From the sequence record NC_041884.1: DNA of 64,000 nt. One strand, 5' to 3'. The notes beneath the pieces are model-generated. The model saw only the letters and a list, made by a program, of their open reading frames with translations, searched no databases and was not told the DNA's origin. Position 1 is the stretch's first letter; every line of letters starts with the position of its first letter. Shown one piece after another: positions 1 through 64,000 of this stretch. A program made the position numbers and the translations under genes.

Positions 1-198
1 ATCAGCTCCTGAGTTATTTTCAATAGTTTCATCTGTTTCAAGCATTACATCATCAATTTGAATTTCAGTATTCATAGTTAATTCACCTTTGCGATAAGAT
101 TTGATTGAACCATCACTTGATTGACATTTAACCCAACCTTTTGATTCAGATACGATTGTTACTACTTCATTTGTTGCAATTACTGTTACTGTATTCAT
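1..198 (-). CDS. small acidic hypothetical protein, partial (runs off the left edge)
   Basis: Not in the ORF track. Minus-strand ATG at 198 follows an AGGAG SD; reads MNTVTVIATNEVVTIVSESKGWVKCQSSDGSIKSYRKGELTMNTEIQIDD... with no stop before base 1. Confidence 0.75.
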   Translation of the reverse strand, partial: MNTVTVIATNEVVTIVSESKGWVKCQSSDGSIKSYRKGELTMNTEIQIDDVMLETDETIENNSGAD

Positions 199-324
199 GA
201 TGTTTCTCCTTTACCTAGTATAAAGATATAAAATAAAACTAGGATGATTCATTAGTAATATATACTCAATAGGAATATACATTAATAATGAAAGACAGTT
301 TAGAGACATGTCTAGGTCATTATA

Positions 325-501
325 TTATCTGTCGAAATTCATTTGTGAGTAAAACTTATCCATCTCTGCATCAAACATGTCTAATTGTTCTTCATTAAAC
401 AATTCAATTCCAAATGGTACATATTTAGATGGATCTCTCATGCACTCAGCTTGGTTCACTGTTAACATAGTCATTACTTCTTTCATTTGATAAGCTTTCA
501 T
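325..501 (-). CDS. 58-aa acidic hypothetical protein
   Basis: Not in the ORF track. AGGAG SD then ATG at 501; MKAYQMKEVMTMLTVNQAECMRDPSKYVPFGIELFNEEQLDMFDAEMDKFYSQMNFDR, TAA at 327-325. Confidence 0.7.
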   Translation of the reverse strand: MKAYQMKEVMTMLTVNQAECMRDPSKYVPFGIELFNEEQLDMFDAEMDKFYSQMNFDR

Positions 502-748
502 ATTGTTCTCCTAGAACATCAATTTTTAAAGTATGTGAAGGGTAGGGAGGCAACTCAATGGTACACCCATATCATCCGAGAGAATACACTCACATATATA
601 ACCTGGTCCCCTCAAAATAAAATGCAGATTTTTACACCTCACCAGAGAAATTGTCTTGGCAAGGGTAGGGGGTCAAAAAACTTGACTAGCTTTTCCACAT
701 AATTCAATCTGATATTTTTTAAAATATACTTACTATTCTGTCTCTCTA

Positions 749-777
749 TTTACATACCATTACAAATACATTACTAT
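749..777 (+). promoter_or_regulatory. sigma70-like promoter
   Basis: TTTACA (749-754), 17-nt spacer, TACTAT (772-777), upstream of the gene at 839. AT-rich background makes chance matches possible. Confidence 0.45.
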
Positions 778-838
778 ACTCACTATGTATTCTTTGTTAT
801 TTGGAATACATATAAATTAATAAGGAGGATATTTTTAA

Positions 839-1492
839 ATGATGGATCTTAAAGATAGAGCAGAAGTGTTTAAAAAAGCATTGCTCTTGAAACATCCACA
901 CATAACATTCAATGTTTCTGATTATCTTACAAAAGCAGACTTTATAAATTTTAATTGCTCTAGGCATGGACCATTTGTTTCGTCTCCTAGAAATATAATT
1001 AGAAATAAATACGGTTGTGATAATTGTTATAAAGATTTAGTACAATTAGCTCCTAAAGATGTAGTAACTCCAAGAAAAACTACTGAGGAATTCATAGAAG
1101 AGGCTACTCGATTACATAATGGGTTCTATACTTATGAACATACAGTATATGAAACAAGGCTAAAGCCTATTACAGTGACTTGTCCTCTTCATGGTGAATT
1201 CATTATTCCTCAAGCCGCAATGCATCTAGTAACGAAGAGAGGTTGTTTAGATTGCAGAAGAGAAAAGTCTATGTTAACGAGAGATCAATTTATAGATAAA
1301 TGTAAGCTTAGAACTAAATCTTTCTACATATATGATAAGACAATTTATGACGGGTTAAATAAAGACATTACAGTAGAGTGTATTCGTCATGGTGAATTTA
1401 CATTAAAGGCAAGCAGTCATATTAATGGTAAAGGGTGTCAAGAATGTAGAGCTTTAGGTATGGATTTATATAAAGGAAGAGAAAACAGATGA
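839..1492 (+). CDS. DUF723/CapR-like triple Zn-finger repeat protein (homing-endonuclease-type DNA-binding repeats, no nuclease domain visible)
   Basis: Three repeats of C-x2-HG-x-F ... GC-x2-C (CSRHGPF/GCDNC, CPLHGEF/GCLDC, CIRHGEF/GCQEC); AAGGAGG SD. Confidence 0.75.
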   Translation: MMDLKDRAEVFKKALLLKHPHITFNVSDYLTKADFINFNCSRHGPFVSSPRNIIRNKYGCDNCYKDLVQLAPKDVVTPRKTTEEFIEEATRLHNGFYTYEHTVYETRLKPITVTCPLHGEFIIPQAAMHLVTKRGCLDCRREKSMLTRDQFIDKCKLRTKSFYIYDKTIYDGLNKDITVECIRHGEFTLKASSHINGKGCQECRALGMDLYKGRENR

Positions 1493-1767
1493 ATAATATG
1501 GTTACAACACTAGCAACAACAACTAGTGTAGGTATAGCTGGTGGCTTAGGTTACGGAGCTTTTAATAAACAATACGGGGTGGGTGTCTATGGATCTAATT
1601 TAAATGATCCGTATATAGGCTACTCAGACTATGTAATTCATGGGGCAGCTTTAGGAGCTGCTGCTGGATTAGCGACAATTGGGCTTAGGTATCAGGCTCA
1701 ACAAAAAAGGATCTCTGGTGTTAGTGAACAGACAGAAGCTCTGTACAGGATGCTCGGAGGGACATAA
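1489..1767 (+). CDS. small Gly/Ala-rich hydrophobic protein
   Basis: Two Gly-rich hydrophobic stretches (VGIAGGLGYGAF, GAALGAAAGLATIGL); overlaps the upstream stop (ATGA). Confidence 0.7.
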   Translation: MNNMVTTLATTTSVGIAGGLGYGAFNKQYGVGVYGSNLNDPYIGYSDYVIHGAALGAAAGLATIGLRYQAQQKRISGVSEQTEALYRMLGGT

Positions 1768-1792
1768 ATAAAGTTTCAATGAGGATTTGATT

Positions 1793-2230
1793 TTGAATAC
1801 TTTTACTAGATTATGCATTACACTATTAATAGCTTTACCAATGTCGGCTATGGCTGGGGAGTATTTAACTGATAAAGTTGACTCAGTAATTAATTGGGGA
1901 TTTTGGTCTATACTATTAGGTGCTCTTGCAGGAGGGATTGCTGCTACATTTATAGAAACAGAAGTGGATATTAAACTATCTAATGATAAAACAGCTAAGA
2001 TTCTTATAGGTACTGCCCTAGGATTCTTTTCTTGCTTGACATGGACTGCTTATTATCCTGATACAACAATGATGAAACTAGCTCTTCCTTCATTTGTCTT
2101 AGGATGTTTAGGGGCTCCTATTATAGCTTTCTTGCTATCATGGGCAGCTGACCCTAGAACATGGAGACGAGCTAATAGTACGTTAAATAAACGTCTTGGA
2201 TTAGAAGAGGACAAGAAAGAGGATGACTAA
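1793..2230 (+). CDS. multi-pass membrane protein, holin/antiholin-like
   Basis: TTG at 1793 is better spaced from the GAGGA SD than TTG at 1787. Signal-like N-terminus (LLIALPMSAMA), about 3 TM segments, charged C-tail; lies upstream of the endolysin. Confidence 0.6.
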   Translation: MNTFTRLCITLLIALPMSAMAGEYLTDKVDSVINWGFWSILLGALAGGIAATFIETEVDIKLSNDKTAKILIGTALGFFSCLTWTAYYPDTTMMKLALPSFVLGCLGAPIIAFLLSWAADPRTWRRANSTLNKRLGLEEDKKEDD

Positions 2231-2483
2231 TTTAGTACCTATCCTAATTACAAGTATAGGACTTCTTTATAGTATTTATCTTTTAATAAGTAGTAAATTT
2301 AATACTAAAGACAAAGCTTGTAATTCGTGTATATGTTTATATGGTATCGGATGGATGTTCTTACTATTACAAACAATTAAAACCCAATTCGAAGGATCTA
2401 TGATAATAGGATTGTTTTTTCTATTAGCTGGATTCTTGATTTGGTCAAGAAAACAATTAAAAACTAAAAGGAGATTAATATGA
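2223..2483 (+). CDS. small 3-TM membrane protein, holin-like
   Basis: Three hydrophobic segments and a basic C-terminus (RKQLKTKRRLI) in the lysis cluster. Confidence 0.55.
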   Translation: MTNLVPILITSIGLLYSIYLLISSKFNTKDKACNSCICLYGIGWMFLLLQTIKTQFEGSMIIGLFFLLAGFLIWSRKQLKTKRRLI

Positions 2484-2860
2484 TTAATCCATTTGGAAGA
2501 ATAGAAACAAAAGGTGCTTTTAGTGGAGCTAAGTTATCAATGGGACTTCACGATACACTTTTACAAACAGGTAGTGTTGGATTAGGAGCTTCAGCTGCTT
2601 GGGGTGCTGGTATTGGTGCTACAGTAGGAGGTATTAACGGAGCTATGTCTTATGATGGTAGTTTCTTAGGAGGAGCTATGCATGGAGCTATGGTAGGATC
2701 TGTTGGTGGTATGGGAGCAAGATTTGCTGCTAATACATATGCTAAAGGTGCTTTTAGTGGAGCTGCTGATTCAGTAGTTAATGGAGTATTCCCTGCACAA
2801 CAAGGTGGTAAATTTAACTGGAGTAATTTCTCCACAGGTTGGTCAGGCCCTTCAGCTTAA
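2480..2860 (+). CDS. glycine-zipper protein
   Basis: Repeated GxxxG motifs (GAGIGATVGGING, GGAMHGAMVGSVGG); AGGAG SD. Confidence 0.7.
   Translation: MINPFGRIETKGAFSGAKLSMGLHDTLLQTGSVGLGASAAWGAGIGATVGGINGAMSYDGSFLGGAMHGAMVGSVGGMGARFAANTYAKGAFSGAADSVVNGVFPAQQGGKFNWSNFSTGWSGPSA
2510..2764 (+). repeat. exact 21-bp direct repeat AAAGGTGCTTTTAGTGGAGCT (KGAFSGA)
   Basis: Copies at 2510-2530 and 2744-2764, flanking the glycine-zipper core. Confidence 0.9.
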
Positions 2861-2870
2861 GGAGAAATAA

Positions 2871-3584
2871 ATGAACATTTCAGAACTACAACAATGGTTG
2901 AATTCACATGGAGCTACACCTAAGCTTAAAGTAGATGGTATAGCAGGCACTTTAACTAGAACTGCTATTATTCAAGTATTTGTTAATAAGGAAGCTTCAG
3001 CTATTACAGAAGATGAATTACTAACAATTGCTAAGCTTTTAGGAGATTCGGATACAAGAAGAATTAAAGCTGTTGCATCAGTTGAGAGTGGGGGTTCTGG
3101 ATGGTTTGATTCAGGCCTCCCTAAAATACTTTATGAGAGACATTATTTCTATAAGTATACTACAGCTGCAATTAAGAAATTAACAGGATGGTTTATAGGA
3201 ACTACTTCTGGGGGCTATACAACTGATATTAATAAAAATGGTATTAATGATAGTTGGGAAAAACTAGCAGAAGCTGCTTGTAAAGATCCTGATGCAGCTT
3301 TTAAATCTGTATCTATTGGTAAGTTTCAAGTGATGGGTGCCTATTATAAAGAATTAGGTTATTCCCACCCTATTGAAATGCTATGGGATGCAAGAAATAG
3401 TGAGTACGCACACTACAGAATGTTAGTTGGGTATATTACTAAAGTAGCTAGAATGACTAGTTCATATAAAAAATTATCAACTAAGCCAGATGATTGTAGA
3501 GAGTTCGCTCTTCGTTACAATGGAAAAGCTTATGAAAAGAATAATTACCACATTAAATTAGCTAACGCTATGAAAAAGTTTTAA
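2871..3584 (+). CDS. endolysin: N-terminal peptidoglycan-binding module plus N-acetylmuramidase (DUF3380 family)
   Basis: ELQQWLN...LKVDGIAGTLTR binding motif; AVASVESGG, ILYERH, SIGKFQVMG, FALRYNG...Y..KL motifs typical of DUF3380 muramidases. Confidence 0.9.
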   Translation: MNISELQQWLNSHGATPKLKVDGIAGTLTRTAIIQVFVNKEASAITEDELLTIAKLLGDSDTRRIKAVASVESGGSGWFDSGLPKILYERHYFYKYTTAAIKKLTGWFIGTTSGGYTTDINKNGINDSWEKLAEAACKDPDAAFKSVSIGKFQVMGAYYKELGYSHPIEMLWDARNSEYAHYRMLVGYITKVARMTSSYKKLSTKPDDCREFALRYNGKAYEKNNYHIKLANAMKKF

Positions 3585-3629
3585 GAAGAGATTTGAATTG
3601 TCTCTTCTTACACAAAGGAGAGACAATTG
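3582..3629 (+). promoter_or_regulatory. mutually exclusive RNA hairpins covering the SD and start codon of the lysozyme-like gene
   Basis: Stem A: TAAGAAGAGA (3582-3591) with TCTCTTCTTA (3601-3610). Stem B: AATTGTCTCTTCTT (3596-3609) with AAGGAGAGACAATT (3615-3628), 14 bp including one G-U pair. Confidence 0.65.
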
Positions 3630-4085
3630 ATTTACAGTAATTCAGCTTTAAATCTAATAATGAAATCAAGACCATTACATTTACAGAAAAATAAATTATG
3701 GAATGGAAGAGATACAATAGGATACTGCCATATCATTAGAGTAGGTGATAAACTAAGAGATACTGACAAGATTTCTAAAAAAGAAGCTAAAGCATTATTA
3801 GAAAAATCTCTTGTGAGGATATCCAAACAGTTAAATAAAGAACTTGAAACCGATATAAATCAAAATCAATTTGATGCTCTTGTAAGTTTAGTATATGATG
3901 TTGGAATTAGAACTGTCATTGCATCAGGAATGATAGATCAGCTCAATAAAGGCAAAATACTAGAAGTTAGTGTTATGTTTAGAAAGTGGTCTCGTTATAA
4001 GAAGAGACCTGTATACCAATTAATTAAAGCTAGACAAATGGAAATGAAGTTATTTGATACTCCAATAGGAAATAAACATGGATAG
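3627..4085 (+). CDS. GH24 (T4-lysozyme-like) protein with degenerate catalytic residues
   Basis: TIGYCH, NQNQFDALVSLVYDVG, L..RQMEMKLF motifs of phage lysozymes; TTG start after AGGAG. Confidence 0.85.
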   Translation: MIYSNSALNLIMKSRPLHLQKNKLWNGRDTIGYCHIIRVGDKLRDTDKISKKEAKALLEKSLVRISKQLNKELETDINQNQFDALVSLVYDVGIRTVIASGMIDQLNKGKILEVSVMFRKWSRYKKRPVYQLIKARQMEMKLFDTPIGNKHG

Positions 4086-5373
4086 TAAAGTACAACAAAT
4101 GCAAGAGATGATGAAGTTGCAAGAAACTATTGCTCTAGCAAGAAAAGCTTCTCAAGGAAAAACAATTGAGATAGAAGAAGTTAAAGAAGATAAGGAAACC
4201 GTTATTAACACACTTCCTACTGAATATATTTCTGCAAATCAATTAAAACTTTCCTCAAAAGAACTTACGCATTCTACATCTTACTTGGACAGACTTAGAC
4301 AAGATGATGACAGGTTAAATGAAATTAAGATATCAGAAGAAAAAGCTGTTAAGATTAGGAGAGGTCTTCTTAAATTAACTACAGGTAATGCTTCAGTTGT
4401 TCCTTTAAAATGTAATGGAGATACTTGTGCATTTAAACAAACATGTTTAACAGGCGATACTTTAATACTTTCTAGAGGTGGCATTTTTAGAAGACTAGAT
4501 ACTTTAACTGCTCGTAATAAAGTTTACTCATTTAATCTAGATACTTGTAAGATTGAACTAGATAAAGTAATTGAATTTAAGAGACAAGGGTCTGCTGATG
4601 TATATCTTATTGAAACATCTTTAGGTAATACTATTAAAGCTACAGTTAATCATCCATTCTTATCATTATTTAATGATAATTTAGAATGGAGTTCTATAGA
4701 TGGTACAGTTGGAAGTGAATTAAAAGTTGGGTCTGAGGTTCTTGTAGCTGATTTCGAATTAGATACTAAAGATGTGTATTCGATGGGAGACTCATTTATT
4801 GATACAATCAAAGCCATAACTCTTATAGGTACAGAAGAAGTTTTTGATATTGAAGTAGCAGCAAACCATAATTTTATTGCTAATAACTTTATTGTTCATA
4901 ATTGTCCATATTGGTTAGAAAAAGTAGCCCCTGTTGGATTAGCTTGTCCAGTAGAAACTCAATTAATTGAATACTGGCTAGAGAAGTATCAACAAGAGTT
5001 TAATGTTGAAGACAATAGTATTACAGATATGCATATGATTGCTAGACTATGTGAATATGATATCTACGATATGAGAGTAACTCGATACTTAGCTGAAAAT
5101 GATCAAACATTACTTACAGATTTTATCTCATCTTATACAGAAGATGGTGAGCCTATTAGTAATAAAGCTACATCTGCTGCTTTTGAAGTTAAAGAACGTA
5201 TTGATAGATTAAGATCTAAGACTCTTAAAGAGTTAATGGCTACAAGAGAAGCTAAAGCTAAGATTGCAGCTACAGTTGTTAATAGTGCATCTAATTCAGT
5301 ATCTATTGCAGAGATGAAGAAAAAATATGACGAGCTTATTAAAGAAAGAGCTACAATGAGAACGGTTAATTAA
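4078..5373 (+). CDS. intein-containing protein, probable terminase small subunit
   Basis: Hint domain in the middle. The C-terminal AAFEVKERIDRLRSKTLKELMATREAKAK resembles the end of small terminases; lies upstream of terL. The TerS call is inference. Confidence 0.55.
   Translation: MDSKVQQMQEMMKLQETIALARKASQGKTIEIEEVKEDKETVINTLPTEYISANQLKLSSKELTHSTSYLDRLRQDDDRLNEIKISEEKAVKIRRGLLKLTTGNASVVPLKCNGDTCAFKQTCLTGDTLILSRGGIFRRLDTLTARNKVYSFNLDTCKIELDKVIEFKRQGSADVYLIETSLGNTIKATVNHPFLSLFNDNLEWSSIDGTVGSELKVGSEVLVADFELDTKDVYSMGDSFIDTIKAITLIGTEEVFDIEVAANHNFIANNFIVHNCPYWLEKVAPVGLACPVETQLIEYWLEKYQQEFNVEDNSITDMHMIARLCEYDIYDMRVTRYLAENDQTLLTDFISSYTEDGEPISNKATSAAFEVKERIDRLRSKTLKELMATREAKAKIAATVVNSASNSVSIAEMKKKYDELIKERATMRTVN
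4444..4902 (+). mobile_element. mini-intein (153 aa) in putative TerS
   Basis: Starts CLTGDT, block B TVNHPF, ends FDIEVAANHNFIANNFIVHN followed by Cys+1; too short for a homing endonuclease. Confidence 0.93.
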
Positions 5374-5382
5374 GGATTAGAG

Positions 5383-5493
5383 ATGAAACCGATAAGATCA
5401 GAAGATGATAAACGATTAATAGGTCATCTAAAAAAGAAATCAAAAAGGAAGAAAATTCATGTCTATTTCAATTCAAAGAACTCATCACGGTAA
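5383..5493 (+). CDS. possible 36-aa basic peptide
   Basis: AAGGA SD then ATG; MKPIRSEDDKRLIGHLKKKSKRKKIHVYFNSKNSSR; fills an otherwise empty gap. Confidence 0.35.
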   Translation: MKPIRSEDDKRLIGHLKKKSKRKKIHVYFNSKNSSR

Positions 5494-5911
5494 AACCAAA
5501 TATATTAATGGTACTTTCTATAGTAAGAAAAATGGAACTAACTTCCCTTATAAATCTTCATATGAACTAGCATATCTTCAGAAATTAGAAGAAGATCCTA
5601 CTGTAGTTAGATACATGTATGAACCATTTGAATTAGGTTATGTAGATATGTATAACAAGAACAGAAAATACATACCTGACTTCATGGTACTATATTCAGA
5701 TAGTTCTGTTCTTATTACTGAAATCAAACCTGAAGCTATGTTAAAAGATTATGATGTTCAAGCTAAGGCTAAAGCAGCTAAAGCTTTTATTAAAGATAAT
5801 TACCCAGATATTAACATTGCTTATAAATTTATAACAGAGAAAGATTTATTCAAGAACATAACAGAGTACACAAACTTTGTTAGGAGTGTTAAGAATGGAG
5901 AGAAGTCGTAA
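5459..5911 (+). CDS. TnsA-like / T4 gp4-like PD-(D/E)XK head-completion nuclease
   Basis: YKSSYE...YEP...YIPDF...EIKP motif set. Confidence 0.8.
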   Translation: MSISIQRTHHGKTKYINGTFYSKKNGTNFPYKSSYELAYLQKLEEDPTVVRYMYEPFELGYVDMYNKNRKYIPDFMVLYSDSSVLITEIKPEAMLKDYDVQAKAKAAKAFIKDNYPDINIAYKFITEKDLFKNITEYTNFVRSVKNGEKS

Positions 5912-7484
5912 TTCAATTGACGCTTTCTTTAACGATTTAGCTTCATTTGATACAGAAACAACAGGTATAAATACAAAGTCAGCTAGAATATGGCAACTAG
6001 GATTTACAAGTAATAAAAAAGATATTGAAGAAGTAGTAAACCCTTTATTAGATTCTAATAATAAACCTCTGAGTCTATCCAATGAAGACTTTATCAAAGG
6101 GCTTAGAGAGATTAATGGTTCCTTCTCTGAGGATGCTTACAAAGAAGGATATTTTAATACATTAATCTCTAAACACAATGTAACTAAAAACTTATCGTTT
6201 AATCTTGATGAAAAGATAGCTGCAACTCTAGGTCAGCTTTCCACCAACAATATTCTAGTACTCCAAAACCATAGATTTGAATCCGAATTAATACAACAAG
6301 GATACTTAAATAGAAGTATTACTAAGACAACCTATGATAGAATAAAAGATACTATGCAGTATACATCTATCAATGAATTTAATGGTAATACACAGAGTCT
6401 AATGGCTCGCCCACCTAAAGCTGAACAATATTTAAGACAAGCGAGTTATATACAAGCAGCTGAATTATCAGATACTAGAATCAATAGAGAGCAATCTCTT
6501 AATAGATATACAAGATCTATGAATAATGTAATAGATGCATACAAGAGAGCAATAGATAGTCCTACCCGTAAAGGTGCTGTAATGATAGAACAACAAGATA
6601 TCACTAAAGCTTTGTATGCTAATGCTGTATCAATAGGTATTATGGATCCTAACCATTTATCTATAGGTACTAACATGAACTTCTTAACTAATGTATTATT
6701 TGGGAGGGATGAACTACACACAGCATTATCTGATTCTAAAGATACATTAGAGGTATTTAAAGAGACTTGGAGTATGATAGGAGAGATACGCTCTGGAAAC
6801 GTCTCTAATGAAACTAGAAAGATGTTATATAAGATTAATGAAGCTCAGTACTCAGAAGTAGACAGACTCTTTACAACAAGTGTTAAGAGTGTTCTAGAAG
6901 ACTTCTCTATAAAAGGTTCTACAAGTTACTCTCCTAAAGGGAATATAACTATTAGGTCAACAATGATTAGAAGTGCTAGTGCTCAAAATCCTACAAAGAT
7001 CGATGGGATTTCTTCTGGAATAGGTAGAAATTCCACCAAGTCTCTTAAGGAGGGTTTGGAAAATGTTTTAAAAAATTACGAACAACATTCAGGATCTGAT
7101 AGAAGAACTATATACGTACAAGAAATTGTAAATAAATACTATGATAATTCCTCTATTAATGATGCTATTAAATTTGCAGAAGACTCTAGTAAGAAATTTT
7201 TAAAAGAGTCTCCTTCAGTTGCTCCTTTTAATCCAATGAAACCTGTGAGTTACACATCTATGTATTGGAATGAGAAAACTAGTTTACTTGGAAAAGAGAT
7301 GACAAGAAAAACAAAAGCTTCTATATTAGGAGCTGGAGTAGCAGGATTAGCTTATATGTGGCTTAAGCCAGCTCCTAAACAGACAGAAGATCAAGGCTAT
7401 GTAGCTGAGCAGTTCTATGATGAACAATACTTAGGAACAGAGTTTGTAAACTTTAACAATAGAAATAAGCACTATATGTATTAA
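5895..7484 (+). CDS. DEDDh-family 3'-5' exonuclease with a long C-terminal extension and Gly-rich hydrophobic tail
   Basis: ExoI FDTETTG, ExoII QNHRFE, ExoIII HTALSD; ATG 5895 follows AGGAG; tail ASILGAGVAGLAYMWL. Confidence 0.75.
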   Translation: MERSRNSIDAFFNDLASFDTETTGINTKSARIWQLGFTSNKKDIEEVVNPLLDSNNKPLSLSNEDFIKGLREINGSFSEDAYKEGYFNTLISKHNVTKNLSFNLDEKIAATLGQLSTNNILVLQNHRFESELIQQGYLNRSITKTTYDRIKDTMQYTSINEFNGNTQSLMARPPKAEQYLRQASYIQAAELSDTRINREQSLNRYTRSMNNVIDAYKRAIDSPTRKGAVMIEQQDITKALYANAVSIGIMDPNHLSIGTNMNFLTNVLFGRDELHTALSDSKDTLEVFKETWSMIGEIRSGNVSNETRKMLYKINEAQYSEVDRLFTTSVKSVLEDFSIKGSTSYSPKGNITIRSTMIRSASAQNPTKIDGISSGIGRNSTKSLKEGLENVLKNYEQHSGSDRRTIYVQEIVNKYYDNSSINDAIKFAEDSSKKFLKESPSVAPFNPMKPVSYTSMYWNEKTSLLGKEMTRKTKASILGAGVAGLAYMWLKPAPKQTEDQGYVAEQFYDEQYLGTEFVNFNNRNKHYMY

Positions 7485-7494
7485 GAGAAGTATT

Positions 7495-9135
7495 ATGATT
7501 GATAATCAAGGTCCTATTAAAAGAGACAGAGTTCAGAAGTATGGTAGGAAATCTGGATTACAAGAAGCTAAGAGTTTTGCAGAACGAAATGGAATGAAAA
7601 CCCTTCCCCTTCTTACCAATAAACATAAGAATAAACTCTATCGTAAGAACATAGAAAGAAATGCTAAGTCGAGTAGTCGAGTAATACCTCCTGAGGAGAG
7701 AAAGTTTAAACTTAGTACTATTACAGGTATAGGGAATCAAACAAGTAGTGTAGCAACACCTTTTCTCCCTTCTTCTAGAATTATGAATCCTCCACAACCT
7801 GCTAAATCTAAATATACAAGTTTCTTAGGAGACATGTACAATAAACTCTTAAGTAGTTTTGATAAATCTACAGATCAAGCTATCGGAGGTGCTTTAGGAT
7901 TTACTAACAGAAATGTAGTTCCTGGATTCACTCAAAACACTTCTTCAGGATTAAGTAGATTTGATGTAGGTAATGGAGACCCTTTCAAATACTCAAACAG
8001 GTTTATGAAAGGAGATTTAGATGATCTAAGAGCAGCTTATATTAATGAAGCTGCTAAAGGTGTTAGAGTAAGGGGAGATAATGTAAATCCATTTGATAAC
8101 TCTAGAGGAGCTAGAAATTTAGGTAGGCTTAGACAACTTCAGAATAGAATTAATGGAGGAGGACAAGCTGACTTAATACGAGAATCTAATTCAATTCGAT
8201 CTCAATTAGATGATGTTAAAGGTAGACAAAAGTCTATATTCCCTCCAAGAAATATAGGGCAAGGTCAGAGTAATTATGAAAGCTTAGTTAGACAACAAGA
8301 ATCTTTAGAAGCTAGGCAAGTAGTAGTAAATAGAAAGCTAGAAAGAAATGCTAGGATACTATCTACTGCAAATGAATACTCAGGGGCTACACACATCAAA
8401 GGTTTTTTACCAAAAGAGGGTGTAGGTGGTTATGGCTTAGGAGTAAGCAATTACTTAGCTGCTTCTAGAAAAGAATTGTTTGTACGTGGATTAGGGTTTA
8501 CAGGGGGTATTCTAGGACCTAGCGGTGCAGAAGCTCTAATGAACTCTTTTGGTATTGTAACTGCTAAACAAAGAGCTGTAACTCAATCAAAGGGTCTGCT
8601 AGGAAAAATGTTCTCAGCTGGATTTCAAGCACCTCTTATGACTTATGGTTCTTTGTTATTTACAGCTTCTTCAGGTGGAGACTTATCAGATTTTGTTGAA
8701 ACTCAATTAACATATGCTGGTGGACTTCAAGGATGGAGAATAGGATCTAGTGTAGGAGGTATGCTTACTAAAGGAACTGGGGCTAACCTATCTCAAATTA
8801 AAGGTGGTAATATGATATCAGCTATGAGAGCACAAGGAGGAAGAGCAGTTCTAAGAGGGGCAGCTGGTGTTGTAGGTGGAGTAACAGGTTTTGCATTAGG
8901 TGCAGGACTCGTTGCAGGAGCTTCATGGCTTGCTCAAGATATATCTTCAAATAGGTCAACAATAAGAAAGATAGCTAAAGATTTTACAACTAAAACAGCT
9001 ACAATGAATACTCAAAACACTAGACAATCTTTAACAATGCGACAGATGGCTATAAGTAAACTAGCTAAATCTGGTTTAAATGATAGAGCTACTCTTCTCG
9101 GAAATGAATCTAGAGTACTTAAAGGATTAATGTAA
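7495..9135 (+). CDS. basic, Gly-rich protein with C-terminal hydrophobic helices (candidate internal virion or ejection protein)
   Basis: K/R-rich N-terminus, coiled-coil middle, several GxxxG hydrophobic segments; sits just before terL. Function is inferred. Confidence 0.55.
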   Translation: MIDNQGPIKRDRVQKYGRKSGLQEAKSFAERNGMKTLPLLTNKHKNKLYRKNIERNAKSSSRVIPPEERKFKLSTITGIGNQTSSVATPFLPSSRIMNPPQPAKSKYTSFLGDMYNKLLSSFDKSTDQAIGGALGFTNRNVVPGFTQNTSSGLSRFDVGNGDPFKYSNRFMKGDLDDLRAAYINEAAKGVRVRGDNVNPFDNSRGARNLGRLRQLQNRINGGGQADLIRESNSIRSQLDDVKGRQKSIFPPRNIGQGQSNYESLVRQQESLEARQVVVNRKLERNARILSTANEYSGATHIKGFLPKEGVGGYGLGVSNYLAASRKELFVRGLGFTGGILGPSGAEALMNSFGIVTAKQRAVTQSKGLLGKMFSAGFQAPLMTYGSLLFTASSGGDLSDFVETQLTYAGGLQGWRIGSSVGGMLTKGTGANLSQIKGGNMISAMRAQGGRAVLRGAAGVVGGVTGFALGAGLVAGASWLAQDISSNRSTIRKIAKDFTTKTATMNTQNTRQSLTMRQMAISKLAKSGLNDRATLLGNESRVLKGLM

Positions 9136-9151
9136 TAATTAAAGGGATATT

Positions 9152-11434
9152 ATGAAGAAAATCGAAACTCATACATTAGATGACTATGATGATGAAATGA
9201 ATGAGAAGGATAAACAACTCTTAAAACTTTCTGAGATTCCTTGGAGAGATTATCTTTCTGATAAGAATTATAGTAACGATATTAATACTATGTGTGAAGA
9301 GTGTATTGCTAATCAAATTAAAGAACATGGTTCTCAAGTTATTCCTTGTCAAGGATTAGCAGACGCTAAATCTATGTTAGGAGATGATTTATATACAAAG
9401 ATTACAGAAGGACAAACTAAAGAAGAAGTTGAGCTTCTAAATGCTATGTATGATCCATACGCTTACATGGATACATACCTTGATCTCCCTAACAAAGGTA
9501 AGACATCTAGGCGATTCAAACCGCGCTGGTATCAAGAAAGAATTATACGCTGTTCTGCAAGATCTAAGGTTGTGAGAATGGGTCGTCGCTGTATTCCTGG
9601 GTATGAAAAAGTACTAATGTCTGATAATACTTATAAACGTATAGATGAAATTAGTATTGGGGATAAAGTATTATCTTGGAATAACAATCAACTAGTAGAA
9701 AGACAAGTAACTAATCATTGGGATAATGGTATTAAAGAAGTGTTTAGAATTTCTTTAAGTAATGGAAAGAAAATTGATTGTACCTCTAACCATCCATTAT
9801 TAACTTATAAAAATGGTAAGCAAATTTGGTTATCCTTGGAAAATGGTCTAGATGTAGGAAGCTTAGTAACAATTCTAGAAGGATCTTCTTTTGAATTTAC
9901 ATCAATTCACTCTATTCGTTCTTTAGGAAAGATGCAGACTTTTGATATATCTATCAAAGAAGATCATAACTTCATTGTAAATGATATTGTGTGCCATAAC
10001 ACTGGTAAGACAATGGCACTAGCAATTCTTATTCTTCATCGTTTAATAACAAAAGAAAAATATCGTGTACTTCTTGTATCACCTTATCAAGTACAAACAG
10101 AGGAAGTTGTAGATAATATTAAGAATTTGTGTAGACTGCTACCAGATAACCCTCTTGTAAGTTCTAAAGCTTCACCTAACCACGTACTAACATTTAATAC
10201 AGGTTCAGTCCTTAAAGGATTTACAGCTGCAACATCAGCAGACTCTGTACGTGGACAGCCAGCTGACTTACTAGTAGTCGATGAGATTGATGACGTTAGT
10301 GAAAAAGCGATGATTTCTATTATGGGTATTAAAATGGATAACCCTGATGTGGAAGTCTGGAGATCAGGTACTCCTAAAGGAGAAGTAAACTTACATAAAG
10401 CTGAACAAGAGATAACTTCTAAATGTTTCCATTATCCTTCTTTTGTAATTCCACACTATAGTGATGCTATGGATAAGGAGTTAAGAGCAGATTTAGGTGA
10501 AATTGGTTTTATTCAAGAAGTAATTGCAGATTTTGGTAGCACTTCTAATGGTGTTTTCCAACCTATGTTTATTTCTAGAGCTCAGCAAAGAGCAGAGTTT
10601 ATCTCTCCTGAAGATGTATTAAGAGATAGAAGTAGATTTATAGTAACTATAGGTGTTGATTGGAACCATGATCAAGTCGGAACAAGAATTGTAGTAATTG
10701 CATATGATAAGCTAAATCCTCAATTTAGAATCATTGAGAAAGCAGCTATATCTCTAGTAGGGTATACACAACAAGCTGCTATGGAAAAGATCATTCATCT
10801 TAATAGGAAATATAATTGTGACCATATATTCTGTGATGAAGGCTTCGGTGCTACTCAAATAGGAGATTTAAAACGAGTTGGTGAATCATCTATAGGAAAA
10901 GTTCCTAAAGGCCATCCAGACTTAAAATTGTTAGATGTACAATCTGTAAACTTCTCATCCAATACAGAATTTAGAGATCCTATCTCAGGTGAGATGTATA
11001 AGACACCTACAAAACAATTTGCTGTTCAAAACACTGTGTTAATGTTAGAACGAGATATGTTATCTTTGCACCCTAAAGAAGATAATGATATCATTCTGCA
11101 AATGAAAAACTATATTGAAAAGTCAAGGACCCAAAATAGAATAGTATATTCATATCTAAGTAAAAAGATTGGAGACCATGATCTAGATGCATTTATGATT
11201 GGATTATATGGCTATAGAAAAATCTATTCATCATTATTTGAAGGTTCCGTATTTCAAGCAATGATTAAGTTTGCAAACAAATCAGACCCAGGTAGTACTG
11301 AAAATAACTCTCCAGAAGTAATTCCAGAAGATATTTTGATGCACTCTCCTGTAAGATTCGGAAAAACATTAAAACAATTTAACCCAAGATTAAATAAGAT
11401 TGGAATCGGGGGTAAGTCAAGAAGGAGAATCTAA
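9152..11434 (+). CDS. terL: terminase large subunit (intein-containing)
   Basis: Walker A GRR|TGKT split by an intein, Walker B LLVVDE, coupling motif SGTP, nuclease motifs IGVDWN, DEGFG, DHDLDA. Confidence 0.95.
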   Translation: MKKIETHTLDDYDDEMNEKDKQLLKLSEIPWRDYLSDKNYSNDINTMCEECIANQIKEHGSQVIPCQGLADAKSMLGDDLYTKITEGQTKEEVELLNAMYDPYAYMDTYLDLPNKGKTSRRFKPRWYQERIIRCSARSKVVRMGRRCIPGYEKVLMSDNTYKRIDEISIGDKVLSWNNNQLVERQVTNHWDNGIKEVFRISLSNGKKIDCTSNHPLLTYKNGKQIWLSLENGLDVGSLVTILEGSSFEFTSIHSIRSLGKMQTFDISIKEDHNFIVNDIVCHNTGKTMALAILILHRLITKEKYRVLLVSPYQVQTEEVVDNIKNLCRLLPDNPLVSSKASPNHVLTFNTGSVLKGFTAATSADSVRGQPADLLVVDEIDDVSEKAMISIMGIKMDNPDVEVWRSGTPKGEVNLHKAEQEITSKCFHYPSFVIPHYSDAMDKELRADLGEIGFIQEVIADFGSTSNGVFQPMFISRAQQRAEFISPEDVLRDRSRFIVTIGVDWNHDQVGTRIVVIAYDKLNPQFRIIEKAAISLVGYTQQAAMEKIIHLNRKYNCDHIFCDEGFGATQIGDLKRVGESSIGKVPKGHPDLKLLDVQSVNFSSNTEFRDPISGEMYKTPTKQFAVQNTVLMLERDMLSLHPKEDNDIILQMKNYIEKSRTQNRIVYSYLSKKIGDHDLDAFMIGLYGYRKIYSSLFEGSVFQAMIKFANKSDPGSTENNSPEVIPEDILMHSPVRFGKTLKQFNPRLNKIGIGGKSRRRI
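9590..10000 (+). mobile_element. mini-intein (137 aa) in the TerL Walker A motif
   Basis: Starts CIPGYE, block B TSNHPL, ends FDISIKEDHNFIVNDIVCHN followed by Thr+1. Confidence 0.95.
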
Positions 11435-11435
11435 T

Positions 11436-11846
11436 ATGAGCTATGTTATAAACACTAATGAGTCTATCTCTACGATGGCTCTAGCCGTTTATGATGAAAG
11501 AGATGAAGTATTAAAAGAAGTATCTGAAACAGATTTAATATTTACAGTTAAAGCTAATCAACGAAATATTAAAAGACTGTATCTGATAGGAGATTTGCTT
11601 TACACTAATAGTGTAACAATTTCTGTAACTGTTTCAGATACAACTCAGTACACTGCTAAGGTATTAGCAGGTCTTGAGTTTACAAGATATAGTGATTTTG
11701 CAGATAAAACTAATACAATCACTATTAATTACAATACAGCATCTCACAAGTTCTTAAATGCTTTAGCAGTAGATATTCTTTTAGAATCTAAGACTTTCTC
11801 TACAACAGATGTTCCACTTTCCATAACAATAGGAGTAAATTCATGA
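11436..11846 (+). CDS. hypothetical protein (beta-rich, probably virion)
   Basis: ATG 11436 after AGGAG preferred to the track start at 11400; in the structural operon. Confidence 0.7.
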   Translation: MSYVINTNESISTMALAVYDERDEVLKEVSETDLIFTVKANQRNIKRLYLIGDLLYTNSVTISVTVSDTTQYTAKVLAGLEFTRYSDFADKTNTITINYNTASHKFLNALAVDILLESKTFSTTDVPLSITIGVNS

Positions 11847-12523
11847 TTATTTTAGATGAGTCTCCTTTAGCTTTAGGATATTTTGACACAGTGTTAGGAG
11901 GGATTAAAGAAGTAAATAATATTAAATTTAATTTAAATCCTTTTGAGACTAAACTATTTACTTTATACATATACGGGTCTAGTTTAGAAGTTGGTAATTC
12001 AATAGCTCTTTCTACAGCAGTTAGAGAGCTAGTTAGTCAGATAAGAATAAAAGTATCTATTGAAGGATCTCTATTTGAAACTAAGTATTGGACAAATATA
12101 GATAGTACTACTGTCATGGCTACTGCGGAACCTATAAAAGTTTTAGTAGAAGTGACAAACACAAGGTATACAGAGTTAAACAGCTCTATCATTTTCTCTC
12201 TATCACACTTTAAAGGGGAGTACTTACAAGCTATCAGTTATTATGGCGCTCTAGATACGACACCAAATGGCTATAAAGTATTGAAAGTTAATCCAGAAAT
12301 ATTTAAAGATAGAATGATTACAATAATTCCTACACCAGATAATTCAGGGACTACATACTTAGCTTACTCGCATGGAAATTCTCTTATAATTTTAGACAAT
12401 GGTACAGCTATCCCTTACAATCCTGTAGAGAGTATTATAATAGATAACAAAGAAGCTATAGTTTCAGGTCCTGGGTACTACAAATGGGACACTGGTGAAT
12501 TTATACAGTGGGAGGATATGTAA
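11843..12523 (+). CDS. hypothetical protein
   Basis: 226-aa ORF, ATGA-coupled to the upstream gene. Confidence 0.7.
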   Translation: MIILDESPLALGYFDTVLGGIKEVNNIKFNLNPFETKLFTLYIYGSSLEVGNSIALSTAVRELVSQIRIKVSIEGSLFETKYWTNIDSTTVMATAEPIKVLVEVTNTRYTELNSSIIFSLSHFKGEYLQAISYYGALDTTPNGYKVLKVNPEIFKDRMITIIPTPDNSGTTYLAYSHGNSLIILDNGTAIPYNPVESIIIDNKEAIVSGPGYYKWDTGEFIQWEDM

Positions 12524-12777
12524 TGTTAAGTGCAGAAGAAAAAGCTTTATATGACTCAAGTATTAATGCTTCAGAAGATTTACGAATGAAGTTAAGTAAG
12601 ATACGTATTAAAGTTAGTGGTAAGGATAGTCCAAGAGTCATATCAGCTATAACAGCTTTATTCGGAGTAGAATATATAAACTCCCAAGGAGATTCATATA
12701 TTACATATGATATGTACTGCTCTGTTATTAATTTAATTAGAACTCTAGGAACCACTACTGCTGAGGAGATGTTATGA
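12523..12777 (+). CDS. hypothetical protein
   Basis: TAATG coupling at 12523, GGAGG SD. Confidence 0.65.
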   Translation: MLSAEEKALYDSSINASEDLRMKLSKIRIKVSGKDSPRVISAITALFGVEYINSQGDSYITYDMYCSVINLIRTLGTTTAEEML

Positions 12778-13280
12778 GTAATGTAAACTTTTCCGCTTTT
12801 ATGGATGACACTCAAAATACTTATGCAATGAAGGATATAGCTGAAGCTTATATGCAAATGTATCAATATGCTGCTGAAGATTTTACATCTCAACCTGATA
12901 TTGATACATATATTAAAGCTGTAACAGCATGGATGAAGTCTGTAGATAAGAGATTAACTCAACAAATGATGTTAATCTCTTCACATACACATATGATTCC
13001 TCCTCACGCTCATCCTGGAGGTAAAGGAGGTCCAATACCTTTAATTACACTGACTCCTATCAATGCAGCTTCTATTAAATGGGCAGCTATTCCTTATCCT
13101 CAGTATATTAATACAACTTTAACAATACCTAATATGAGTGGTAACTTTATAGCAACCTCTATAGCGTCTGAAGGAAGTATTTGGCCTAAGATTAGAAGAG
13201 CTAAACAAATACCTATCACTCTAAAACCCCTACTATCTCCTACGTTACAAGATAGTTTGAAATCAACAGTAGGTGGATAA
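12774..13280 (+). CDS. hypothetical protein with paired HxH motifs
   Basis: SHTHMIPPHAHPGGKGG; coupled ORF. Confidence 0.7.
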   Translation: MSNVNFSAFMDDTQNTYAMKDIAEAYMQMYQYAAEDFTSQPDIDTYIKAVTAWMKSVDKRLTQQMMLISSHTHMIPPHAHPGGKGGPIPLITLTPINAASIKWAAIPYPQYINTTLTIPNMSGNFIATSIASEGSIWPKIRRAKQIPITLKPLLSPTLQDSLKSTVGG

Positions 13281-14944
13281 TGGATTTAACATATAAAGAA
13301 CAGAACACAAACTCCTCAGAGATACTATACAACTGTGAATTAATTGCTAGTACATTTGCTGATGCTTTAAAACAAAACAACTGTATGCTAATGCTTGCAG
13401 TTGGGCTACATCAAGAATTAAATGATGCTATTAAAGATTTAGAGGATATTTCTAGAACAATAGATGATACAGATAAAGAGTTAAATGATTTAGAAGAATC
13501 TCTTGATCAAACAATCTTAGATAGTGTTCAAAGTATAATTAATGAAAGTAAAGCTAAGTGTTATTCATGTAAACTATCAATGCCTGAATTAGAGTTTAAC
13601 TTTGATTTAAATGCTATCTTAGGTAGACTACAAGCTCTCTTTAATATATATACGGATATGTTTAAAGTCGGTAAGTTAGATCTATGTCAAGCTGCTTATT
13701 CAATTAGAAACTCTTGTCTACCTGATATTCTAAAATTAATTATTTTACTTTTAACTGCTTATGCGTCTATAATGATGTTGAAAAATATTTCTAGTATTTC
13801 TCTACTTGCTTTCATAAAAGGTGTATTACAAACTCTTATATCCAAGATATTTTCAAGCCTTAAAATATCTGTAGGTATAGGTTCTACTAATATTTCATGT
13901 ATTATTAATGCTTTTAAAGAAATAGCTGACTCTTTAGTTCCAACTAATGAAAGAATTATTCAAAATTTAGATAGGGAATCTCAGATAGCATTAGGTATAG
14001 TGCAAGAAACAGATCATTCCCCACTCTATAATCAATACGTAGAAGACTTAGATACAGGCATTAATAAGATTACTAAAGAAGCAAGTGAGCTTGATAATAA
14101 CATAGAAAAGTTAGAAAGCCAGTTGAATGAAACATTCTCTAAAGTATCAGAAGTTCTCACCAGTTCTACTAAAGAAGTTAACGACTATATTGCAAATCTA
14201 TTAGGACTTAAAACATCATTTGAATGTGAATCTAAAAGAAGTGGAACTGATGTTTCTGATGTAATGGTGAAAGTAAACAATTTAATTCAAGTGTTAAATT
14301 TACTATCAGCAGTTGCTGTAGCAATAGCTAAGAAAGAAGCTAGGGATAGAATATGCTCTACAAGTAATCGTATTAGTAACATATCTACTAACGATGTATC
14401 TGATGTTCAAATGAAAGATATAGTAGAAGAGTACTATCAGAAGGAAGCTGAGATTGTTGAGAATGAAGATAATGGTATTCAAATTATTATTTATGATAAA
14501 CCAAAACCAAGTGTTCTCCCAAAATTAGATTTACTAGATTGTTCTATTAATGACTTTACCACTTCTCACACTATTGATAACATTATTAAGGTAACAGAAG
14601 ACGCTGTAAGAGAAGAATTAGATAGGCCTACAAGACCCAATACATCAACAGATGGAAATACTAATACTTATGTAGTTACTAAGCCTCCTATTAATGTATT
14701 AAATAATATTGATAATATTATGAGTTTATTATATGATGATCCAAATATTGCAGATGATATTTTATCTGATTTGACTTCTTCATTACCTTCTGATACTGTT
14801 GCAACTGATGAGATAATCAACCCTATTGGAAAAGGAGGGTTTGAAATAAATACAGATATGTTTAATATTAACAATAAGAACTCTTCTCTTAATTGTAGAT
14901 CAATAGAAGATGTTATGACAGTTTTAAAAAGCTTAAGGAGTTAA
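13280..14944 (+). CDS. acidic coiled-coil protein with Cys motifs, unknown function
   Basis: Heptad-rich segments, KCYSCK motif; immediately upstream of the portal gene. Confidence 0.7.
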   Translation: MDLTYKEQNTNSSEILYNCELIASTFADALKQNNCMLMLAVGLHQELNDAIKDLEDISRTIDDTDKELNDLEESLDQTILDSVQSIINESKAKCYSCKLSMPELEFNFDLNAILGRLQALFNIYTDMFKVGKLDLCQAAYSIRNSCLPDILKLIILLLTAYASIMMLKNISSISLLAFIKGVLQTLISKIFSSLKISVGIGSTNISCIINAFKEIADSLVPTNERIIQNLDRESQIALGIVQETDHSPLYNQYVEDLDTGINKITKEASELDNNIEKLESQLNETFSKVSEVLTSSTKEVNDYIANLLGLKTSFECESKRSGTDVSDVMVKVNNLIQVLNLLSAVAVAIAKKEARDRICSTSNRISNISTNDVSDVQMKDIVEEYYQKEAEIVENEDNGIQIIIYDKPKPSVLPKLDLLDCSINDFTTSHTIDNIIKVTEDAVREELDRPTRPNTSTDGNTNTYVVTKPPINVLNNIDNIMSLLYDDPNIADDILSDLTSSLPSDTVATDEIINPIGKGGFEINTDMFNINNKNSSLNCRSIEDVMTVLKSLRS

Positions 14945-14946
14945 TA

Positions 14947-16539
14947 GTGGTAGTCTTAAATACTAACCTACGTAATACTAGAAGTCTTAGTATCGAAGAT
15001 GCACAACAGGCAATTAATTTTAAACAAGTAGGGACTCAGAACTATAGATATGTAGTTCATCGTTTACTTGGTTTATCTCCAGATCAATATACAGATATGG
15101 AATATGACTTGTCTGAATCTTCAAGAATTATTGATACTGAAGCTTTTGTAGCTGAAACGTTTAGAAAGAAAAGACAGTTAATTATAAAAAATGGTTTTGT
15201 TCTAGAAGGATTAGATCAAAAGAATATAGACTATATTAATAAAAGATTAGAAGAGTTTGAATATGTTTCTCAACAAACTTTTAGAGACTTCTTGTATGAA
15301 GTAGTTGAGAATATGGTTAATTTCAATAATTGCTTCATTCTCAAATATAGAAAAGAAGAATCATCTAGCGGAGAAATTAGATCTATACCATCAGGGAAAA
15401 CCTTTAAACCTATTGCTGGATTATATGTATTAGCTGCTCCTACTATAGATACAGCTAATAATCCTAAAACAGGACGTATAGTTAAATATAGACATCGAGT
15501 AAGTGAGAAGTACAGTAAAACCTTTAATCCTTCTGATATATACCATATACATGAAAACAGAAGAACAGGTATGACTATTGGTACTCCTCCACTAGAAGCT
15601 GTTAAAGATGATATTATAGCTTTAAGAAGTATTGAACAAAGAACGGAAGAAATAATCCAAAGAAATGCTTCTCCTTTCATTCATGTTAAAGTAGGTAATG
15701 ATAATCAGCCTGCCAGACTTTTAGGAGATGGAACTTCAGAAGTAGATATTTATTCTTCTATTATAGACAATATGGATGATTCAGGAGGTGTAGCTACACC
15801 TCACAGAGTAGATATAAAGCAGTTAGGTTCTGAATCTCAAGCTTTACGTTTAGAAGGATATCTAAACTATTTCAAAGCTAGAGTATTAGCAGGATTATCT
15901 ATATCTGAAGCAGATTTAGGTGGAAGCCAAGAAGGTGATGGAGTATATGAATCTCTTAGAGAAGATGTAAGAGCTTACCAAATAACTATTGCTGAATTCA
16001 TAACTAATTATATATTTACAGAACTCTTATTAGAATCTCCTAGATATAGAAACAGTGTATACATTCCTAAAACTGAAAGAGTTACCTTCAAGTTTATTGA
16101 AGCTGATGAGGATAGACGTATTAAATTAGAGTCTCATGCTCTTAACCTATTCATCTCAGGTTTAATAAGTAAAAAGGCAGCAATCAGAGGTACACAATAT
16201 ACAGAAGAAGACTTAGCACCAGATATTATTGAAGAAGATACTTCAATTAATAAAAACAATAGTGTAAAAGCTTCTATTACTAATAATGTAGTATCTAATA
16301 AAAATCAGTACACAGAAAAGATGGCAATTAAAGATAATGTTGCATATGAAAATTATTTTGATTATGATGTTGACATGTTTAAAGAAAAAGTGTTTAATGC
16401 TTTTCCTAAAGACCTCTTCCCTAGTTCACTGATTACACATCTATATACTAAAGCATTAGACATAAGAACTAAATATAGTTTAAACTATACAAATAAATTC
16501 ATTTCTAATGTATTAGAACAATGGGTCTTAGAAAATTAA
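14947..16539 (+). CDS. portal protein
   Basis: Position between terL and the protease; IYHIHE...IGTPPLEAV.DDI.ALR.IE clip/stem-like motif; GTG start after AGGAG. Confidence 0.85.
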   Translation: MVVLNTNLRNTRSLSIEDAQQAINFKQVGTQNYRYVVHRLLGLSPDQYTDMEYDLSESSRIIDTEAFVAETFRKKRQLIIKNGFVLEGLDQKNIDYINKRLEEFEYVSQQTFRDFLYEVVENMVNFNNCFILKYRKEESSSGEIRSIPSGKTFKPIAGLYVLAAPTIDTANNPKTGRIVKYRHRVSEKYSKTFNPSDIYHIHENRRTGMTIGTPPLEAVKDDIIALRSIEQRTEEIIQRNASPFIHVKVGNDNQPARLLGDGTSEVDIYSSIIDNMDDSGGVATPHRVDIKQLGSESQALRLEGYLNYFKARVLAGLSISEADLGGSQEGDGVYESLREDVRAYQITIAEFITNYIFTELLLESPRYRNSVYIPKTERVTFKFIEADEDRRIKLESHALNLFISGLISKKAAIRGTQYTEEDLAPDIIEEDTSINKNNSVKASITNNVVSNKNQYTEKMAIKDNVAYENYFDYDVDMFKEKVFNAFPKDLFPSSLITHLYTKALDIRTKYSLNYTNKFISNVLEQWVLEN

Positions 16540-16551
16540 GGATATCTATAC

Positions 16552-18333
16552 ATGAGAATAAACTCAAAAGAAACTTACCAAGTAGGTCATATGCCTATTA
16601 AAGATTCTTCTAAAGCTGTTTCGATTAGAATTGAAGCTGCTCATGCAGGGATTGTAAATGGTAATTATATCTTTTATACTCCTAAAGCTTTAGAACAAGG
16701 AAGTAGATCTTTAAAAGAGTTTTTTAAACCTTTACAAAAGCAACACTATGATAAAACCTTAGGTTATATTTATGATGCTGTTTTTGAACCTAAATCAAAT
16801 TCTAGACACTTAGATAATATTAACTCAGCAAAAACTGCTACAGACTTAGTACGAGCAGTTAAAGACTATTATAAATCAGAAGAATATAAGAAGAACTCAG
16901 AAGGGTTTGGAGTGCTTATCTCGAAAGCTAAACTTTATAACCAATCTAAGATTAAGACACTTCTTCGAAAAGATAAAGGTCATGTATCAATTGCAGGAGA
17001 TTCAGAAGGAGCTTTATGTAGTATCTGTTCTGGAATTGTTACTGAGTGTGAACACGAATTAGGTAATCGATATGGCAACGAAGTTTGTTTTGCTATTGCT
17101 GATAATCTAGAATTAGATCATATCTCTTTTGAAGAGATTCCTGCTAACTGGAAAACAAATACACTAATCATCACTGATTCACAATTATTAGGTAAAATAG
17201 AACTAATAGAAGGACAAACAATGAAATTAACCTTAGATGAATTAAAACAACGTTTAGAGAATATTGAAGATGTTCTTACTGAATTAGGTTTATCTGAATA
17301 TTTAACAGAATATAAAACCACTTTAGAAACAGCTTCAGCTACAGACTTTCTTTTCCCTAAAGAAAAGCTAGTACCTTTAAACTCTAAACTAGCTGTTATC
17401 GTAGCTACTAAGTTACTTGATCTATTAGATGAAACAGAAGAAAAAACAACTGTTGCATCAATTGTAGAAAAAGAGTATAAAGAAGTTCTTGGTGAAACAA
17501 CTCTAGAAGATGCTATAGAAGCTCTTAAAGTTGTAGAAGAAGACACTAAAACTGTAGAGGAAGATTCTACAGATACAGTAGAAGATGATACAACTACCAA
17601 AGAAGAAACTACTTCAGTAGAAGAGAATGCAGAGTCTAAAGAAACTGTTCTAGAAGTTACTGATGCTGATCAAATTGCTTTAAAGATTATAGATAGTTTA
17701 CAAGCTATTGTAGATACTAAGTTTGAAGAACTAGAATCTAAGCTTAATGAAGCTATTGCAGCTAAAGAGAAAAAAGCTTCTATTCAAATCTATGAAGACA
17801 GATACGAAGCTGTTCAGACAGAACTACGAGTAGCTAAAGAAGCTGAAAAACAGTTAGAAGACGAATTAAAATCTAGTCTATTAACACAAATTTTACTTCT
17901 TAAGAAAGTTGATGTAGAATCTGAATACTATCAAAAGCTTCAAAGTCGTTCTTTAAATGAATTAAAAATGACTTTAGAAGATCATCAAGCATATGCTGAA
18001 TCAGTAACATTTACTGCAACAAAGGAAGAAGTTAAAGACGAATCTTTAGCTATTACCGATTCTCAAAAAGAGAAAACAGTTACAACTGACTCAGTACCTG
18101 GTGCTGAAGCTATCGATACTATGTCAGATAGTGAAGACGAGACAAAAGAAACTAAAACTGCTCTAGAAGTTCAGGATGCAGATGCTATTGTCAACAAAAT
18201 CTTAGCGGGCTTAGGTAATGATCCATTATCTAAAGGTGAATACTCTATGTTGTACAAAACAACTGCTATTCAACACGGTATTGCAACCGCTAAAAAACTA
18301 CACACTGTTTTAAAACAACAATTTAAAATTTAA
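16552..18333 (+). CDS. prohead protease fused to an acidic scaffold domain
   Basis: EAAHAG, HVSIAG, ELDHISFEEIPA protease-like motifs with a CSIC...CEH insert; E/T/K-rich coiled-coil C-terminal half. Confidence 0.8.
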   Translation: MRINSKETYQVGHMPIKDSSKAVSIRIEAAHAGIVNGNYIFYTPKALEQGSRSLKEFFKPLQKQHYDKTLGYIYDAVFEPKSNSRHLDNINSAKTATDLVRAVKDYYKSEEYKKNSEGFGVLISKAKLYNQSKIKTLLRKDKGHVSIAGDSEGALCSICSGIVTECEHELGNRYGNEVCFAIADNLELDHISFEEIPANWKTNTLIITDSQLLGKIELIEGQTMKLTLDELKQRLENIEDVLTELGLSEYLTEYKTTLETASATDFLFPKEKLVPLNSKLAVIVATKLLDLLDETEEKTTVASIVEKEYKEVLGETTLEDAIEALKVVEEDTKTVEEDSTDTVEDDTTTKEETTSVEENAESKETVLEVTDADQIALKIIDSLQAIVDTKFEELESKLNEAIAAKEKKASIQIYEDRYEAVQTELRVAKEAEKQLEDELKSSLLTQILLLKKVDVESEYYQKLQSRSLNELKMTLEDHQAYAESVTFTATKEEVKDESLAITDSQKEKTVTTDSVPGAEAIDTMSDSEDETKETKTALEVQDADAIVNKILAGLGNDPLSKGEYSMLYKTTAIQHGIATAKKLHTVLKQQFKI

Positions 18334-18361
18334 ATAAAAACTCTCTTGGAGAATAAAATAT

Positions 18362-19264
18362 ATGGCAAACTACAATGACTTAGTTGGTACTCGTCAATCT
18401 GTTACTGGCTTTCAAATTCCACAAGCACCAATGGTTCCTAACAACAGCTTATCTGATGGTATTGCTCCAGCTGGTACTTTTAAAGTAGCGCCTTACTTAC
18501 CTTTAGTTCGTTATAACGAAGATAAGTACACACATGTTGTTATTGGTTCTGGTAAACCAGTTGCTCAAGACTCTAATGGTGCTATCGTTCCTGCTGGTCT
18601 TCGTTTAGACTTAGTTGCTTATGGTGTAGCTCCTGCTAACGCTTTAGTTAAATATACACAAGCTGATGTAGATGCTGGTGTTCGTAACGCTGCTGGTGCG
18701 CTAGTTACAGCTGGTGAAGCTGTTGTTGCTTCTTTTGCAACAGCTGGTATTACTATCGGTGCTCACATTGGTGTAGCTCCTTATGACATCTTCCGTCATG
18801 CTGGTGGTGATAACATCAACCCAACTACTACTACTCATATTAATTTTAACCCACAACCAGTTATTGCTGTTCTTCGTGATTACCATATGCAATACCCTGT
18901 AGTTAAAGACGCTGCTACTGCACGTGCTGCTGCTCTTAAAGGTATGGCTGTTATGGTTGCTACTAAAGCTGATGTTGCTTTTGGTGGTTTTGTTACTTAC
19001 GATGCTGAGTCGAACTTTGTTATCGATGCTGCTCCTACTTTAGCTAATACTGTTGGTCAAATTACAGGTTTACGTGTTTACAAAGATGATACAACTGGTG
19101 CAGTTGTAGGTGATCACAACTTACTTGACCGTGTTGTTGCTCCTAACCCAGCTACAGCTTCTGTGTTAAATCAAGTTGCAAACGTATCTAATGACGGTAT
19201 GGGATCATTCATCACTTATTCAGGTGGATGGGGTGTTGTTGAATTTGGCCTTATTGGTCGTTAA
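18362..19264 (+). CDS. head decoration or capsid-stabilising protein
   Basis: Between protease and MCP; Ala/Gly/Val-rich with high-expression codons (CGT, GCT, GGT). Confidence 0.65.
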   Translation: MANYNDLVGTRQSVTGFQIPQAPMVPNNSLSDGIAPAGTFKVAPYLPLVRYNEDKYTHVVIGSGKPVAQDSNGAIVPAGLRLDLVAYGVAPANALVKYTQADVDAGVRNAAGALVTAGEAVVASFATAGITIGAHIGVAPYDIFRHAGGDNINPTTTTHINFNPQPVIAVLRDYHMQYPVVKDAATARAAALKGMAVMVATKADVAFGGFVTYDAESNFVIDAAPTLANTVGQITGLRVYKDDTTGAVVGDHNLLDRVVAPNPATASVLNQVANVSNDGMGSFITYSGGWGVVEFGLIGR

Positions 19265-19325
19265 TCCAACACATACATGTAAACAAAGAAATTCAATTTT
19301 AAATATATAAAGGAAATATATAAAT

Positions 19326-20522
19326 ATGACTACTGCATTAGAAATTAAAGATTTTAAAGAACTAGTACAAAACAATGGTAAAGTATCTGATACTAAATTC
19401 AGTATTCAAGATGCTCTATCTACTCCTAATGGTCCTCAAGCTTTAGGTAAATTATATACTGAAGTTGTTCAGCAAGTTATTGAAGCTGAAGCTCTAGGTC
19501 TTAAGCTAGTTCGTAAGATCCGTCACGATGACATCGTAGGTGAATCTACATCATTTAAATGGATCGGTGCTGGTAATATTCCTAACGTTGATCGTGCAGA
19601 ATCTGGTGAATATCCAGAGTTCAGTATTCAACTTGGTAAATCAGCTGTTGTACGTGCTCAATTCTTACAACGTGGTCTTGTAGTTAAGATTACTCAAGAA
19701 GACATTCGTTACAGCCGTTGGGATATCATCCGTGAGCATATCACTCAAGCTGCTTTAGCTCTTACTCGTGCTAAAGAAAAGTTAATCTTCCAAACATTTG
19801 AAGGTGCTGGTGCTGTTATTTTTGATAATAACGATGCTGCTAAAACAGCTTCTGTAAAAGGTCCTGCTAATGGTCGTGACCGTTTTGGTAACAAAAATGG
19901 TTCTTTAACTTATGAAGATATCATTGATATGGTTGCTATTATGAATACAAATGGTTATAACCCAAATGTAATGTTAGTACACCCGTTATCATTACCTATC
20001 TTCCAGAAAGATCCTATTCTTCGTCATATGGGCTTTGTAACAGGTAATCCATCTGCTTTCTTAAACAGTGGCTTAACTTCTCCAAATCCATACAGCAATG
20101 GTACTGTAGATACTTGGAGACGTCAGCAACGTGCTGCTACTGGTAATGGTCAAACATTATCTGATAAAGAAGTTGAGTTGCTTTCAACTGCTACTCCAGA
20201 ATTACCATCATTCCACCCATTGTCTGGTTTGACTATCATTGCATCAAACTTAGTTCCTTTTGATGCTGTAGCTAAGACTACTTCTATTATGTTGTTAGAT
20301 ACTTCTGCTACTGCTATCCTTAATGAGCAAGTACCTCTTACTGTTGATTCTTGGGAAGAGTACTCACGTGAAATCGTTGCAGTACGTATCAAAGAAGCTT
20401 ATTCAGTAGATGTAATTGATGAAGGTCGTGGTATCGCTGTAGCTAAGAACATTCCTCTTACTCCTAATGAGCTTTACATTGATCCTCAAGTTACTATTGA
20501 CGCTAAAGATTTACCAGCTTAA
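19326..20522 (+). CDS. major capsid protein (HK97 fold)
   Basis: 398 aa; E-loop-like DRAESGEYPE, GLVVKITQEDIRYSRWDII..HI..AA.AL.R.KE backbone helix; strongest codon bias; terminator downstream. Confidence 0.9.
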   Translation: MTTALEIKDFKELVQNNGKVSDTKFSIQDALSTPNGPQALGKLYTEVVQQVIEAEALGLKLVRKIRHDDIVGESTSFKWIGAGNIPNVDRAESGEYPEFSIQLGKSAVVRAQFLQRGLVVKITQEDIRYSRWDIIREHITQAALALTRAKEKLIFQTFEGAGAVIFDNNDAAKTASVKGPANGRDRFGNKNGSLTYEDIIDMVAIMNTNGYNPNVMLVHPLSLPIFQKDPILRHMGFVTGNPSAFLNSGLTSPNPYSNGTVDTWRRQQRAATGNGQTLSDKEVELLSTATPELPSFHPLSGLTIIASNLVPFDAVAKTTSIMLLDTSATAILNEQVPLTVDSWEEYSREIVAVRIKEAYSVDVIDEGRGIAVAKNIPLTPNELYIDPQVTIDAKDLPA

Positions 20523-20543
20523 TAGTTAGAGATTAAATCAAAA

Positions 20544-20578
20544 GGAGAGTGAGCTTAACACTTGCTCTCCTCCATTTT
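20544..20578 (+). terminator. putative intrinsic terminator or stabilising hairpin after MCP
   Basis: GGAGAGTGAG / CTTGCTCTCC 10-bp stem with two G-U pairs, followed by a short T tract. Confidence 0.55.
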
Positions 20579-20603
20579 AAATAAATATTATTAAGGATAA
20601 GAA

Positions 20604-20982
20604 ATGAAAATTCTATTAAAACGTGCCACTTATTATTTTAATGATGGTATTGTCCTCGGTCCTCTTTCTCGTGAAGCAGATGTGGATTTAAATGAAATGA
20701 GTGACTCATCTATTCGTAAGTTAAATGCTGGTGTTCGTACTGGTGTTATTGAAATCACTGAAGGTTTTGAAGAGTTTGAAGCTAAAGTAGTTAGTCTTTC
20801 AGCTAAGAAAGAAGACGCTTCCTTGTTAGTTTGAAGCTTTAAAGAAGATTAAAAAAGAAGTTGTAGAACAAATTAAAGAAGAAGTTAAAGTAGTTGAAGA
20901 CACAGACACTGTTAAAGTTGAAGAAGTTAAAGAAGAGACTACTAAGAAACCTGCTCCTAGACGTAAAACTACTGCTAAATAA
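20604..20982 (+). CDS. head-associated protein interrupted by a +1 frame break at GTT-TGA (76 aa, or 125 aa if joined)
   Basis: Frame 0 stops at TGA 20832-20834; the +1 frame continues from 20833 as EALKKIKKEVVEQIKEEV...KKPAPRRKTTAK to TAA 20982 with no start codon of its own. Confidence 0.7.
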
Positions 20983-21002
20983 TACTGTATACGAGGATTA
21001 GT

Positions 21003-22055
21003 ATGATGGATATAAAAATTATTAATAGTGATAAAGAACTATTGTCTTTCCCTATCACACAATCTATAAGTCTTTCCTTATCTGAAAGCATTGACGTTAA
21101 TACATTACAAAATCATATTATCCTTTTTAGATTATTACCTAATAACAATTTAGTTAGTTTAGTAGAACCATATTCTTACACTCTAGGATACATTAAAGAA
21201 ACGTTTAATACAGTTGATGTAACATTTAAACTTGAAGAAAGATCAGATGATTTTTTACTCACTGTTACTCCTATTAAACCTCTCTTTCTAGACTCAGAGT
21301 ATGCTATATATATTACTAGAAATTTAGTAGAAGCTAACTCAAAAGTTGTTAAAACTGTTTCTAAATCTAAATCAACACTTCAAACTGTTGTTACAGGGAA
21401 TGTACTAGATAGAACAATAGAAGTGGAAGTTCTAAAAACATCTGTAATTTCTAATGGTTCGAATGTAGTTGAATTTAAGTTAGATGGTAGTCCTTATACA
21501 TTAAATCTCGCTCAAAACACATCAGTAACTTTAAATAATATTAAATACATATTTGAAAACACTGTATATCTAATTGGTGAGAAATTTAATGTAACTGTAG
21601 ATAATGTTGGTGATGTAAGACTTGAAGACGTTTTATATAAGTTTAAGACTGCTCCTTCAGAATCTATCAAACCTATAAGTCACCAAACACCATCTACAAG
21701 TATTGATACTCAAGCTATATTGAATTTCTATCAGCAAGTTAGCACTTCCCCTACTGTTATATTAACCCCTAAATATATAAATCCTAATCTATTTGCAATC
21801 ACACTCCCTGATGGGTACAAGTTAGATAAAACTAAGTGTATAGATGTAGCAATGATTAGAGAAGCTTTTAATAATTATTTACTAAGTAATATGGGCTTGT
21901 ATGACAGCAATCATAAATATTCTATTTACCTATTTCAAGAAGGAAATGAATTGTATGTAGAAGTAATATACTCAGATACTAATGATACTCCAGTGGTAAT
22001 ATATGATGAGAATGAATTTGTATTGAAGTATAAACTTAAGAGAGTAGGGATATGA
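21003..22055 (+). CDS. virion protein with N-terminal Ig-like (Big_5/SbsA-type) domain
   Basis: FPITQSISLSLSESID...LTVTPIKPLFLDSEYAIYIT pattern. Confidence 0.6.
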   Translation: MMDIKIINSDKELLSFPITQSISLSLSESIDVNTLQNHIILFRLLPNNNLVSLVEPYSYTLGYIKETFNTVDVTFKLEERSDDFLLTVTPIKPLFLDSEYAIYITRNLVEANSKVVKTVSKSKSTLQTVVTGNVLDRTIEVEVLKTSVISNGSNVVEFKLDGSPYTLNLAQNTSVTLNNIKYIFENTVYLIGEKFNVTVDNVGDVRLEDVLYKFKTAPSESIKPISHQTPSTSIDTQAILNFYQQVSTSPTVILTPKYINPNLFAITLPDGYKLDKTKCIDVAMIREAFNNYLLSNMGLYDSNHKYSIYLFQEGNELYVEVIYSDTNDTPVVIYDENEFVLKYKLKRVGI

Positions 22056-22339
22056 CGATAGCTGTAGAGTATCCAGAAATTAAAAATGCCTTTATAGGCA
22101 ACAAGATTCAAATAATTAATAAAAGTATATCTAAGATAAGAATTCTAAAGATTTCAACAACTTCTTTACTATTCTCCTTTAAATTAAGTACAGATAATGT
22201 TACATACAATACAAACTTATATCCTCATATAGATATAGAACCAGATGCAATATTAGAAGTGTATGCTAAAGCTGATACAACAACTGTTAGTAGAATTATA
22301 ACTAGTAATCTAATTAACCTTGAGGTAGAGTACGTATGA
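22052..22339 (+). CDS. hypothetical virion protein
   Basis: Coupled ORF in the neck region. Confidence 0.65.
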   Translation: MTIAVEYPEIKNAFIGNKIQIINKSISKIRILKISTTSLLFSFKLSTDNVTYNTNLYPHIDIEPDAILEVYAKADTTTVSRIITSNLINLEVEYV

Positions 22340-23043
22340 ATATAAACCTTAAATTAGCTCTTCCTATAGTAAATAGTGAAGGAAAGACATCAGTAGTGAA
22401 AGTAGATAGTTCTTTAATGTTGACTCCCTACTACGCTACAGAAGAAGATATTGTACCTACATTTCCTAATATCAAAGAAGAAGATTTAACTCACCTTAGA
22501 AGATTACTATTCAATGCATCTATATCCGTAGACAGATTAACTGACAAGATACAATTTCTTAAACTATTAACTGATTTTCAACTATTTTCTCTTAAAAGAG
22601 ACTATGTTATTTGCTCTGTTACTAATGAATTTGCTAAGAGAATGAATGCGGATGCAGTTAAAGCTAAAAGTCAAAGTAAGTCTTTAGGAGACTTCTCAGT
22701 ATCCGTATCTCAAACATCTGATACCACTGTTATCAGCAAGATATTTAGTGACTCTAAGGAGTGCTTAGAAAATCTAGAGACTCTTATAAGAGAGACAGAA
22801 GAAACACAAATACTCCCTTCAGAGTTTGTTAAAGGAAGATATAATCCTAATAATAAGCATACCTATGGAAGACTATGGTGGTTAACTGATTTAGATAATG
22901 GTGCAAGAGTTACAGATGGTTATGCTAGTAAGAAATACCTGTATAATGGCAATCTGTACAAGTCAGCTACATTAAATAGGTATTCTAGTGTAGAAAATGT
23001 TGACACAGTATCTTATTATTTAAGAGGTGATAATGAAGAATGA
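22336..23043 (+). CDS. head-tail adaptor (neck) protein
   Basis: Synteny; helical bundle followed by KSKSLGDFSVS beta hairpin typical of adaptors. Confidence 0.6.
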   Translation: MNINLKLALPIVNSEGKTSVVKVDSSLMLTPYYATEEDIVPTFPNIKEEDLTHLRRLLFNASISVDRLTDKIQFLKLLTDFQLFSLKRDYVICSVTNEFAKRMNADAVKAKSQSKSLGDFSVSVSQTSDTTVISKIFSDSKECLENLETLIRETEETQILPSEFVKGRYNPNNKHTYGRLWWLTDLDNGARVTDGYASKKYLYNGNLYKSATLNRYSSVENVDTVSYYLRGDNEE

Positions 23044-23539
23044 TTTAAATCTAATAACTGAATTAGATACTCTTCTTTTTACTGATTTAGATACAGATGC
23101 TATAAGCAGACCTCTAATTTGGACTAGGTTTAGACGACATGAAGATAACGATAAACGAGTTAACTGCTCTGCTTGCAACCCTAACATAAATGGTTATGTA
23201 GAAGGACAGTTAGGATGTCCTTATTGTAAGGGATATGGATATTTAAGTGATCAATCTATAATTAAAGGTTATCTATACAAACAGAATGAAGGTAAAGATA
23301 GATACAACCTGCATGCTTTTGAAAAGGTTGGTAAGGCAGATACAACCTCTTACGTATTAGTTACTCCTTATGATGTGAAGCCTCTAAATGAAGACTATAT
23401 AGAATTAGTAGATTTAGATAGTAATGGAAAGATAGCTATGCCTCTCAAGATGACAGAAAGATTAAAAATAATCTTTAACAGGTCTATGAGAGCTAGTACA
23501 AATAAGACTGATTTTAATATTTCTTATTTAGGAGGATAA
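23027..23539 (+). CDS. head-closure protein with Zn-finger insert
   Basis: Synteny; CSAC...GCPYCKGYGY; alternative ATG at 23033. Confidence 0.55.
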   Translation: MIMKNDLNLITELDTLLFTDLDTDAISRPLIWTRFRRHEDNDKRVNCSACNPNINGYVEGQLGCPYCKGYGYLSDQSIIKGYLYKQNEGKDRYNLHAFEKVGKADTTSYVLVTPYDVKPLNEDYIELVDLDSNGKIAMPLKMTERLKIIFNRSMRASTNKTDFNISYLGG

Positions 23540-23542
23540 TAG

Positions 23543-24226
23543 ATGTCTAATGACAGTATTTTTAAAGAAGTTATCCAATTCAGAGATGAACTCCTATCAA
23601 GTGATTTCAATCATATTGAAGGAGACTCAATAGAAGAAATTTATAGTTTTGGCAATAACATTTATCAGTTGTTTGATGGTTTGCTAGACTTATTTAAAGA
23701 GCTAAACCTTTTATCAGATTCTGGAGACCCCTCTCCAGAAAAATTTAGATTTATTCATGCTTACCCTGATGAGGTTAAGGATGCTGTAATTCCTAATATT
23801 GTTACATATAATATAGTTAGAAGAACTCCTAGAGTGACATCTAATTCTAGTATAAATACAAGACCAGTAACTAAACATGGACCATCAGTTGTTGGTGAGA
23901 CGTATAATCAAATTACAGGTAATGTAGAAGAACAATATAAATTAGAATTTGACAATGTTGTTGCAATCACAATATTTTCAGAAAAAGCTAGAGTACTAAA
24001 CAACCTTGCAAGACTAATAGAATCTATTTTTTTGAAGTACTCTAGTTATATTAAAAAATTTGTAGACATGTATATTTATCTAGGAATGAGTGACATACGT
24101 TACTTAGATAAATATGAAGATCAAGCTCCTTTGTACTGTAGAGAACTTCAATTTAAAGTTATGACTACAGAGGTATACAAACAAGAACTTGAACATATTA
24201 AATCTATAAATCTTCAACTTAATTAA
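23543..24226 (+). CDS. tail completion or terminator protein
   Basis: Directly upstream of the sheath gene; size and position typical. Confidence 0.5.
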   Translation: MSNDSIFKEVIQFRDELLSSDFNHIEGDSIEEIYSFGNNIYQLFDGLLDLFKELNLLSDSGDPSPEKFRFIHAYPDEVKDAVIPNIVTYNIVRRTPRVTSNSSINTRPVTKHGPSVVGETYNQITGNVEEQYKLEFDNVVAITIFSEKARVLNNLARLIESIFLKYSSYIKKFVDMYIYLGMSDIRYLDKYEDQAPLYCRELQFKVMTTEVYKQELEHIKSINLQLN

Positions 24227-24249
24227 TTTAGTTAACTAAAGGAAATAAA

Positions 24250-26247
24250 ATGTCAAGAGTTGGTATTACTTCTGAAATTTTAGATGGCAAGTTAAATCCA
24301 CGAGTAAGTCTTCCTGAAGATGTAACTCTTGTTGTAAGTCGTTCGACTACTGGTCCATCTAATCAGTTGTACTCTGTGTCAGATACAGAAACAGCTAAAC
24401 AAATTTATGGTGCAAATTCACCTATTATTCAATTAATGAAACATGCTTTTGCTGGTGGTGCTCGTAGTGTAGCTCTATATCGTATTGGTGGTCGTCCTGC
24501 TAGTATTGAAAACCTTTTTGGTGAGTATACAACTTTACGTACAACTGCTGCTTCTGTAGGTGCTGGTTCTAATCTTAAAGTATATGCTGGTCCACGTGTA
24601 AACGATCCTGAAACATCTATTGTAATTGTTTATGATGGTGCTAAAATTGTTTATTCTAACTCTCCAGGTCAAGAGATCGATACAGGTGTAGTATCTTTAG
24701 AAGGATTTGATTCTTCTGATTTCCAATTTATTATTGGTACTCCATCTGCTCCAGTTCCATTTGCAAATGTAGTAGATAACCTCAAAGCTAAGTACGTTGA
24801 AGCATTCGTTGCTGATGGTGTTGCTTCTGCTTACACACTTTCTCAAGCAACTATTGACTCAGTTGTTCAGGTTGTTAAAACATCAGCTACTGGTGTTATT
24901 AGAACTCTAGCTGCAAACGAATATACAGTTAATGGTAATCAAGTAACTATTACTACTAGTCCTCAAGCTAGTGAAGTAATTCAAATTACTTATACTAAGA
25001 CTACAACTGCTGCTGCACATGATATCGAGTACCGTGCTGGTGAAGATAACATGGGTGCATCACTTAACAAACTTTATGAACTCTATGATTCAGCTTTTGT
25101 TGATTTAGAAGCTTATTCTGTATTCTCAGTTGTAATTGAAGACTTATTTGCTGCTAGAAATATCAGTTCAGGTGATGACGCTACTGCTGATCGTCTTACT
25201 TATGTAAAACGTACAGAAACTGAAGAAGGGTTTGAATATGAGTGGTCTCAATTTAAGCATCTATATCAAAAGCTAAGTAACCCTACTGAAACTACTACTA
25301 ATATTGCAGAAGCTGCATTAGATAGTAATGGTCAACCAATCATTGTTGATTCTTATCATGAAGTAGACTTTGCGCATAGACTAGCTATGTGGGCTTGGAC
25401 TCAGTCTGATATTGCTCATTATGTGAATGGTGTTATTGGTCCTCGTGGTCCTAAAGCTAACTTTACATTAGCTATTAACCGCTGGGTTGGTAAATCTCCT
25501 GAACGTGATATCTACGGTAAGATCATCGTTAATGGTGAAGGATTACTAGGTAACCGTTTCATGGTTGGTTCTACAACTCATAAAGCTGGTTTCTATGCAA
25601 CTGATACGGGATTCCCTGATGGCGATCCATTATATGATTCAACTGGTGTGATTGTAGATATTGGTAAACATTTAAGTATTCCTGTACTTCCTGTATTACT
25701 TTCTACAGATCTTTTAACATCTGCTGGAGCAAGTGTTGTATCTGCTGCTGCTGCTTATTCAGGTTTAATTACTCAAGTACAACCTGGGGACTCTACAACT
25801 AATATTGTAATTCCTGGTGTAACTCCACTATTTAAACTGAAAGCAGATAAGATTCAAGCATTATCTAATGCTGGATATGTAGTTTTCGAACAAAAAACTA
25901 AAGGCTTAACAGTATACTCTGGTGACCTAGCAACTAACGATAATTCAGACTATGATTACATCTCAACAGCTATTGCTATTACTCATGTTCTTAAGAACTT
26001 ACGTAATGTAATCGACCCTTACATTGGTCGTGGTTTAAGTGCTGCTCTATTAGCTGCTCTTTATAACGCAATTGATGTTGAATTGAAAGCTGCTGTTACT
26101 AATGGTTATATCAATGGTTATAGCTTCAACTTACTTGGTAGTGATGTCAATACATTAAGATTACCATTAAGTATTCAACCTAAGCATGAGTTACGTACTG
26201 TCAACATTACTGTTTCTCTTGCAGAACAAGATTTATTCAGTATCTAA
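24250..26247 (+). CDS. tail sheath protein
   Basis: 665 aa; C-terminal LSNAGYVVF...D...STNDNSDYDYIS...V...R...YIG sheath motifs; high-expression codons. Confidence 0.92.
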   Translation: MSRVGITSEILDGKLNPRVSLPEDVTLVVSRSTTGPSNQLYSVSDTETAKQIYGANSPIIQLMKHAFAGGARSVALYRIGGRPASIENLFGEYTTLRTTAASVGAGSNLKVYAGPRVNDPETSIVIVYDGAKIVYSNSPGQEIDTGVVSLEGFDSSDFQFIIGTPSAPVPFANVVDNLKAKYVEAFVADGVASAYTLSQATIDSVVQVVKTSATGVIRTLAANEYTVNGNQVTITTSPQASEVIQITYTKTTTAAAHDIEYRAGEDNMGASLNKLYELYDSAFVDLEAYSVFSVVIEDLFAARNISSGDDATADRLTYVKRTETEEGFEYEWSQFKHLYQKLSNPTETTTNIAEAALDSNGQPIIVDSYHEVDFAHRLAMWAWTQSDIAHYVNGVIGPRGPKANFTLAINRWVGKSPERDIYGKIIVNGEGLLGNRFMVGSTTHKAGFYATDTGFPDGDPLYDSTGVIVDIGKHLSIPVLPVLLSTDLLTSAGASVVSAAAAYSGLITQVQPGDSTTNIVIPGVTPLFKLKADKIQALSNAGYVVFEQKTKGLTVYSGDLATNDNSDYDYISTAIAITHVLKNLRNVIDPYIGRGLSAALLAALYNAIDVELKAAVTNGYINGYSFNLLGSDVNTLRLPLSIQPKHELRTVNITVSLAEQDLFSI

Positions 26248-26260
26248 TAGGAGATAAATT

Positions 26261-26947
26261 ATGGCTTTAAATCCAAGTTCAAACACTATTGCTGATTCAG
26301 GTACATATATCTCTAAAGCTGGTACAGAAATTCATGCTGTTTTTAATGGTAAGAAATTCGGTGACTTGCATATGATTAAGTACGCTGTACAGCGTGATGT
26401 AGCTAACGTACACGTTATGGGAACAGTTGATGCTGTGTCTGTAGCTAAAGGTAAACGTTCTACAACTGGTGCTTGTGTATTTGCAGTCTTTGAAAAAGAT
26501 CGCTTACTTGAAGCAGTTCAAGATAAGTCAGTGTTCCTTACAGAGCACGAACTAGTTAACTATGGTGATGGTAAAGCTCAAAAAGGTTTTAACCCTCTTG
26601 ACACTAAAGCTAATCTAGCTATTCAAGCTGGTGGTACAGTTAGAGATACTTCTGCTTTTGATAACTCAAGCTCTGACTCAGTATTCAATTCATTTGGTAG
26701 AGAAGTGAAACCAATGTTGATTGACCAAATCCCTCCTTTCGATATCGTATTGGTAGGTATTTCAGAAGCATCTGGTCATGCTTCTCGTATGGTTATTCAC
26801 GGTGTTCAGTTCAATAGTGATCAAGGTGGTTCAAGTGTTGATGATCTCTTATTAGAGCGTCAAGTTACTTTTATTGCTAAACGTATTACTCCTTGGGCTG
26901 CTCTTAAAGACTTATCTTATGGTTCGTCTTCTTCACTCAATGCTTAA
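26261..26947 (+). CDS. tail tube protein
   Basis: Follows the sheath; IKYAVQRDVANVHVMG...KGKRSTTG and PPFDI motifs; high-expression codons; terminator after it. Confidence 0.85.
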   Translation: MALNPSSNTIADSGTYISKAGTEIHAVFNGKKFGDLHMIKYAVQRDVANVHVMGTVDAVSVAKGKRSTTGACVFAVFEKDRLLEAVQDKSVFLTEHELVNYGDGKAQKGFNPLDTKANLAIQAGGTVRDTSAFDNSSSDSVFNSFGREVKPMLIDQIPPFDIVLVGISEASGHASRMVIHGVQFNSDQGGSSVDDLLLERQVTFIAKRITPWAALKDLSYGSSSSLNA

Positions 26948-26967
26948 TTACATTACTAAGTAACTCT

Positions 26968-27008
26968 AAAAGGAGAACTCTTTAATTGGAGTTCTCCTTT
27001 TTTATTTT
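26968..27008 (+). terminator. intrinsic terminator (possibly bidirectional)
   Basis: Perfect 13-bp stem AAAAGGAGAACTC / GAGTTCTCCTTTT followed by a T-rich tract. Confidence 0.85.
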
Positions 27009-27021
27009 ATAGGATACAAAG

Positions 27022-27756
27022 ATGGCTTATGATATTGATAGGTACTTAAATAAAAGATCTTCATCTAACATTAGTTATGAACTAGAACAAGAATATATTC
27101 CAATTCCTGGTACTTCTACTAGAGTACTTCTTGAATTCCCTAATTATAATATTAATGGGAAAACAGCTATGATAATCTTAGATGATGTCATGACAATTTC
27201 TTTTTCCTCATATAGAACTAAAGCACCAGTTACAACTCTTGGACAGACATCAGTTGGAGGCTTTGGTTTAGGTAATCGTATTGTAGCAGGATCGATAATT
27301 AGATCTGTATTCACTACAGATAACTTAACAGAATTACAATCTAAAATATTTTTAGAAGATCAAGAGAATATTGCTAAAAGACTACAAGGACTTGATAATG
27401 TAATGCCGACAGGACTACCTCTGAAAGATCAAATTGCTATTATTCAAGATGACCTAACTGCTTTTAATATCCATATATATTCCGTATCAGAGAACATTAG
27501 ACCTCTAGGTAAAGAGAATACTCCTTATGAAAGATTTGAAACAATTGTAGGAGCAGTGATTATGAATACAGGTCAAGTACATTCAATTGAGGATTTAATT
27601 ACAGAGAGTACAGTTTCCTTTCAAGCTAAAGCTTTTAGATCATCTACAAATATTACAGATTATACTAGAGGTTATGGAGCAACTGAGGCTTTTCCTTCTG
27701 TATCATATCTTCTAAATAAAAACATGAATCAAGATGTAAACATTAAATTAAAGTAA
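27022..27756 (+). CDS. tail-tube-fold paralogue (tube initiator-like)
   Basis: TISFSSYRTKAPVTTLG...GNRIVAGS aligns by eye with the tube motif. Confidence 0.6.
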   Translation: MAYDIDRYLNKRSSSNISYELEQEYIPIPGTSTRVLLEFPNYNINGKTAMIILDDVMTISFSSYRTKAPVTTLGQTSVGGFGLGNRIVAGSIIRSVFTTDNLTELQSKIFLEDQENIAKRLQGLDNVMPTGLPLKDQIAIIQDDLTAFNIHIYSVSENIRPLGKENTPYERFETIVGAVIMNTGQVHSIEDLITESTVSFQAKAFRSSTNITDYTRGYGATEAFPSVSYLLNKNMNQDVNIKLK

Positions 27757-27765
27757 GGGGAACTC

Positions 27766-28341
27766 ATGGCTACACCAATATATGACCACTATTATACAGC
27801 CTCTGATGTTAATGTTTTTCTTCATTTTCCACCAACAGGAAAGACAGTTAATATAGACAAAGCAGTAGCAATAGCATATACTCACAACATATCTTCTGTT
27901 CCAATTTATACATTAGGAAGTTTAGAACCTTTATATTTTACAAGAGGAAATTCTATTGTTCAGGGGCAGTTAGACTTAGCTTTTAAGAGTACTCTTTATT
28001 TAAAGACAGCTATAAACTATCTAGTAACTAATACTAAAGAGACTACACCAAAGACAACTAAAAAGCCTGCTAATAAAATGACTACTGAAGAATTAAGAGA
28101 GAGTCAAAGAGAAGTTGCAACTGGCAGTGATTTACAAATGGAATCAAAGAGCCTGATACAACAACCTAGTTTATTTGATATTCGTATTGTATATAACAAT
28201 TCAAACTCTAATATGGCTGGTAATCAAGAAACTATAATACTTCAAGGTATTAAGTTTACTGGTCAATCTCAAGCAACTAACTCACATGATGACACAGCTT
28301 TAGTAGATCGTTATACATTTTTAGCTAAAAATATTGCATAA
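27766..28341 (+). CDS. second tail-tube-fold paralogue
   Basis: IAYTHNISSVPIYTLG...FTRGNSIVQGQL aligns with the tube motif. Confidence 0.6.
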   Translation: MATPIYDHYYTASDVNVFLHFPPTGKTVNIDKAVAIAYTHNISSVPIYTLGSLEPLYFTRGNSIVQGQLDLAFKSTLYLKTAINYLVTNTKETTPKTTKKPANKMTTEELRESQREVATGSDLQMESKSLIQQPSLFDIRIVYNNSNSNMAGNQETIILQGIKFTGQSQATNSHDDTALVDRYTFLAKNIA

Positions 28342-28352
28342 GGATTATAAGA

Positions 28353-28838
28353 ATGGAAGTACGTAAAAAAACAAGATCAAGACAACAAGCAGAAGAAGTG
28401 TACATTCCTCCTCAAGCTACAGAAGAAGAATACCAAGAACCAGTTTTATCAGAAGAAGATAAAAAACTTCAAGAATTATACAATACACTTCAAAAAGCTT
28501 ATGGTGATAATGCACCACTAATTTCTTCCTTAGAAGCTTGGAAGAAAAGGTGGGGTAATATACATATCTCAAAAGTAAGTTCTGAGAGAAATGAATATTA
28601 TATTTGGAGAACATTAAGACGATATGAATATAAAGAACTTAATGTAGGTAATGCTTTAGATGATCCAGAATCTACTAATGAATTATTAGTAGAGAAATGT
28701 CTACTATTTCCTGACTATAATTTTACATTTAGAAATCAAACAGATGCTGGTATCATTACAACATTAGGTCAACAGATTTCCTATAAGTCAGGTTTCGTTA
28801 CTCCTCAAGAAGCACTATCTCTCATTTACATTGCTTAA
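28353..28838 (+). CDS. tail assembly chaperone
   Basis: Synteny; YIWRTLRRYEYK...LVEKCLLFP...AGIITTL.QQI..KSGF pattern. Confidence 0.65.
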   Translation: MEVRKKTRSRQQAEEVYIPPQATEEEYQEPVLSEEDKKLQELYNTLQKAYGDNAPLISSLEAWKKRWGNIHISKVSSERNEYYIWRTLRRYEYKELNVGNALDDPESTNELLVEKCLLFPDYNFTFRNQTDAGIITTLGQQISYKSGFVTPQEALSLIYIA

Positions 28839-28850
28839 CAGGAGATCTAC

Positions 28851-29381
28851 ATGTTTCTCACATCAGGAACATCTTATTACATAATAGCTTTATCAGGCTC
28901 TTACATTCATTGTAAGAGCGGATTAGTTATCCCTTCCCCACAAGTTAAAATCAAACTTCTCACCTATTCAGATCTATACAAAATAAACTTAATGGAACAA
29001 TCAAAAATCTCTTTAGAAGATATATATGAAGAGATTTGTAATAAGTGTGTTTTAGGTATTCAACACTTTGAAGATGAGGAGATAGACTATATTTCATCCC
29101 CTGCGGGAATCGTTGGGCATATAGGTCAGAATATTTTACACCATAGTAAAGATGTATTTTTTGACCTTCCTAAAACATTTGAAGCCTTTTCTAACAGTGT
29201 AACTTTAATAGATCAGATACAGGCTTTCGTATCCAGATATACATGTACTCCTATAAAAGAAGTTAGAGAAATGCCAATAGATCAACTATTGAAAGATTAT
29301 AGTATTATACAAGCATCTTTTCCTCAAGAAATACAACCAATACAAGCAACAGAAGATGAAATAAGTAAAGTAGGTGGATAA
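28851..29381 (+). CDS. second tail assembly chaperone-like protein
   Basis: Precedes the tape-measure-like gene; C-terminal TPIKEVREMPIDQLL resembles chaperone-T motifs; has its own AGGAG SD. Confidence 0.5.
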   Translation: MFLTSGTSYYIIALSGSYIHCKSGLVIPSPQVKIKLLTYSDLYKINLMEQSKISLEDIYEEICNKCVLGIQHFEDEEIDYISSPAGIVGHIGQNILHHSKDVFFDLPKTFEAFSNSVTLIDQIQAFVSRYTCTPIKEVREMPIDQLLKDYSIIQASFPQEIQPIQATEDEISKVGG

Positions 29382-32300
29382 TGGCTAATTACATAACTCC
29401 CTCTAAAGAGATGCTAGAACAAGAGGTAGAAGATAAGAAACTAGAAACTATAATAGATATCTCTAAAGGGAGTGCTGTAGTTGGAGCTGCTTATTATTTT
29501 AATAAGGAATTTGGTAATGCAGAGTCCTCAGTTTCAAAATTCTATCAAAAATTACTAGGAACTGAGTATTTACAACGTCAACTGAATAAGGGTTCTCCTC
29601 TAGCAGACCCTTCAGGAAAATTTGCTAATCAATCTCTAGTTAAATCAATGCTCTCTCAGTTAATGGCTGTAGAAGAAGCTTCCCCTTTACATATATTACG
29701 TACATTACAGCTTAGTAATATTATTAATCCTTATGTCTCCATGACTCAAGCAGACCAAGAAGTAAGATTTTCTAAAAGACAAGTACTATTTCAAAAACAT
29801 TACTTTGAAGCTATGGCTAAGTTTGCTAATAAAGATTTAGATGATAAAGCTATTAAGTCTTTAATGAAACAGGCAGAACATAATGGATTGATATACAAAG
29901 CTGGAAGATTGTATGTAGGTAATAATGATGGAACTATAGGAGACACGTTTGCTAAAGTTGCTAAACTTTCTTTAGCAAATATTAGACAAGGTTCTGTTAA
30001 TTCTCCTAATCAAATGTTTCTTAATTACTCTAAGGCAATTGGTGGTCAGATAGATCTAGATAATTATCATATTAACCCATTAGTGGTTATGGGGGCTGAT
30101 AGTGAAAGTAAGTTTGCAGCTAAATGGGGACAGTCTTGGTTTAAATACGCATTAGAAACAGGTATGAGATCTCTCGATAACCCATTAGCTGGTGTCGAAG
30201 AAATGATGAGTGGCTTAGGAGCTGATAGAACATCCTTGTTTCAATCTAAAGCTTGGTTAATAGCTAAAAGACATCTGAATGTTAACTTAGGTACTAATGG
30301 AGACTATAACTTAGGAATTAGAGAATCATTAGTTAAATCTGGTAAAAACATAGCTGTGAAATCTGCTAAGATTGCAGTAGGTTATGAAGTATTAGACTCA
30401 GTTCTTAGAACTATATCTCCTTCTGATGGATTATTCAGTGAAGGTCTTTTTACTGGTTTAGTTAACACATATGCTAGTATGAGAATAGACTTTGCTAAAG
30501 CTTGGTCAGACCGTTTTCAAGGTTACAAAAAGTCTCAAGAAGAAGCCGCCCCTGGCTCTACTAATATTAGTTCACTACTAGCATTACCTTTATCAGGGGC
30601 AATGTTTGGAGCTCAGATGGGCTATTTTGGAAGGTTAGGAAAGACACTAACATCTAATGCTGATGAAGCTGCTGATATTTATAATGTAGCTAAAGAATCA
30701 AAGCTCTTATCCGCAGTAGGGATTAAAGGTGAGTTTAAACCTATGAAGAGAAATGCTTACATAGGGGCTCTAGCAGGGGCTACACTAGCTCTTCCTTTCT
30801 TACCTGGAGCTTTGATAGGGTCTAGTTCAGAAGAGCTACAAGAGCTTTACAGTGGCGATAAAGAGGTAGCTCAAAAAGCTAACAGATGGTGGGTAATGGG
30901 TGGTAACTCATGGGAAGGAAGTCATACTAAATTCTTTTCTAAACATTTCGTAGCAAGAGTTAACGCTGATGCAACAGATAAGGTTAGATATGGAGATGAT
31001 GAGACTAAGAAGAAACTTAATCCTCTTCTTCATCCTTTTTCTTACCTACAAGATCCATATAAGTTTGAAAAGATGCACGCTGAAGATATGCCATATCCTA
31101 TATGGGGTATGGATGTAGGATATGGTTCCATATTTGGTAAGTTGTTTGAAAGAACTGTTGGTCAGATTATTAAACCAGATGTAGTTAACCCTGCAATATA
31201 TGATTTATCAGAAGCTGCATCTCATTTCACAACTAGAGCTGGAGCTGCTACCTTTATTAAAAATGCGATTTTAGGAAAGATGGGAGAAAAAGATCAAGAT
31301 CAAAGTTCCTTACTTATCCCTACCGCTGTAAATAGAACAGATGCTAGTTTAATAAATGCAGGATTACTTAGTCATCCTGAAGCTGCTAGATATAATCCTA
31401 ATGTAGAAGGAGCAGGGTTAGTTTATCAAGCATTAACAGACTTAGTAGGTATTAAAGGATGGGCGGCTTCATTTCCATTAGCCTCCATAGGAATAGACCC
31501 TTCAAACGTACCTCTACAACTAGCTAGATCTGGGGAAGCAACTTCAGCAGCTAGAGATTTAGTATCTCAGAACCTAGGCGATATGGCAGGGATGGGTGAA
31601 TTCCAACGTAAGATTTTAGGAACTTCATCTGGGTCTATTATAGATAGATCAAACCCTCTAACTAATAATCTTCCTTCTTGGTTACCTTCAACTGACTCTC
31701 AATACTATATAAACTTTAGAAAAGGTAATGCCTATGATAAGGTGCCTTTAGGTGAAGAAAGAATTGCAGGAGAAGGTTTTGGAGCTTTAAATAAAGAAGT
31801 TGAAGGTGTTGATCCAGAAGACTACAGTTTAGTTTATAAGTATAAAGTACTAGCTGACGTTGCTAAAGGGTCTAGAGAGCATATTAGAACTCGCCAGAAT
31901 ATTCTCCAAGCATACAATGCAGGAAAACTTTCAGATAGAGAAACAGAGATTCTAGAACAAACTTTACAGCAAGAACAAGAAAGAGACCAAAAGAAAACTT
32001 TCTATGAACCATCTTCAGTTGGGAAACGTTTTGGATTCGGCCCTATAGGTTATGTACAAAGTTCTATATGGGATTTTGTATCTAAGCATAGCGAATCTCC
32101 TCTAGAAATGTTAACTCCAATTAGACCTTCTGCTAAGTTTCTACATAATAGAACTGCTATACAAGATTATGTAGAAACTCAACTAGGAGGTACTGATGCT
32201 GCTGTATGGACTAACTATTATTCTCACTTCATTAAACCTGCTTTAAATAAAACCAGATTAACATTTGATGGCGGATTTAGACCTGAAGAAAAGCTTGAGA

Positions 32301-33172
32301 AAGATACAATTAATGAATACTTTGATAAGATGAAACACATCAAGAATAGATCAGATGTTAATCCTTATAATGATTCTAATTCAGTTGTAGCTACGTCCAT
32401 GTCTGGGTTGAATACAGTAGATAAAGTAATGAAGTTTAAAAAATCATTATCAGATGATGAACGTGATTACTTCGAGTCTTTTTCTAAAGAAACATCAGAG
32501 AAAAAGAGGGATATGATTAGATCATTATTACCTTCAGATGTGTTACGAGGATATGAACAGATATGGCGAAATGTTGATATAGCTAAGGATGCTAAAGAGA
32601 GAGGTATAAGTGTACAAAAAGCTATTGCTGATGACATACATAATAATACTAATAAACTTAAATCAGCTATGGATGTATCCCTATCAGATAAAGAAAGACA
32701 AATAGCTAGAGATAAAGTTAAGTCTAACTCAGATAGCTATTGGAATATGGGTTTTAGTGAATCAGAGAGAATTCAATACACTGAAGATGAGTTGTTAAGA
32801 CTTAAGATGGCAGACATGGAATCATTAACATATCTTAATAACTCTACTGGAGTTCCATCTAAGAAATTCATGGGTTGGGATCCTAGATTAAAGACTGATG
32901 ACATCAAGATAAGAACATTATCTGTAGGTGGAGAAGATCTTAAGAGATTTGGATTCTGGCAGAAAGATGAAGAGAGGATGAATCGATTAGAATTCTTAAA
33001 ACAAGATAACGAAGTAGTACAATCGTTAGATGAAATTAAACATGAGCTTAAGAAGAATAGATATATGAAGCAACAGATAAGTGACTTAATGTTTAAACAT
33101 GGTTTTAAAACTAACAATATAGATGTAGTTGACTCTAGTTATGGAGATTTAATAATTGAAGGACAAAGATAA
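29381..33172 (+). CDS. tape-measure-like or ejected protein (1263 aa) with Gly-rich hydrophobic segments
   Basis: Canonical tape-measure position after the chaperones; helical; hydrophobic stretches LLALPLSGAMFGAQMG and IGALAGATLALPFLPGALIG. Confidence 0.55.
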   Translation: MANYITPSKEMLEQEVEDKKLETIIDISKGSAVVGAAYYFNKEFGNAESSVSKFYQKLLGTEYLQRQLNKGSPLADPSGKFANQSLVKSMLSQLMAVEEASPLHILRTLQLSNIINPYVSMTQADQEVRFSKRQVLFQKHYFEAMAKFANKDLDDKAIKSLMKQAEHNGLIYKAGRLYVGNNDGTIGDTFAKVAKLSLANIRQGSVNSPNQMFLNYSKAIGGQIDLDNYHINPLVVMGADSESKFAAKWGQSWFKYALETGMRSLDNPLAGVEEMMSGLGADRTSLFQSKAWLIAKRHLNVNLGTNGDYNLGIRESLVKSGKNIAVKSAKIAVGYEVLDSVLRTISPSDGLFSEGLFTGLVNTYASMRIDFAKAWSDRFQGYKKSQEEAAPGSTNISSLLALPLSGAMFGAQMGYFGRLGKTLTSNADEAADIYNVAKESKLLSAVGIKGEFKPMKRNAYIGALAGATLALPFLPGALIGSSSEELQELYSGDKEVAQKANRWWVMGGNSWEGSHTKFFSKHFVARVNADATDKVRYGDDETKKKLNPLLHPFSYLQDPYKFEKMHAEDMPYPIWGMDVGYGSIFGKLFERTVGQIIKPDVVNPAIYDLSEAASHFTTRAGAATFIKNAILGKMGEKDQDQSSLLIPTAVNRTDASLINAGLLSHPEAARYNPNVEGAGLVYQALTDLVGIKGWAASFPLASIGIDPSNVPLQLARSGEATSAARDLVSQNLGDMAGMGEFQRKILGTSSGSIIDRSNPLTNNLPSWLPSTDSQYYINFRKGNAYDKVPLGEERIAGEGFGALNKEVEGVDPEDYSLVYKYKVLADVAKGSREHIRTRQNILQAYNAGKLSDRETEILEQTLQQEQERDQKKTFYEPSSVGKRFGFGPIGYVQSSIWDFVSKHSESPLEMLTPIRPSAKFLHNRTAIQDYVETQLGGTDAAVWTNYYSHFIKPALNKTRLTFDGGFRPEEKLEKDTINEYFDKMKHIKNRSDVNPYNDSNSVVATSMSGLNTVDKVMKFKKSLSDDERDYFESFSKETSEKKRDMIRSLLPSDVLRGYEQIWRNVDIAKDAKERGISVQKAIADDIHNNTNKLKSAMDVSLSDKERQIARDKVKSNSDSYWNMGFSESERIQYTEDELLRLKMADMESLTYLNNSTGVPSKKFMGWDPRLKTDDIKIRTLSVGGEDLKRFGFWQKDEERMNRLEFLKQDNEVVQSLDEIKHELKKNRYMKQQISDLMFKHGFKTNNIDVVDSSYGDLIIEGQR

Positions 33173-36100
33173 TGGATAAACGATTAGCAGCTGTTGCCGC
33201 TGGAGCTTTAGGAGCTGCATACACTACAGACATATTTGAAAATCCTATAACTGGTGTTGTAAATGCTGGTATTGGAGCTGCAATGGGTAGTATGCTTATT
33301 CTACCCGAAGTAGATGTTCGTAACTTAGCCAAAGTAGTTACAGGAGTTAAGCAAGATGAGGCTTCAATATTAGATAGAGCTTCTAGTGGAATATCTAAAC
33401 AAGAGGAAAAATTAAGAACAAACTTCTCGACTAGAGTAGAAAGCTTCATAGATAGTTTTATGAAATATTCTGAAGGTGATGGATTAGAGAATGGTTTTAA
33501 AGAAAATCTAGATACTGTTATAAAAAATTCTAAAAGTATTGAGACCATATTAAAGTCTAGAGGGTATAACAATATTCCTAGTCTTCCTGAAGATCCAGCT
33601 AAGTTTAGTGAATTCTTAAAAGGACTAACAAATAAGCATGATATCTCAAGTATAATTCCTCTTTTCTCTGAAGATGCAATCGATTTTGTTAACACTAATG
33701 CTGTAAATGCTCCTAAAGTTTCTCAATACACTACTAGAATTGATGGGTCATTATCTCAAGAAGATAAGATTAAAAAACTGGCATCAGTCTTTGAAACTCA
33801 GTTTGGAAATAAAGTTGAAGATGCTATGGACAAAGCATCAATGTTTGTTAAACGAGCTGTAGGAGATATTAAGATATCTGATGGTAGTATTATTCTTAAT
33901 GATGTTGTTGACTCCAAATCTGTAACTGTACCTATTACATCTTATGATGCAAATGGAATTAGATATCATAATGCTGGAAATGGTAGAGCAATGGCTGTAA
34001 AAGGATTCTCTCCATTTGCATCTTTATATATGAATGAAGGTGTATCTTCTTATGCTTATGATTTTGCAGACGGAAGAAGACTAGTTACATTGGAAGATGT
34101 TGAAAGAGGATTAGATCCTGAAATGATGTTAAAGTTTCTTCCTGAAAAATCTCCTATGGCTGACTATGTAGGTAATATGAAAAAATTAATTTCATATGAC
34201 GCCTCAGAAGCTGCACATGAGATAATCGATGGACCTAACTTTACTGTAACATCTCCTCAACTTAAGAACTTATCTACTATTACTTCTTTAGAGTACCAAT
34301 TGAATATTGATTCACAAGGTAATATCAATCACAATAGACCTCTTGTAACTCCTTCAAGTTATCTACAGAAAGAGGGAGGAGGAAGTGCTGTAGCTGATAT
34401 AGTGATTAATAAACTCTCTATTGATAATAAAAGAGCTCATAAATATGGTATTGGTACATCAGGAAATAAGTCATTGGATATCCAGACCAATCCTAATAAA
34501 GGTACTATAGGTATGTTTGTTCCTAAAACTCGTAATCCTAGTGGATCTGTACTTAGAGATACAGCCCCTGTTAAGAGGGGTCAAGGGATGCAAGCTTTAG
34601 ATATGATATATGGAAATTTTATTAAAGATAATTATGCATCAGCTCAAGTTGTTAATAAACTAGATATTAATAATGCCAAAGCCTTTAATGAATTTGCAGT
34701 TGCTTTAACAGGGCAAAATCAAACTATTCTTGCTGATGGTTTTGGTTTGTTTAATAAAGGACATTCAGAAGCATTCAGTATTAAGACTACAGCTGAATTA
34801 GCTATTCCTCTTGACAATAGAACCTTAATGCTTAATAAGGACCTGAAAGAAGCTTTAGAATCTCCAAATTTAAATGATTTTTTAAGAGAGAAGGGTGGGA
34901 TTAACATTGGAACAGATATTCTTGGGTACGATGCTAATGGAAGACCGTTCCAATTAGGTAAACAATTCTCAGAAGGAATTATAAAATCAGGTAGACGAGA
35001 TAATAATGGAAGACTTTTACTATCTATAGATGCTAGATTTAATCCTCAATCGGAAGAGAGTTTGAAATTCTTTTCTGTAGGGTCTAAATCATTAGCAGAG
35101 GGAATAGAACAAACAAGATTTAATATTCTTGCATCTGTAGGTTCGTTAATGAATGAAGGTTTAGTATCATTTCAAAACAATGTACTAACAGCTAATGATA
35201 CTGCTCCTGAAGCTCTTAAACTTGCACTAGGGAACGGACTAGGATTAGACGATATTAAAAGACTAGATCAAAATAGGCATTTCTCTGTATTTATGAGACA
35301 AGATGTCTCTATGATTACAGAAGCTTCTAAGACTGGTATGAGTGACTTACAACATCTTTTAAATGCATCTCCAGATGATGAACTCTTTCAAGAATTTGCT
35401 AAAGCTCACAATATCACTAAATTATTAATGGATAATCCAGCACAGAAGAGATCTATTGTTACAGCTGCTTTCTTAATGCAAGAAAATAAAGCTAATGAAG
35501 ATATAACTTCTGCTATCGCTACTAGACTTATGAAGCCTTTACAAGATTTAAAAAATCAAGTTTCAGGCTCTAAAGACTACAGATCTATTGTTAACTTAAT
35601 GAATGCTGGTATTATACCTAAGACTAAAAACTTTACTCCTGAATTGATTGATCAAGCTATAAATAATGTAGCATCTGCATGGCGATCCGCTACTAGTATT
35701 AATAAATACTATAAAGGTGATAGATTAGCTCAAATGGAAGATTTAACTAGACTTGTTGCTCTTTCTGGAATTGATTCAGATTTAAGAGGAGGTGTTTCTA
35801 GTACTATTGGTACAGTTAATAAAGGTAGAGCGAATGTAGGTACTGGAAATAAAGCAAGTATGTCATGGGTAGCTAGAACAAGTTTACTAGGTTCTGGATA
35901 TTCAAGAAAGCAATTAGATCTTTTTGGAAAGATAGATGACGGATTACTGTATGAGGTTAACTCCCTACAAAGAGAGACAGCCTTTCAAACTAAATCTGTG
36001 AATTCGTTTATAACAGGAAGAGAAAAAGAACTTAGTTCAATACTAATGAATACAACTCCTGAACAAAGGATTAGTAGACTTAGAAGTGCTTTTGCATACG

Positions 36101-37983
36101 ATAGTAAAAATCCTTATATTAGTTATAATTTTAATTACACTGATCATGATATTAAATCTCTTAATTTCTCTCTCATTTCAACAACAAGAAGTGGTAAGTT
36201 TGATTTTAAAGACAGAGAGTTAATTAAAGAATTAGAGTCTAAACGCTTAGATTTACTTAATTTAGATATTGCTTGGGGAAGAGCTTCAGGTAAAGAAAAA
36301 ACTAGATTAGGAAAAGAACTCAAAGCTGCTCTAGATAGTTATACTACTTACAGAACAAATATGTTGTCTGGTGATAACAGTTTAATGAAAGGAGCTTTAA
36401 AACTTTACAATGAGTCTTCAGGAATCTATGAAGTTAAACCTGTAGGAGGAGCTGCTGAACGTCTTTTTGCTAAATCAGAATTGAATGCAGATGGTTCTTA
36501 TAAAGGAATTTCAGACAAGGTTGTTATGTCAAAAGGAGGAGTAAGGGAGTGGGCTTCAAGATTAGGTATTAAGGCAAAAGATATAGAGTTATTAGATACA
36601 GAAGAATTAGGTAAAGGTGAGCAGTCTCTTAAGAGAGTTATGTATAGAGATGCTGATAATAGATTAGTTCCTCTCTCATTAATGGCTTCTCGTGAACCAG
36701 CACAAGGTACAATGTCTTCTCAATTATTAGATGTAGTTCTTGATTCAACTATAGATCATAATGACACTGCTTTATTCTTCTCTAGAGGAAGTGCTGCTTG
36801 GTCTATTATGATGGGTGGAGACCACGATCAAGACCAAGCAGCTGTATTAGGAAATAAGCACTCTTACTCTGAGTATAGAGACTTGAAAAACACAGCAGAT
36901 ACCATTAGAGAACGTAATGCAACTCATCTTAATGACTCGTTACTGATGTCACCTAAAGGAAGTACTAAATCAGCAGTTACATTAAATAACTTTGGAAGTT
37001 TAGCAGAGTACAGTGAATATAATAACAAATCAGCTATGCAAGGAACTATTCGTAAAGATATTTCTCCTATGGCTACAGAGTTTAAGATCAATGTTAGTGA
37101 AGCTGTTAAGAAACGTTTCTATGGGGATGCAGACTTAATTACTGAAGCTGAAAATGCTTTATATAGATCTGTAGAAGGTCTATTAAAAACAAGTCACATC
37201 AGCACTGAAGACTTTACAGGTACTATGGCAATACAACAACTAGATTTTGCAAGAAGACAATATGTAGAAGGGGTATATGACAGTGATAAGTACGAGAAAG
37301 TTTTAAGAGAACATATACCATCTATCCTAGGATATGACGAGAATAAACCTAATGCAGAAAGACTTTCTAATATAGTTGATAACTTAGTTAGTGCTGAAAT
37401 AGATCAAGCTAAACGAGTTCATAGGGAAGCCTTCACTCCTACTCAAATCAATAAGGGTGAAAGGTCTGCTGCTCAGACTACAGCTAATATAGGGTCAATA
37501 TTAAAAGCTCAAGATATTGTAGATGTAGAAGAAGGAATAGATATGGCTCGTTCTCCACAGCAGTTGTATCATGGTGCTACTGATGCTATTATGGATACGT
37601 TTAAACGTAACAAGAGTTTAATTGCTGTTGGATTATCAGCAATGGCTGGAGTTTCATTATTAGCTAGAGAACAACCATCATTTAGTGACTCCAGAGATAA
37701 TGTAAGGATGCATAATACTCAAATGTTACAACAAAGAATAGACCCTGAAACAGTAGAAACAGGAATAGAAACAAATGTTAATAGAACTAACTACATTCAG
37801 CCTCAATACAATTCTAATAAAGCTGTTAGAATGTCTGGAGACTTTGTAGAACAAAGTTATAACACTTATGAACAATTCCCTTCTGACTTAATGGATTCAG
37901 CTGACACTCAAGTACAATCATTACAAAATGCTGTATTTGGAAATGATATGAGAAACGCAAGATTAAATATTACAGACTTATAA
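33172..37983 (+). CDS. putative single-chain two-barrel (double-psi beta-barrel) RNA polymerase, probably virion-packaged
   Basis: Beta-like ILAD522G and LK632FFSVGSK639SL, then beta'-like SR1174EP and GGD1217HD1219QD1221QAAV, matching bacterial NRAP...NADFDGDQMAV in order and spacing. Confidence 0.8.
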   Translation: MDKRLAAVAAGALGAAYTTDIFENPITGVVNAGIGAAMGSMLILPEVDVRNLAKVVTGVKQDEASILDRASSGISKQEEKLRTNFSTRVESFIDSFMKYSEGDGLENGFKENLDTVIKNSKSIETILKSRGYNNIPSLPEDPAKFSEFLKGLTNKHDISSIIPLFSEDAIDFVNTNAVNAPKVSQYTTRIDGSLSQEDKIKKLASVFETQFGNKVEDAMDKASMFVKRAVGDIKISDGSIILNDVVDSKSVTVPITSYDANGIRYHNAGNGRAMAVKGFSPFASLYMNEGVSSYAYDFADGRRLVTLEDVERGLDPEMMLKFLPEKSPMADYVGNMKKLISYDASEAAHEIIDGPNFTVTSPQLKNLSTITSLEYQLNIDSQGNINHNRPLVTPSSYLQKEGGGSAVADIVINKLSIDNKRAHKYGIGTSGNKSLDIQTNPNKGTIGMFVPKTRNPSGSVLRDTAPVKRGQGMQALDMIYGNFIKDNYASAQVVNKLDINNAKAFNEFAVALTGQNQTILADGFGLFNKGHSEAFSIKTTAELAIPLDNRTLMLNKDLKEALESPNLNDFLREKGGINIGTDILGYDANGRPFQLGKQFSEGIIKSGRRDNNGRLLLSIDARFNPQSEESLKFFSVGSKSLAEGIEQTRFNILASVGSLMNEGLVSFQNNVLTANDTAPEALKLALGNGLGLDDIKRLDQNRHFSVFMRQDVSMITEASKTGMSDLQHLLNASPDDELFQEFAKAHNITKLLMDNPAQKRSIVTAAFLMQENKANEDITSAIATRLMKPLQDLKNQVSGSKDYRSIVNLMNAGIIPKTKNFTPELIDQAINNVASAWRSATSINKYYKGDRLAQMEDLTRLVALSGIDSDLRGGVSSTIGTVNKGRANVGTGNKASMSWVARTSLLGSGYSRKQLDLFGKIDDGLLYEVNSLQRETAFQTKSVNSFITGREKELSSILMNTTPEQRISRLRSAFAYDSKNPYISYNFNYTDHDIKSLNFSLISTTRSGKFDFKDRELIKELESKRLDLLNLDIAWGRASGKEKTRLGKELKAALDSYTTYRTNMLSGDNSLMKGALKLYNESSGIYEVKPVGGAAERLFAKSELNADGSYKGISDKVVMSKGGVREWASRLGIKAKDIELLDTEELGKGEQSLKRVMYRDADNRLVPLSLMASREPAQGTMSSQLLDVVLDSTIDHNDTALFFSRGSAAWSIMMGGDHDQDQAAVLGNKHSYSEYRDLKNTADTIRERNATHLNDSLLMSPKGSTKSAVTLNNFGSLAEYSEYNNKSAMQGTIRKDISPMATEFKINVSEAVKKRFYGDADLITEAENALYRSVEGLLKTSHISTEDFTGTMAIQQLDFARRQYVEGVYDSDKYEKVLREHIPSILGYDENKPNAERLSNIVDNLVSAEIDQAKRVHREAFTPTQINKGERSAAQTTANIGSILKAQDIVDVEEGIDMARSPQQLYHGATDAIMDTFKRNKSLIAVGLSAMAGVSLLAREQPSFSDSRDNVRMHNTQMLQQRIDPETVETGIETNVNRTNYIQPQYNSNKAVRMSGDFVEQSYNTYEQFPSDLMDSADTQVQSLQNAVFGNDMRNARLNITDL

Positions 37984-37998
37984 TAAAAGGATAATAAT

Positions 37999-40900
37999 AT
38001 GGATACACCAGTACAGTTAGATACTTTATATTTTACTGCTGCTGAAGAAAAAGAGATGTTTGTTATTAACGATATTGAGGTGGGTGTAAGCCCATCCGAT
38101 ATCATGATGTTTGATAACAACTATGTACATGAGCAGACATTTGTTAGATCAAACTCTGTCTTTTGTTACAGATCAAAATACTCTGAAACTAAAGTAACAC
38201 TAAACTTTCCCTTTCAAATAACCCCTCAAAATTTAGTAGCCTCTGGTGAAGACTTAGAAAATAATACGTATAACTGTATTAGATTAATAACTGAGTTAAA
38301 CAGCTATCCTTTCTGTTTTATTAAAAGTCCTCGATTAAAAACTTACGTATCTCCTGCTATGACATCTACAACAGACTACCTAATGTTTGCTGTAGAGGAA
38401 CTTGCTGTTGTTCAGTCAGCGGCAGCTTCTAACTTATTATTGCTTGAAGTTACTTTAGTGTATTTTAACCATGCGCCATTAGCAGCAGATTTTCAATTTG
38501 TTTCTAATAAAGTCGTAACTAAGTCAGGTACATTTAGTACAACAGAAGGTACTGTTAAGACAGAGAGAGACTACATATCTTTTGAAACTCCTAAAGTTGT
38601 TTCTAATTTAGTATCTTCTGATATTTGGGCTCAGTATATTAATCCTAAAGTAGATAAAGTTACTGAGAAATTAGAGAATAATGGTTTATATGAAAAGATG
38701 ATGAACTCTAAAACCACACATGCTGGTTTAGATGTTAATGTCTTCATTCCAATGATTTCTACAGGTATTGAACATGCTGCTAAGTATATGGCAGATGATG
38801 ATGGGAAGTTATTAGCTCCAGACGCTAAAGTAGTTGTAACTACTGATATGGCTCCAATGGAAGATCTAGATCTTCCTAGAAGTATTCGAGAAACCTTAGA
38901 TCAAAACTTTGACGAGTCTAGATTTGAAACTGATTCAATCAAAGGCATGGTAGGTAGAAAGAAAGTAAAAGATAGTAAAGACACTGATAGTACAGATATC
39001 TCTTCTACTAATGAAGTTTCTAATAAAGAAGAAGCTGTTAATAATGTAGGTAAGGATGGAAGCACTCCAAGAGGATACAAACAAGTTTATGTTCAATACA
39101 GTAAAGCTTCTTTTGCTCAACTTGGTTTAGCAGTACAAAAGATAGAAGTACGAAGAAAGAACATATTAGCTATACAAAAAATTGGTGCTTATAAACATCC
39201 TATCGTTCAATTTATGGGTAAGAGAGCTGCACAGACTACCATACAATTCTTAAATAACTCTGATGGAGTTTATAGCGAGTATGATGAAGATAGTGGTATA
39301 GCTTCTTTTCTTACTAATGCTTTTCAGATTCTAGATGAAAATAGAAGACTATATCCTGAAGCAGAGGCTTATAATACATTAAAGATTCATTCATTAGCTT
39401 CTTTTCTCTTAAACTCAGAATCATCAATTCCTAATATTAATAACTTAGTAGCATCAGCAGATAGAAATGGTATTGAAACAATGATCTATCACTTTGCTGA
39501 AACTAATGTAGAAGGATTATTTGATAGTAATAGATTAGAGGCTTCTGGAGCTAAATCTATTTCTAAAGCAAGATCAGAAGTATATGGAATAATTCTCACA
39601 TGGTTAAAAGAATTTAATAGATTACTTTCTAAAAGTAATAAAGAAGGCATTTATCATTTTGCTAATATGAATCAAGACCAAGAAGTTGTCGCTACCTCTT
39701 TAGATATATATGAAGATATTGTAAGAGTTACATTAGCAGGAATGAGAGATTTAGGATTAGATAAGCTCAAAGGAGATGCTGCTGTAATCAAAACAGTAAC
39801 AGATCAATTATCTGATGGAGAGATTTCTCTAGGGAGTGCTAATAAGTTTAGGAAATATTCTTTTGTTTCGTCTAAATCTAGAGTGTTAAGTTCTGGCTTA
39901 AACTTATATGTAGATGCTTCTGAGTCACCTGTAGACTACTTTGATCCTTCTTATTCAGTTAGAGAGATGAGCATTAGTAATTATCATAACTGGTTCTCTG
40001 GTTATGCTATTCAAATCCTTCAAGCTAAGTTAGATCAAATGGATGGGAAACCTATTAATTTAACAAATATTCAAATCAGTGATACACCATCTTCACAATT
40101 TGAAACCTTAGCTACAACTATTATCAATAAATTAGGAAGAACACCTGAAACTATTCCTTTTGGAAATTCTTTCTCAGATAGTCAAAAATTCTTTATTAAG
40201 AATATGATTGACACTTACATAGGTTCTATGTATGGACAGAATCTAAGCGATTTAAAGTTAGAAGACATAGAAGAAGACTATGATGTAACTAAAGATGTTG
40301 TTATTCAAAGTACAGACCCTTTCTTTTTCTTATATACTGAACCTCTTATTGCTGATGAAATGAAAGCATTCTTTAATGATAGTTATAATGAAGAACAATT
40401 AAATAATAAAGCTTTAGAAATAAACGAAGATGCCGAGACAGTAAAACAGATGTCTTCTATAGAAGTTATGCTTGGTGCTAACTACAGAAAGCTTGAAGAG
40501 GTTGATTTTAATGAGAGTGATTGGGCAAGTAATCCAGCTGAAACAGGCGTTGTAACTGTATGGGGAGGAAGTGTAAATCTTAAGCCTTCGAAGAATGTAT
40601 CTGAAGCTATTGAGTATGCTTTATCTGTTTATGGAATGTCTGGAGATGAAGAACTAAGACAGTATATGTATAAAACTGCTTATATTGAGTCTAGACTCGG
40701 TACTAATATGGGATCAGGTCAAACTTATAGAGGTTTGTATCAATTCAGCAGAGGTGCTTTAGATAGTGTTCTAAGAGCAAATAATAAAGCGTACGCTTCA
40801 AAAGGGTATAAAAATTTAAGACCAGCAGATGCTGCAAAAATTGCAGATAAGATATGGAGTGATTCAAGTTTTATTAGAGACTTTAAATCAAGTGCTGTCG

Positions 40901-43900
40901 CATTTTTAGATAGTATGTTTTTAGTTCATGGTGGAAAAAAGACTAATCCTAGAACTGGTAAATTTGACATGCCTTATACGTATGCTGGACATCAACAAGG
41001 TGGTGGAGGTCAAATTAATGTAGGGATTTATCTAAAAACTGGAGTTAGTCCTGCTGTAGGAAAGTCAGCTGAAAATTTAAGACAGAATTCATCATCTACA
41101 TGGGCTAACTGGTACGCAGTTCATTCTAAAAAATATAATGAGTTGGCTCCATATGCAGGAGCTCCAGGAGTAGATCAAGCTAAGAAAGATGCTAAAAAAC
41201 AAGATGCACTAACTAAGCAAACTGTTAGTCAGCCTTCACCTTCCTTTACATCTGCAAGTGCTAGAAATGGTACTTTAAAAACAGGTCAAACAGTAGTCGG
41301 ATATGTTGTAAGAGAAGTAGATGGTGATACATTAGATGTTCAGTATACTGTTGATGGTAAGTCTATTATTCAACGTATTCGTGTTGCTGGGTTAGATACT
41401 CCAGAGACAGATAAGAATAACTCTAAATATAATCCTAAGACTGAGAAGTATGGTCAACAAGCTAAAGCAGAACTTGCAAAACTTAGAGGAAAACAAGTAA
41501 GTATTTCTGTACTAGGGGTTGAGAATGATAATTCTGAATATTCTGTAACACCTAGTACAAAAGTTCGTCTAGTCGCTAGTGTAACTACTGTCGATAAGAC
41601 TAATGTAGGATTAGATATGATTAAGAAAGGATTAGCTAATGTTAATACTATCTTCTCTACTAACCAACAATATACTGCTGCTCTTGAAGCAGCTCAACGT
41701 AGTAAGAAAGGTATGTGGGCTGAATTACCTGCAAATAAAACAGGAGCTCCAACTCAACAACCAATCAGAAAACCAGTAACTCCAGAGTTTACAGGAGAGA
41801 CAGGGAATAATTTTCAACCATTTGCTAATGGTCAGAAGTTTCCTATTAGTTCTCCATTTACTTATGGTAAGCCTAGACAAGATATTAAACGTTCTTCACC
41901 TCACAATGGATTAGATTTAGCAGCTACTAAAGGTACGACTGTAATTGCAGCAGCTTCTGGTACAGCAACATTTAGAGTAGCGAGTGGTTATGGATATTTA
42001 GTTGAGATTGATCATCATAATGGTTTTAAAACTAGATATGCTCATTTATCTAAATCCTTTATTGGTAAAAAACCACAAAAAGTAAATGCTCACCAACCTA
42101 TTGGATTATCTGGTGGTGTTAAGGGAGATATAGGTGCAGGAAGTTCTACAAATGCTCATCTACACTATGAAGTTCATTATAAAGGACGACCAATACATCC
42201 TTTCACTACTAAACAAACATTAGATAAATATGCTGAAGGTTCTTTAGTAGAAGGAGAATTCTCAACATATCCTCAAACAGTAGAAAATAGTGGAATATAT
42301 ACCCCTCCATCTTACAATCCTCGAACAGGTATTACTCCTGAAAATACCGTATACAATGAACAGTACCTAGCAGAAGCTATTATTGATAATGCTAAGAAGT
42401 ACATTAATACAGGTATGAAAGTAGCTCTTCCAGCTATTAAAGTGTATATTGTAATAGGTAATGAGAATGACGGGTTAGGATTAAGTTCTTCGCTGACTGG
42501 TGTTCAATACTACGAACTAAATGGTGTTCAAGCTTTTAAGATGGTTTGCAATAATGATAATAATCCTATTGATGTTGCTATCATGCAAGTTATTAATCCA
42601 TCATTTATGCATACAGATGCTTGGACTAATCAAGCTCCTCCAGGTGTAGATTTAACTAAAGTAGGTACAGATTTAGAAACACAGCTATTGAAGAGTAGAA
42701 TGTTATTAAAAGTTGGTACTAAGCTTCAAGTCAGACTAGGTTATGGTAATGACCCTAATGAATTAGATATTGTATTTAATGGAGGTATTGTTGAAGTTGG
42801 TAACAATGAAAATAATCAAATCATGACTTTAGTTTTAGAAAGTTATGGTAGGGAGTTATTACAAGAGATTGTTAATCCAACTGCACCTGAAGAATCTCCA
42901 CAAGTTTCTACAACCAGTATTATTGGTAAAGCATTACAGTCTAGATCAATAGATCACTTTGGTGCTACTAACAATTTAATTAAATGGTTCTTTAAAGAAG
43001 GCGGAGAAGATCCTGAACAAAGATCTTTAGTGCCAGCAATAGATATTACAGGAAGAGCAGGATTCTTTAACTTGTTTTCAGCTTCTACGTATAGTTCTAG
43101 ACTTTACATGAATATCTTTGCACCAGAGATTGAAAATGTTGATAACACCTATAGTAGTTTATTAAGTTCTTTAATTGATGGTCTAGGTTGGTCTAATAAA
43201 CAAATGTTCCCTACATTCTTTATCTATCAAGCAACTGCTTGGGATATATGTAAACAAATGGAATACAGACACCCTGGCACAATATTTAAACCTATGATAT
43301 TTGAAGATAGAGTAACACCTTTCTATGGTATCAAAGAGCAGATGTATTTTGCTAGAGATTTATCTACTTATACACAGATGCAAGTAAAGGCTAAACTAGA
43401 AGATGAGGTTAGAGACAAACAAGTGCGAGATTACTACTCTAGACGTAGAGAACGTATGAAGCCTGTTAGTAATATTCATATGATTTCCTCTTCTACTAAT
43501 TTAATGTCTAATGGTATTAAATTAAATTCACAATGGAAAACTTCTGTAAACGTTTCTTGGTTTGAAGACAGTGATGACTTTAATGAATATTGGGAATGGC
43601 AAACTCAGAAGATGGATGTTGATGACAACTTACTTCCTTGGGAGATCAGAGAAAAAGAATTAAGAATGAGTGGTATTCATGGTAAATACTCTTCTTTCAT
43701 GTATGGCACAGAGGCTTTGAAAAAAGAAGCTGAAACTATGTACGGAGGAAGTATATTGATAACAGGTAATCCATCTGTTAAAGCAGGAGACTATATTTTT
43801 ATAGATGATACTGAAAACAGAATGTCTGGATTATGTTTAGTTAGAGACTGTATTCACCACTTTGATCCTCAGTTTGGCTTTGTCACTGAGATTACTCCAG

Positions 43901-44988
43901 GATTGTATGTAGAGCCTGCTGCTTTCATGTATAGTGCATTATGGATTAAACTTATGTGTACATTTAAGGTAGGTAGTAGTAAAATAAGACTTAATACATC
44001 ATCTGGCTATTCGTCTCAATATAATCTAATTAAGGACTATTTAGATTTGATGCAACAGTTAGTAGCAGCTGGAGATAATCCTTCCCTGTCTAACTACGAT
44101 ATAGAAGACTCTAGATTACTTATGTTAACGTACTCAACAGCTATTACTCTTTCAGCTTATATGGGTTGGAGTTTGTCTAGATTTTTAGGGCAAGGAGCTA
44201 CACCTATATTTAATAAGAAAGGTCTAGTTAGATTTAGTGCTGCCACGATGAGAGGATTGTTTCATACAGGAACTAATAGAGTCTTCAATTCAGCCTTAGC
44301 TAAAGTAAAGAAAATAGATAGAGTTGCTAAAACACTATCTTATGCTAATGGAAAGTATACAACTACCAAATCTACTGTAATTGCTTCAAAAGCCTTTCAA
44401 AGATTTGCAACATCTAAACCAGTAACCGCTTTAAATGGAATTAGAAACAGATGGTACTATAGATGGACTGCTGGCCTCACTAAAGGAACTGCTAGTCTAC
44501 TATTTAAAGGTGTTACTAGAGCTTCTATGGCAACCATACATGGTTTTGCTGCTAGTAATCCAGTGACACTGATACTTGATGTTGCTTTAACCTTAATTGC
44601 TTCTTGGGCTTTTGCTAAAATAGAAGAAAATAAATTGACAAGACAACCTTTACTATTCTTCCCTTTAATAGCTCATGGAAAACCATACGTTGCTGGTATG
44701 ATGGGTGCAGTTAGAAATAGTTGGCTTGATAGTAAAAAACTTGAAATTGGAAAAACATGGAATCAAGTTTCTAAAGCTGCTGCTGCAATAGATGCTAATA
44801 ACGGTGTGAAAGGTGAAAATACAAATCCTGTTGTTAAGTTAATAGCTAAGCAGTCACACGCTACAGCTGAAGTAAAGAATGTTAGTATGGTTAAGAAGCC
44901 AGTAACTCAAACAGTAACTATTGACCAAGTACAGAAACAATTTGATCCAGATGAAGGAACAGTTAAAAGTCCATTCAGACCTAAATAA
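37999..44988 (+). CDS. multidomain baseplate hub or tail lysin (tube-like, lysozyme/SLT-like, SNase thermonuclease, M23 peptidase and hub domains)
   Basis: IES...GLYQF...HQQG (about 40600-41060); DGDT...RVAGLDTPE...EKYG (about 41290-41725); HNGLD...HLS...HLHYEV (about 41830-42205); hub-like KVGTKLQVRLGY...VFNGGI and GNPSVKAGD motifs. Confidence 0.85.
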   Translation: MDTPVQLDTLYFTAAEEKEMFVINDIEVGVSPSDIMMFDNNYVHEQTFVRSNSVFCYRSKYSETKVTLNFPFQITPQNLVASGEDLENNTYNCIRLITELNSYPFCFIKSPRLKTYVSPAMTSTTDYLMFAVEELAVVQSAAASNLLLLEVTLVYFNHAPLAADFQFVSNKVVTKSGTFSTTEGTVKTERDYISFETPKVVSNLVSSDIWAQYINPKVDKVTEKLENNGLYEKMMNSKTTHAGLDVNVFIPMISTGIEHAAKYMADDDGKLLAPDAKVVVTTDMAPMEDLDLPRSIRETLDQNFDESRFETDSIKGMVGRKKVKDSKDTDSTDISSTNEVSNKEEAVNNVGKDGSTPRGYKQVYVQYSKASFAQLGLAVQKIEVRRKNILAIQKIGAYKHPIVQFMGKRAAQTTIQFLNNSDGVYSEYDEDSGIASFLTNAFQILDENRRLYPEAEAYNTLKIHSLASFLLNSESSIPNINNLVASADRNGIETMIYHFAETNVEGLFDSNRLEASGAKSISKARSEVYGIILTWLKEFNRLLSKSNKEGIYHFANMNQDQEVVATSLDIYEDIVRVTLAGMRDLGLDKLKGDAAVIKTVTDQLSDGEISLGSANKFRKYSFVSSKSRVLSSGLNLYVDASESPVDYFDPSYSVREMSISNYHNWFSGYAIQILQAKLDQMDGKPINLTNIQISDTPSSQFETLATTIINKLGRTPETIPFGNSFSDSQKFFIKNMIDTYIGSMYGQNLSDLKLEDIEEDYDVTKDVVIQSTDPFFFLYTEPLIADEMKAFFNDSYNEEQLNNKALEINEDAETVKQMSSIEVMLGANYRKLEEVDFNESDWASNPAETGVVTVWGGSVNLKPSKNVSEAIEYALSVYGMSGDEELRQYMYKTAYIESRLGTNMGSGQTYRGLYQFSRGALDSVLRANNKAYASKGYKNLRPADAAKIADKIWSDSSFIRDFKSSAVAFLDSMFLVHGGKKTNPRTGKFDMPYTYAGHQQGGGGQINVGIYLKTGVSPAVGKSAENLRQNSSSTWANWYAVHSKKYNELAPYAGAPGVDQAKKDAKKQDALTKQTVSQPSPSFTSASARNGTLKTGQTVVGYVVREVDGDTLDVQYTVDGKSIIQRIRVAGLDTPETDKNNSKYNPKTEKYGQQAKAELAKLRGKQVSISVLGVENDNSEYSVTPSTKVRLVASVTTVDKTNVGLDMIKKGLANVNTIFSTNQQYTAALEAAQRSKKGMWAELPANKTGAPTQQPIRKPVTPEFTGETGNNFQPFANGQKFPISSPFTYGKPRQDIKRSSPHNGLDLAATKGTTVIAAASGTATFRVASGYGYLVEIDHHNGFKTRYAHLSKSFIGKKPQKVNAHQPIGLSGGVKGDIGAGSSTNAHLHYEVHYKGRPIHPFTTKQTLDKYAEGSLVEGEFSTYPQTVENSGIYTPPSYNPRTGITPENTVYNEQYLAEAIIDNAKKYINTGMKVALPAIKVYIVIGNENDGLGLSSSLTGVQYYELNGVQAFKMVCNNDNNPIDVAIMQVINPSFMHTDAWTNQAPPGVDLTKVGTDLETQLLKSRMLLKVGTKLQVRLGYGNDPNELDIVFNGGIVEVGNNENNQIMTLVLESYGRELLQEIVNPTAPEESPQVSTTSIIGKALQSRSIDHFGATNNLIKWFFKEGGEDPEQRSLVPAIDITGRAGFFNLFSASTYSSRLYMNIFAPEIENVDNTYSSLLSSLIDGLGWSNKQMFPTFFIYQATAWDICKQMEYRHPGTIFKPMIFEDRVTPFYGIKEQMYFARDLSTYTQMQVKAKLEDEVRDKQVRDYYSRRRERMKPVSNIHMISSSTNLMSNGIKLNSQWKTSVNVSWFEDSDDFNEYWEWQTQKMDVDDNLLPWEIREKELRMSGIHGKYSSFMYGTEALKKEAETMYGGSILITGNPSVKAGDYIFIDDTENRMSGLCLVRDCIHHFDPQFGFVTEITPGLYVEPAAFMYSALWIKLMCTFKVGSSKIRLNTSSGYSSQYNLIKDYLDLMQQLVAAGDNPSLSNYDIEDSRLLMLTYSTAITLSAYMGWSLSRFLGQGATPIFNKKGLVRFSAATMRGLFHTGTNRVFNSALAKVKKIDRVAKTLSYANGKYTTTKSTVIASKAFQRFATSKPVTALNGIRNRWYYRWTAGLTKGTASLLFKGVTRASMATIHGFAASNPVTLILDVALTLIASWAFAKIEENKLTRQPLLFFPLIAHGKPYVAGMMGAVRNSWLDSKKLEIGKTWNQVSKAAAAIDANNGVKGENTNPVVKLIAKQSHATAEVKNVSMVKKPVTQTVTIDQVQKQFDPDEGTVKSPFRPK

Positions 44989-44996
44989 GGAATAAT

Positions 44997-45782
44997 ATGA
45001 CAGTAAAAAGAAGTTTTAAAAAGGTGGCAGACAAAATTGGAAGCCACCAAACTTCTGGTATGGAATACAATGATTCCTTTAAGAACTTAGTTAGTAATGA
45101 CTATACTAAAAACCTTAAAGGAATCATTAAAACTATCTTTATCAGAAATAATACAGTATTTGTTATTGCAGAAAGGGATCATTCTGATCTAGTATCTAAA
45201 AATCCTGAAAGTCAGTACACAGTAGGATCTTTACATGGAGAACATTCATTATTTAATGCTTTTGCTTATGAAGATGCTGATGGATTAACATTAGCAGAAC
45301 TAGCTATTCCTACAGATATTGATCCAGCTAACAATGTGTTGGACAGATATATTGGAGCTCCTGTTATTGTACAGGAGCAAGATGGAATAGCTATATTTGC
45401 TTCTTTATCTAAAGGAGCTTCAGCTCTTACAACTATCCACCCTTCTGTTATAAGAAAGGTTAGAGAAGCAATGATGAAGAACTATAACGGAGAAGATACT
45501 AAACCTACCTCGATTTTTGATAGTGTATTTAATCCTCTATGGGCTTCTCTAGGTGTCCTTCAAGAGGAATTAGATGAGCTTAAAAAGCTTCAATTTAATT
45601 CAGATGAGCATTCAGGTAAAATACTTACAGTTGAAGGTGAAGGTGTTTGGAATAAGGATGTTTCAGGTGCTAAAGATAACGAAGTTATTATCCCTCTTAA
45701 CAATATAATTCAAGATTTAAATCAATCAGGCATGAAAGATAATTTATGTCATTTACCAACTAGAATATTTTCAGCGAAGTAA
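44997..45782 (+). CDS. hypothetical baseplate protein (possibly spike N-terminal OB-fold-like)
   Basis: Position between the hub and the gp25-like gene; fold call is weak. Confidence 0.5.
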   Translation: MTVKRSFKKVADKIGSHQTSGMEYNDSFKNLVSNDYTKNLKGIIKTIFIRNNTVFVIAERDHSDLVSKNPESQYTVGSLHGEHSLFNAFAYEDADGLTLAELAIPTDIDPANNVLDRYIGAPVIVQEQDGIAIFASLSKGASALTTIHPSVIRKVREAMMKNYNGEDTKPTSIFDSVFNPLWASLGVLQEELDELKKLQFNSDEHSGKILTVEGEGVWNKDVSGAKDNEVIIPLNNIIQDLNQSGMKDNLCHLPTRIFSAK

Positions 45783-45786
45783 TATT

Positions 45787-46101
45787 ATGATAATTAAAGA
45801 CACTGCTGGTTCTTCATCTTTTGTTCAAGTGACTGAAGGATCTTCTCAAATAGCATCGGGACCTGTATCAGTATCAGTAACAAATGATAGTGGTGTATTT
45901 ATTAATGGTCCTGTATCAATATCTTCATCAATAGACAGAATTAAAGTTGGTGGAGGTATCTTCAGATTTAACAGTATGCTTTCTACTGGCATTGCTTCAA
46001 CTATGGTTACACCAATGCCAGTTCTAAAAGTAGATTTACCAGTTTCTAATATCTCAACTATGGTTGCTATTGCAGCTATAGCAAAATCAATAGGAATTTA
46101 A
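45787..46101 (+). CDS. small beta-strand-rich protein (possible spike beta-helix part)
   Basis: Short alternating strands SSFVQVTEGSSQIASGPVSVSVTNDSGVFINGPVSIS. Confidence 0.5.
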   Translation: MIIKDTAGSSSFVQVTEGSSQIASGPVSVSVTNDSGVFINGPVSISSSIDRIKVGGGIFRFNSMLSTGIASTMVTPMPVLKVDLPVSNISTMVAIAAIAKSIGI

Positions 46102-46102
46102 A

Positions 46103-46495
46103 ATGGCTACATATACAAAAGACTTATTTGTTGATGGAGTTTATGGAGATTTTATCTTGAACGGAGATGTTAGGACTATTCAAGATTTATCTCTTATAAA
46201 ACATATAGCTAGTGAAAGAATTAAAACTAACTTTAATGACTTCAGATTGCTACCTAATATAGGTGCAGACATTGATAGGTTTATTGGTTTACCAATAGAT
46301 TCTAAGATGATAGCAGATATTAAATTAAGTATTATCGTTGCACTTACTTATGATAACTTTTTAGTTAAAAATGAAATTGAAGTGTTGCATTACAGGTTAG
46401 ACGAATACTCAATCTATTTTAGAACAGTACTAACAATCCAAAACAAAGAACTTATAATTGAAAATACATTTAAGAGTGAATTAGTACATGATTAA
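46103..46495 (+). CDS. baseplate wedge protein, gp25/GPW-like
   Basis: 130 aa; RIKT..NDFRLLPNIGADIDRFIG pattern; synteny. Confidence 0.75.
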   Translation: MATYTKDLFVDGVYGDFILNGDVRTIQDLSLIKHIASERIKTNFNDFRLLPNIGADIDRFIGLPIDSKMIADIKLSIIVALTYDNFLVKNEIEVLHYRLDEYSIYFRTVLTIQNKELIIENTFKSELVHD

Positions 46496-47672
46496 TAAAG
46501 AATTAGAATTAACAGTCAATAATCAAAACATTTTAGATAAACTCGCTAGAAATTTAAATATTGGGATTGTTACAGATAACAGTAATATTAAGAAGATTGC
46601 TGATGCATTTGATGCAGAGTTAAGAAACTACAGTGATGCAGTAGAAAACTCTATTGCTAATGGATTCTTATCTACAATGGATGATGATTTATTTGAGTTG
46701 TTTGCTTCTGACTTTGGATTATATAGAAAAAGATATAATAGAATTAGATTAAGACCTATAGAACAAGTAGCAGTATTAACTGTAGAACAATCAATGATAT
46801 TCACTCAAAACTATACAAATTTTACACCATTTAGAAAAGGTGATGTGGTTTATAGTAATGATACTTTCTCTGTTGTAGCTTTATCTGATATCTATTTTTC
46901 TTCTACAATCGATAACGTATATCCTCATTTAGAGATTATACTTAAAGATACAACTTCTACATTTGTTATTAATGAAGGCACTGAGTTCAATGTAAGTACA
47001 CGTCAAGCTAATCTTAAAAGTAATGTACCTACTTATACTTTAAAATTTGAACAAATAGTCGGTATGTCTTTAGTAGAAGAAAATATTAATGACTTTAAGT
47101 TAAGAGTATATGAAGCTACTTATTTATCAGCTAACAATGCAAATAGTTTAGTGAATGCTGTCACTAAAGAAGTCCCTTATTTAGTTAGTATTGAGGTAGA
47201 TGATATATCTGAAGGAAGAGCTTTAAAAGTTATTTATCCTTATACTCAAAATCTAATTGATTTCGGAGTTGATACTTCTATTCAAAGCATTGTTATTCCT
47301 ATGATTGAGTCATCTATTAACCAAAAGGGCTTATATAAGAATATGGTCTCTGTAAAGGAAGCTGTCCCATTACGAATAGATGTAGAGATTAATACAGGAA
47401 CTCTTCAGATAGCTGACACTGTTCTTTATCAAACTACTCAAACTTTTAATAAAGCTTTTTATACTCAAAAGACAGTGAGTATTAATGAAATAAAAGAATT
47501 CATTATTCAAAATTTAAGTGGTTACAACTTAAACACTAATTCTATTAATATCTATTTTTCTTCTAGTTTATTCTCTGAAGATAAGATCTTAATCACTCCA
47601 ACTGAAAGTCTTGAAATACCTATTGGAAGATTCTTAAATATAAATACAATAACAGGAGTATCTAATGGATAA
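46488..47672 (+). CDS. baseplate wedge protein, J/gp6-like
   Basis: Follows gp25-like; LSTMDDDLFELFASDFGLYR and EENINDFKLRV motifs. Confidence 0.65.
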   Translation: MINKELELTVNNQNILDKLARNLNIGIVTDNSNIKKIADAFDAELRNYSDAVENSIANGFLSTMDDDLFELFASDFGLYRKRYNRIRLRPIEQVAVLTVEQSMIFTQNYTNFTPFRKGDVVYSNDTFSVVALSDIYFSSTIDNVYPHLEIILKDTTSTFVINEGTEFNVSTRQANLKSNVPTYTLKFEQIVGMSLVEENINDFKLRVYEATYLSANNANSLVNAVTKEVPYLVSIEVDDISEGRALKVIYPYTQNLIDFGVDTSIQSIVIPMIESSINQKGLYKNMVSVKEAVPLRIDVEINTGTLQIADTVLYQTTQTFNKAFYTQKTVSINEIKEFIIQNLSGYNLNTNSINIYFSSSLFSEDKILITPTESLEIPIGRFLNINTITGVSNG

Positions 47673-49767
47673 CAGTGTAGGATCAATTCTAACTATTAGT
47701 AATACATCTTTAAATGTAACTGAAGCTGATATAATTTATATATCAGCTTCTAAGAAATACGAGCATACAGTAACAATATCTAATAATGGAATAGATAGTA
47801 TTTATATATCATCGGTTGCTTATTTATCTAACTCGAATACAGGGCAGAAATATACTTTAAGTACTTCTCGTATATCAGCAACCACTTTTAAAATTATTAC
47901 AGAGCCTAGAACAACAGAGTTTGCAGACATAGATGAATTAGAGTTAGTAGTACTGTATGAAGACGTAGAATATAGAGCTAAATCTTATGTTTCCCCAGTA
48001 TATGTAAATTCTAATGCTCATGTAATTGAATTTAAAACAGGAACAGTACCTTTAAATCAATCTAACATGCTATACCCTAGAATTAAGATAGGATTCCCTA
48101 GATGGGGAACTATAGAGAAAAATACTATTTCAAATGGCACTAAACTCTTAGAACCTCTATTTACTCCTCTGTACGACTCTTATTTCAAAGTAATTGATTT
48201 TAATTTACATACTAAATTCAAAACTCCATACACTAGATTTAAGAGCTTTGAAACAGGTTATAGGCCTCATAGTGTTTTTCAATTCTCAGGAACTACTTAT
48301 AGAAGAATGTATGAGTGTTCTTCAACTCAATCCTTGCCGAAAAGGATTGACTTAAATTCAACAAACACTTCTTTAACAACTGCTAGATTATTTTTATTAG
48401 CTAATACTGATTATGACTATGATTTTTCATTTCTAATTAATACTAGAATTTATTGTAGAAAACTTAATAACTCTTTAGAACAAGATGTTCTAACAATAAA
48501 AGGATTAGATTTAAAAGGAGATAGACTAGAAGAAAGAGTTATAGTTGTGGAAGACTTTTACACATGTGCTGTAAATAAGTTTAGTAAAATTTTTACAATC
48601 ACTTGTAACAGTAGCGTAGTTGTTTCTAATTATGTAAATTGTGTATTTAATCATTTCATTGTTAAGGATATTAACACTCTCCCTCCTATTGTTGATTCTG
48701 ATTTGTTCGCTTTCTTCCCTCAGTGTATAAAATTCTCAAACAATGAAAAAACAAGAGACACTTTACATATCTTCAATAGTACTAACTACCTTACAGAACC
48801 TCAGTATAAGTTTGATTTAGAGCATACAGGAAGAATAACATCTATGTATGTAGATGAATTCTTGAAGATATACTGGACAGACTCCTCTAATAAACTATAT
48901 ACAAATTGTATTAATCATGATCTATCTAAAGACGTAGGAAAAAATCCTTCAAATAATAATAACAATATTATTGTAGTTTCAGATCAGAATACAGCTATAG
49001 GAGATTGGGTAGATGTTTCTGTAATGTTAACTGAGTGGGAAGCTAATACCTCAATGGTGCTGCAAGTTAAGAATGGACAAGAGACTCTATATTATGATCA
49101 AGATACAGAATCGTTTGTAGCAGGAATTAGATATTTTTATCCTCCTGAAAATTTAGATATCCTTGAAGTCTCTGCTAAAGTTTTAAATGACTCACCCTAT
49201 ATTTTTACAGTATTTGATGATACATTAGAAAAACAGTATACTGCTTCTACTCAAAGTCAATATTTAAAAAGCACACAAGAACCTATAGCAGTAACGGGGA
49301 CCTTAAGTGTAATAAATGATAAGTTGTCATTAACTGATAATCTAGTAAATACTATAAGCTATAGTTCTGTATCAGATAAAATATTACTTACATTAACATC
49401 AAAAGATTTCTCTATGCTTGACTGGGAATTAGATTTTCTTGGTATGAAGATATCTAAAACATTCACGTCCATGCCTGAGGATTACTACTCAATAATTTCT
49501 AATGGATCTAATGATAATCCTTTAATTATTGAAATAGATAGAATGGCTGTTATTTATGACTATAATTTAGATAGAGTTCCTATGACACTTAATTTTAAGT
49601 ATGATACAATGTATAATAGAGGAATTCTTAGTAACGTAGAATTACAGTTAGCAGATAAGTATGGTATTAGAGATAAAGATTTATCTATTGCAGCATCTGA
49701 TAGCTATATAACAATTCCAATGGATTTCACTAGAAACACAAAGGATATTAATTATGTTGCAGTCTAA
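47665..49767 (+). CDS. baseplate structural protein (700 aa)
   Basis: Beta-rich; synteny only. Confidence 0.55.
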   Translation: MDNSVGSILTISNTSLNVTEADIIYISASKKYEHTVTISNNGIDSIYISSVAYLSNSNTGQKYTLSTSRISATTFKIITEPRTTEFADIDELELVVLYEDVEYRAKSYVSPVYVNSNAHVIEFKTGTVPLNQSNMLYPRIKIGFPRWGTIEKNTISNGTKLLEPLFTPLYDSYFKVIDFNLHTKFKTPYTRFKSFETGYRPHSVFQFSGTTYRRMYECSSTQSLPKRIDLNSTNTSLTTARLFLLANTDYDYDFSFLINTRIYCRKLNNSLEQDVLTIKGLDLKGDRLEERVIVVEDFYTCAVNKFSKIFTITCNSSVVVSNYVNCVFNHFIVKDINTLPPIVDSDLFAFFPQCIKFSNNEKTRDTLHIFNSTNYLTEPQYKFDLEHTGRITSMYVDEFLKIYWTDSSNKLYTNCINHDLSKDVGKNPSNNNNNIIVVSDQNTAIGDWVDVSVMLTEWEANTSMVLQVKNGQETLYYDQDTESFVAGIRYFYPPENLDILEVSAKVLNDSPYIFTVFDDTLEKQYTASTQSQYLKSTQEPIAVTGTLSVINDKLSLTDNLVNTISYSSVSDKILLTLTSKDFSMLDWELDFLGMKISKTFTSMPEDYYSIISNGSNDNPLIIEIDRMAVIYDYNLDRVPMTLNFKYDTMYNRGILSNVELQLADKYGIRDKDLSIAASDSYITIPMDFTRNTKDINYVAV

Positions 49768-49939
49768 AACTACTCAAATATACTCAGAAATAAATACAAG
49801 CAACATTGGGTACCAGTATGATTCTAGAGATAAAGAAATATTCTTAGAAGAAGGATATAAATATTCTATTGTTACTACAATTAATGGTGTTCTTATAAGA
49901 ACTGACATAGATCTGACAGAGGTGAATAATGATAATTAA
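49754..49939 (+). CDS. small hypothetical protein
   Basis: Overlaps both neighbours in the operon. Confidence 0.55.
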   Translation: MLQSKTTQIYSEINTSNIGYQYDSRDKEIFLEEGYKYSIVTTINGVLIRTDIDLTEVNNDN

Positions 49940-50555
49940 TAAATTGGGTTTATCAGAAGGAAAAGTAGATATTGATCCTGAAGTGGATGCCTTTAACTTT
50001 AGACCCTATGAATATTCAGATTCAGATGCTATACAAACATATGAAAAAACAGAAGTATGCAATGTGTCTATAAGTACATCATTTAAAATTCAAAATAGTG
50101 TAATGCAAATTGGAACAGAGTTTTATGATATTGGTGATAAAACTCTGCAAGATGTCTATAATATAGTTAATCTATATGGAACTATGAATTTCTTTACAGG
50201 CTATGAAAGCTTTAGAAACTTACCAGCACTTCTTCTAAATGATTGTAATAATATGGTATTCACAATAATTGATGGAGATGTTAGTCCTACGGATGTATCT
50301 CATCTTAACCAAAATAGAACGATGGTATCTTTAGTTGAAACTACTCCTAAAGTCACCGTGTATGACTATGAGAGTAATATTGAGAAAGACCACACTAAAG
50401 TAGGTAATAAGATTTTCTTTAATCCTTCCAATTCAACTAAAATCTATATTCAAAAGACAAGTACTAATTTCAATTTAACTATAGATATGAGTCCTAGACG
50501 TATAGCTAATGTAAATGTAGTCAGTACTTTATTAAACTATGGAGAAGTAATATAA
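49929..50555 (+). CDS. hypothetical baseplate-region protein
   Basis: GAGG SD, coupled ORF. Confidence 0.65.
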   Translation: MIINKLGLSEGKVDIDPEVDAFNFRPYEYSDSDAIQTYEKTEVCNVSISTSFKIQNSVMQIGTEFYDIGDKTLQDVYNIVNLYGTMNFFTGYESFRNLPALLLNDCNNMVFTIIDGDVSPTDVSHLNQNRTMVSLVETTPKVTVYDYESNIEKDHTKVGNKIFFNPSNSTKIYIQKTSTNFNLTIDMSPRRIANVNVVSTLLNYGEVI

Positions 50556-51685
50556 TGAGTTTTGATATTAAAATTGGAACTAATAAACAATATACTGTTC
50601 CTATTGATATCGATAAAAATAAATCATCTATCGTAAACGAATCAGTATTTACGATAGATGATTCAGAAGGAATTTTAGAAGTGGCATCTCACTATGCATC
50701 TAAAGAGAATTCATTTTTATCTAATTTTATTTGTGCAGAACAAGTAGACAACAAATCTGTTAAAGATTCATCTGTTCCTACGACAGATAATTTTTATTAT
50801 CTAATAAAAGAAGGAGCTGATTATAAGTATAGTAAAAATAAACCTTACCAATATACTTACCTTCCTCAAGATACCTTTCTCTCTTTAATTTCAAAACCTT
50901 ATAATCCTACGACTTCATTATCAACATTACTCATTAAAGCTTCTAGAGGTACTGTATTCTCAACAGGAAAAACACCTACGGCTTGGATGGTATATAGTTT
51001 TCCATATGGTGGCATATCTAAGGCTAGTCTCAGGTTTTTATACACAACTAACACTAATGTTTTAAAAGAGTTAGTTATTGATGATACAACAGTTAAATTA
51101 GATACATTAGAAGGTAATATCTATATCAATCAAAGCTACCATGATAAGATTGAACAAGTATTTGGGTTATTTGATATCGAACCCATTAAAATCTTTAAGG
51201 CTCCTATCCTAACTCCAAAAGGAGAAACAGTAAATATCTACGGTTCTTTAAAACAAAAGAATTCTTTTGGAGATGTTACTATCAATGAACTTACAGATGA
51301 TATGAAAATTATTACATTTTCATATAATTGTTTTGTTCTAGCTACAGACCCTTATTTTATTTCTATTGATGGTATTAACTTACTAGGACCTAGATTTATA
51401 CCTAAGAATACACCTATATTAGTTCAACAGAAATTTAATATAGAAAAAGAGAGTTTTGAAGAAATATACTACAATATGTATACAGGTCTTGACTCGTATG
51501 AAAACGAATTATCTACTACATTTATTAAACATGACTATGGTTCTACGTTAGAATACTTTTCTTCCATATCGGTAGCATCAGGATTATTTATCTACAAAGA
51601 AAATAGCCAAGGTAGTTATGACACATTAAATACAACTTATTTACCTCTATTTAATCCACAAGATATAATTAAGGAACCTTTATAA
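50555..51685 (+). CDS. hypothetical baseplate-region protein
   Basis: TAATG-coupled ORF. Confidence 0.65.
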   Translation: MSFDIKIGTNKQYTVPIDIDKNKSSIVNESVFTIDDSEGILEVASHYASKENSFLSNFICAEQVDNKSVKDSSVPTTDNFYYLIKEGADYKYSKNKPYQYTYLPQDTFLSLISKPYNPTTSLSTLLIKASRGTVFSTGKTPTAWMVYSFPYGGISKASLRFLYTTNTNVLKELVIDDTTVKLDTLEGNIYINQSYHDKIEQVFGLFDIEPIKIFKAPILTPKGETVNIYGSLKQKNSFGDVTINELTDDMKIITFSYNCFVLATDPYFISIDGINLLGPRFIPKNTPILVQQKFNIEKESFEEIYYNMYTGLDSYENELSTTFIKHDYGSTLEYFSSISVASGLFIYKENSQGSYDTLNTTYLPLFNPQDIIKEPL

Positions 51686-51686
51686 A

Positions 51687-54600
51687 ATGACCGATCAATA
51701 TTTTAAACATACCCCTCAAGCTTTGAGTGATCAGAATCAAGTTGAGAACTTGGCTATCGAAGTTGAGGAAGCTTTTCTAAAAGTAGAAAAGGACTTATGG
51801 TCTAACACAGTTAATGCTGCATCATTAGGAAGTTCCATTGGTGACTTAGATACTTATTATTTAAAAGAATATCTTCCAAATAATGGAATTATATCTAATT
51901 ATACTCAAAAACTTTATTTTCCTCTTCACTCTAAAGAAGCCTCTTTAGATCTTATTCCTGATACTGCCACTTCTTCACTTAATACGGTGTCCATTAGTAA
52001 CATGTTAATGCCATCGCAAGTGTATACATATAAACATAATGGTTTACTAGAGACTGAATATGACTTTACTTTTGTTAATAGAAAAGTTGTTTTAGGTGCA
52101 GCTCCTTCAGATGCTAGAACACTCACAATCAGTTATAATGGGTATGAGCCTGTTGATTCTAGAGATGTTGGTCTTGATCTTAGATATAATGTACTACAAA
52201 CAGTTGTAAATGGTTCTGTAGTTAAAGAGTTTTCAAACGTAAAAACTGGAAATATCTATAGAATAGATGGCTATGATTTCAAAAATATGTGTTCTAAAGA
52301 CATTATAGATATTATCAACAATGCTCCATATAATCTAGATAAATTTGTATCTATTACAGATGTCAATAGTGACATATCCTATTCTATAAGTAACATTACT
52401 ATTACAAACTCATATATCTCTTTTGAGTCTGATGATGTTATTCCAGAGAATGTGAAGATATACGTAGCCAATAGTAATCTAGGAAAATTAGTTGAAGGTA
52501 TTTATAGACTATTCTACTCACACAATCATGGCTCTGATGGGGGTAAACTTGTATCACATTCAGACTTAGTTGGTCTGTTCAATAATAATAGTGATATCAA
52601 ATACTCTGTCACTAACAAAGAAAACTACGATCACCCTCAATATATAAACCGAGAAGGCTATATTGAAGATCCTTCTGTTTACAATAATGCTTTGTTAGGT
52701 GATTTATTAGTAGCTTCTTCAGATCCTTCTAATTTTTACAATAACCTTAGTAAAGACAGTTTTAAATTAGTCTTTGGTGAATATGCTTCTGGACACAGAA
52801 TGGGATATTCAAAGAATACAGATTCGTTAGTTATTGATTCCCTTTCTAGAGATGGTGTAAAGCTTGTTTCACCTAAGAATAAAAATATTTTCTCCTTAAA
52901 CGAACATAACTTTACTGATTTAAGTGATGGTATTTATTCAGGAGTTCGTTTATCTATTGTTCCAACTGATGTAGGTTCAACAGGAGAAGTAGCTGTATTT
53001 AGTATTAAAAAGGCTGAGATTGATGATATTGGAGCAGTAACCCATACAGATACAGCTGAACTCCATGTATACTCAAGCACATTCTCTATTACTAAAGTTA
53101 AAGACTCCTTAAATATTTTAGATTCGGCAGTTATTAATTTTGGTACTAATCCTAAAGTTAGGATTAAAAGTGAAGCTACTGGAATTAAAGTAGAAGATTT
53201 AACACAAAATAAGAATCAACAATTTTATGTTAATCTCCCTTTAATTACTTCTCAGATCACAGCTGATCATATTGATGCTAAAGAAATTCATATAACTGAT
53301 ACTCAAACATTAGTATTAGGTAATAAAAACCACACAGAGGATTTAGATAAGCAAACACTCTCTTTTAATACTACAACTAATCAAACGGTATTAAATATTA
53401 ATAAGCCTTTACTATTCAAGCGTAATGGGTACGAGTCAGGTATTGCTTTTGGTCCATCTTCTAGAATATTTGCTTCCACAAGTCAAGGATTAAATACTGC
53501 TATTGAATCTGAAAAATTAGATACATATATCCAGAATAATGGTGATGTGTATTTCATTGATAGTGGTTTTACTTATCAAACTGGTTCTACAAATTTACAA
53601 GCTGTAGGTAGAAGTAAAATTCATACTAATGAAGTAACTGCTAACAATTTCTCTGTTAACTATAATGAATCTACTATAAGAGCATTTAAACTTAATGGAG
53701 ATACACATAAGATCTTTGCTCAAAGAGATCCTCAAGGAAACACATCTGTACTCCTTCAAAGCTTAGGCGGTGTTAATGTAGTTAGTGGCTATTCAATCTC
53801 TGGATCTGACGTAACACTAAGTTATGGTGCTGTAAGAGCTTCTGAATTTAGAGTTGAAGGTAATGCTGCTGGGGCGGGTTTCTATGGAAATGTAATTATT
53901 CCAGCTGGAGATACATTAACTGTAAATGGTAATGCTATCATTAATACAGCTCTAGAGTTAAATACTAACTTAACAGTAAGAGGTGTTTCTAACTTAAATA
54001 TTCTAGAAACTAACAGTGTTGATGCTAAGACTCTTTCAGCTGAGACATCCGTAACAACACCTTTGATTACAGCTCCTCTAGGTTTTGAATCTAAGTTATA
54101 CATTGGTTCAGATACTATATTTAATAACAGTGCTACATTTAAACAAGTTTGTAACTTTACATCCAACTGTGTGTTTGATACAACTATTAGTGCTAATACT
54201 GTCAATGCTGTTAACTTAAATGTAACTTCAGCAGTAACTTTTCCACAAGTAACAGCTTCAGGAGTAACAGTTACTAATAATCTTGAATTTAAGAGAATGC
54301 TTCAAACAGATAATACAATTACTTCTGAATTCGCAGGACCTCTTCAATTAAAAGCTGGGTTAATAGTAGATAGAAATTATACGATTCGTTTAGGTAGTGC
54401 AGATATCTTAACCACCAGAAATACAGCTGGTTTGCTATTAACAGAAAATGCAGTTAAATTAGGTAATAACTCTACTGTCAAAGCAACTAAGATGTTTGCT
54501 AATAAAGGTATTCCTACTGGTGGTAATTCAGATATTATTGGTGGTTATGCTTTTGAGACTAACTTAGGAAATACTGATGGTGACACAGGTTTATTCTGTA

Positions 54601-55229
54601 CTGATAAAGGGACTTCTTCCCTTGCAGATGATTTAGTTTTCTATATTGATGGTGTTAAGAGAGGAGAAATCTCTTCGACTCCTCTAGATGTAACTGGATC
54701 TATTGAAGGAAGAGAAAAGACTTTAGTAACAGCTGAAATGATTAAGAATCAAATGGATACTTTATTAGGTACTGTACTTAGTATGGTGTATCCAGTTGGA
54801 TCTATTTATGTTAATGGTTCAGATAATAGAAATCCTAGAGAAGTATTAAACTGGCCTACAAGTGTTTGGGCTAGATTTGCAGTAGGTATGACCCTAGTTG
54901 GTGCAGAAGGCTCATCTGCAAGTGAGAAAATGGCTGCTATGTGGAACAAACCTACAGATGTACCATTAAGCATTGAAGAAGAATTTGGTGAATTTAGGCA
55001 TCAATTAACTGAGCCAGAGTTACCATCTATTGATGCAAGACTAAAATTAACTACTTGGGTACATGGAGATGATGCGTCAGGCTCTGGAGCTATCTTAACA
55101 GCTAATAGAAACTGGGAGAGTGGTACACAATATCCTCAAGGAGCTTCTGTAGCTATTAATGGAGAAGATAAACCTCATAATAACGTTCAACCTTCTAAAG
55201 TAGTAGCAATGTGGAGAAGAATTGGGTGA
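51687..55229 (+). CDS. fibre or baseplate protein with beta-helix-like middle and gp10-like C-terminal domain
   Basis: C-terminal YPVGSIY...NP...W.RFA.G.TLVG...GE..HQLT..ELPS...HNNVQPS.VV.MWRRI motif; repetitive short strands in the middle. Confidence 0.75.
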   Translation: MTDQYFKHTPQALSDQNQVENLAIEVEEAFLKVEKDLWSNTVNAASLGSSIGDLDTYYLKEYLPNNGIISNYTQKLYFPLHSKEASLDLIPDTATSSLNTVSISNMLMPSQVYTYKHNGLLETEYDFTFVNRKVVLGAAPSDARTLTISYNGYEPVDSRDVGLDLRYNVLQTVVNGSVVKEFSNVKTGNIYRIDGYDFKNMCSKDIIDIINNAPYNLDKFVSITDVNSDISYSISNITITNSYISFESDDVIPENVKIYVANSNLGKLVEGIYRLFYSHNHGSDGGKLVSHSDLVGLFNNNSDIKYSVTNKENYDHPQYINREGYIEDPSVYNNALLGDLLVASSDPSNFYNNLSKDSFKLVFGEYASGHRMGYSKNTDSLVIDSLSRDGVKLVSPKNKNIFSLNEHNFTDLSDGIYSGVRLSIVPTDVGSTGEVAVFSIKKAEIDDIGAVTHTDTAELHVYSSTFSITKVKDSLNILDSAVINFGTNPKVRIKSEATGIKVEDLTQNKNQQFYVNLPLITSQITADHIDAKEIHITDTQTLVLGNKNHTEDLDKQTLSFNTTTNQTVLNINKPLLFKRNGYESGIAFGPSSRIFASTSQGLNTAIESEKLDTYIQNNGDVYFIDSGFTYQTGSTNLQAVGRSKIHTNEVTANNFSVNYNESTIRAFKLNGDTHKIFAQRDPQGNTSVLLQSLGGVNVVSGYSISGSDVTLSYGAVRASEFRVEGNAAGAGFYGNVIIPAGDTLTVNGNAIINTALELNTNLTVRGVSNLNILETNSVDAKTLSAETSVTTPLITAPLGFESKLYIGSDTIFNNSATFKQVCNFTSNCVFDTTISANTVNAVNLNVTSAVTFPQVTASGVTVTNNLEFKRMLQTDNTITSEFAGPLQLKAGLIVDRNYTIRLGSADILTTRNTAGLLLTENAVKLGNNSTVKATKMFANKGIPTGGNSDIIGGYAFETNLGNTDGDTGLFCTDKGTSSLADDLVFYIDGVKRGEISSTPLDVTGSIEGREKTLVTAEMIKNQMDTLLGTVLSMVYPVGSIYVNGSDNRNPREVLNWPTSVWARFAVGMTLVGAEGSSASEKMAAMWNKPTDVPLSIEEEFGEFRHQLTEPELPSIDARLKLTTWVHGDDASGSGAILTANRNWESGTQYPQGASVAINGEDKPHNNVQPSKVVAMWRRIG

Positions 55230-56419
55230 GTATAATTTTTACTAAAACTTACTCAGGATCAATTAAACGAGAGATTTCGGAAGGGCAATTTAGCCCTTCC
55301 CCTCTTCCTGAGTATTATGTCGAACAAGAGAAAACTAAAAGTATTAGAACTAACAATATTGAAGCTTTGTTTCCTAGTAAAATATTTAATGTTGTATCAA
55401 AACAGAAGAGTGTAGAAATCACTTCTAATACATTAAATATAGAAATTACAGATGTAATAATAGATGGAGTTCCTTATACTAAAAAGCTTAATACAATTCC
55501 ATCAGACTTAACTAAAGTCAAAGAAGATTTTAAAGTCCTAAACGGTATATGCTATATAAATACTAGCAAAACTTACATTCAAGTAAATTCTGATATGTAT
55601 GTAGTAGAACCTGTTATAGGATTATCCTCTTTTAATAGAACCTCTAATGTAGCGATTAAAAGATTAAAGGACTGTTTTAAAATTACAATCAAAACAAATA
55701 ACCCAACAAATATTCATATTAAATTGAATGCCCCTTCTATTTTTTCTCCATCTTTAATTAATAATTGGTTGATATACCATGATTGTATTTATAGAATTAG
55801 TAAACCAACCTATTCATATCTCTCCTCTCATACTTTTGAGTATTACGATAAAGAAGAAATTCATGAACTCTCTAATAACATAGTTTTAAGAGATATTCCT
55901 GTAGGCCCTATCACAACAGAGACTGTAGACCGTTTTATTAAAGTCAGCTATAAAACATACAGAACTAATCTTATGATAAATACATCATTGAGTGAAAACT
56001 TATTTATAGCTGTAGAGGAAGAAGGGAATTCATCACTTGAAGTAAGAACTCAACTTTCATTACTTACTAAATATTTTATAAATTCTGTTCATACAAATAA
56101 AACAGAATTTATAAAGATTCAAGAAAATCCTTACAAAGCAAGTAAAGCTTATGAAGGAAGAGGGGAGTCAATACTATTTGTATGGGACTTAGAATCAAAA
56201 TATACTAGAAGTCATAATGTTCCTATTGGTTGTGAAAGAGTATTATTAAGCTTAAACAAAATCTTTAAAAAAGAGAAAAAAACTATAGTAACTTCATCTT
56301 ACCCTATATATGATTCAGTGTCTTTACAAACAAGTGATACATACACTACCATTCCATATAATGGTTCAAATTTAAATCAATTAAATAAACTACTTGTAGT
56401 AGTTAATAGCTTAGTGTAA
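55226..56419 (+). CDS. hypothetical protein
   Basis: GTG at 55226 overlaps the upstream TGA and has a GGAG SD (track start 55211). Confidence 0.6.
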   Translation: MSIIFTKTYSGSIKREISEGQFSPSPLPEYYVEQEKTKSIRTNNIEALFPSKIFNVVSKQKSVEITSNTLNIEITDVIIDGVPYTKKLNTIPSDLTKVKEDFKVLNGICYINTSKTYIQVNSDMYVVEPVIGLSSFNRTSNVAIKRLKDCFKITIKTNNPTNIHIKLNAPSIFSPSLINNWLIYHDCIYRISKPTYSYLSSHTFEYYDKEEIHELSNNIVLRDIPVGPITTETVDRFIKVSYKTYRTNLMINTSLSENLFIAVEEEGNSSLEVRTQLSLLTKYFINSVHTNKTEFIKIQENPYKASKAYEGRGESILFVWDLESKYTRSHNVPIGCERVLLSLNKIFKKEKKTIVTSSYPIYDSVSLQTSDTYTTIPYNGSNLNQLNKLLVVVNSLV

Positions 56420-56428
56420 GGATTTGAC

Positions 56429-57655
56429 ATGAGTACAATTTCAAATTATTTGAAAGACTTCCAAGATATGTATGTGGATGTAACTCCAAATCTCAGTGGA
56501 TTGTCTACTAATTTAACTAAACTAGAATTAAAAGATCTTGAGAATTATCTGAATAAACTTTCTGACACTCTTGCAGAATTGAATAATCTCACTAGTAATA
56601 CATCAGAAGAACTAGATAAACATTATAAAGAACTTTATAGAGTCTTTGACGAAAAGTTAGATTATATTGGGGATATGGCTGATGTTTATAACTACATTAA
56701 TAGTTACTTTGATATGAAAGTTGTTAGAGATATTTCTATATTCAACCTTTCCACTAAGACTTCAGATACATGTATTTACGATCAAAATTCTAAAGGAGTT
56801 ACATTAAAAAGTGTTAATAGTTTATTTAGATGTTCTAAAACGATTACAGATAACATAATTACATTCTATAATACAAATACTGCATCACACAGTGGTATTC
56901 ATCTCTCTTCTCCTTTTTTAGACCTACTAGATGTAACTCAAATCACAATAAGGAAAGCAGATGGTACAGTATTAGAACTAGAAGTATCAAAAACAGACAA
57001 CAAAGAATACTACATTCATCATGAAGATTTAGTATCTTCTCAAATTGTAATTCAATTTACTCCCCTCTCATCAAACCAAACTCTACTTAGCTACTTACAA
57101 ACTGTAAATTTAAATTTAATTGAATACTCTTATGGTGTAGAAGGCTATCTACCTCTTTCTAATACTGAATTAGCTGCTAGTGATCTTCTATCAATTGTGG
57201 TAGACTCTATTATACCAACTAATACTTATGCTAATGTGACTTTAGGATTAGAACTATTAGATGTTAATGGGAATGTAATCGATACAGTTGATACTTCAAT
57301 TCCAATCAACTCGAATATGATTTGTAAGAGACTAGATAGAATTAATTATAATGAAGTTGGTTCTTTTGAGTATTTAATTATTAAAGGAAAGAAGACTAAA
57401 AATAAGATTAGTGAGGAATACCTTAAATCTTTAGAATTTCAAAATGAAAAGTATGTGGTTTACATCCCTAAAGATCTATATGAAAACAAAGTAAATAAAT
57501 ACCTAACAAAATTAGGAAACAATTCATTCAGAGTTAACACTAAAGTAGTAGATAAACTTAGATTTAGTCCTACTATAGAGCTATTTTCATTTGGATTGAA
57601 TAACAGTCCAATAATTAAAAATGTAGTAGGAGTGACAAAGAATGAGACAATATGA
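56429..57655 (+). CDS. virion structural protein (helical N-terminus plus beta domains)
   Basis: Architecture similar to the 57642 and 62740 ORFs. Confidence 0.6.
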   Translation: MSTISNYLKDFQDMYVDVTPNLSGLSTNLTKLELKDLENYLNKLSDTLAELNNLTSNTSEELDKHYKELYRVFDEKLDYIGDMADVYNYINSYFDMKVVRDISIFNLSTKTSDTCIYDQNSKGVTLKSVNSLFRCSKTITDNIITFYNTNTASHSGIHLSSPFLDLLDVTQITIRKADGTVLELEVSKTDNKEYYIHHEDLVSSQIVIQFTPLSSNQTLLSYLQTVNLNLIEYSYGVEGYLPLSNTELAASDLLSIVVDSIIPTNTYANVTLGLELLDVNGNVIDTVDTSIPINSNMICKRLDRINYNEVGSFEYLIIKGKKTKNKISEEYLKSLEFQNEKYVVYIPKDLYENKVNKYLTKLGNNSFRVNTKVVDKLRFSPTIELFSFGLNNSPIIKNVVGVTKNETI

Positions 57656-59783
57656 TACAGAAGATTTAGAAAAAGTAATTCGAGAAAGCGAAGGATTAAT
57701 TACTGATGTTATTAAAAGGTCTAATTCTGCTAACACAGATTTATATAATACTATTATCAAAGCTTCTGAAGGAACACAACAAATAAGAAACAAGATAGCT
57801 ATCTTAGGAGATATGATTACAGACTTAAGTGTAATTAATGCTTCAACTAAAAATAGCATATTCTTAAAAGACTTAGATGTATATAGTTCTAAAAATGTAG
57901 AATTTAATGATAATAAAATAACTTTAAGTAAGACGAATGAGACAGTAGTAGAGTTTGATGCAAAGACTAGTGTTATTACTTCAGGAAAGCCTTATGAAAT
58001 CTTAGACTTAAAGGGTAATACAAAAACATTAGAGAGTTTATTTAAATATAGAGCTTCTTCAAAAATCAGAGCTTCATCAATGGGGTACTCTTATGACTTT
58101 ATACTTAAACTCCCAAAACTAAATAAGATTAACCAGATTGTTATTCAATTACCTATTACCAGTGTTGAATATCCATCTATTCAAAATGTAGAGGCTCTCT
58201 ATGGAACTAATACTTATACAAAGATTAATATTGTTAATAACAACTCTTCTGTATTCTCTTTAGATGAAAATAGAGTTATAGGAAATAAATATATTATTGA
58301 TATTGACACAGTGGAAACTACCGAGCTTAAGTTCACATTATTCTCTAAAGTGTCTCAAGAACTCTTATTAGACTATATCGAATTATACTATTCTGAATTT
58401 GAGTCTGAAGGAGAAATAATATTTGGACCTATAGTTACAGATACTCCTATTCTTAAATTAGGGTTAACTAGCTCAGGATTTAGTGATGGAATCTCTCTAC
58501 AAGTGAGTACAAACGCTATAGATTGGATTGATACTAATGACTCGTTCAAGTTGACAACAGATACTATGCGAAAGGTAGTAGCTTTCAATACTATTAATGA
58601 TTTAAGTTTTAGAACTGAGGAAGAAGTTAATAGTGTGTATATTAAAGTTTCTATCGTATCAAAAGAAGTTGAATCTACTTCATCTTTAATAGCTTATGAC
58701 TCTTACAGAGAAGACGACTCTATTGTTTCGCCGTATATTAGTACAGTAGAGAATAACAGGTTAAGTGCTTTTAGAGTTCGAACTAATGATTTAGTCTATG
58801 GAGCCAATACTTACAGATTAGGAATTGAATTAACAGATAGTATTAAATCTCAAACAGATACTATCACTATGAATGGTGATACTAAGGTATTAGGTTTTAG
58901 TGATACTTTATATTCAATTGGTAAGACAAATAATTCTTATCAGAATGCAGATGTAAAATTAAAACCATTAAGAATTGAGTCTTCATCTAATATCGATGCA
59001 TCTAAATTTGATTCTGTTAGCTCAGAACTTTTTGATATTATTACTATCCCTTTCACTGGGGATGTTAATACTCTTCATACTAGTAATTTTGTTTTAAAGT
59101 TAGTTGGGAAAGAGGATACATATAAACTTGTAGCGTCAACAAGTAAACAGTCTTTGAATATAAGTGTTACCTCTGACTTCTCTCTTAACAACTCTAATAC
59201 AATATTTCAAGTTCCAGATGAAGATATTCTTTTAGTCTCTTCAATAGGCGAAGTATTAAAAGAATATAAGAAAGAAAACCATTATGTGATCATGGATGAC
59301 TCTACTGGAAATTTAATTAATTTTATTAGTTTAGCTGAATCCATATATCAACCGCCATCAATTACTGGATATACTTTTAATCCATTGTATCCTATTCAAG
59401 CTTTATCAAAAGATGAATTTGGAATTTCTGATGGTTATGTTATTCTTGGTAGTGGGTCTATTGTGCATTACAATGGATTTAAAATATCTAAGACAGTGAT
59501 TAACAAACTACTTAATATTAGTTATCAAAATGGAAATACATGGGAACGAATAGATCCATTATATACTTATCATCATCAACAAATAGATCATTCTGTTAGA
59601 GAAAAGAGTGTAATCAAGCTAGACCACATTAGTATTCAAAAAGGATCTTTACAAATCTTTGAATACACAGACTACGATAAAGTAGAAGTAGAGAGCAATG
59701 TCTTTATATCACTTGAAAACAACAATAAGAAGCCTTCAACAGAATATATAGAGTCTGAAGAAAATACATATATTGAGGAATAA
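57642..59783 (+). CDS. virion structural protein (713 aa)
   Basis: Helical N-terminus then beta-sandwich-like segments; GGAG SD. Confidence 0.65.
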   Translation: MRQYDTEDLEKVIRESEGLITDVIKRSNSANTDLYNTIIKASEGTQQIRNKIAILGDMITDLSVINASTKNSIFLKDLDVYSSKNVEFNDNKITLSKTNETVVEFDAKTSVITSGKPYEILDLKGNTKTLESLFKYRASSKIRASSMGYSYDFILKLPKLNKINQIVIQLPITSVEYPSIQNVEALYGTNTYTKINIVNNNSSVFSLDENRVIGNKYIIDIDTVETTELKFTLFSKVSQELLLDYIELYYSEFESEGEIIFGPIVTDTPILKLGLTSSGFSDGISLQVSTNAIDWIDTNDSFKLTTDTMRKVVAFNTINDLSFRTEEEVNSVYIKVSIVSKEVESTSSLIAYDSYREDDSIVSPYISTVENNRLSAFRVRTNDLVYGANTYRLGIELTDSIKSQTDTITMNGDTKVLGFSDTLYSIGKTNNSYQNADVKLKPLRIESSSNIDASKFDSVSSELFDIITIPFTGDVNTLHTSNFVLKLVGKEDTYKLVASTSKQSLNISVTSDFSLNNSNTIFQVPDEDILLVSSIGEVLKEYKKENHYVIMDDSTGNLINFISLAESIYQPPSITGYTFNPLYPIQALSKDEFGISDGYVILGSGSIVHYNGFKISKTVINKLLNISYQNGNTWERIDPLYTYHHQQIDHSVREKSVIKLDHISIQKGSLQIFEYTDYDKVEVESNVFISLENNNKKPSTEYIESEENTYIEE

Positions 59784-59785
59784 TA

Positions 59786-60502
59786 ATGGCTGAATTAACA
59801 GGTAAGTCAATAATTGAATTAACTCAAGCTCCTTCTATTAATGAGACTACGAACATTGTAGTTCAACGACAAGGAAGTCCTAGAGCTGAAAAAACTCAGT
59901 TAAGTGAAGTAGTTAAATTAGTTACTAATAGTACAACTTTGAACGAGAGTGTTCAGTCAACAATATCAGATAACGTATCTTTAAAATTAGGTCAACATGT
60001 ATCTGCTTCAGATCCACATGGGGATAGGTTATTTACCACTTCAACTATGAATAACCATTTAAGCTCTTTAGATCCACATGGAGATAGAGCTTATACAGAT
60101 AGTAAAGTAGCAGCTCACTCTTCTTCAGTTGACCCTCACGGGGATAGAGCTTTCACTATAACTTCTATTACAAATCACTCTAAATCAGAAGATCCACATG
60201 GAGACCGTGCCTATGCATTAGCTCAAATTAATGCGCATAAGGTAGCAACAGATCCACATGGAGATAGAGCTCATGCTTTAAGTCTTATGAATATTCATAA
60301 GACAACAGAAGTTGATCCACACGGAGATAGAGCTTATACAGATGGAGTTGTAAATACACATAAAGATGAGACAGACCCACATGGGTTAAAATCTTTAATA
60401 ACTACACTACTAAATGAGCATAATACAAGTAATTCAATCACATGGTTTAGATGTAAAAAAAAATTTGCTGAGATTCCTAATACAGTCAAATTCAACAGTT
60501 AA
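59786..60502 (+). CDS. tail fibre, N-terminal part with DPHG repeats
   Basis: SIIELTQA...IVVQRQG..AEKTQLSE fibre-type N-terminus; seven DPHG repeats; ends out of frame with 60414-62144. Confidence 0.75.
   Translation: MAELTGKSIIELTQAPSINETTNIVVQRQGSPRAEKTQLSEVVKLVTNSTTLNESVQSTISDNVSLKLGQHVSASDPHGDRLFTTSTMNNHLSSLDPHGDRAYTDSKVAAHSSSVDPHGDRAFTITSITNHSKSEDPHGDRAYALAQINAHKVATDPHGDRAHALSLMNIHKTTEVDPHGDRAYTDGVVNTHKDETDPHGLKSLITTLLNEHNTSNSITWFRCKKKFAEIPNTVKFNS
60011..60446 (+). repeat. 60-bp coding tandem repeat (H-x4/5-DPHG)
   Basis: DPHG codons start at 60011, 60071, 60131, 60191, 60251, 60314 and 60374; a degenerate QSHG starts at 60435 in the +1 frame. Confidence 0.9.
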
Positions 60503-62144
60503 TGCAACATTGAGTCAACGAATTGGAACAACAATTGCTCCTCTTGTAAGTGGAAAAGTTCCAGATCAATATATAAGAACAAATATCTTATTTAGTAATT
60601 TAGCTCAGTTTCCTACTACTGGTTCACTAAATGTATTATACATTGATACATTAACTAGAAAGATGTATGTATGGGCTTCTGGTGGATATAAAGATATTTC
60701 TCCTACTGTTGAGTTAAGTGGTATATCTTTAAGTACAGATAATGTTGCACAAGGCTCTAATCCAGATAGACAGTATTTAACAGCTGATCTTAAAGCAAAC
60801 TATGACTCTAAGCTCTCCAATATCACTTCAACAGGTAGTGGAAAATCTGTACACTTAGTATCTAAAACAGGTGCTAATGCTTTTGTTCGAGGTCTAGATT
60901 CAGATAGTAGTATAAGTATTACTGATAGAGGAGACAGTTTAGTTCTTAATACAAATTATTATAAGTTTGTAGCAAAATACAATGGAACAGTAAAATTAGA
61001 TTCTAAGACTGAACTCTTAAAAGCTATAGATGAAAATGATATAGTTACATTAGAGGGTGACGTATTTGCATATGCTTATAAAGAAGCTGGGGATGTTAAA
61101 TTAATTGATTTCTATAATACATGGAATGTTAAAGCTGTAGTAGCTACTACGGGTACATCAACTCCAATAGCTTCTCCTACAAACCTAGTTATTTCTTCAA
61201 ATGGACTTGTTGTGAGTGGGTCAGGGACTGCTTCTACTACAGCTGAAATTTATAGTGATACAAATCAATTACTAGGTTCAGCAACAACAATTTCTGATGG
61301 TACTTTTACAATTACTTTTGGATCTCCTGAGTTAACAGGTAGAAGATTAAAAGCATACACAGTTACACCAGAAGGGAATAGATCTAAACCTACTTACTTT
61401 TTCTCTAATAATACAACATCTATTAAGGCGATAGATTGTATTTCAATTAGTTCAGATGGGCTAAAATTAAGAGGAAATACATCTAGAGCAAGTACAGTAA
61501 AAGTGTTTAACAGTAGTAATACAGAGCTAGGTTCAGCAACTGCAAATGATTATGGAAACTTTACAGTTACTTTATCCTCTGCTGTACATACTGGAGATAC
61601 AGTCAGAATAGAAGCTACATTAGGTACTACATTAACAGCAAGTGTTCCTTCATATTTAGTAACTATTAAAGATATTCAAGCACCTTATGACATTGAGTAC
61701 AACTTAGATAGAACTGTATTTACAGGTAAAGCAGAACCATTAAGTACAATTACATTCTCTACAACAGCAATAAGTATAAATGCAGTTACTAAAGCTGATG
61801 GATCGTTTGCAATTTATTCTTTTGCAAACCCAATTGCAGGTAGTGGAGATTTAGCTGTAGAAGTTAAACAAGAAACTAGAACAAATGGGATTCTATTAAA
61901 GTTAAATCAATTAGACGCTAAAGTAGCAGATGATCCAGTAGTAAAAGATGCTATTGGAACACACTCTACATCTTTCCTCAATAAAACTGTAACACCAATA
62001 CTAGGTACAGCTGGAAATGCAACATTTGACGTGTTATTGGATTCAATGATTAAGGATATTGAATTAGTAGGTACTAGTCCAACAGGTAAAGAACTTGTAT
62101 GGGAAGCTAATCTTAAAATCATTAAGAAAAATATAGGAGAATAA
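60414..62144 (+). CDS. tail fibre, C-terminal part with three Bap-like Ig repeats (probably continuous with 59786)
   Basis: APLVSGKVPDQY and FPTTG..NVLYID..T.KMYVW fibre motifs; Ig repeats at about 61165-61900; no SD before ATG 60414. Confidence 0.75.
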   Translation: MSIIQVIQSHGLDVKKNLLRFLIQSNSTVNATLSQRIGTTIAPLVSGKVPDQYIRTNILFSNLAQFPTTGSLNVLYIDTLTRKMYVWASGGYKDISPTVELSGISLSTDNVAQGSNPDRQYLTADLKANYDSKLSNITSTGSGKSVHLVSKTGANAFVRGLDSDSSISITDRGDSLVLNTNYYKFVAKYNGTVKLDSKTELLKAIDENDIVTLEGDVFAYAYKEAGDVKLIDFYNTWNVKAVVATTGTSTPIASPTNLVISSNGLVVSGSGTASTTAEIYSDTNQLLGSATTISDGTFTITFGSPELTGRRLKAYTVTPEGNRSKPTYFFSNNTTSIKAIDCISISSDGLKLRGNTSRASTVKVFNSSNTELGSATANDYGNFTVTLSSAVHTGDTVRIEATLGTTLTASVPSYLVTIKDIQAPYDIEYNLDRTVFTGKAEPLSTITFSTTAISINAVTKADGSFAIYSFANPIAGSGDLAVEVKQETRTNGILLKLNQLDAKVADDPVVKDAIGTHSTSFLNKTVTPILGTAGNATFDVLLDSMIKDIELVGTSPTGKELVWEANLKIIKKNIGE

Positions 62145-62147
62145 TAT

Positions 62148-62747
62148 ATGCAGCAACTTCTAAAAGAAGTAGAGTATATAGACGGGGTGCAGGAATTCTT
62201 GGAAGAGAGTTATGTGACAGAATTGTTAAGTAAATCGGAGAACACATTCGTTCTCCCTGTATCTCCTGTAGAGAGTACTATAAGGTTTTCAGGAGATACA
62301 ACACTATTCAATAAACAAGTCTATAATGAAAAAGATTTAACTATAGAAGGATCTTGGTTTTTAGATGATAAGACATTAAAAATTAACCCAAACTATAGAA
62401 CAAGTGAGTACACATACACATATATCACTTATAAGAGAAAGTCTGATACTAAAAAAGAAGGGTTGTTTTCAGTAGACTACACAAACGGGTATTTATATAC
62501 ATCAACACCTATTAAAGATATTGTGATTGAATATAAATATGCTGTTCAGTACGTAGAAGGTCAGAAGATGACTCAAGTTAATCCTAATGAATATACTAAA
62601 GACACGCTATATAGTATTCCAACAGATGAAAGAACAAGATTGAGTTTTCTTTATCAAGTTAAGAATAAGTCAAACAACAACAAGACAAAAGAGTACTATG
62701 AAAATGGGAAAGTGTCTTTAGTAACACTAGGTGATAAAGATGAGTGA
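62148..62747 (+). CDS. hypothetical virion protein
   Basis: AGGAG SD; FSVDYTNGYLY...I.IEYKY motif seen in phage structural proteins. Confidence 0.65.
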   Translation: MQQLLKEVEYIDGVQEFLEESYVTELLSKSENTFVLPVSPVESTIRFSGDTTLFNKQVYNEKDLTIEGSWFLDDKTLKINPNYRTSEYTYTYITYKRKSDTKKEGLFSVDYTNGYLYTSTPIKDIVIEYKYAVQYVEGQKMTQVNPNEYTKDTLYSIPTDERTRLSFLYQVKNKSNNNKTKEYYENGKVSLVTLGDKDE

Positions 62748-64000
62748 AATAGATAACAAGTTTTTCTCCACTTCTTATGGATCTATAGTAGAGAAAATAG
62801 AAGATGTGGATTTAGAAACTAATAAAGGAAGAAGAGAATTAGAGCTTCTTATTAAGAATAAATTTGAGGAGAATGAAAGTTTAGTAGAAGGGACTGAAAA
62901 AAGAATCGTAACAATAAATGACACGATTAAAGAAAATATAGACAAATTACAATATAAAATTAATAAAGTCGTTGAAAAGGTTAGAGGAGCGATAGTAGCT
63001 GAAAGAGGAACTACAGGTACAATATATACAACACAGATACCAATAAACAAACAACAAACGACAAACAAGACAACAACACGAATAGAAGATAATGTAGCCT
63101 TTGGAGTCCCTCTTGATTCTGAAGAATACTCTAGTACTCTTAATCTATTAAGTCTTAAGAATTTAACATTTACTAATTTGTATATTTCCTCATTAAATAA
63201 AGTAAGTACTGATAAATTAGAGAATTTTGTAATTTCTCCTAAACTTCAAACAAACCTACCTATTGAATTTACAATCAATTTAACAGGTTTAATAAGAACT
63301 TCTTCTTCATTAGTATTAGATATGGAAGAACATGGAATTATAGAAATATATAAAAATGGGAGTCTATGGAAAGAAAAATCTTTAATTAAAACCATAGTGA
63401 TTCCAGTTGATATTAATACTGTTTCTATTTCAATTCGTTCATACCCTTCTATACACAGAACAAATAGTTTGAAATTTAATAAAATTGGTTATACAGAATT
63501 AATATATGATTCTACTACATTGTTTGAAAGTAAAAACATAAATATTAATAAATCTCTATATCAATTAGCTATAGATACATGTGATAACAGTAATGACACA
63601 GCTATTCAAATTGATTACTATGTATCTATAAATGATGAGCCATACGAAGCTTTCGCTCCTGTCTCTAAAACTGATGCATTATTTAAACAAGCAATCATTA
63701 CATTAGACAAGACACAAGTCTTAACAATGTATCAGTCACCAGCAATTAAAATTAGTGAAGGTAATTATAGATTTGATATTCCAAATAATCTTCAAACTAA
63801 TTTAATAAATAAGCATGATGTCTATCTTAGAAATTATAAGAAGCTAGGAACAACTGAACTAACAATTGTTACTAAAAAAGATATAGAATTAAACACATTA
63901 GCAATAACTCAAAATACTGCTTACAAACTATATATTAATGACAAAGAAGTAACATCTGAAACATTTAATTTATATGTAGGTATTTCTAAGATAGTAGTGA
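62740..64000 (+). CDS. virion structural protein, partial (runs off the right edge)
   Basis: Not in the ORF track. ATG 62740 overlaps the upstream gene end; MSEIDNKFFSTSYGSIVEKIEDVDLE... stays open for 420 codons. Confidence 0.8.
   Translation, partial: MSEIDNKFFSTSYGSIVEKIEDVDLETNKGRRELELLIKNKFEENESLVEGTEKRIVTINDTIKENIDKLQYKINKVVEKVRGAIVAERGTTGTIYTTQIPINKQQTTNKTTTRIEDNVAFGVPLDSEEYSSTLNLLSLKNLTFTNLYISSLNKVSTDKLENFVISPKLQTNLPIEFTINLTGLIRTSSSLVLDMEEHGIIEIYKNGSLWKEKSLIKTIVIPVDINTVSISIRSYPSIHRTNSLKFNKIGYTELIYDSTTLFESKNININKSLYQLAIDTCDNSNDTAIQIDYYVSINDEPYEAFAPVSKTDALFKQAIITLDKTQVLTMYQSPAIKISEGNYRFDIPNNLQTNLINKHDVYLRNYKKLGTTELTIVTKKDIELNTLAITQNTAYKLYINDKEVTSETFNLYVGISKIVV

Follow-up and report, generated by a model that had tools for sequence, protein, structure and literature searches.

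The window analysed here, a stretch of 64,000 nt, corresponds to bases 1-64000 of the genome of Acinetobacter phage vB_AbaM_ME3 (KU935715.1), a contractile-tailed jumbo myophage. A plus-strand structural block in this window encodes ME3_36 (AND75197.1), which is entered in KU935715.1 as an identical protein labelled 'hypothetical protein'; we found no earlier description of its family. The genes around it are arranged as follows:

28353-29381, plus strand: ME3_33 and ME3_34, a tail-assembly-chaperone-like pair (by annotation; sizes and order are the same in relatives)
29381-33172, plus strand: ME3_35, 1263 aa, candidate tape-measure-like virion protein, directly upstream of ME3_36
33170-33174, plus strand: TAATG, the stop of ME3_35 and the start of ME3_36 overlapping by one base (read from the sequence)
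33172-37983, plus strand: ME3_36, 1603 aa with an ATG start, candidate single-chain two-barrel RNA polymerase (RNAP)
37999-44988, plus strand: ME3_37, 2329 aa, baseplate hub / tail-tip protein with SNase and Peptidase_M23 domains, directly downstream of ME3_36

According to the record's annotation, ME3_35 is homologous to gp145 of 0305phi8-36, which mass spectrometry identified as a virion protein. It has no Pfam or PHROG match and contains a single hydrophobic segment (461-479). ME3_37 matches PF00565 (4.7e-14) and PF01551 (4.5e-22) in Pfam, and the SNase and Peptidase_M23 domains recur in the gene downstream of ME3_36 counterparts in relatives. The translational coupling and tail-module position proposed from the sequence alone are borne out by the overlap and by distant relatives: the order of chaperones, a protein of about 1,300 aa, an ME3_36-type gene and the hub is kept in relatives with 36% and with about 20% identity, whose contigs are 190-230 kb long. 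The relative L004 has the same one-base overlap upstream of its ME3_36-type gene, and gene order is similar in the most distant relative examined. We found no strong terminator between ME3_31 and ME3_38, and a crude k-mer scan over 55 intergenic regions gave no phage-specific promoter-like motif. Position alone does not imply a polymerase, because gp146 of 0305phi8-36, a virion protein at the matching place that carries the annotation 'hypothetical tape measure protein', has neither a DxDxD motif nor similarity to ME3_36 and is not an RNAP.

The sequence-only reading had proposed that ME3_36 joins, in one chain, a beta-like part and then a beta'-like part with the catalytic residues of RNAP. 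All seven motif stretches that it quoted are present in the protein, at the very residues and bases where it had placed them, among them:

Residues 514-523, plus strand: GQNQTILADG
Residues 631-641, plus strand: LKFFSVGSKSL, with K632 and K639
Residues 885-909, plus strand: GRANVG...
Residues 1064-1084, plus strand: MLSGDN...
Residues 1173-1190, plus strand: SREPAQG..., with R1174
Residues 1215-1225, plus strand: GGDHDQDQAAV, with D1217-D1221 at nt 36820-36834

Searching 1.84 billion representative proteins with a profile recovered 83 relatives, with identity going down to 16-20%; ME3 is the sole cultured phage with such a gene in the collection searched. Aligning these homologues, one of the checks put forward with the original proposal, showed the expected invariance: D1217, D1219 and D1221 are kept in 83/83 aligned relatives, K632 and K639 in 75/75, and R1174 together with P1176 in 82/82. 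The second position of the Asp motif is F in 35 and Y in 25 of the 83 family members, and H in only 8. Because this position is mostly F or Y, the DHDQD of ME3 is a local variant of D[FY]DxD, and the sequence-only reading needs correcting here: this is no novel type of active site. Sequence searches of Pfam, PHROGs and the PDB with ME3_36 returned no match, and no sequence method, including single-sequence and profile queries against the PDB, linked the family to any RNAP. About 0.5 DxDxD motifs are expected by chance in a protein with the size and Asp content of ME3_36, so that DxDxD alone is not beyond chance here. The signature [RK]xPx{20,100}DxDxD, published in the survey of P23-45, is found in ME3_36, with R1174-E-P1176 lying 40 residues before D1217, and in 7/273 ME3 ORFs of at least 100 aa. 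The case for more than chance is made by the invariance of these residues throughout a deep family, together with the fold matches.

These matches come from two AlphaFold2 models searched with Foldseek. The core model (residues 421-1480; pLDDT 88.6, pTM 0.87) gave 29 PDB matches at E<=1e-3, led by 6bzo_D (E 1.1e-4, probability 0.99); 48 of its best 50 PDB matches are RNAP largest subunits or QDE-1, including beta' and A' subunits and QDE-1 chains at E about 1e-3. A separate model of the N-terminal half (pLDDT 88.4, pTM 0.72) matched second-largest (beta/Rpb2-like) RNAP subunits in 50/50 of its best PDB matches, such as poxvirus 7aoh_B, archaeal 4qiw_B and chain B of Pol II and Pol III. With E-values of 1e-4 for the core as a whole and 5e-3 for its N-terminal half these matches are modest, and the TM-scores are low, at about 0.15-0.25, as expected for multi-domain proteins. 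The AlphaFold and Foldseek comparison suggested along with the initial claim hence gave a split answer in its favour, the C-terminal half resembling largest and the N-terminal half only second-largest RNAP subunits. In BFVD, the best non-self matches to the model include two uncultured-phage proteins, named 'minor tail protein' and 'RNA dependent RNA polymerase', and the next are giant-virus and poxvirus RNAP subunits. Invariance in the 83 relatives and these fold matches uphold the beta-then-beta' order in one chain, and ME3_36 is predicted, with high confidence, to be related in a single chain to both of the large subunits of cellular RNA polymerase. In the model the core is globular, a multi-domain alpha/beta protein. 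ME3_36 was also considered as the tape measure protein and rejected, the core being globular and ME3_35, not ME3_36, directly following the chaperone-like pair.

The models and the alignment together give the following map:

33184-33306, plus strand: N-terminal Gly/Ala-rich hydrophobic segment, residues about 5-45 (hydropathy and conservation)
33307-34431, plus strand: N-terminal region, residues 46-420, conserved among close relatives
34432-36351, plus strand: beta-like half, residues 421-1060 (AlphaFold2 model and Foldseek against the PDB)
34735-34740, plus strand: D522-G523, in a small alpha/beta domain before the first barrel; both residues invariant in 54/54 aligned relatives, D522 being a candidate counterpart of the acidic pair in the cellular beta subunit
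34900-35193, plus strand: candidate DPBB-B strand cluster, residues about 577-674 (model strands 157-254)
35065-35067, plus strand: K632, candidate DPBB-B (K212 in model numbering)
35086-35088, plus strand: K639, candidate DPBB-B (K219 in model numbering)
36517-36849, plus strand: candidate DPBB-A strand cluster, residues about 1116-1226 (model strands 696-806)
36691-36699, plus strand: R1174-E-P1176, candidate DPBB-A
36820-36834, plus strand: D1217-x-D1219-x-D1221, candidate DPBB-A
37000-37116, plus strand: bridge-helix candidate, a 39-residue helix, residues about 1277-1315 (model helix 857-895)
37129-37227, plus strand: trigger-loop candidate, helix and loop, residues about 1320-1352 (model helix 900-918, then loop)
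37612-37980, plus strand: C-terminal tail, residues 1481-1603, with a hydrophobic stretch at 1483-1498 (sequence)

The boundaries of both barrels were read from the model's secondary-structure string. In the two-barrel RNAP superfamily the second barrel supplies two basic residues (PMC7824862); in the ME3_36 models K632 and K639 fall in or beside consecutive strands, giving a predicted DPBB-B with its basic pair. The Asp triad sits in the loop between model strands 780-784 and 802-806, giving a predicted DPBB-A, the barrel with the metal-binding DxDxD triad. The long helix at 1277-1315, in which R1294 is kept in 81/84 and K1295 in 83/84 family members, may be the bridge helix, and the helix and loop at 1320-1352, with E1335 and K1339 kept in 84/84 and H1342 in 79/84, could be the trigger loop. 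At the N-terminus, hydropathy peaks at residues 26-44 (Kyte-Doolittle mean 1.69, 19-residue window; cut-off 1.5), and the nine closest sequences share 13 invariant positions between R4 and P45; strict motif patterns of this region are kept in only about one third of the 79 full-length relatives, and in distant relatives the stretch before the core varies from about 400 to 1,600 residues. The extreme C-terminus is conserved among close relatives, with invariant positions up to D1602, and residues 1452-1480 are modelled with pLDDT below 50. Of the two Gly-rich hydrophobic ends described earlier, the N-terminal one stands; the stretch at 1483-1498 is weaker and stays under the 1.5 cut-off.

ME3 carries a second RNAP-like gene near the right genome end, in a minus-strand gene block. 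It is split in two pieces with one homing-endonuclease-type ORF between them, and relatives carry it as one ORF of about 1,140-1,190 aa. In these relatives R785/P787 and D843/D845/D847 are invariant, and a public model of the larger ME3 piece matches the ME3_36 model. We detected no profile-profile similarity between the two families. The second gene strengthens the initial reading of ME3_36, and it suggests a pair of virion and non-virion polymerases as in P23-45.

Thermus phage P23-45 encodes a tape-measure-fused virion RNAP, gp96, and a non-virion two-barrel RNAP, gp64, elsewhere in its genome. Like ME3_36, gp96 is a two-barrel RNAP with a DxDxD triad and no detectable sequence similarity to other RNAPs; its physical link to the tail tape-measure function is a further likeness, as are the metallopeptidase and membrane segments in the tail-tip neighbourhood of both phages. 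However, P23-45 is a siphophage, and gp96 is an N-terminal domain fusion, whereas the ME3 polymerase is its own ORF after the tape-measure-like gene, also in relatives; the two genes each have a stop and a start of their own, which led us to reject ME3_36 as a fused RNAP of the gp96 type. The ME3_36 model has about 400 mostly helical residues between the barrels, while gp96 is described as flat and clamp-less, and the two P23-45 enzymes cluster together, unlike the two ME3 families. Neither gp96 nor gp64 is among the best 50 fold matches of ME3_36, and neither gave a sequence match.

The gp66 protein of crAss-like phage phi14:2 is likewise a large single-chain two-barrel RNAP with a DFDxD-type motif that ordinary sequence searches do not detect, and it is virion-associated. 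It belongs to the gene-expression module of podovirus-like crAss phages and is structurally closest to QDE-1, whereas ME3_36 lies in a tail module and its halves match multisubunit beta/beta'-type subunits ahead of QDE-1; the gp66 structure is absent from the best 50 fold matches. Cellular beta and beta' (Rpb2/Rpb1, archaeal B/A') are the best fold matches to the two halves, in the same order and with the same lysine pair and Asp triad, but at about 10% identity. The ME3_36 core comprises about 1,060 residues in a single chain, whereas the two bacterial subunits add up to about 2,700; ME3_36 has no evident alpha, omega or sigma partners and has extra N- and C-terminal regions bearing hydrophobic segments. 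Jumbo phages of the phiKZ/AR9 type have a beta/beta'-related RNAP in the virion and a second, non-virion enzyme, as proposed for ME3, but theirs are divided among four or five subunits and can be recognised from sequence, unlike the single-chain ME3_36; a 2021 census of jumbo phages does not include ME3 among those listed with such enzymes. The RNAP of N4 has a T7-like fold, not a two-barrel one, and the comparison with this giant polymerase, which is injected along with the DNA and serves early transcription, is a functional analogy only. The N4 enzyme has been named with those of T7 and SP6 as a single-subunit phage RNAP.

Taken as a whole, the observations are best explained if ME3_36 is a competent, virion-carried, single-chain two-barrel DNA-dependent RNAP that starts phage transcription, a reading that we consider likely. 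The fold, the residue invariance and the gene order are computed results, and the RNAP identity is well supported; carriage in the virion is probable. As modelled, residues about 421-1060 would be the equivalent of the second-largest (beta-type) subunit, supplying K632 and K639, and residues about 1061-1450 that of the largest (beta'-type) subunit, with the RxP element and the metal-binding D1217/D1219/D1221 followed by bridge-helix-like and trigger-loop-like helices; such an enzyme should be catalytically competent. Because the genes form one same-strand block, with coupling to ME3_35 and no internal terminator, ME3_36 would be made late, together with the tail proteins. We infer that it becomes part of the virion, most likely inside or on the tail beside ME3_35 and the hub, and is delivered along with the DNA. 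It would then transcribe the first phage genes with no need of the host enzyme, presumably including the non-virion RNAP-like gene near the right end, which would take over. The route of a folded core of about 120 kDa through the tail tube is not obvious, which counts against injection.

A true two-barrel RNAP that is not packaged, with a late intracellular role such as transcription of late genes and a place among tail genes owed to co-expression only, is unlikely in our view. Our searches turned up neither proteomic evidence of packaging nor a phage promoter motif, as this account would have it, but a polymerase made only with tail proteins would come too late unless carried to the next cell, its place between the tape-measure-like and hub genes is kept down to about 20% identity, and the second RNAP-like gene, among minus-strand, non-structural genes, better suits an intracellular role. 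We regard it as quite improbable that ME3_36 is a polymerase-derived structural tail or ejection protein, tape-measure-like or channel-forming, that no longer polymerises: the hydrophobic N-terminal segment, the conserved termini and the tape-measure annotation of gp146 speak for it, yet catalytic positions invariant in every aligned relative down to 16-20% identity are unexpected after loss of activity, and the modelled core is not an extended helical ruler.

Just as improbable is a two-barrel polymerase of another specificity, whether RNA-templated like QDE-1, primase-like, or a DNA polymerase like archaeal PolD. A sequence does not reveal template or product, and QDE-1 chains and the BFVD entry named 'RNA dependent RNA polymerase' point this way, but both halves match subunits of DNA-dependent multisubunit RNAPs best, and no PolD chain occurs in the best 50 fold matches of the core or of the N-terminal half. 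That the resemblance to RNAP arose by chance, in a protein that is not a polymerase, is highly implausible: DxDxD and the longer signature are indeed common by chance, and sequence-level matches to RNAPs are lacking, but two independent models give uniform lists with a different RNAP subunit for each half, and the motif residues are invariant in the family.

A virion-carried ME3_36 would join the few known single-chain two-barrel virion polymerases (crAss-like gp66 and P23-45 gp96), only one of which is tied to the tail. We put forward more tentatively, as a possibility that we would not favour at present, that ME3-like jumbo myophages run a host-independent cascade of two polymerases from two previously unrecognised single-chain beta-beta' RNAP families, the tail-module enzyme travelling with the tape-measure-like protein through the contractile tail and transcribing the DNA as it enters. 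If true, this would be a second, independently organised tail-associated polymerase, such enzymes having so far been seen only in siphophage P23-45. ME3 is cultured on a standard collection strain and so gives practical access to the question of how a contractile-tail virion holds and releases a large polymerase. A function that can be tested is now proposed for two families of 'hypothetical proteins' (83 and at least 44 clusters). Both ME3 enzymes escaped surveys of jumbo phages and of two-RNAP viruses; sequence searches thus understate how widespread phage-encoded transcription machinery is. Finally, that the phage may not need the host polymerase early in infection would be useful for Acinetobacter phage therapy.

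ME3_36, an ORF of 1603 aa in Acinetobacter phage vB_AbaM_ME3 (KU935715.1), is encoded within the tail operon of this 234,900-bp jumbo myophage of the genus Metrivirus; window coordinates are those of KU935715.1. The ORF was matched to this gene, with which it is identical, by searching phage records at protein level. The gene lies inside the structural module, which is the sole plus-strand block of the ME3 genome and runs in the order sheath, tube, chaperone-like ME3_33 and ME3_34, ME3_35, ME3_36 and ME3_37:

26968-27001, plus strand: strong intrinsic-terminator-like hairpin (14-bp stem, then a T run), directly 3' of tube-like ME3_30
Immediately upstream of ME3_36, plus strand: ME3_35, 1263 aa, annotated 'virion structural protein', the tape-measure-like candidate
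33172..37983, plus strand: ME3_36, deposited as 'hypothetical protein'
37999-44988, plus strand: ME3_37, 2329 aa, hub or tail-tip protein

No comparable terminator was found from ME3_31 to ME3_38. The TAATG coupling proposed from the sequence was borne out: the ME3_35 stop codon has one base in common with the ME3_36 start codon (33170-33174). A relative at 36% identity keeps the order of chaperone pair, ME3_35-size protein, RNAP-like gene and SNase/M23 hub. The same chaperone-to-hub order occurs in two relatives at about 20% identity, on 191- and 230-kb contigs, and a similar one in the most distant family member examined; the ME3_35-type protein in this conserved order measures ~1,270-1,350 aa. 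Among cultured phages in the collection searched, only ME3 carries the ME3_36 gene. An antisense ORF of 186 aa with a GTG start (33135-33695, minus strand), probably spurious and absent from the record annotation, overlaps the beginning of ME3_36. The window has a G+C content of 32.4%; a comparative paper gives 30.76% for the ME3 genome and the genome announcement 40%, a value that appears to be wrong.

The stretches quoted in the sequence-only reading as core motifs of both large RNAP subunits all lie at the residues assigned to them, with the Asp-containing loop at 36820-36834. The published signature [RK]xPx{20,100}DxDxD is found in 7/273 ME3 ORFs of at least 100 aa, so the motifs of ME3_36 alone are within chance. 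Searches of Pfam, PHROGs and PDB sequences, queried with the protein itself and with profiles of 9 and 44 sequences, returned nothing relevant, and four long relatives had no match in Pfam. A word-indexed search recovered eight relatives (36-98% identity), in which D522, K632, K639, R1174-EPAQG and D1217/D1219/Q1220/D1221 are invariant. Run against 1.84 billion representative proteins, a profile covering residues 421-1480 yielded a family of 83 proteins at E<=1e-3, 57 of them at E<=1e-30, mostly 1,400-2,400 aa long and best conserved over ME3_36 residues about 875-1480.

Members were aligned to the profile and residues tallied per column. The predicted invariance of the catalytic positions held throughout: all three aspartates D1217, D1219 and D1221 are kept in 83/83 members, the lysine pair K632 and K639 in 75/75 and R1174 in 82/82. 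P1176 is likewise kept in 82/82 aligned relatives and D522-G523 in 54/54, while K1262, R1294-K1295, E1335, K1339 and H1342 are nearly invariant. The DHDQD loop had been presented as an unfamiliar active site, a view that the family does not sustain. Of the 83 members, 35 have F at the second loop position, 25 have Y, 8 have H and 6 have M, so that DHDQD is a minor lineage variant of D[FY]DxD, the loop type to which also belong the DFDGD reported for gp96 of Thermus phage P23-45 and the DFDxD reported for crAss-like phages. The hydrophobic ends noted earlier stand in part: the N-terminus is Gly/Ala-rich and hydrophobic, and the hydrophobic stretch at the C-terminus is weaker. Terminal motifs were rejected as a family hallmark; of 79 full-length members, about a third alone match their regular expressions, which makes them a subclade feature.

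AlphaFold2 modelled residues 421-1480 from a 44-sequence alignment with a mean pLDDT of 88.6 and a pTM of 0.87. Searched against the PDB with Foldseek, this model had 29 matches at E<=1e-3. Among the best 50, 48 are RNAP largest subunits (bacterial, archaeal, plastid and eukaryotic) or the single-chain QDE-1, with 6bzo_D at the top (E 1.1e-4, probability 0.99). Two efflux pumps, with probabilities of 0.11-0.14, make up the remainder. TM-scores were low, about 0.15, which we put down to domains being arranged differently in multi-domain proteins. The first barrel was tested separately by modelling residues 421-1060 alone (pLDDT 88.4, pTM 0.72), and the best 50 PDB matches were all to chain B of poxvirus, archaeal, Pol II and Pol III enzymes, which is their second-largest subunit, of beta/Rpb2 type (best match E 5e-3, probability 0.98). 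Each of these E-values is modest; it is the uniformity of the subunit lists that argues, at the level of predicted models, for two RNAP halves. Among predicted viral structures, the best non-self match is an uncultured siphovirus protein named 'minor tail protein' (E 1.4e-9), followed by an unnamed protein (1.5e-9). Next came an uncultured podovirus protein named 'RNA dependent RNA polymerase' (5e-7), and after it giant-virus and poxvirus RNAP subunits.

The secondary-structure string of the model places the conserved residues as follows:

Residues about 577-674: strand cluster 1, with K632 and K639 in or next to consecutive strands
Residues about 1116-1226: strand cluster 2, with R1174 and the Asp loop
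After cluster 2: 39-residue helix carrying R1294/K1295
After this helix: helix and loop with E1335, K1339 and H1342

The long helix with R1294/K1295 may be bridge-helix-like, and the helix and loop that follow it trigger-loop-like. With both model halves matching the respective subunits and the catalytic residues invariant, the proposal of a single-chain RNAP arranged beta-then-beta' is upheld: computation shows that in predicted fold and in every catalytic residue ME3_36 corresponds to a two-barrel RNAP with beta and beta' fused.

Its halves are closer to multisubunit beta and beta' than to QDE-1. By analogy with the virion RNAPs of P23-45 and crAss-like phages, to which we liken it, ME3_36 may have a corresponding role. 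It nevertheless stands outside both of these families: there is no sequence link, and their RNAPs are absent from the best 50 fold matches of either model. Unlike in P23-45 gp96, where polymerase, membrane segments and metallopeptidase are fused, these parts are spread over three adjacent genes in ME3, and ME3_36 is separate from the tape measure. A 2021 jumbo-phage census reported such RNAPs only in other phage groups, and the available supplementary files of the survey of two-RNAP viruses in the P23-45 paper contain no Acinetobacter or ME3 entry. Full-text literature searches on the phage, accession and genus found no paper describing ME3_36.

The structural genes of Bacillus phage 0305phi8-36 are distantly related to those of ME3, and the slot that corresponds to that of ME3_36 is filled by gp146, a virion protein of 2,537 aa whose annotation reads hypothetical tape measure. 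As a homologue of ME3_36, gp146 was ruled out: it is without DxDxD and shows no HMM or BLAST similarity. It has no similarity to ME3_35 either, and neither gp145 nor gp147 of the same phage matched the ME3_36 family HMM. A polymerase in this slot is thus specific to the ME3 lineage. The slot would hold virion proteins in both phages. A 'YonO-like' RNAP of 0305phi8-36 (ABS83659.1) is cited in PMC7824862. The terminal repeat of that phage contains a 550-aa ORF with a DxDxD-type motif, ORF102 (1836-3488, minus strand, of locus L015), which, guessing from the numbering, may be the same protein.

Downstream, ME3_37 combines a staphylococcal-nuclease (SNase) domain (residues 1126-1241) with an adjoining Peptidase_M23 domain (1301-1401). 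Relatives retain the two domains in their own downstream gene, one of them with an SLT domain as well; to find a nuclease at the tail tip is unusual. The 40-kb record of Acinetobacter phage PBAB25 (MG366115.1) matches part of ME3_37 at 84% protein identity in five pieces, which suggests mosaicism or a mixed assembly:

40258-41676: PBAB25-matching part of ME3_37, residues 754-1226

ME3 carries a second RNAP-like gene. The viral fold search with the ME3_36 model also returned a 798-aa ME3 protein (probability 0.99), assigned by length to ME3_309, which lies near the right genome end among small minus-strand genes:

KU935715.1 222114-226849 (locus L011 22114-26849), minus strand, outside the window: second RNAP-like gene (ME3_309/308/307)
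KU935715.1 187426-187638, outside the window: ME3_243, 70 aa, annotated 'baculo_LEF5_C superfamily'

In relatives of ME3_309 the gene is mostly a single ORF, about 1,140-1,190 aa long, in which R785/P787 and D843/D845/D847 (RxP and DxDGD) do not vary. ME3_309 makes up this gene's N-terminal part; ME3_307 is the C-terminal part with the Asp triad and matches a relative's residues 812-1140 at 45% identity (E 5e-85). As most relatives are uninterrupted and ME3_308 lies between the two ME3 pieces, which were compared separately, the gene is interrupted once by an inserted ORF. ME3_308 bears a T5orf172 domain together with a treble-clef zinc finger, which gives it the look of a homing-endonuclease-type insert; Rfam showed no intron around the interrupted gene. 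In profile-profile comparison, the family of this second gene showed no similarity to that of ME3_36. An uninterrupted relative of the second gene and a relative of ME3_36 come from the same samples, with a longest-contig size of 201,195 bp common to both; IMG/VR scans for co-occurrence of both families gave few loci only. The ME3_309/307 gene probably encodes a non-virion polymerase. Against PHROGs, ME3_243 matched only families of unknown function; its domain name presumably denotes a TFIIS-like zinc ribbon, which would suit a phage with its own beta/beta'-type polymerases.

No phage-specific promoter motif stood out in two crude tests, one of genome-wide 11-mers and one that set 8-10-mers from 55 minus-strand intergenic regions against those of shuffles. 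In the mechanism that we propose, ME3_36 would be made late and built into the virion beside the tape-measure-like ME3_35 and the hub ME3_37, and would be delivered together with the phage DNA. It would then transcribe the first phage genes, the second RNAP-like gene among them, whose product would take over transcription. Such a two-polymerase scheme would mirror the one established for Thermus phage P23-45.
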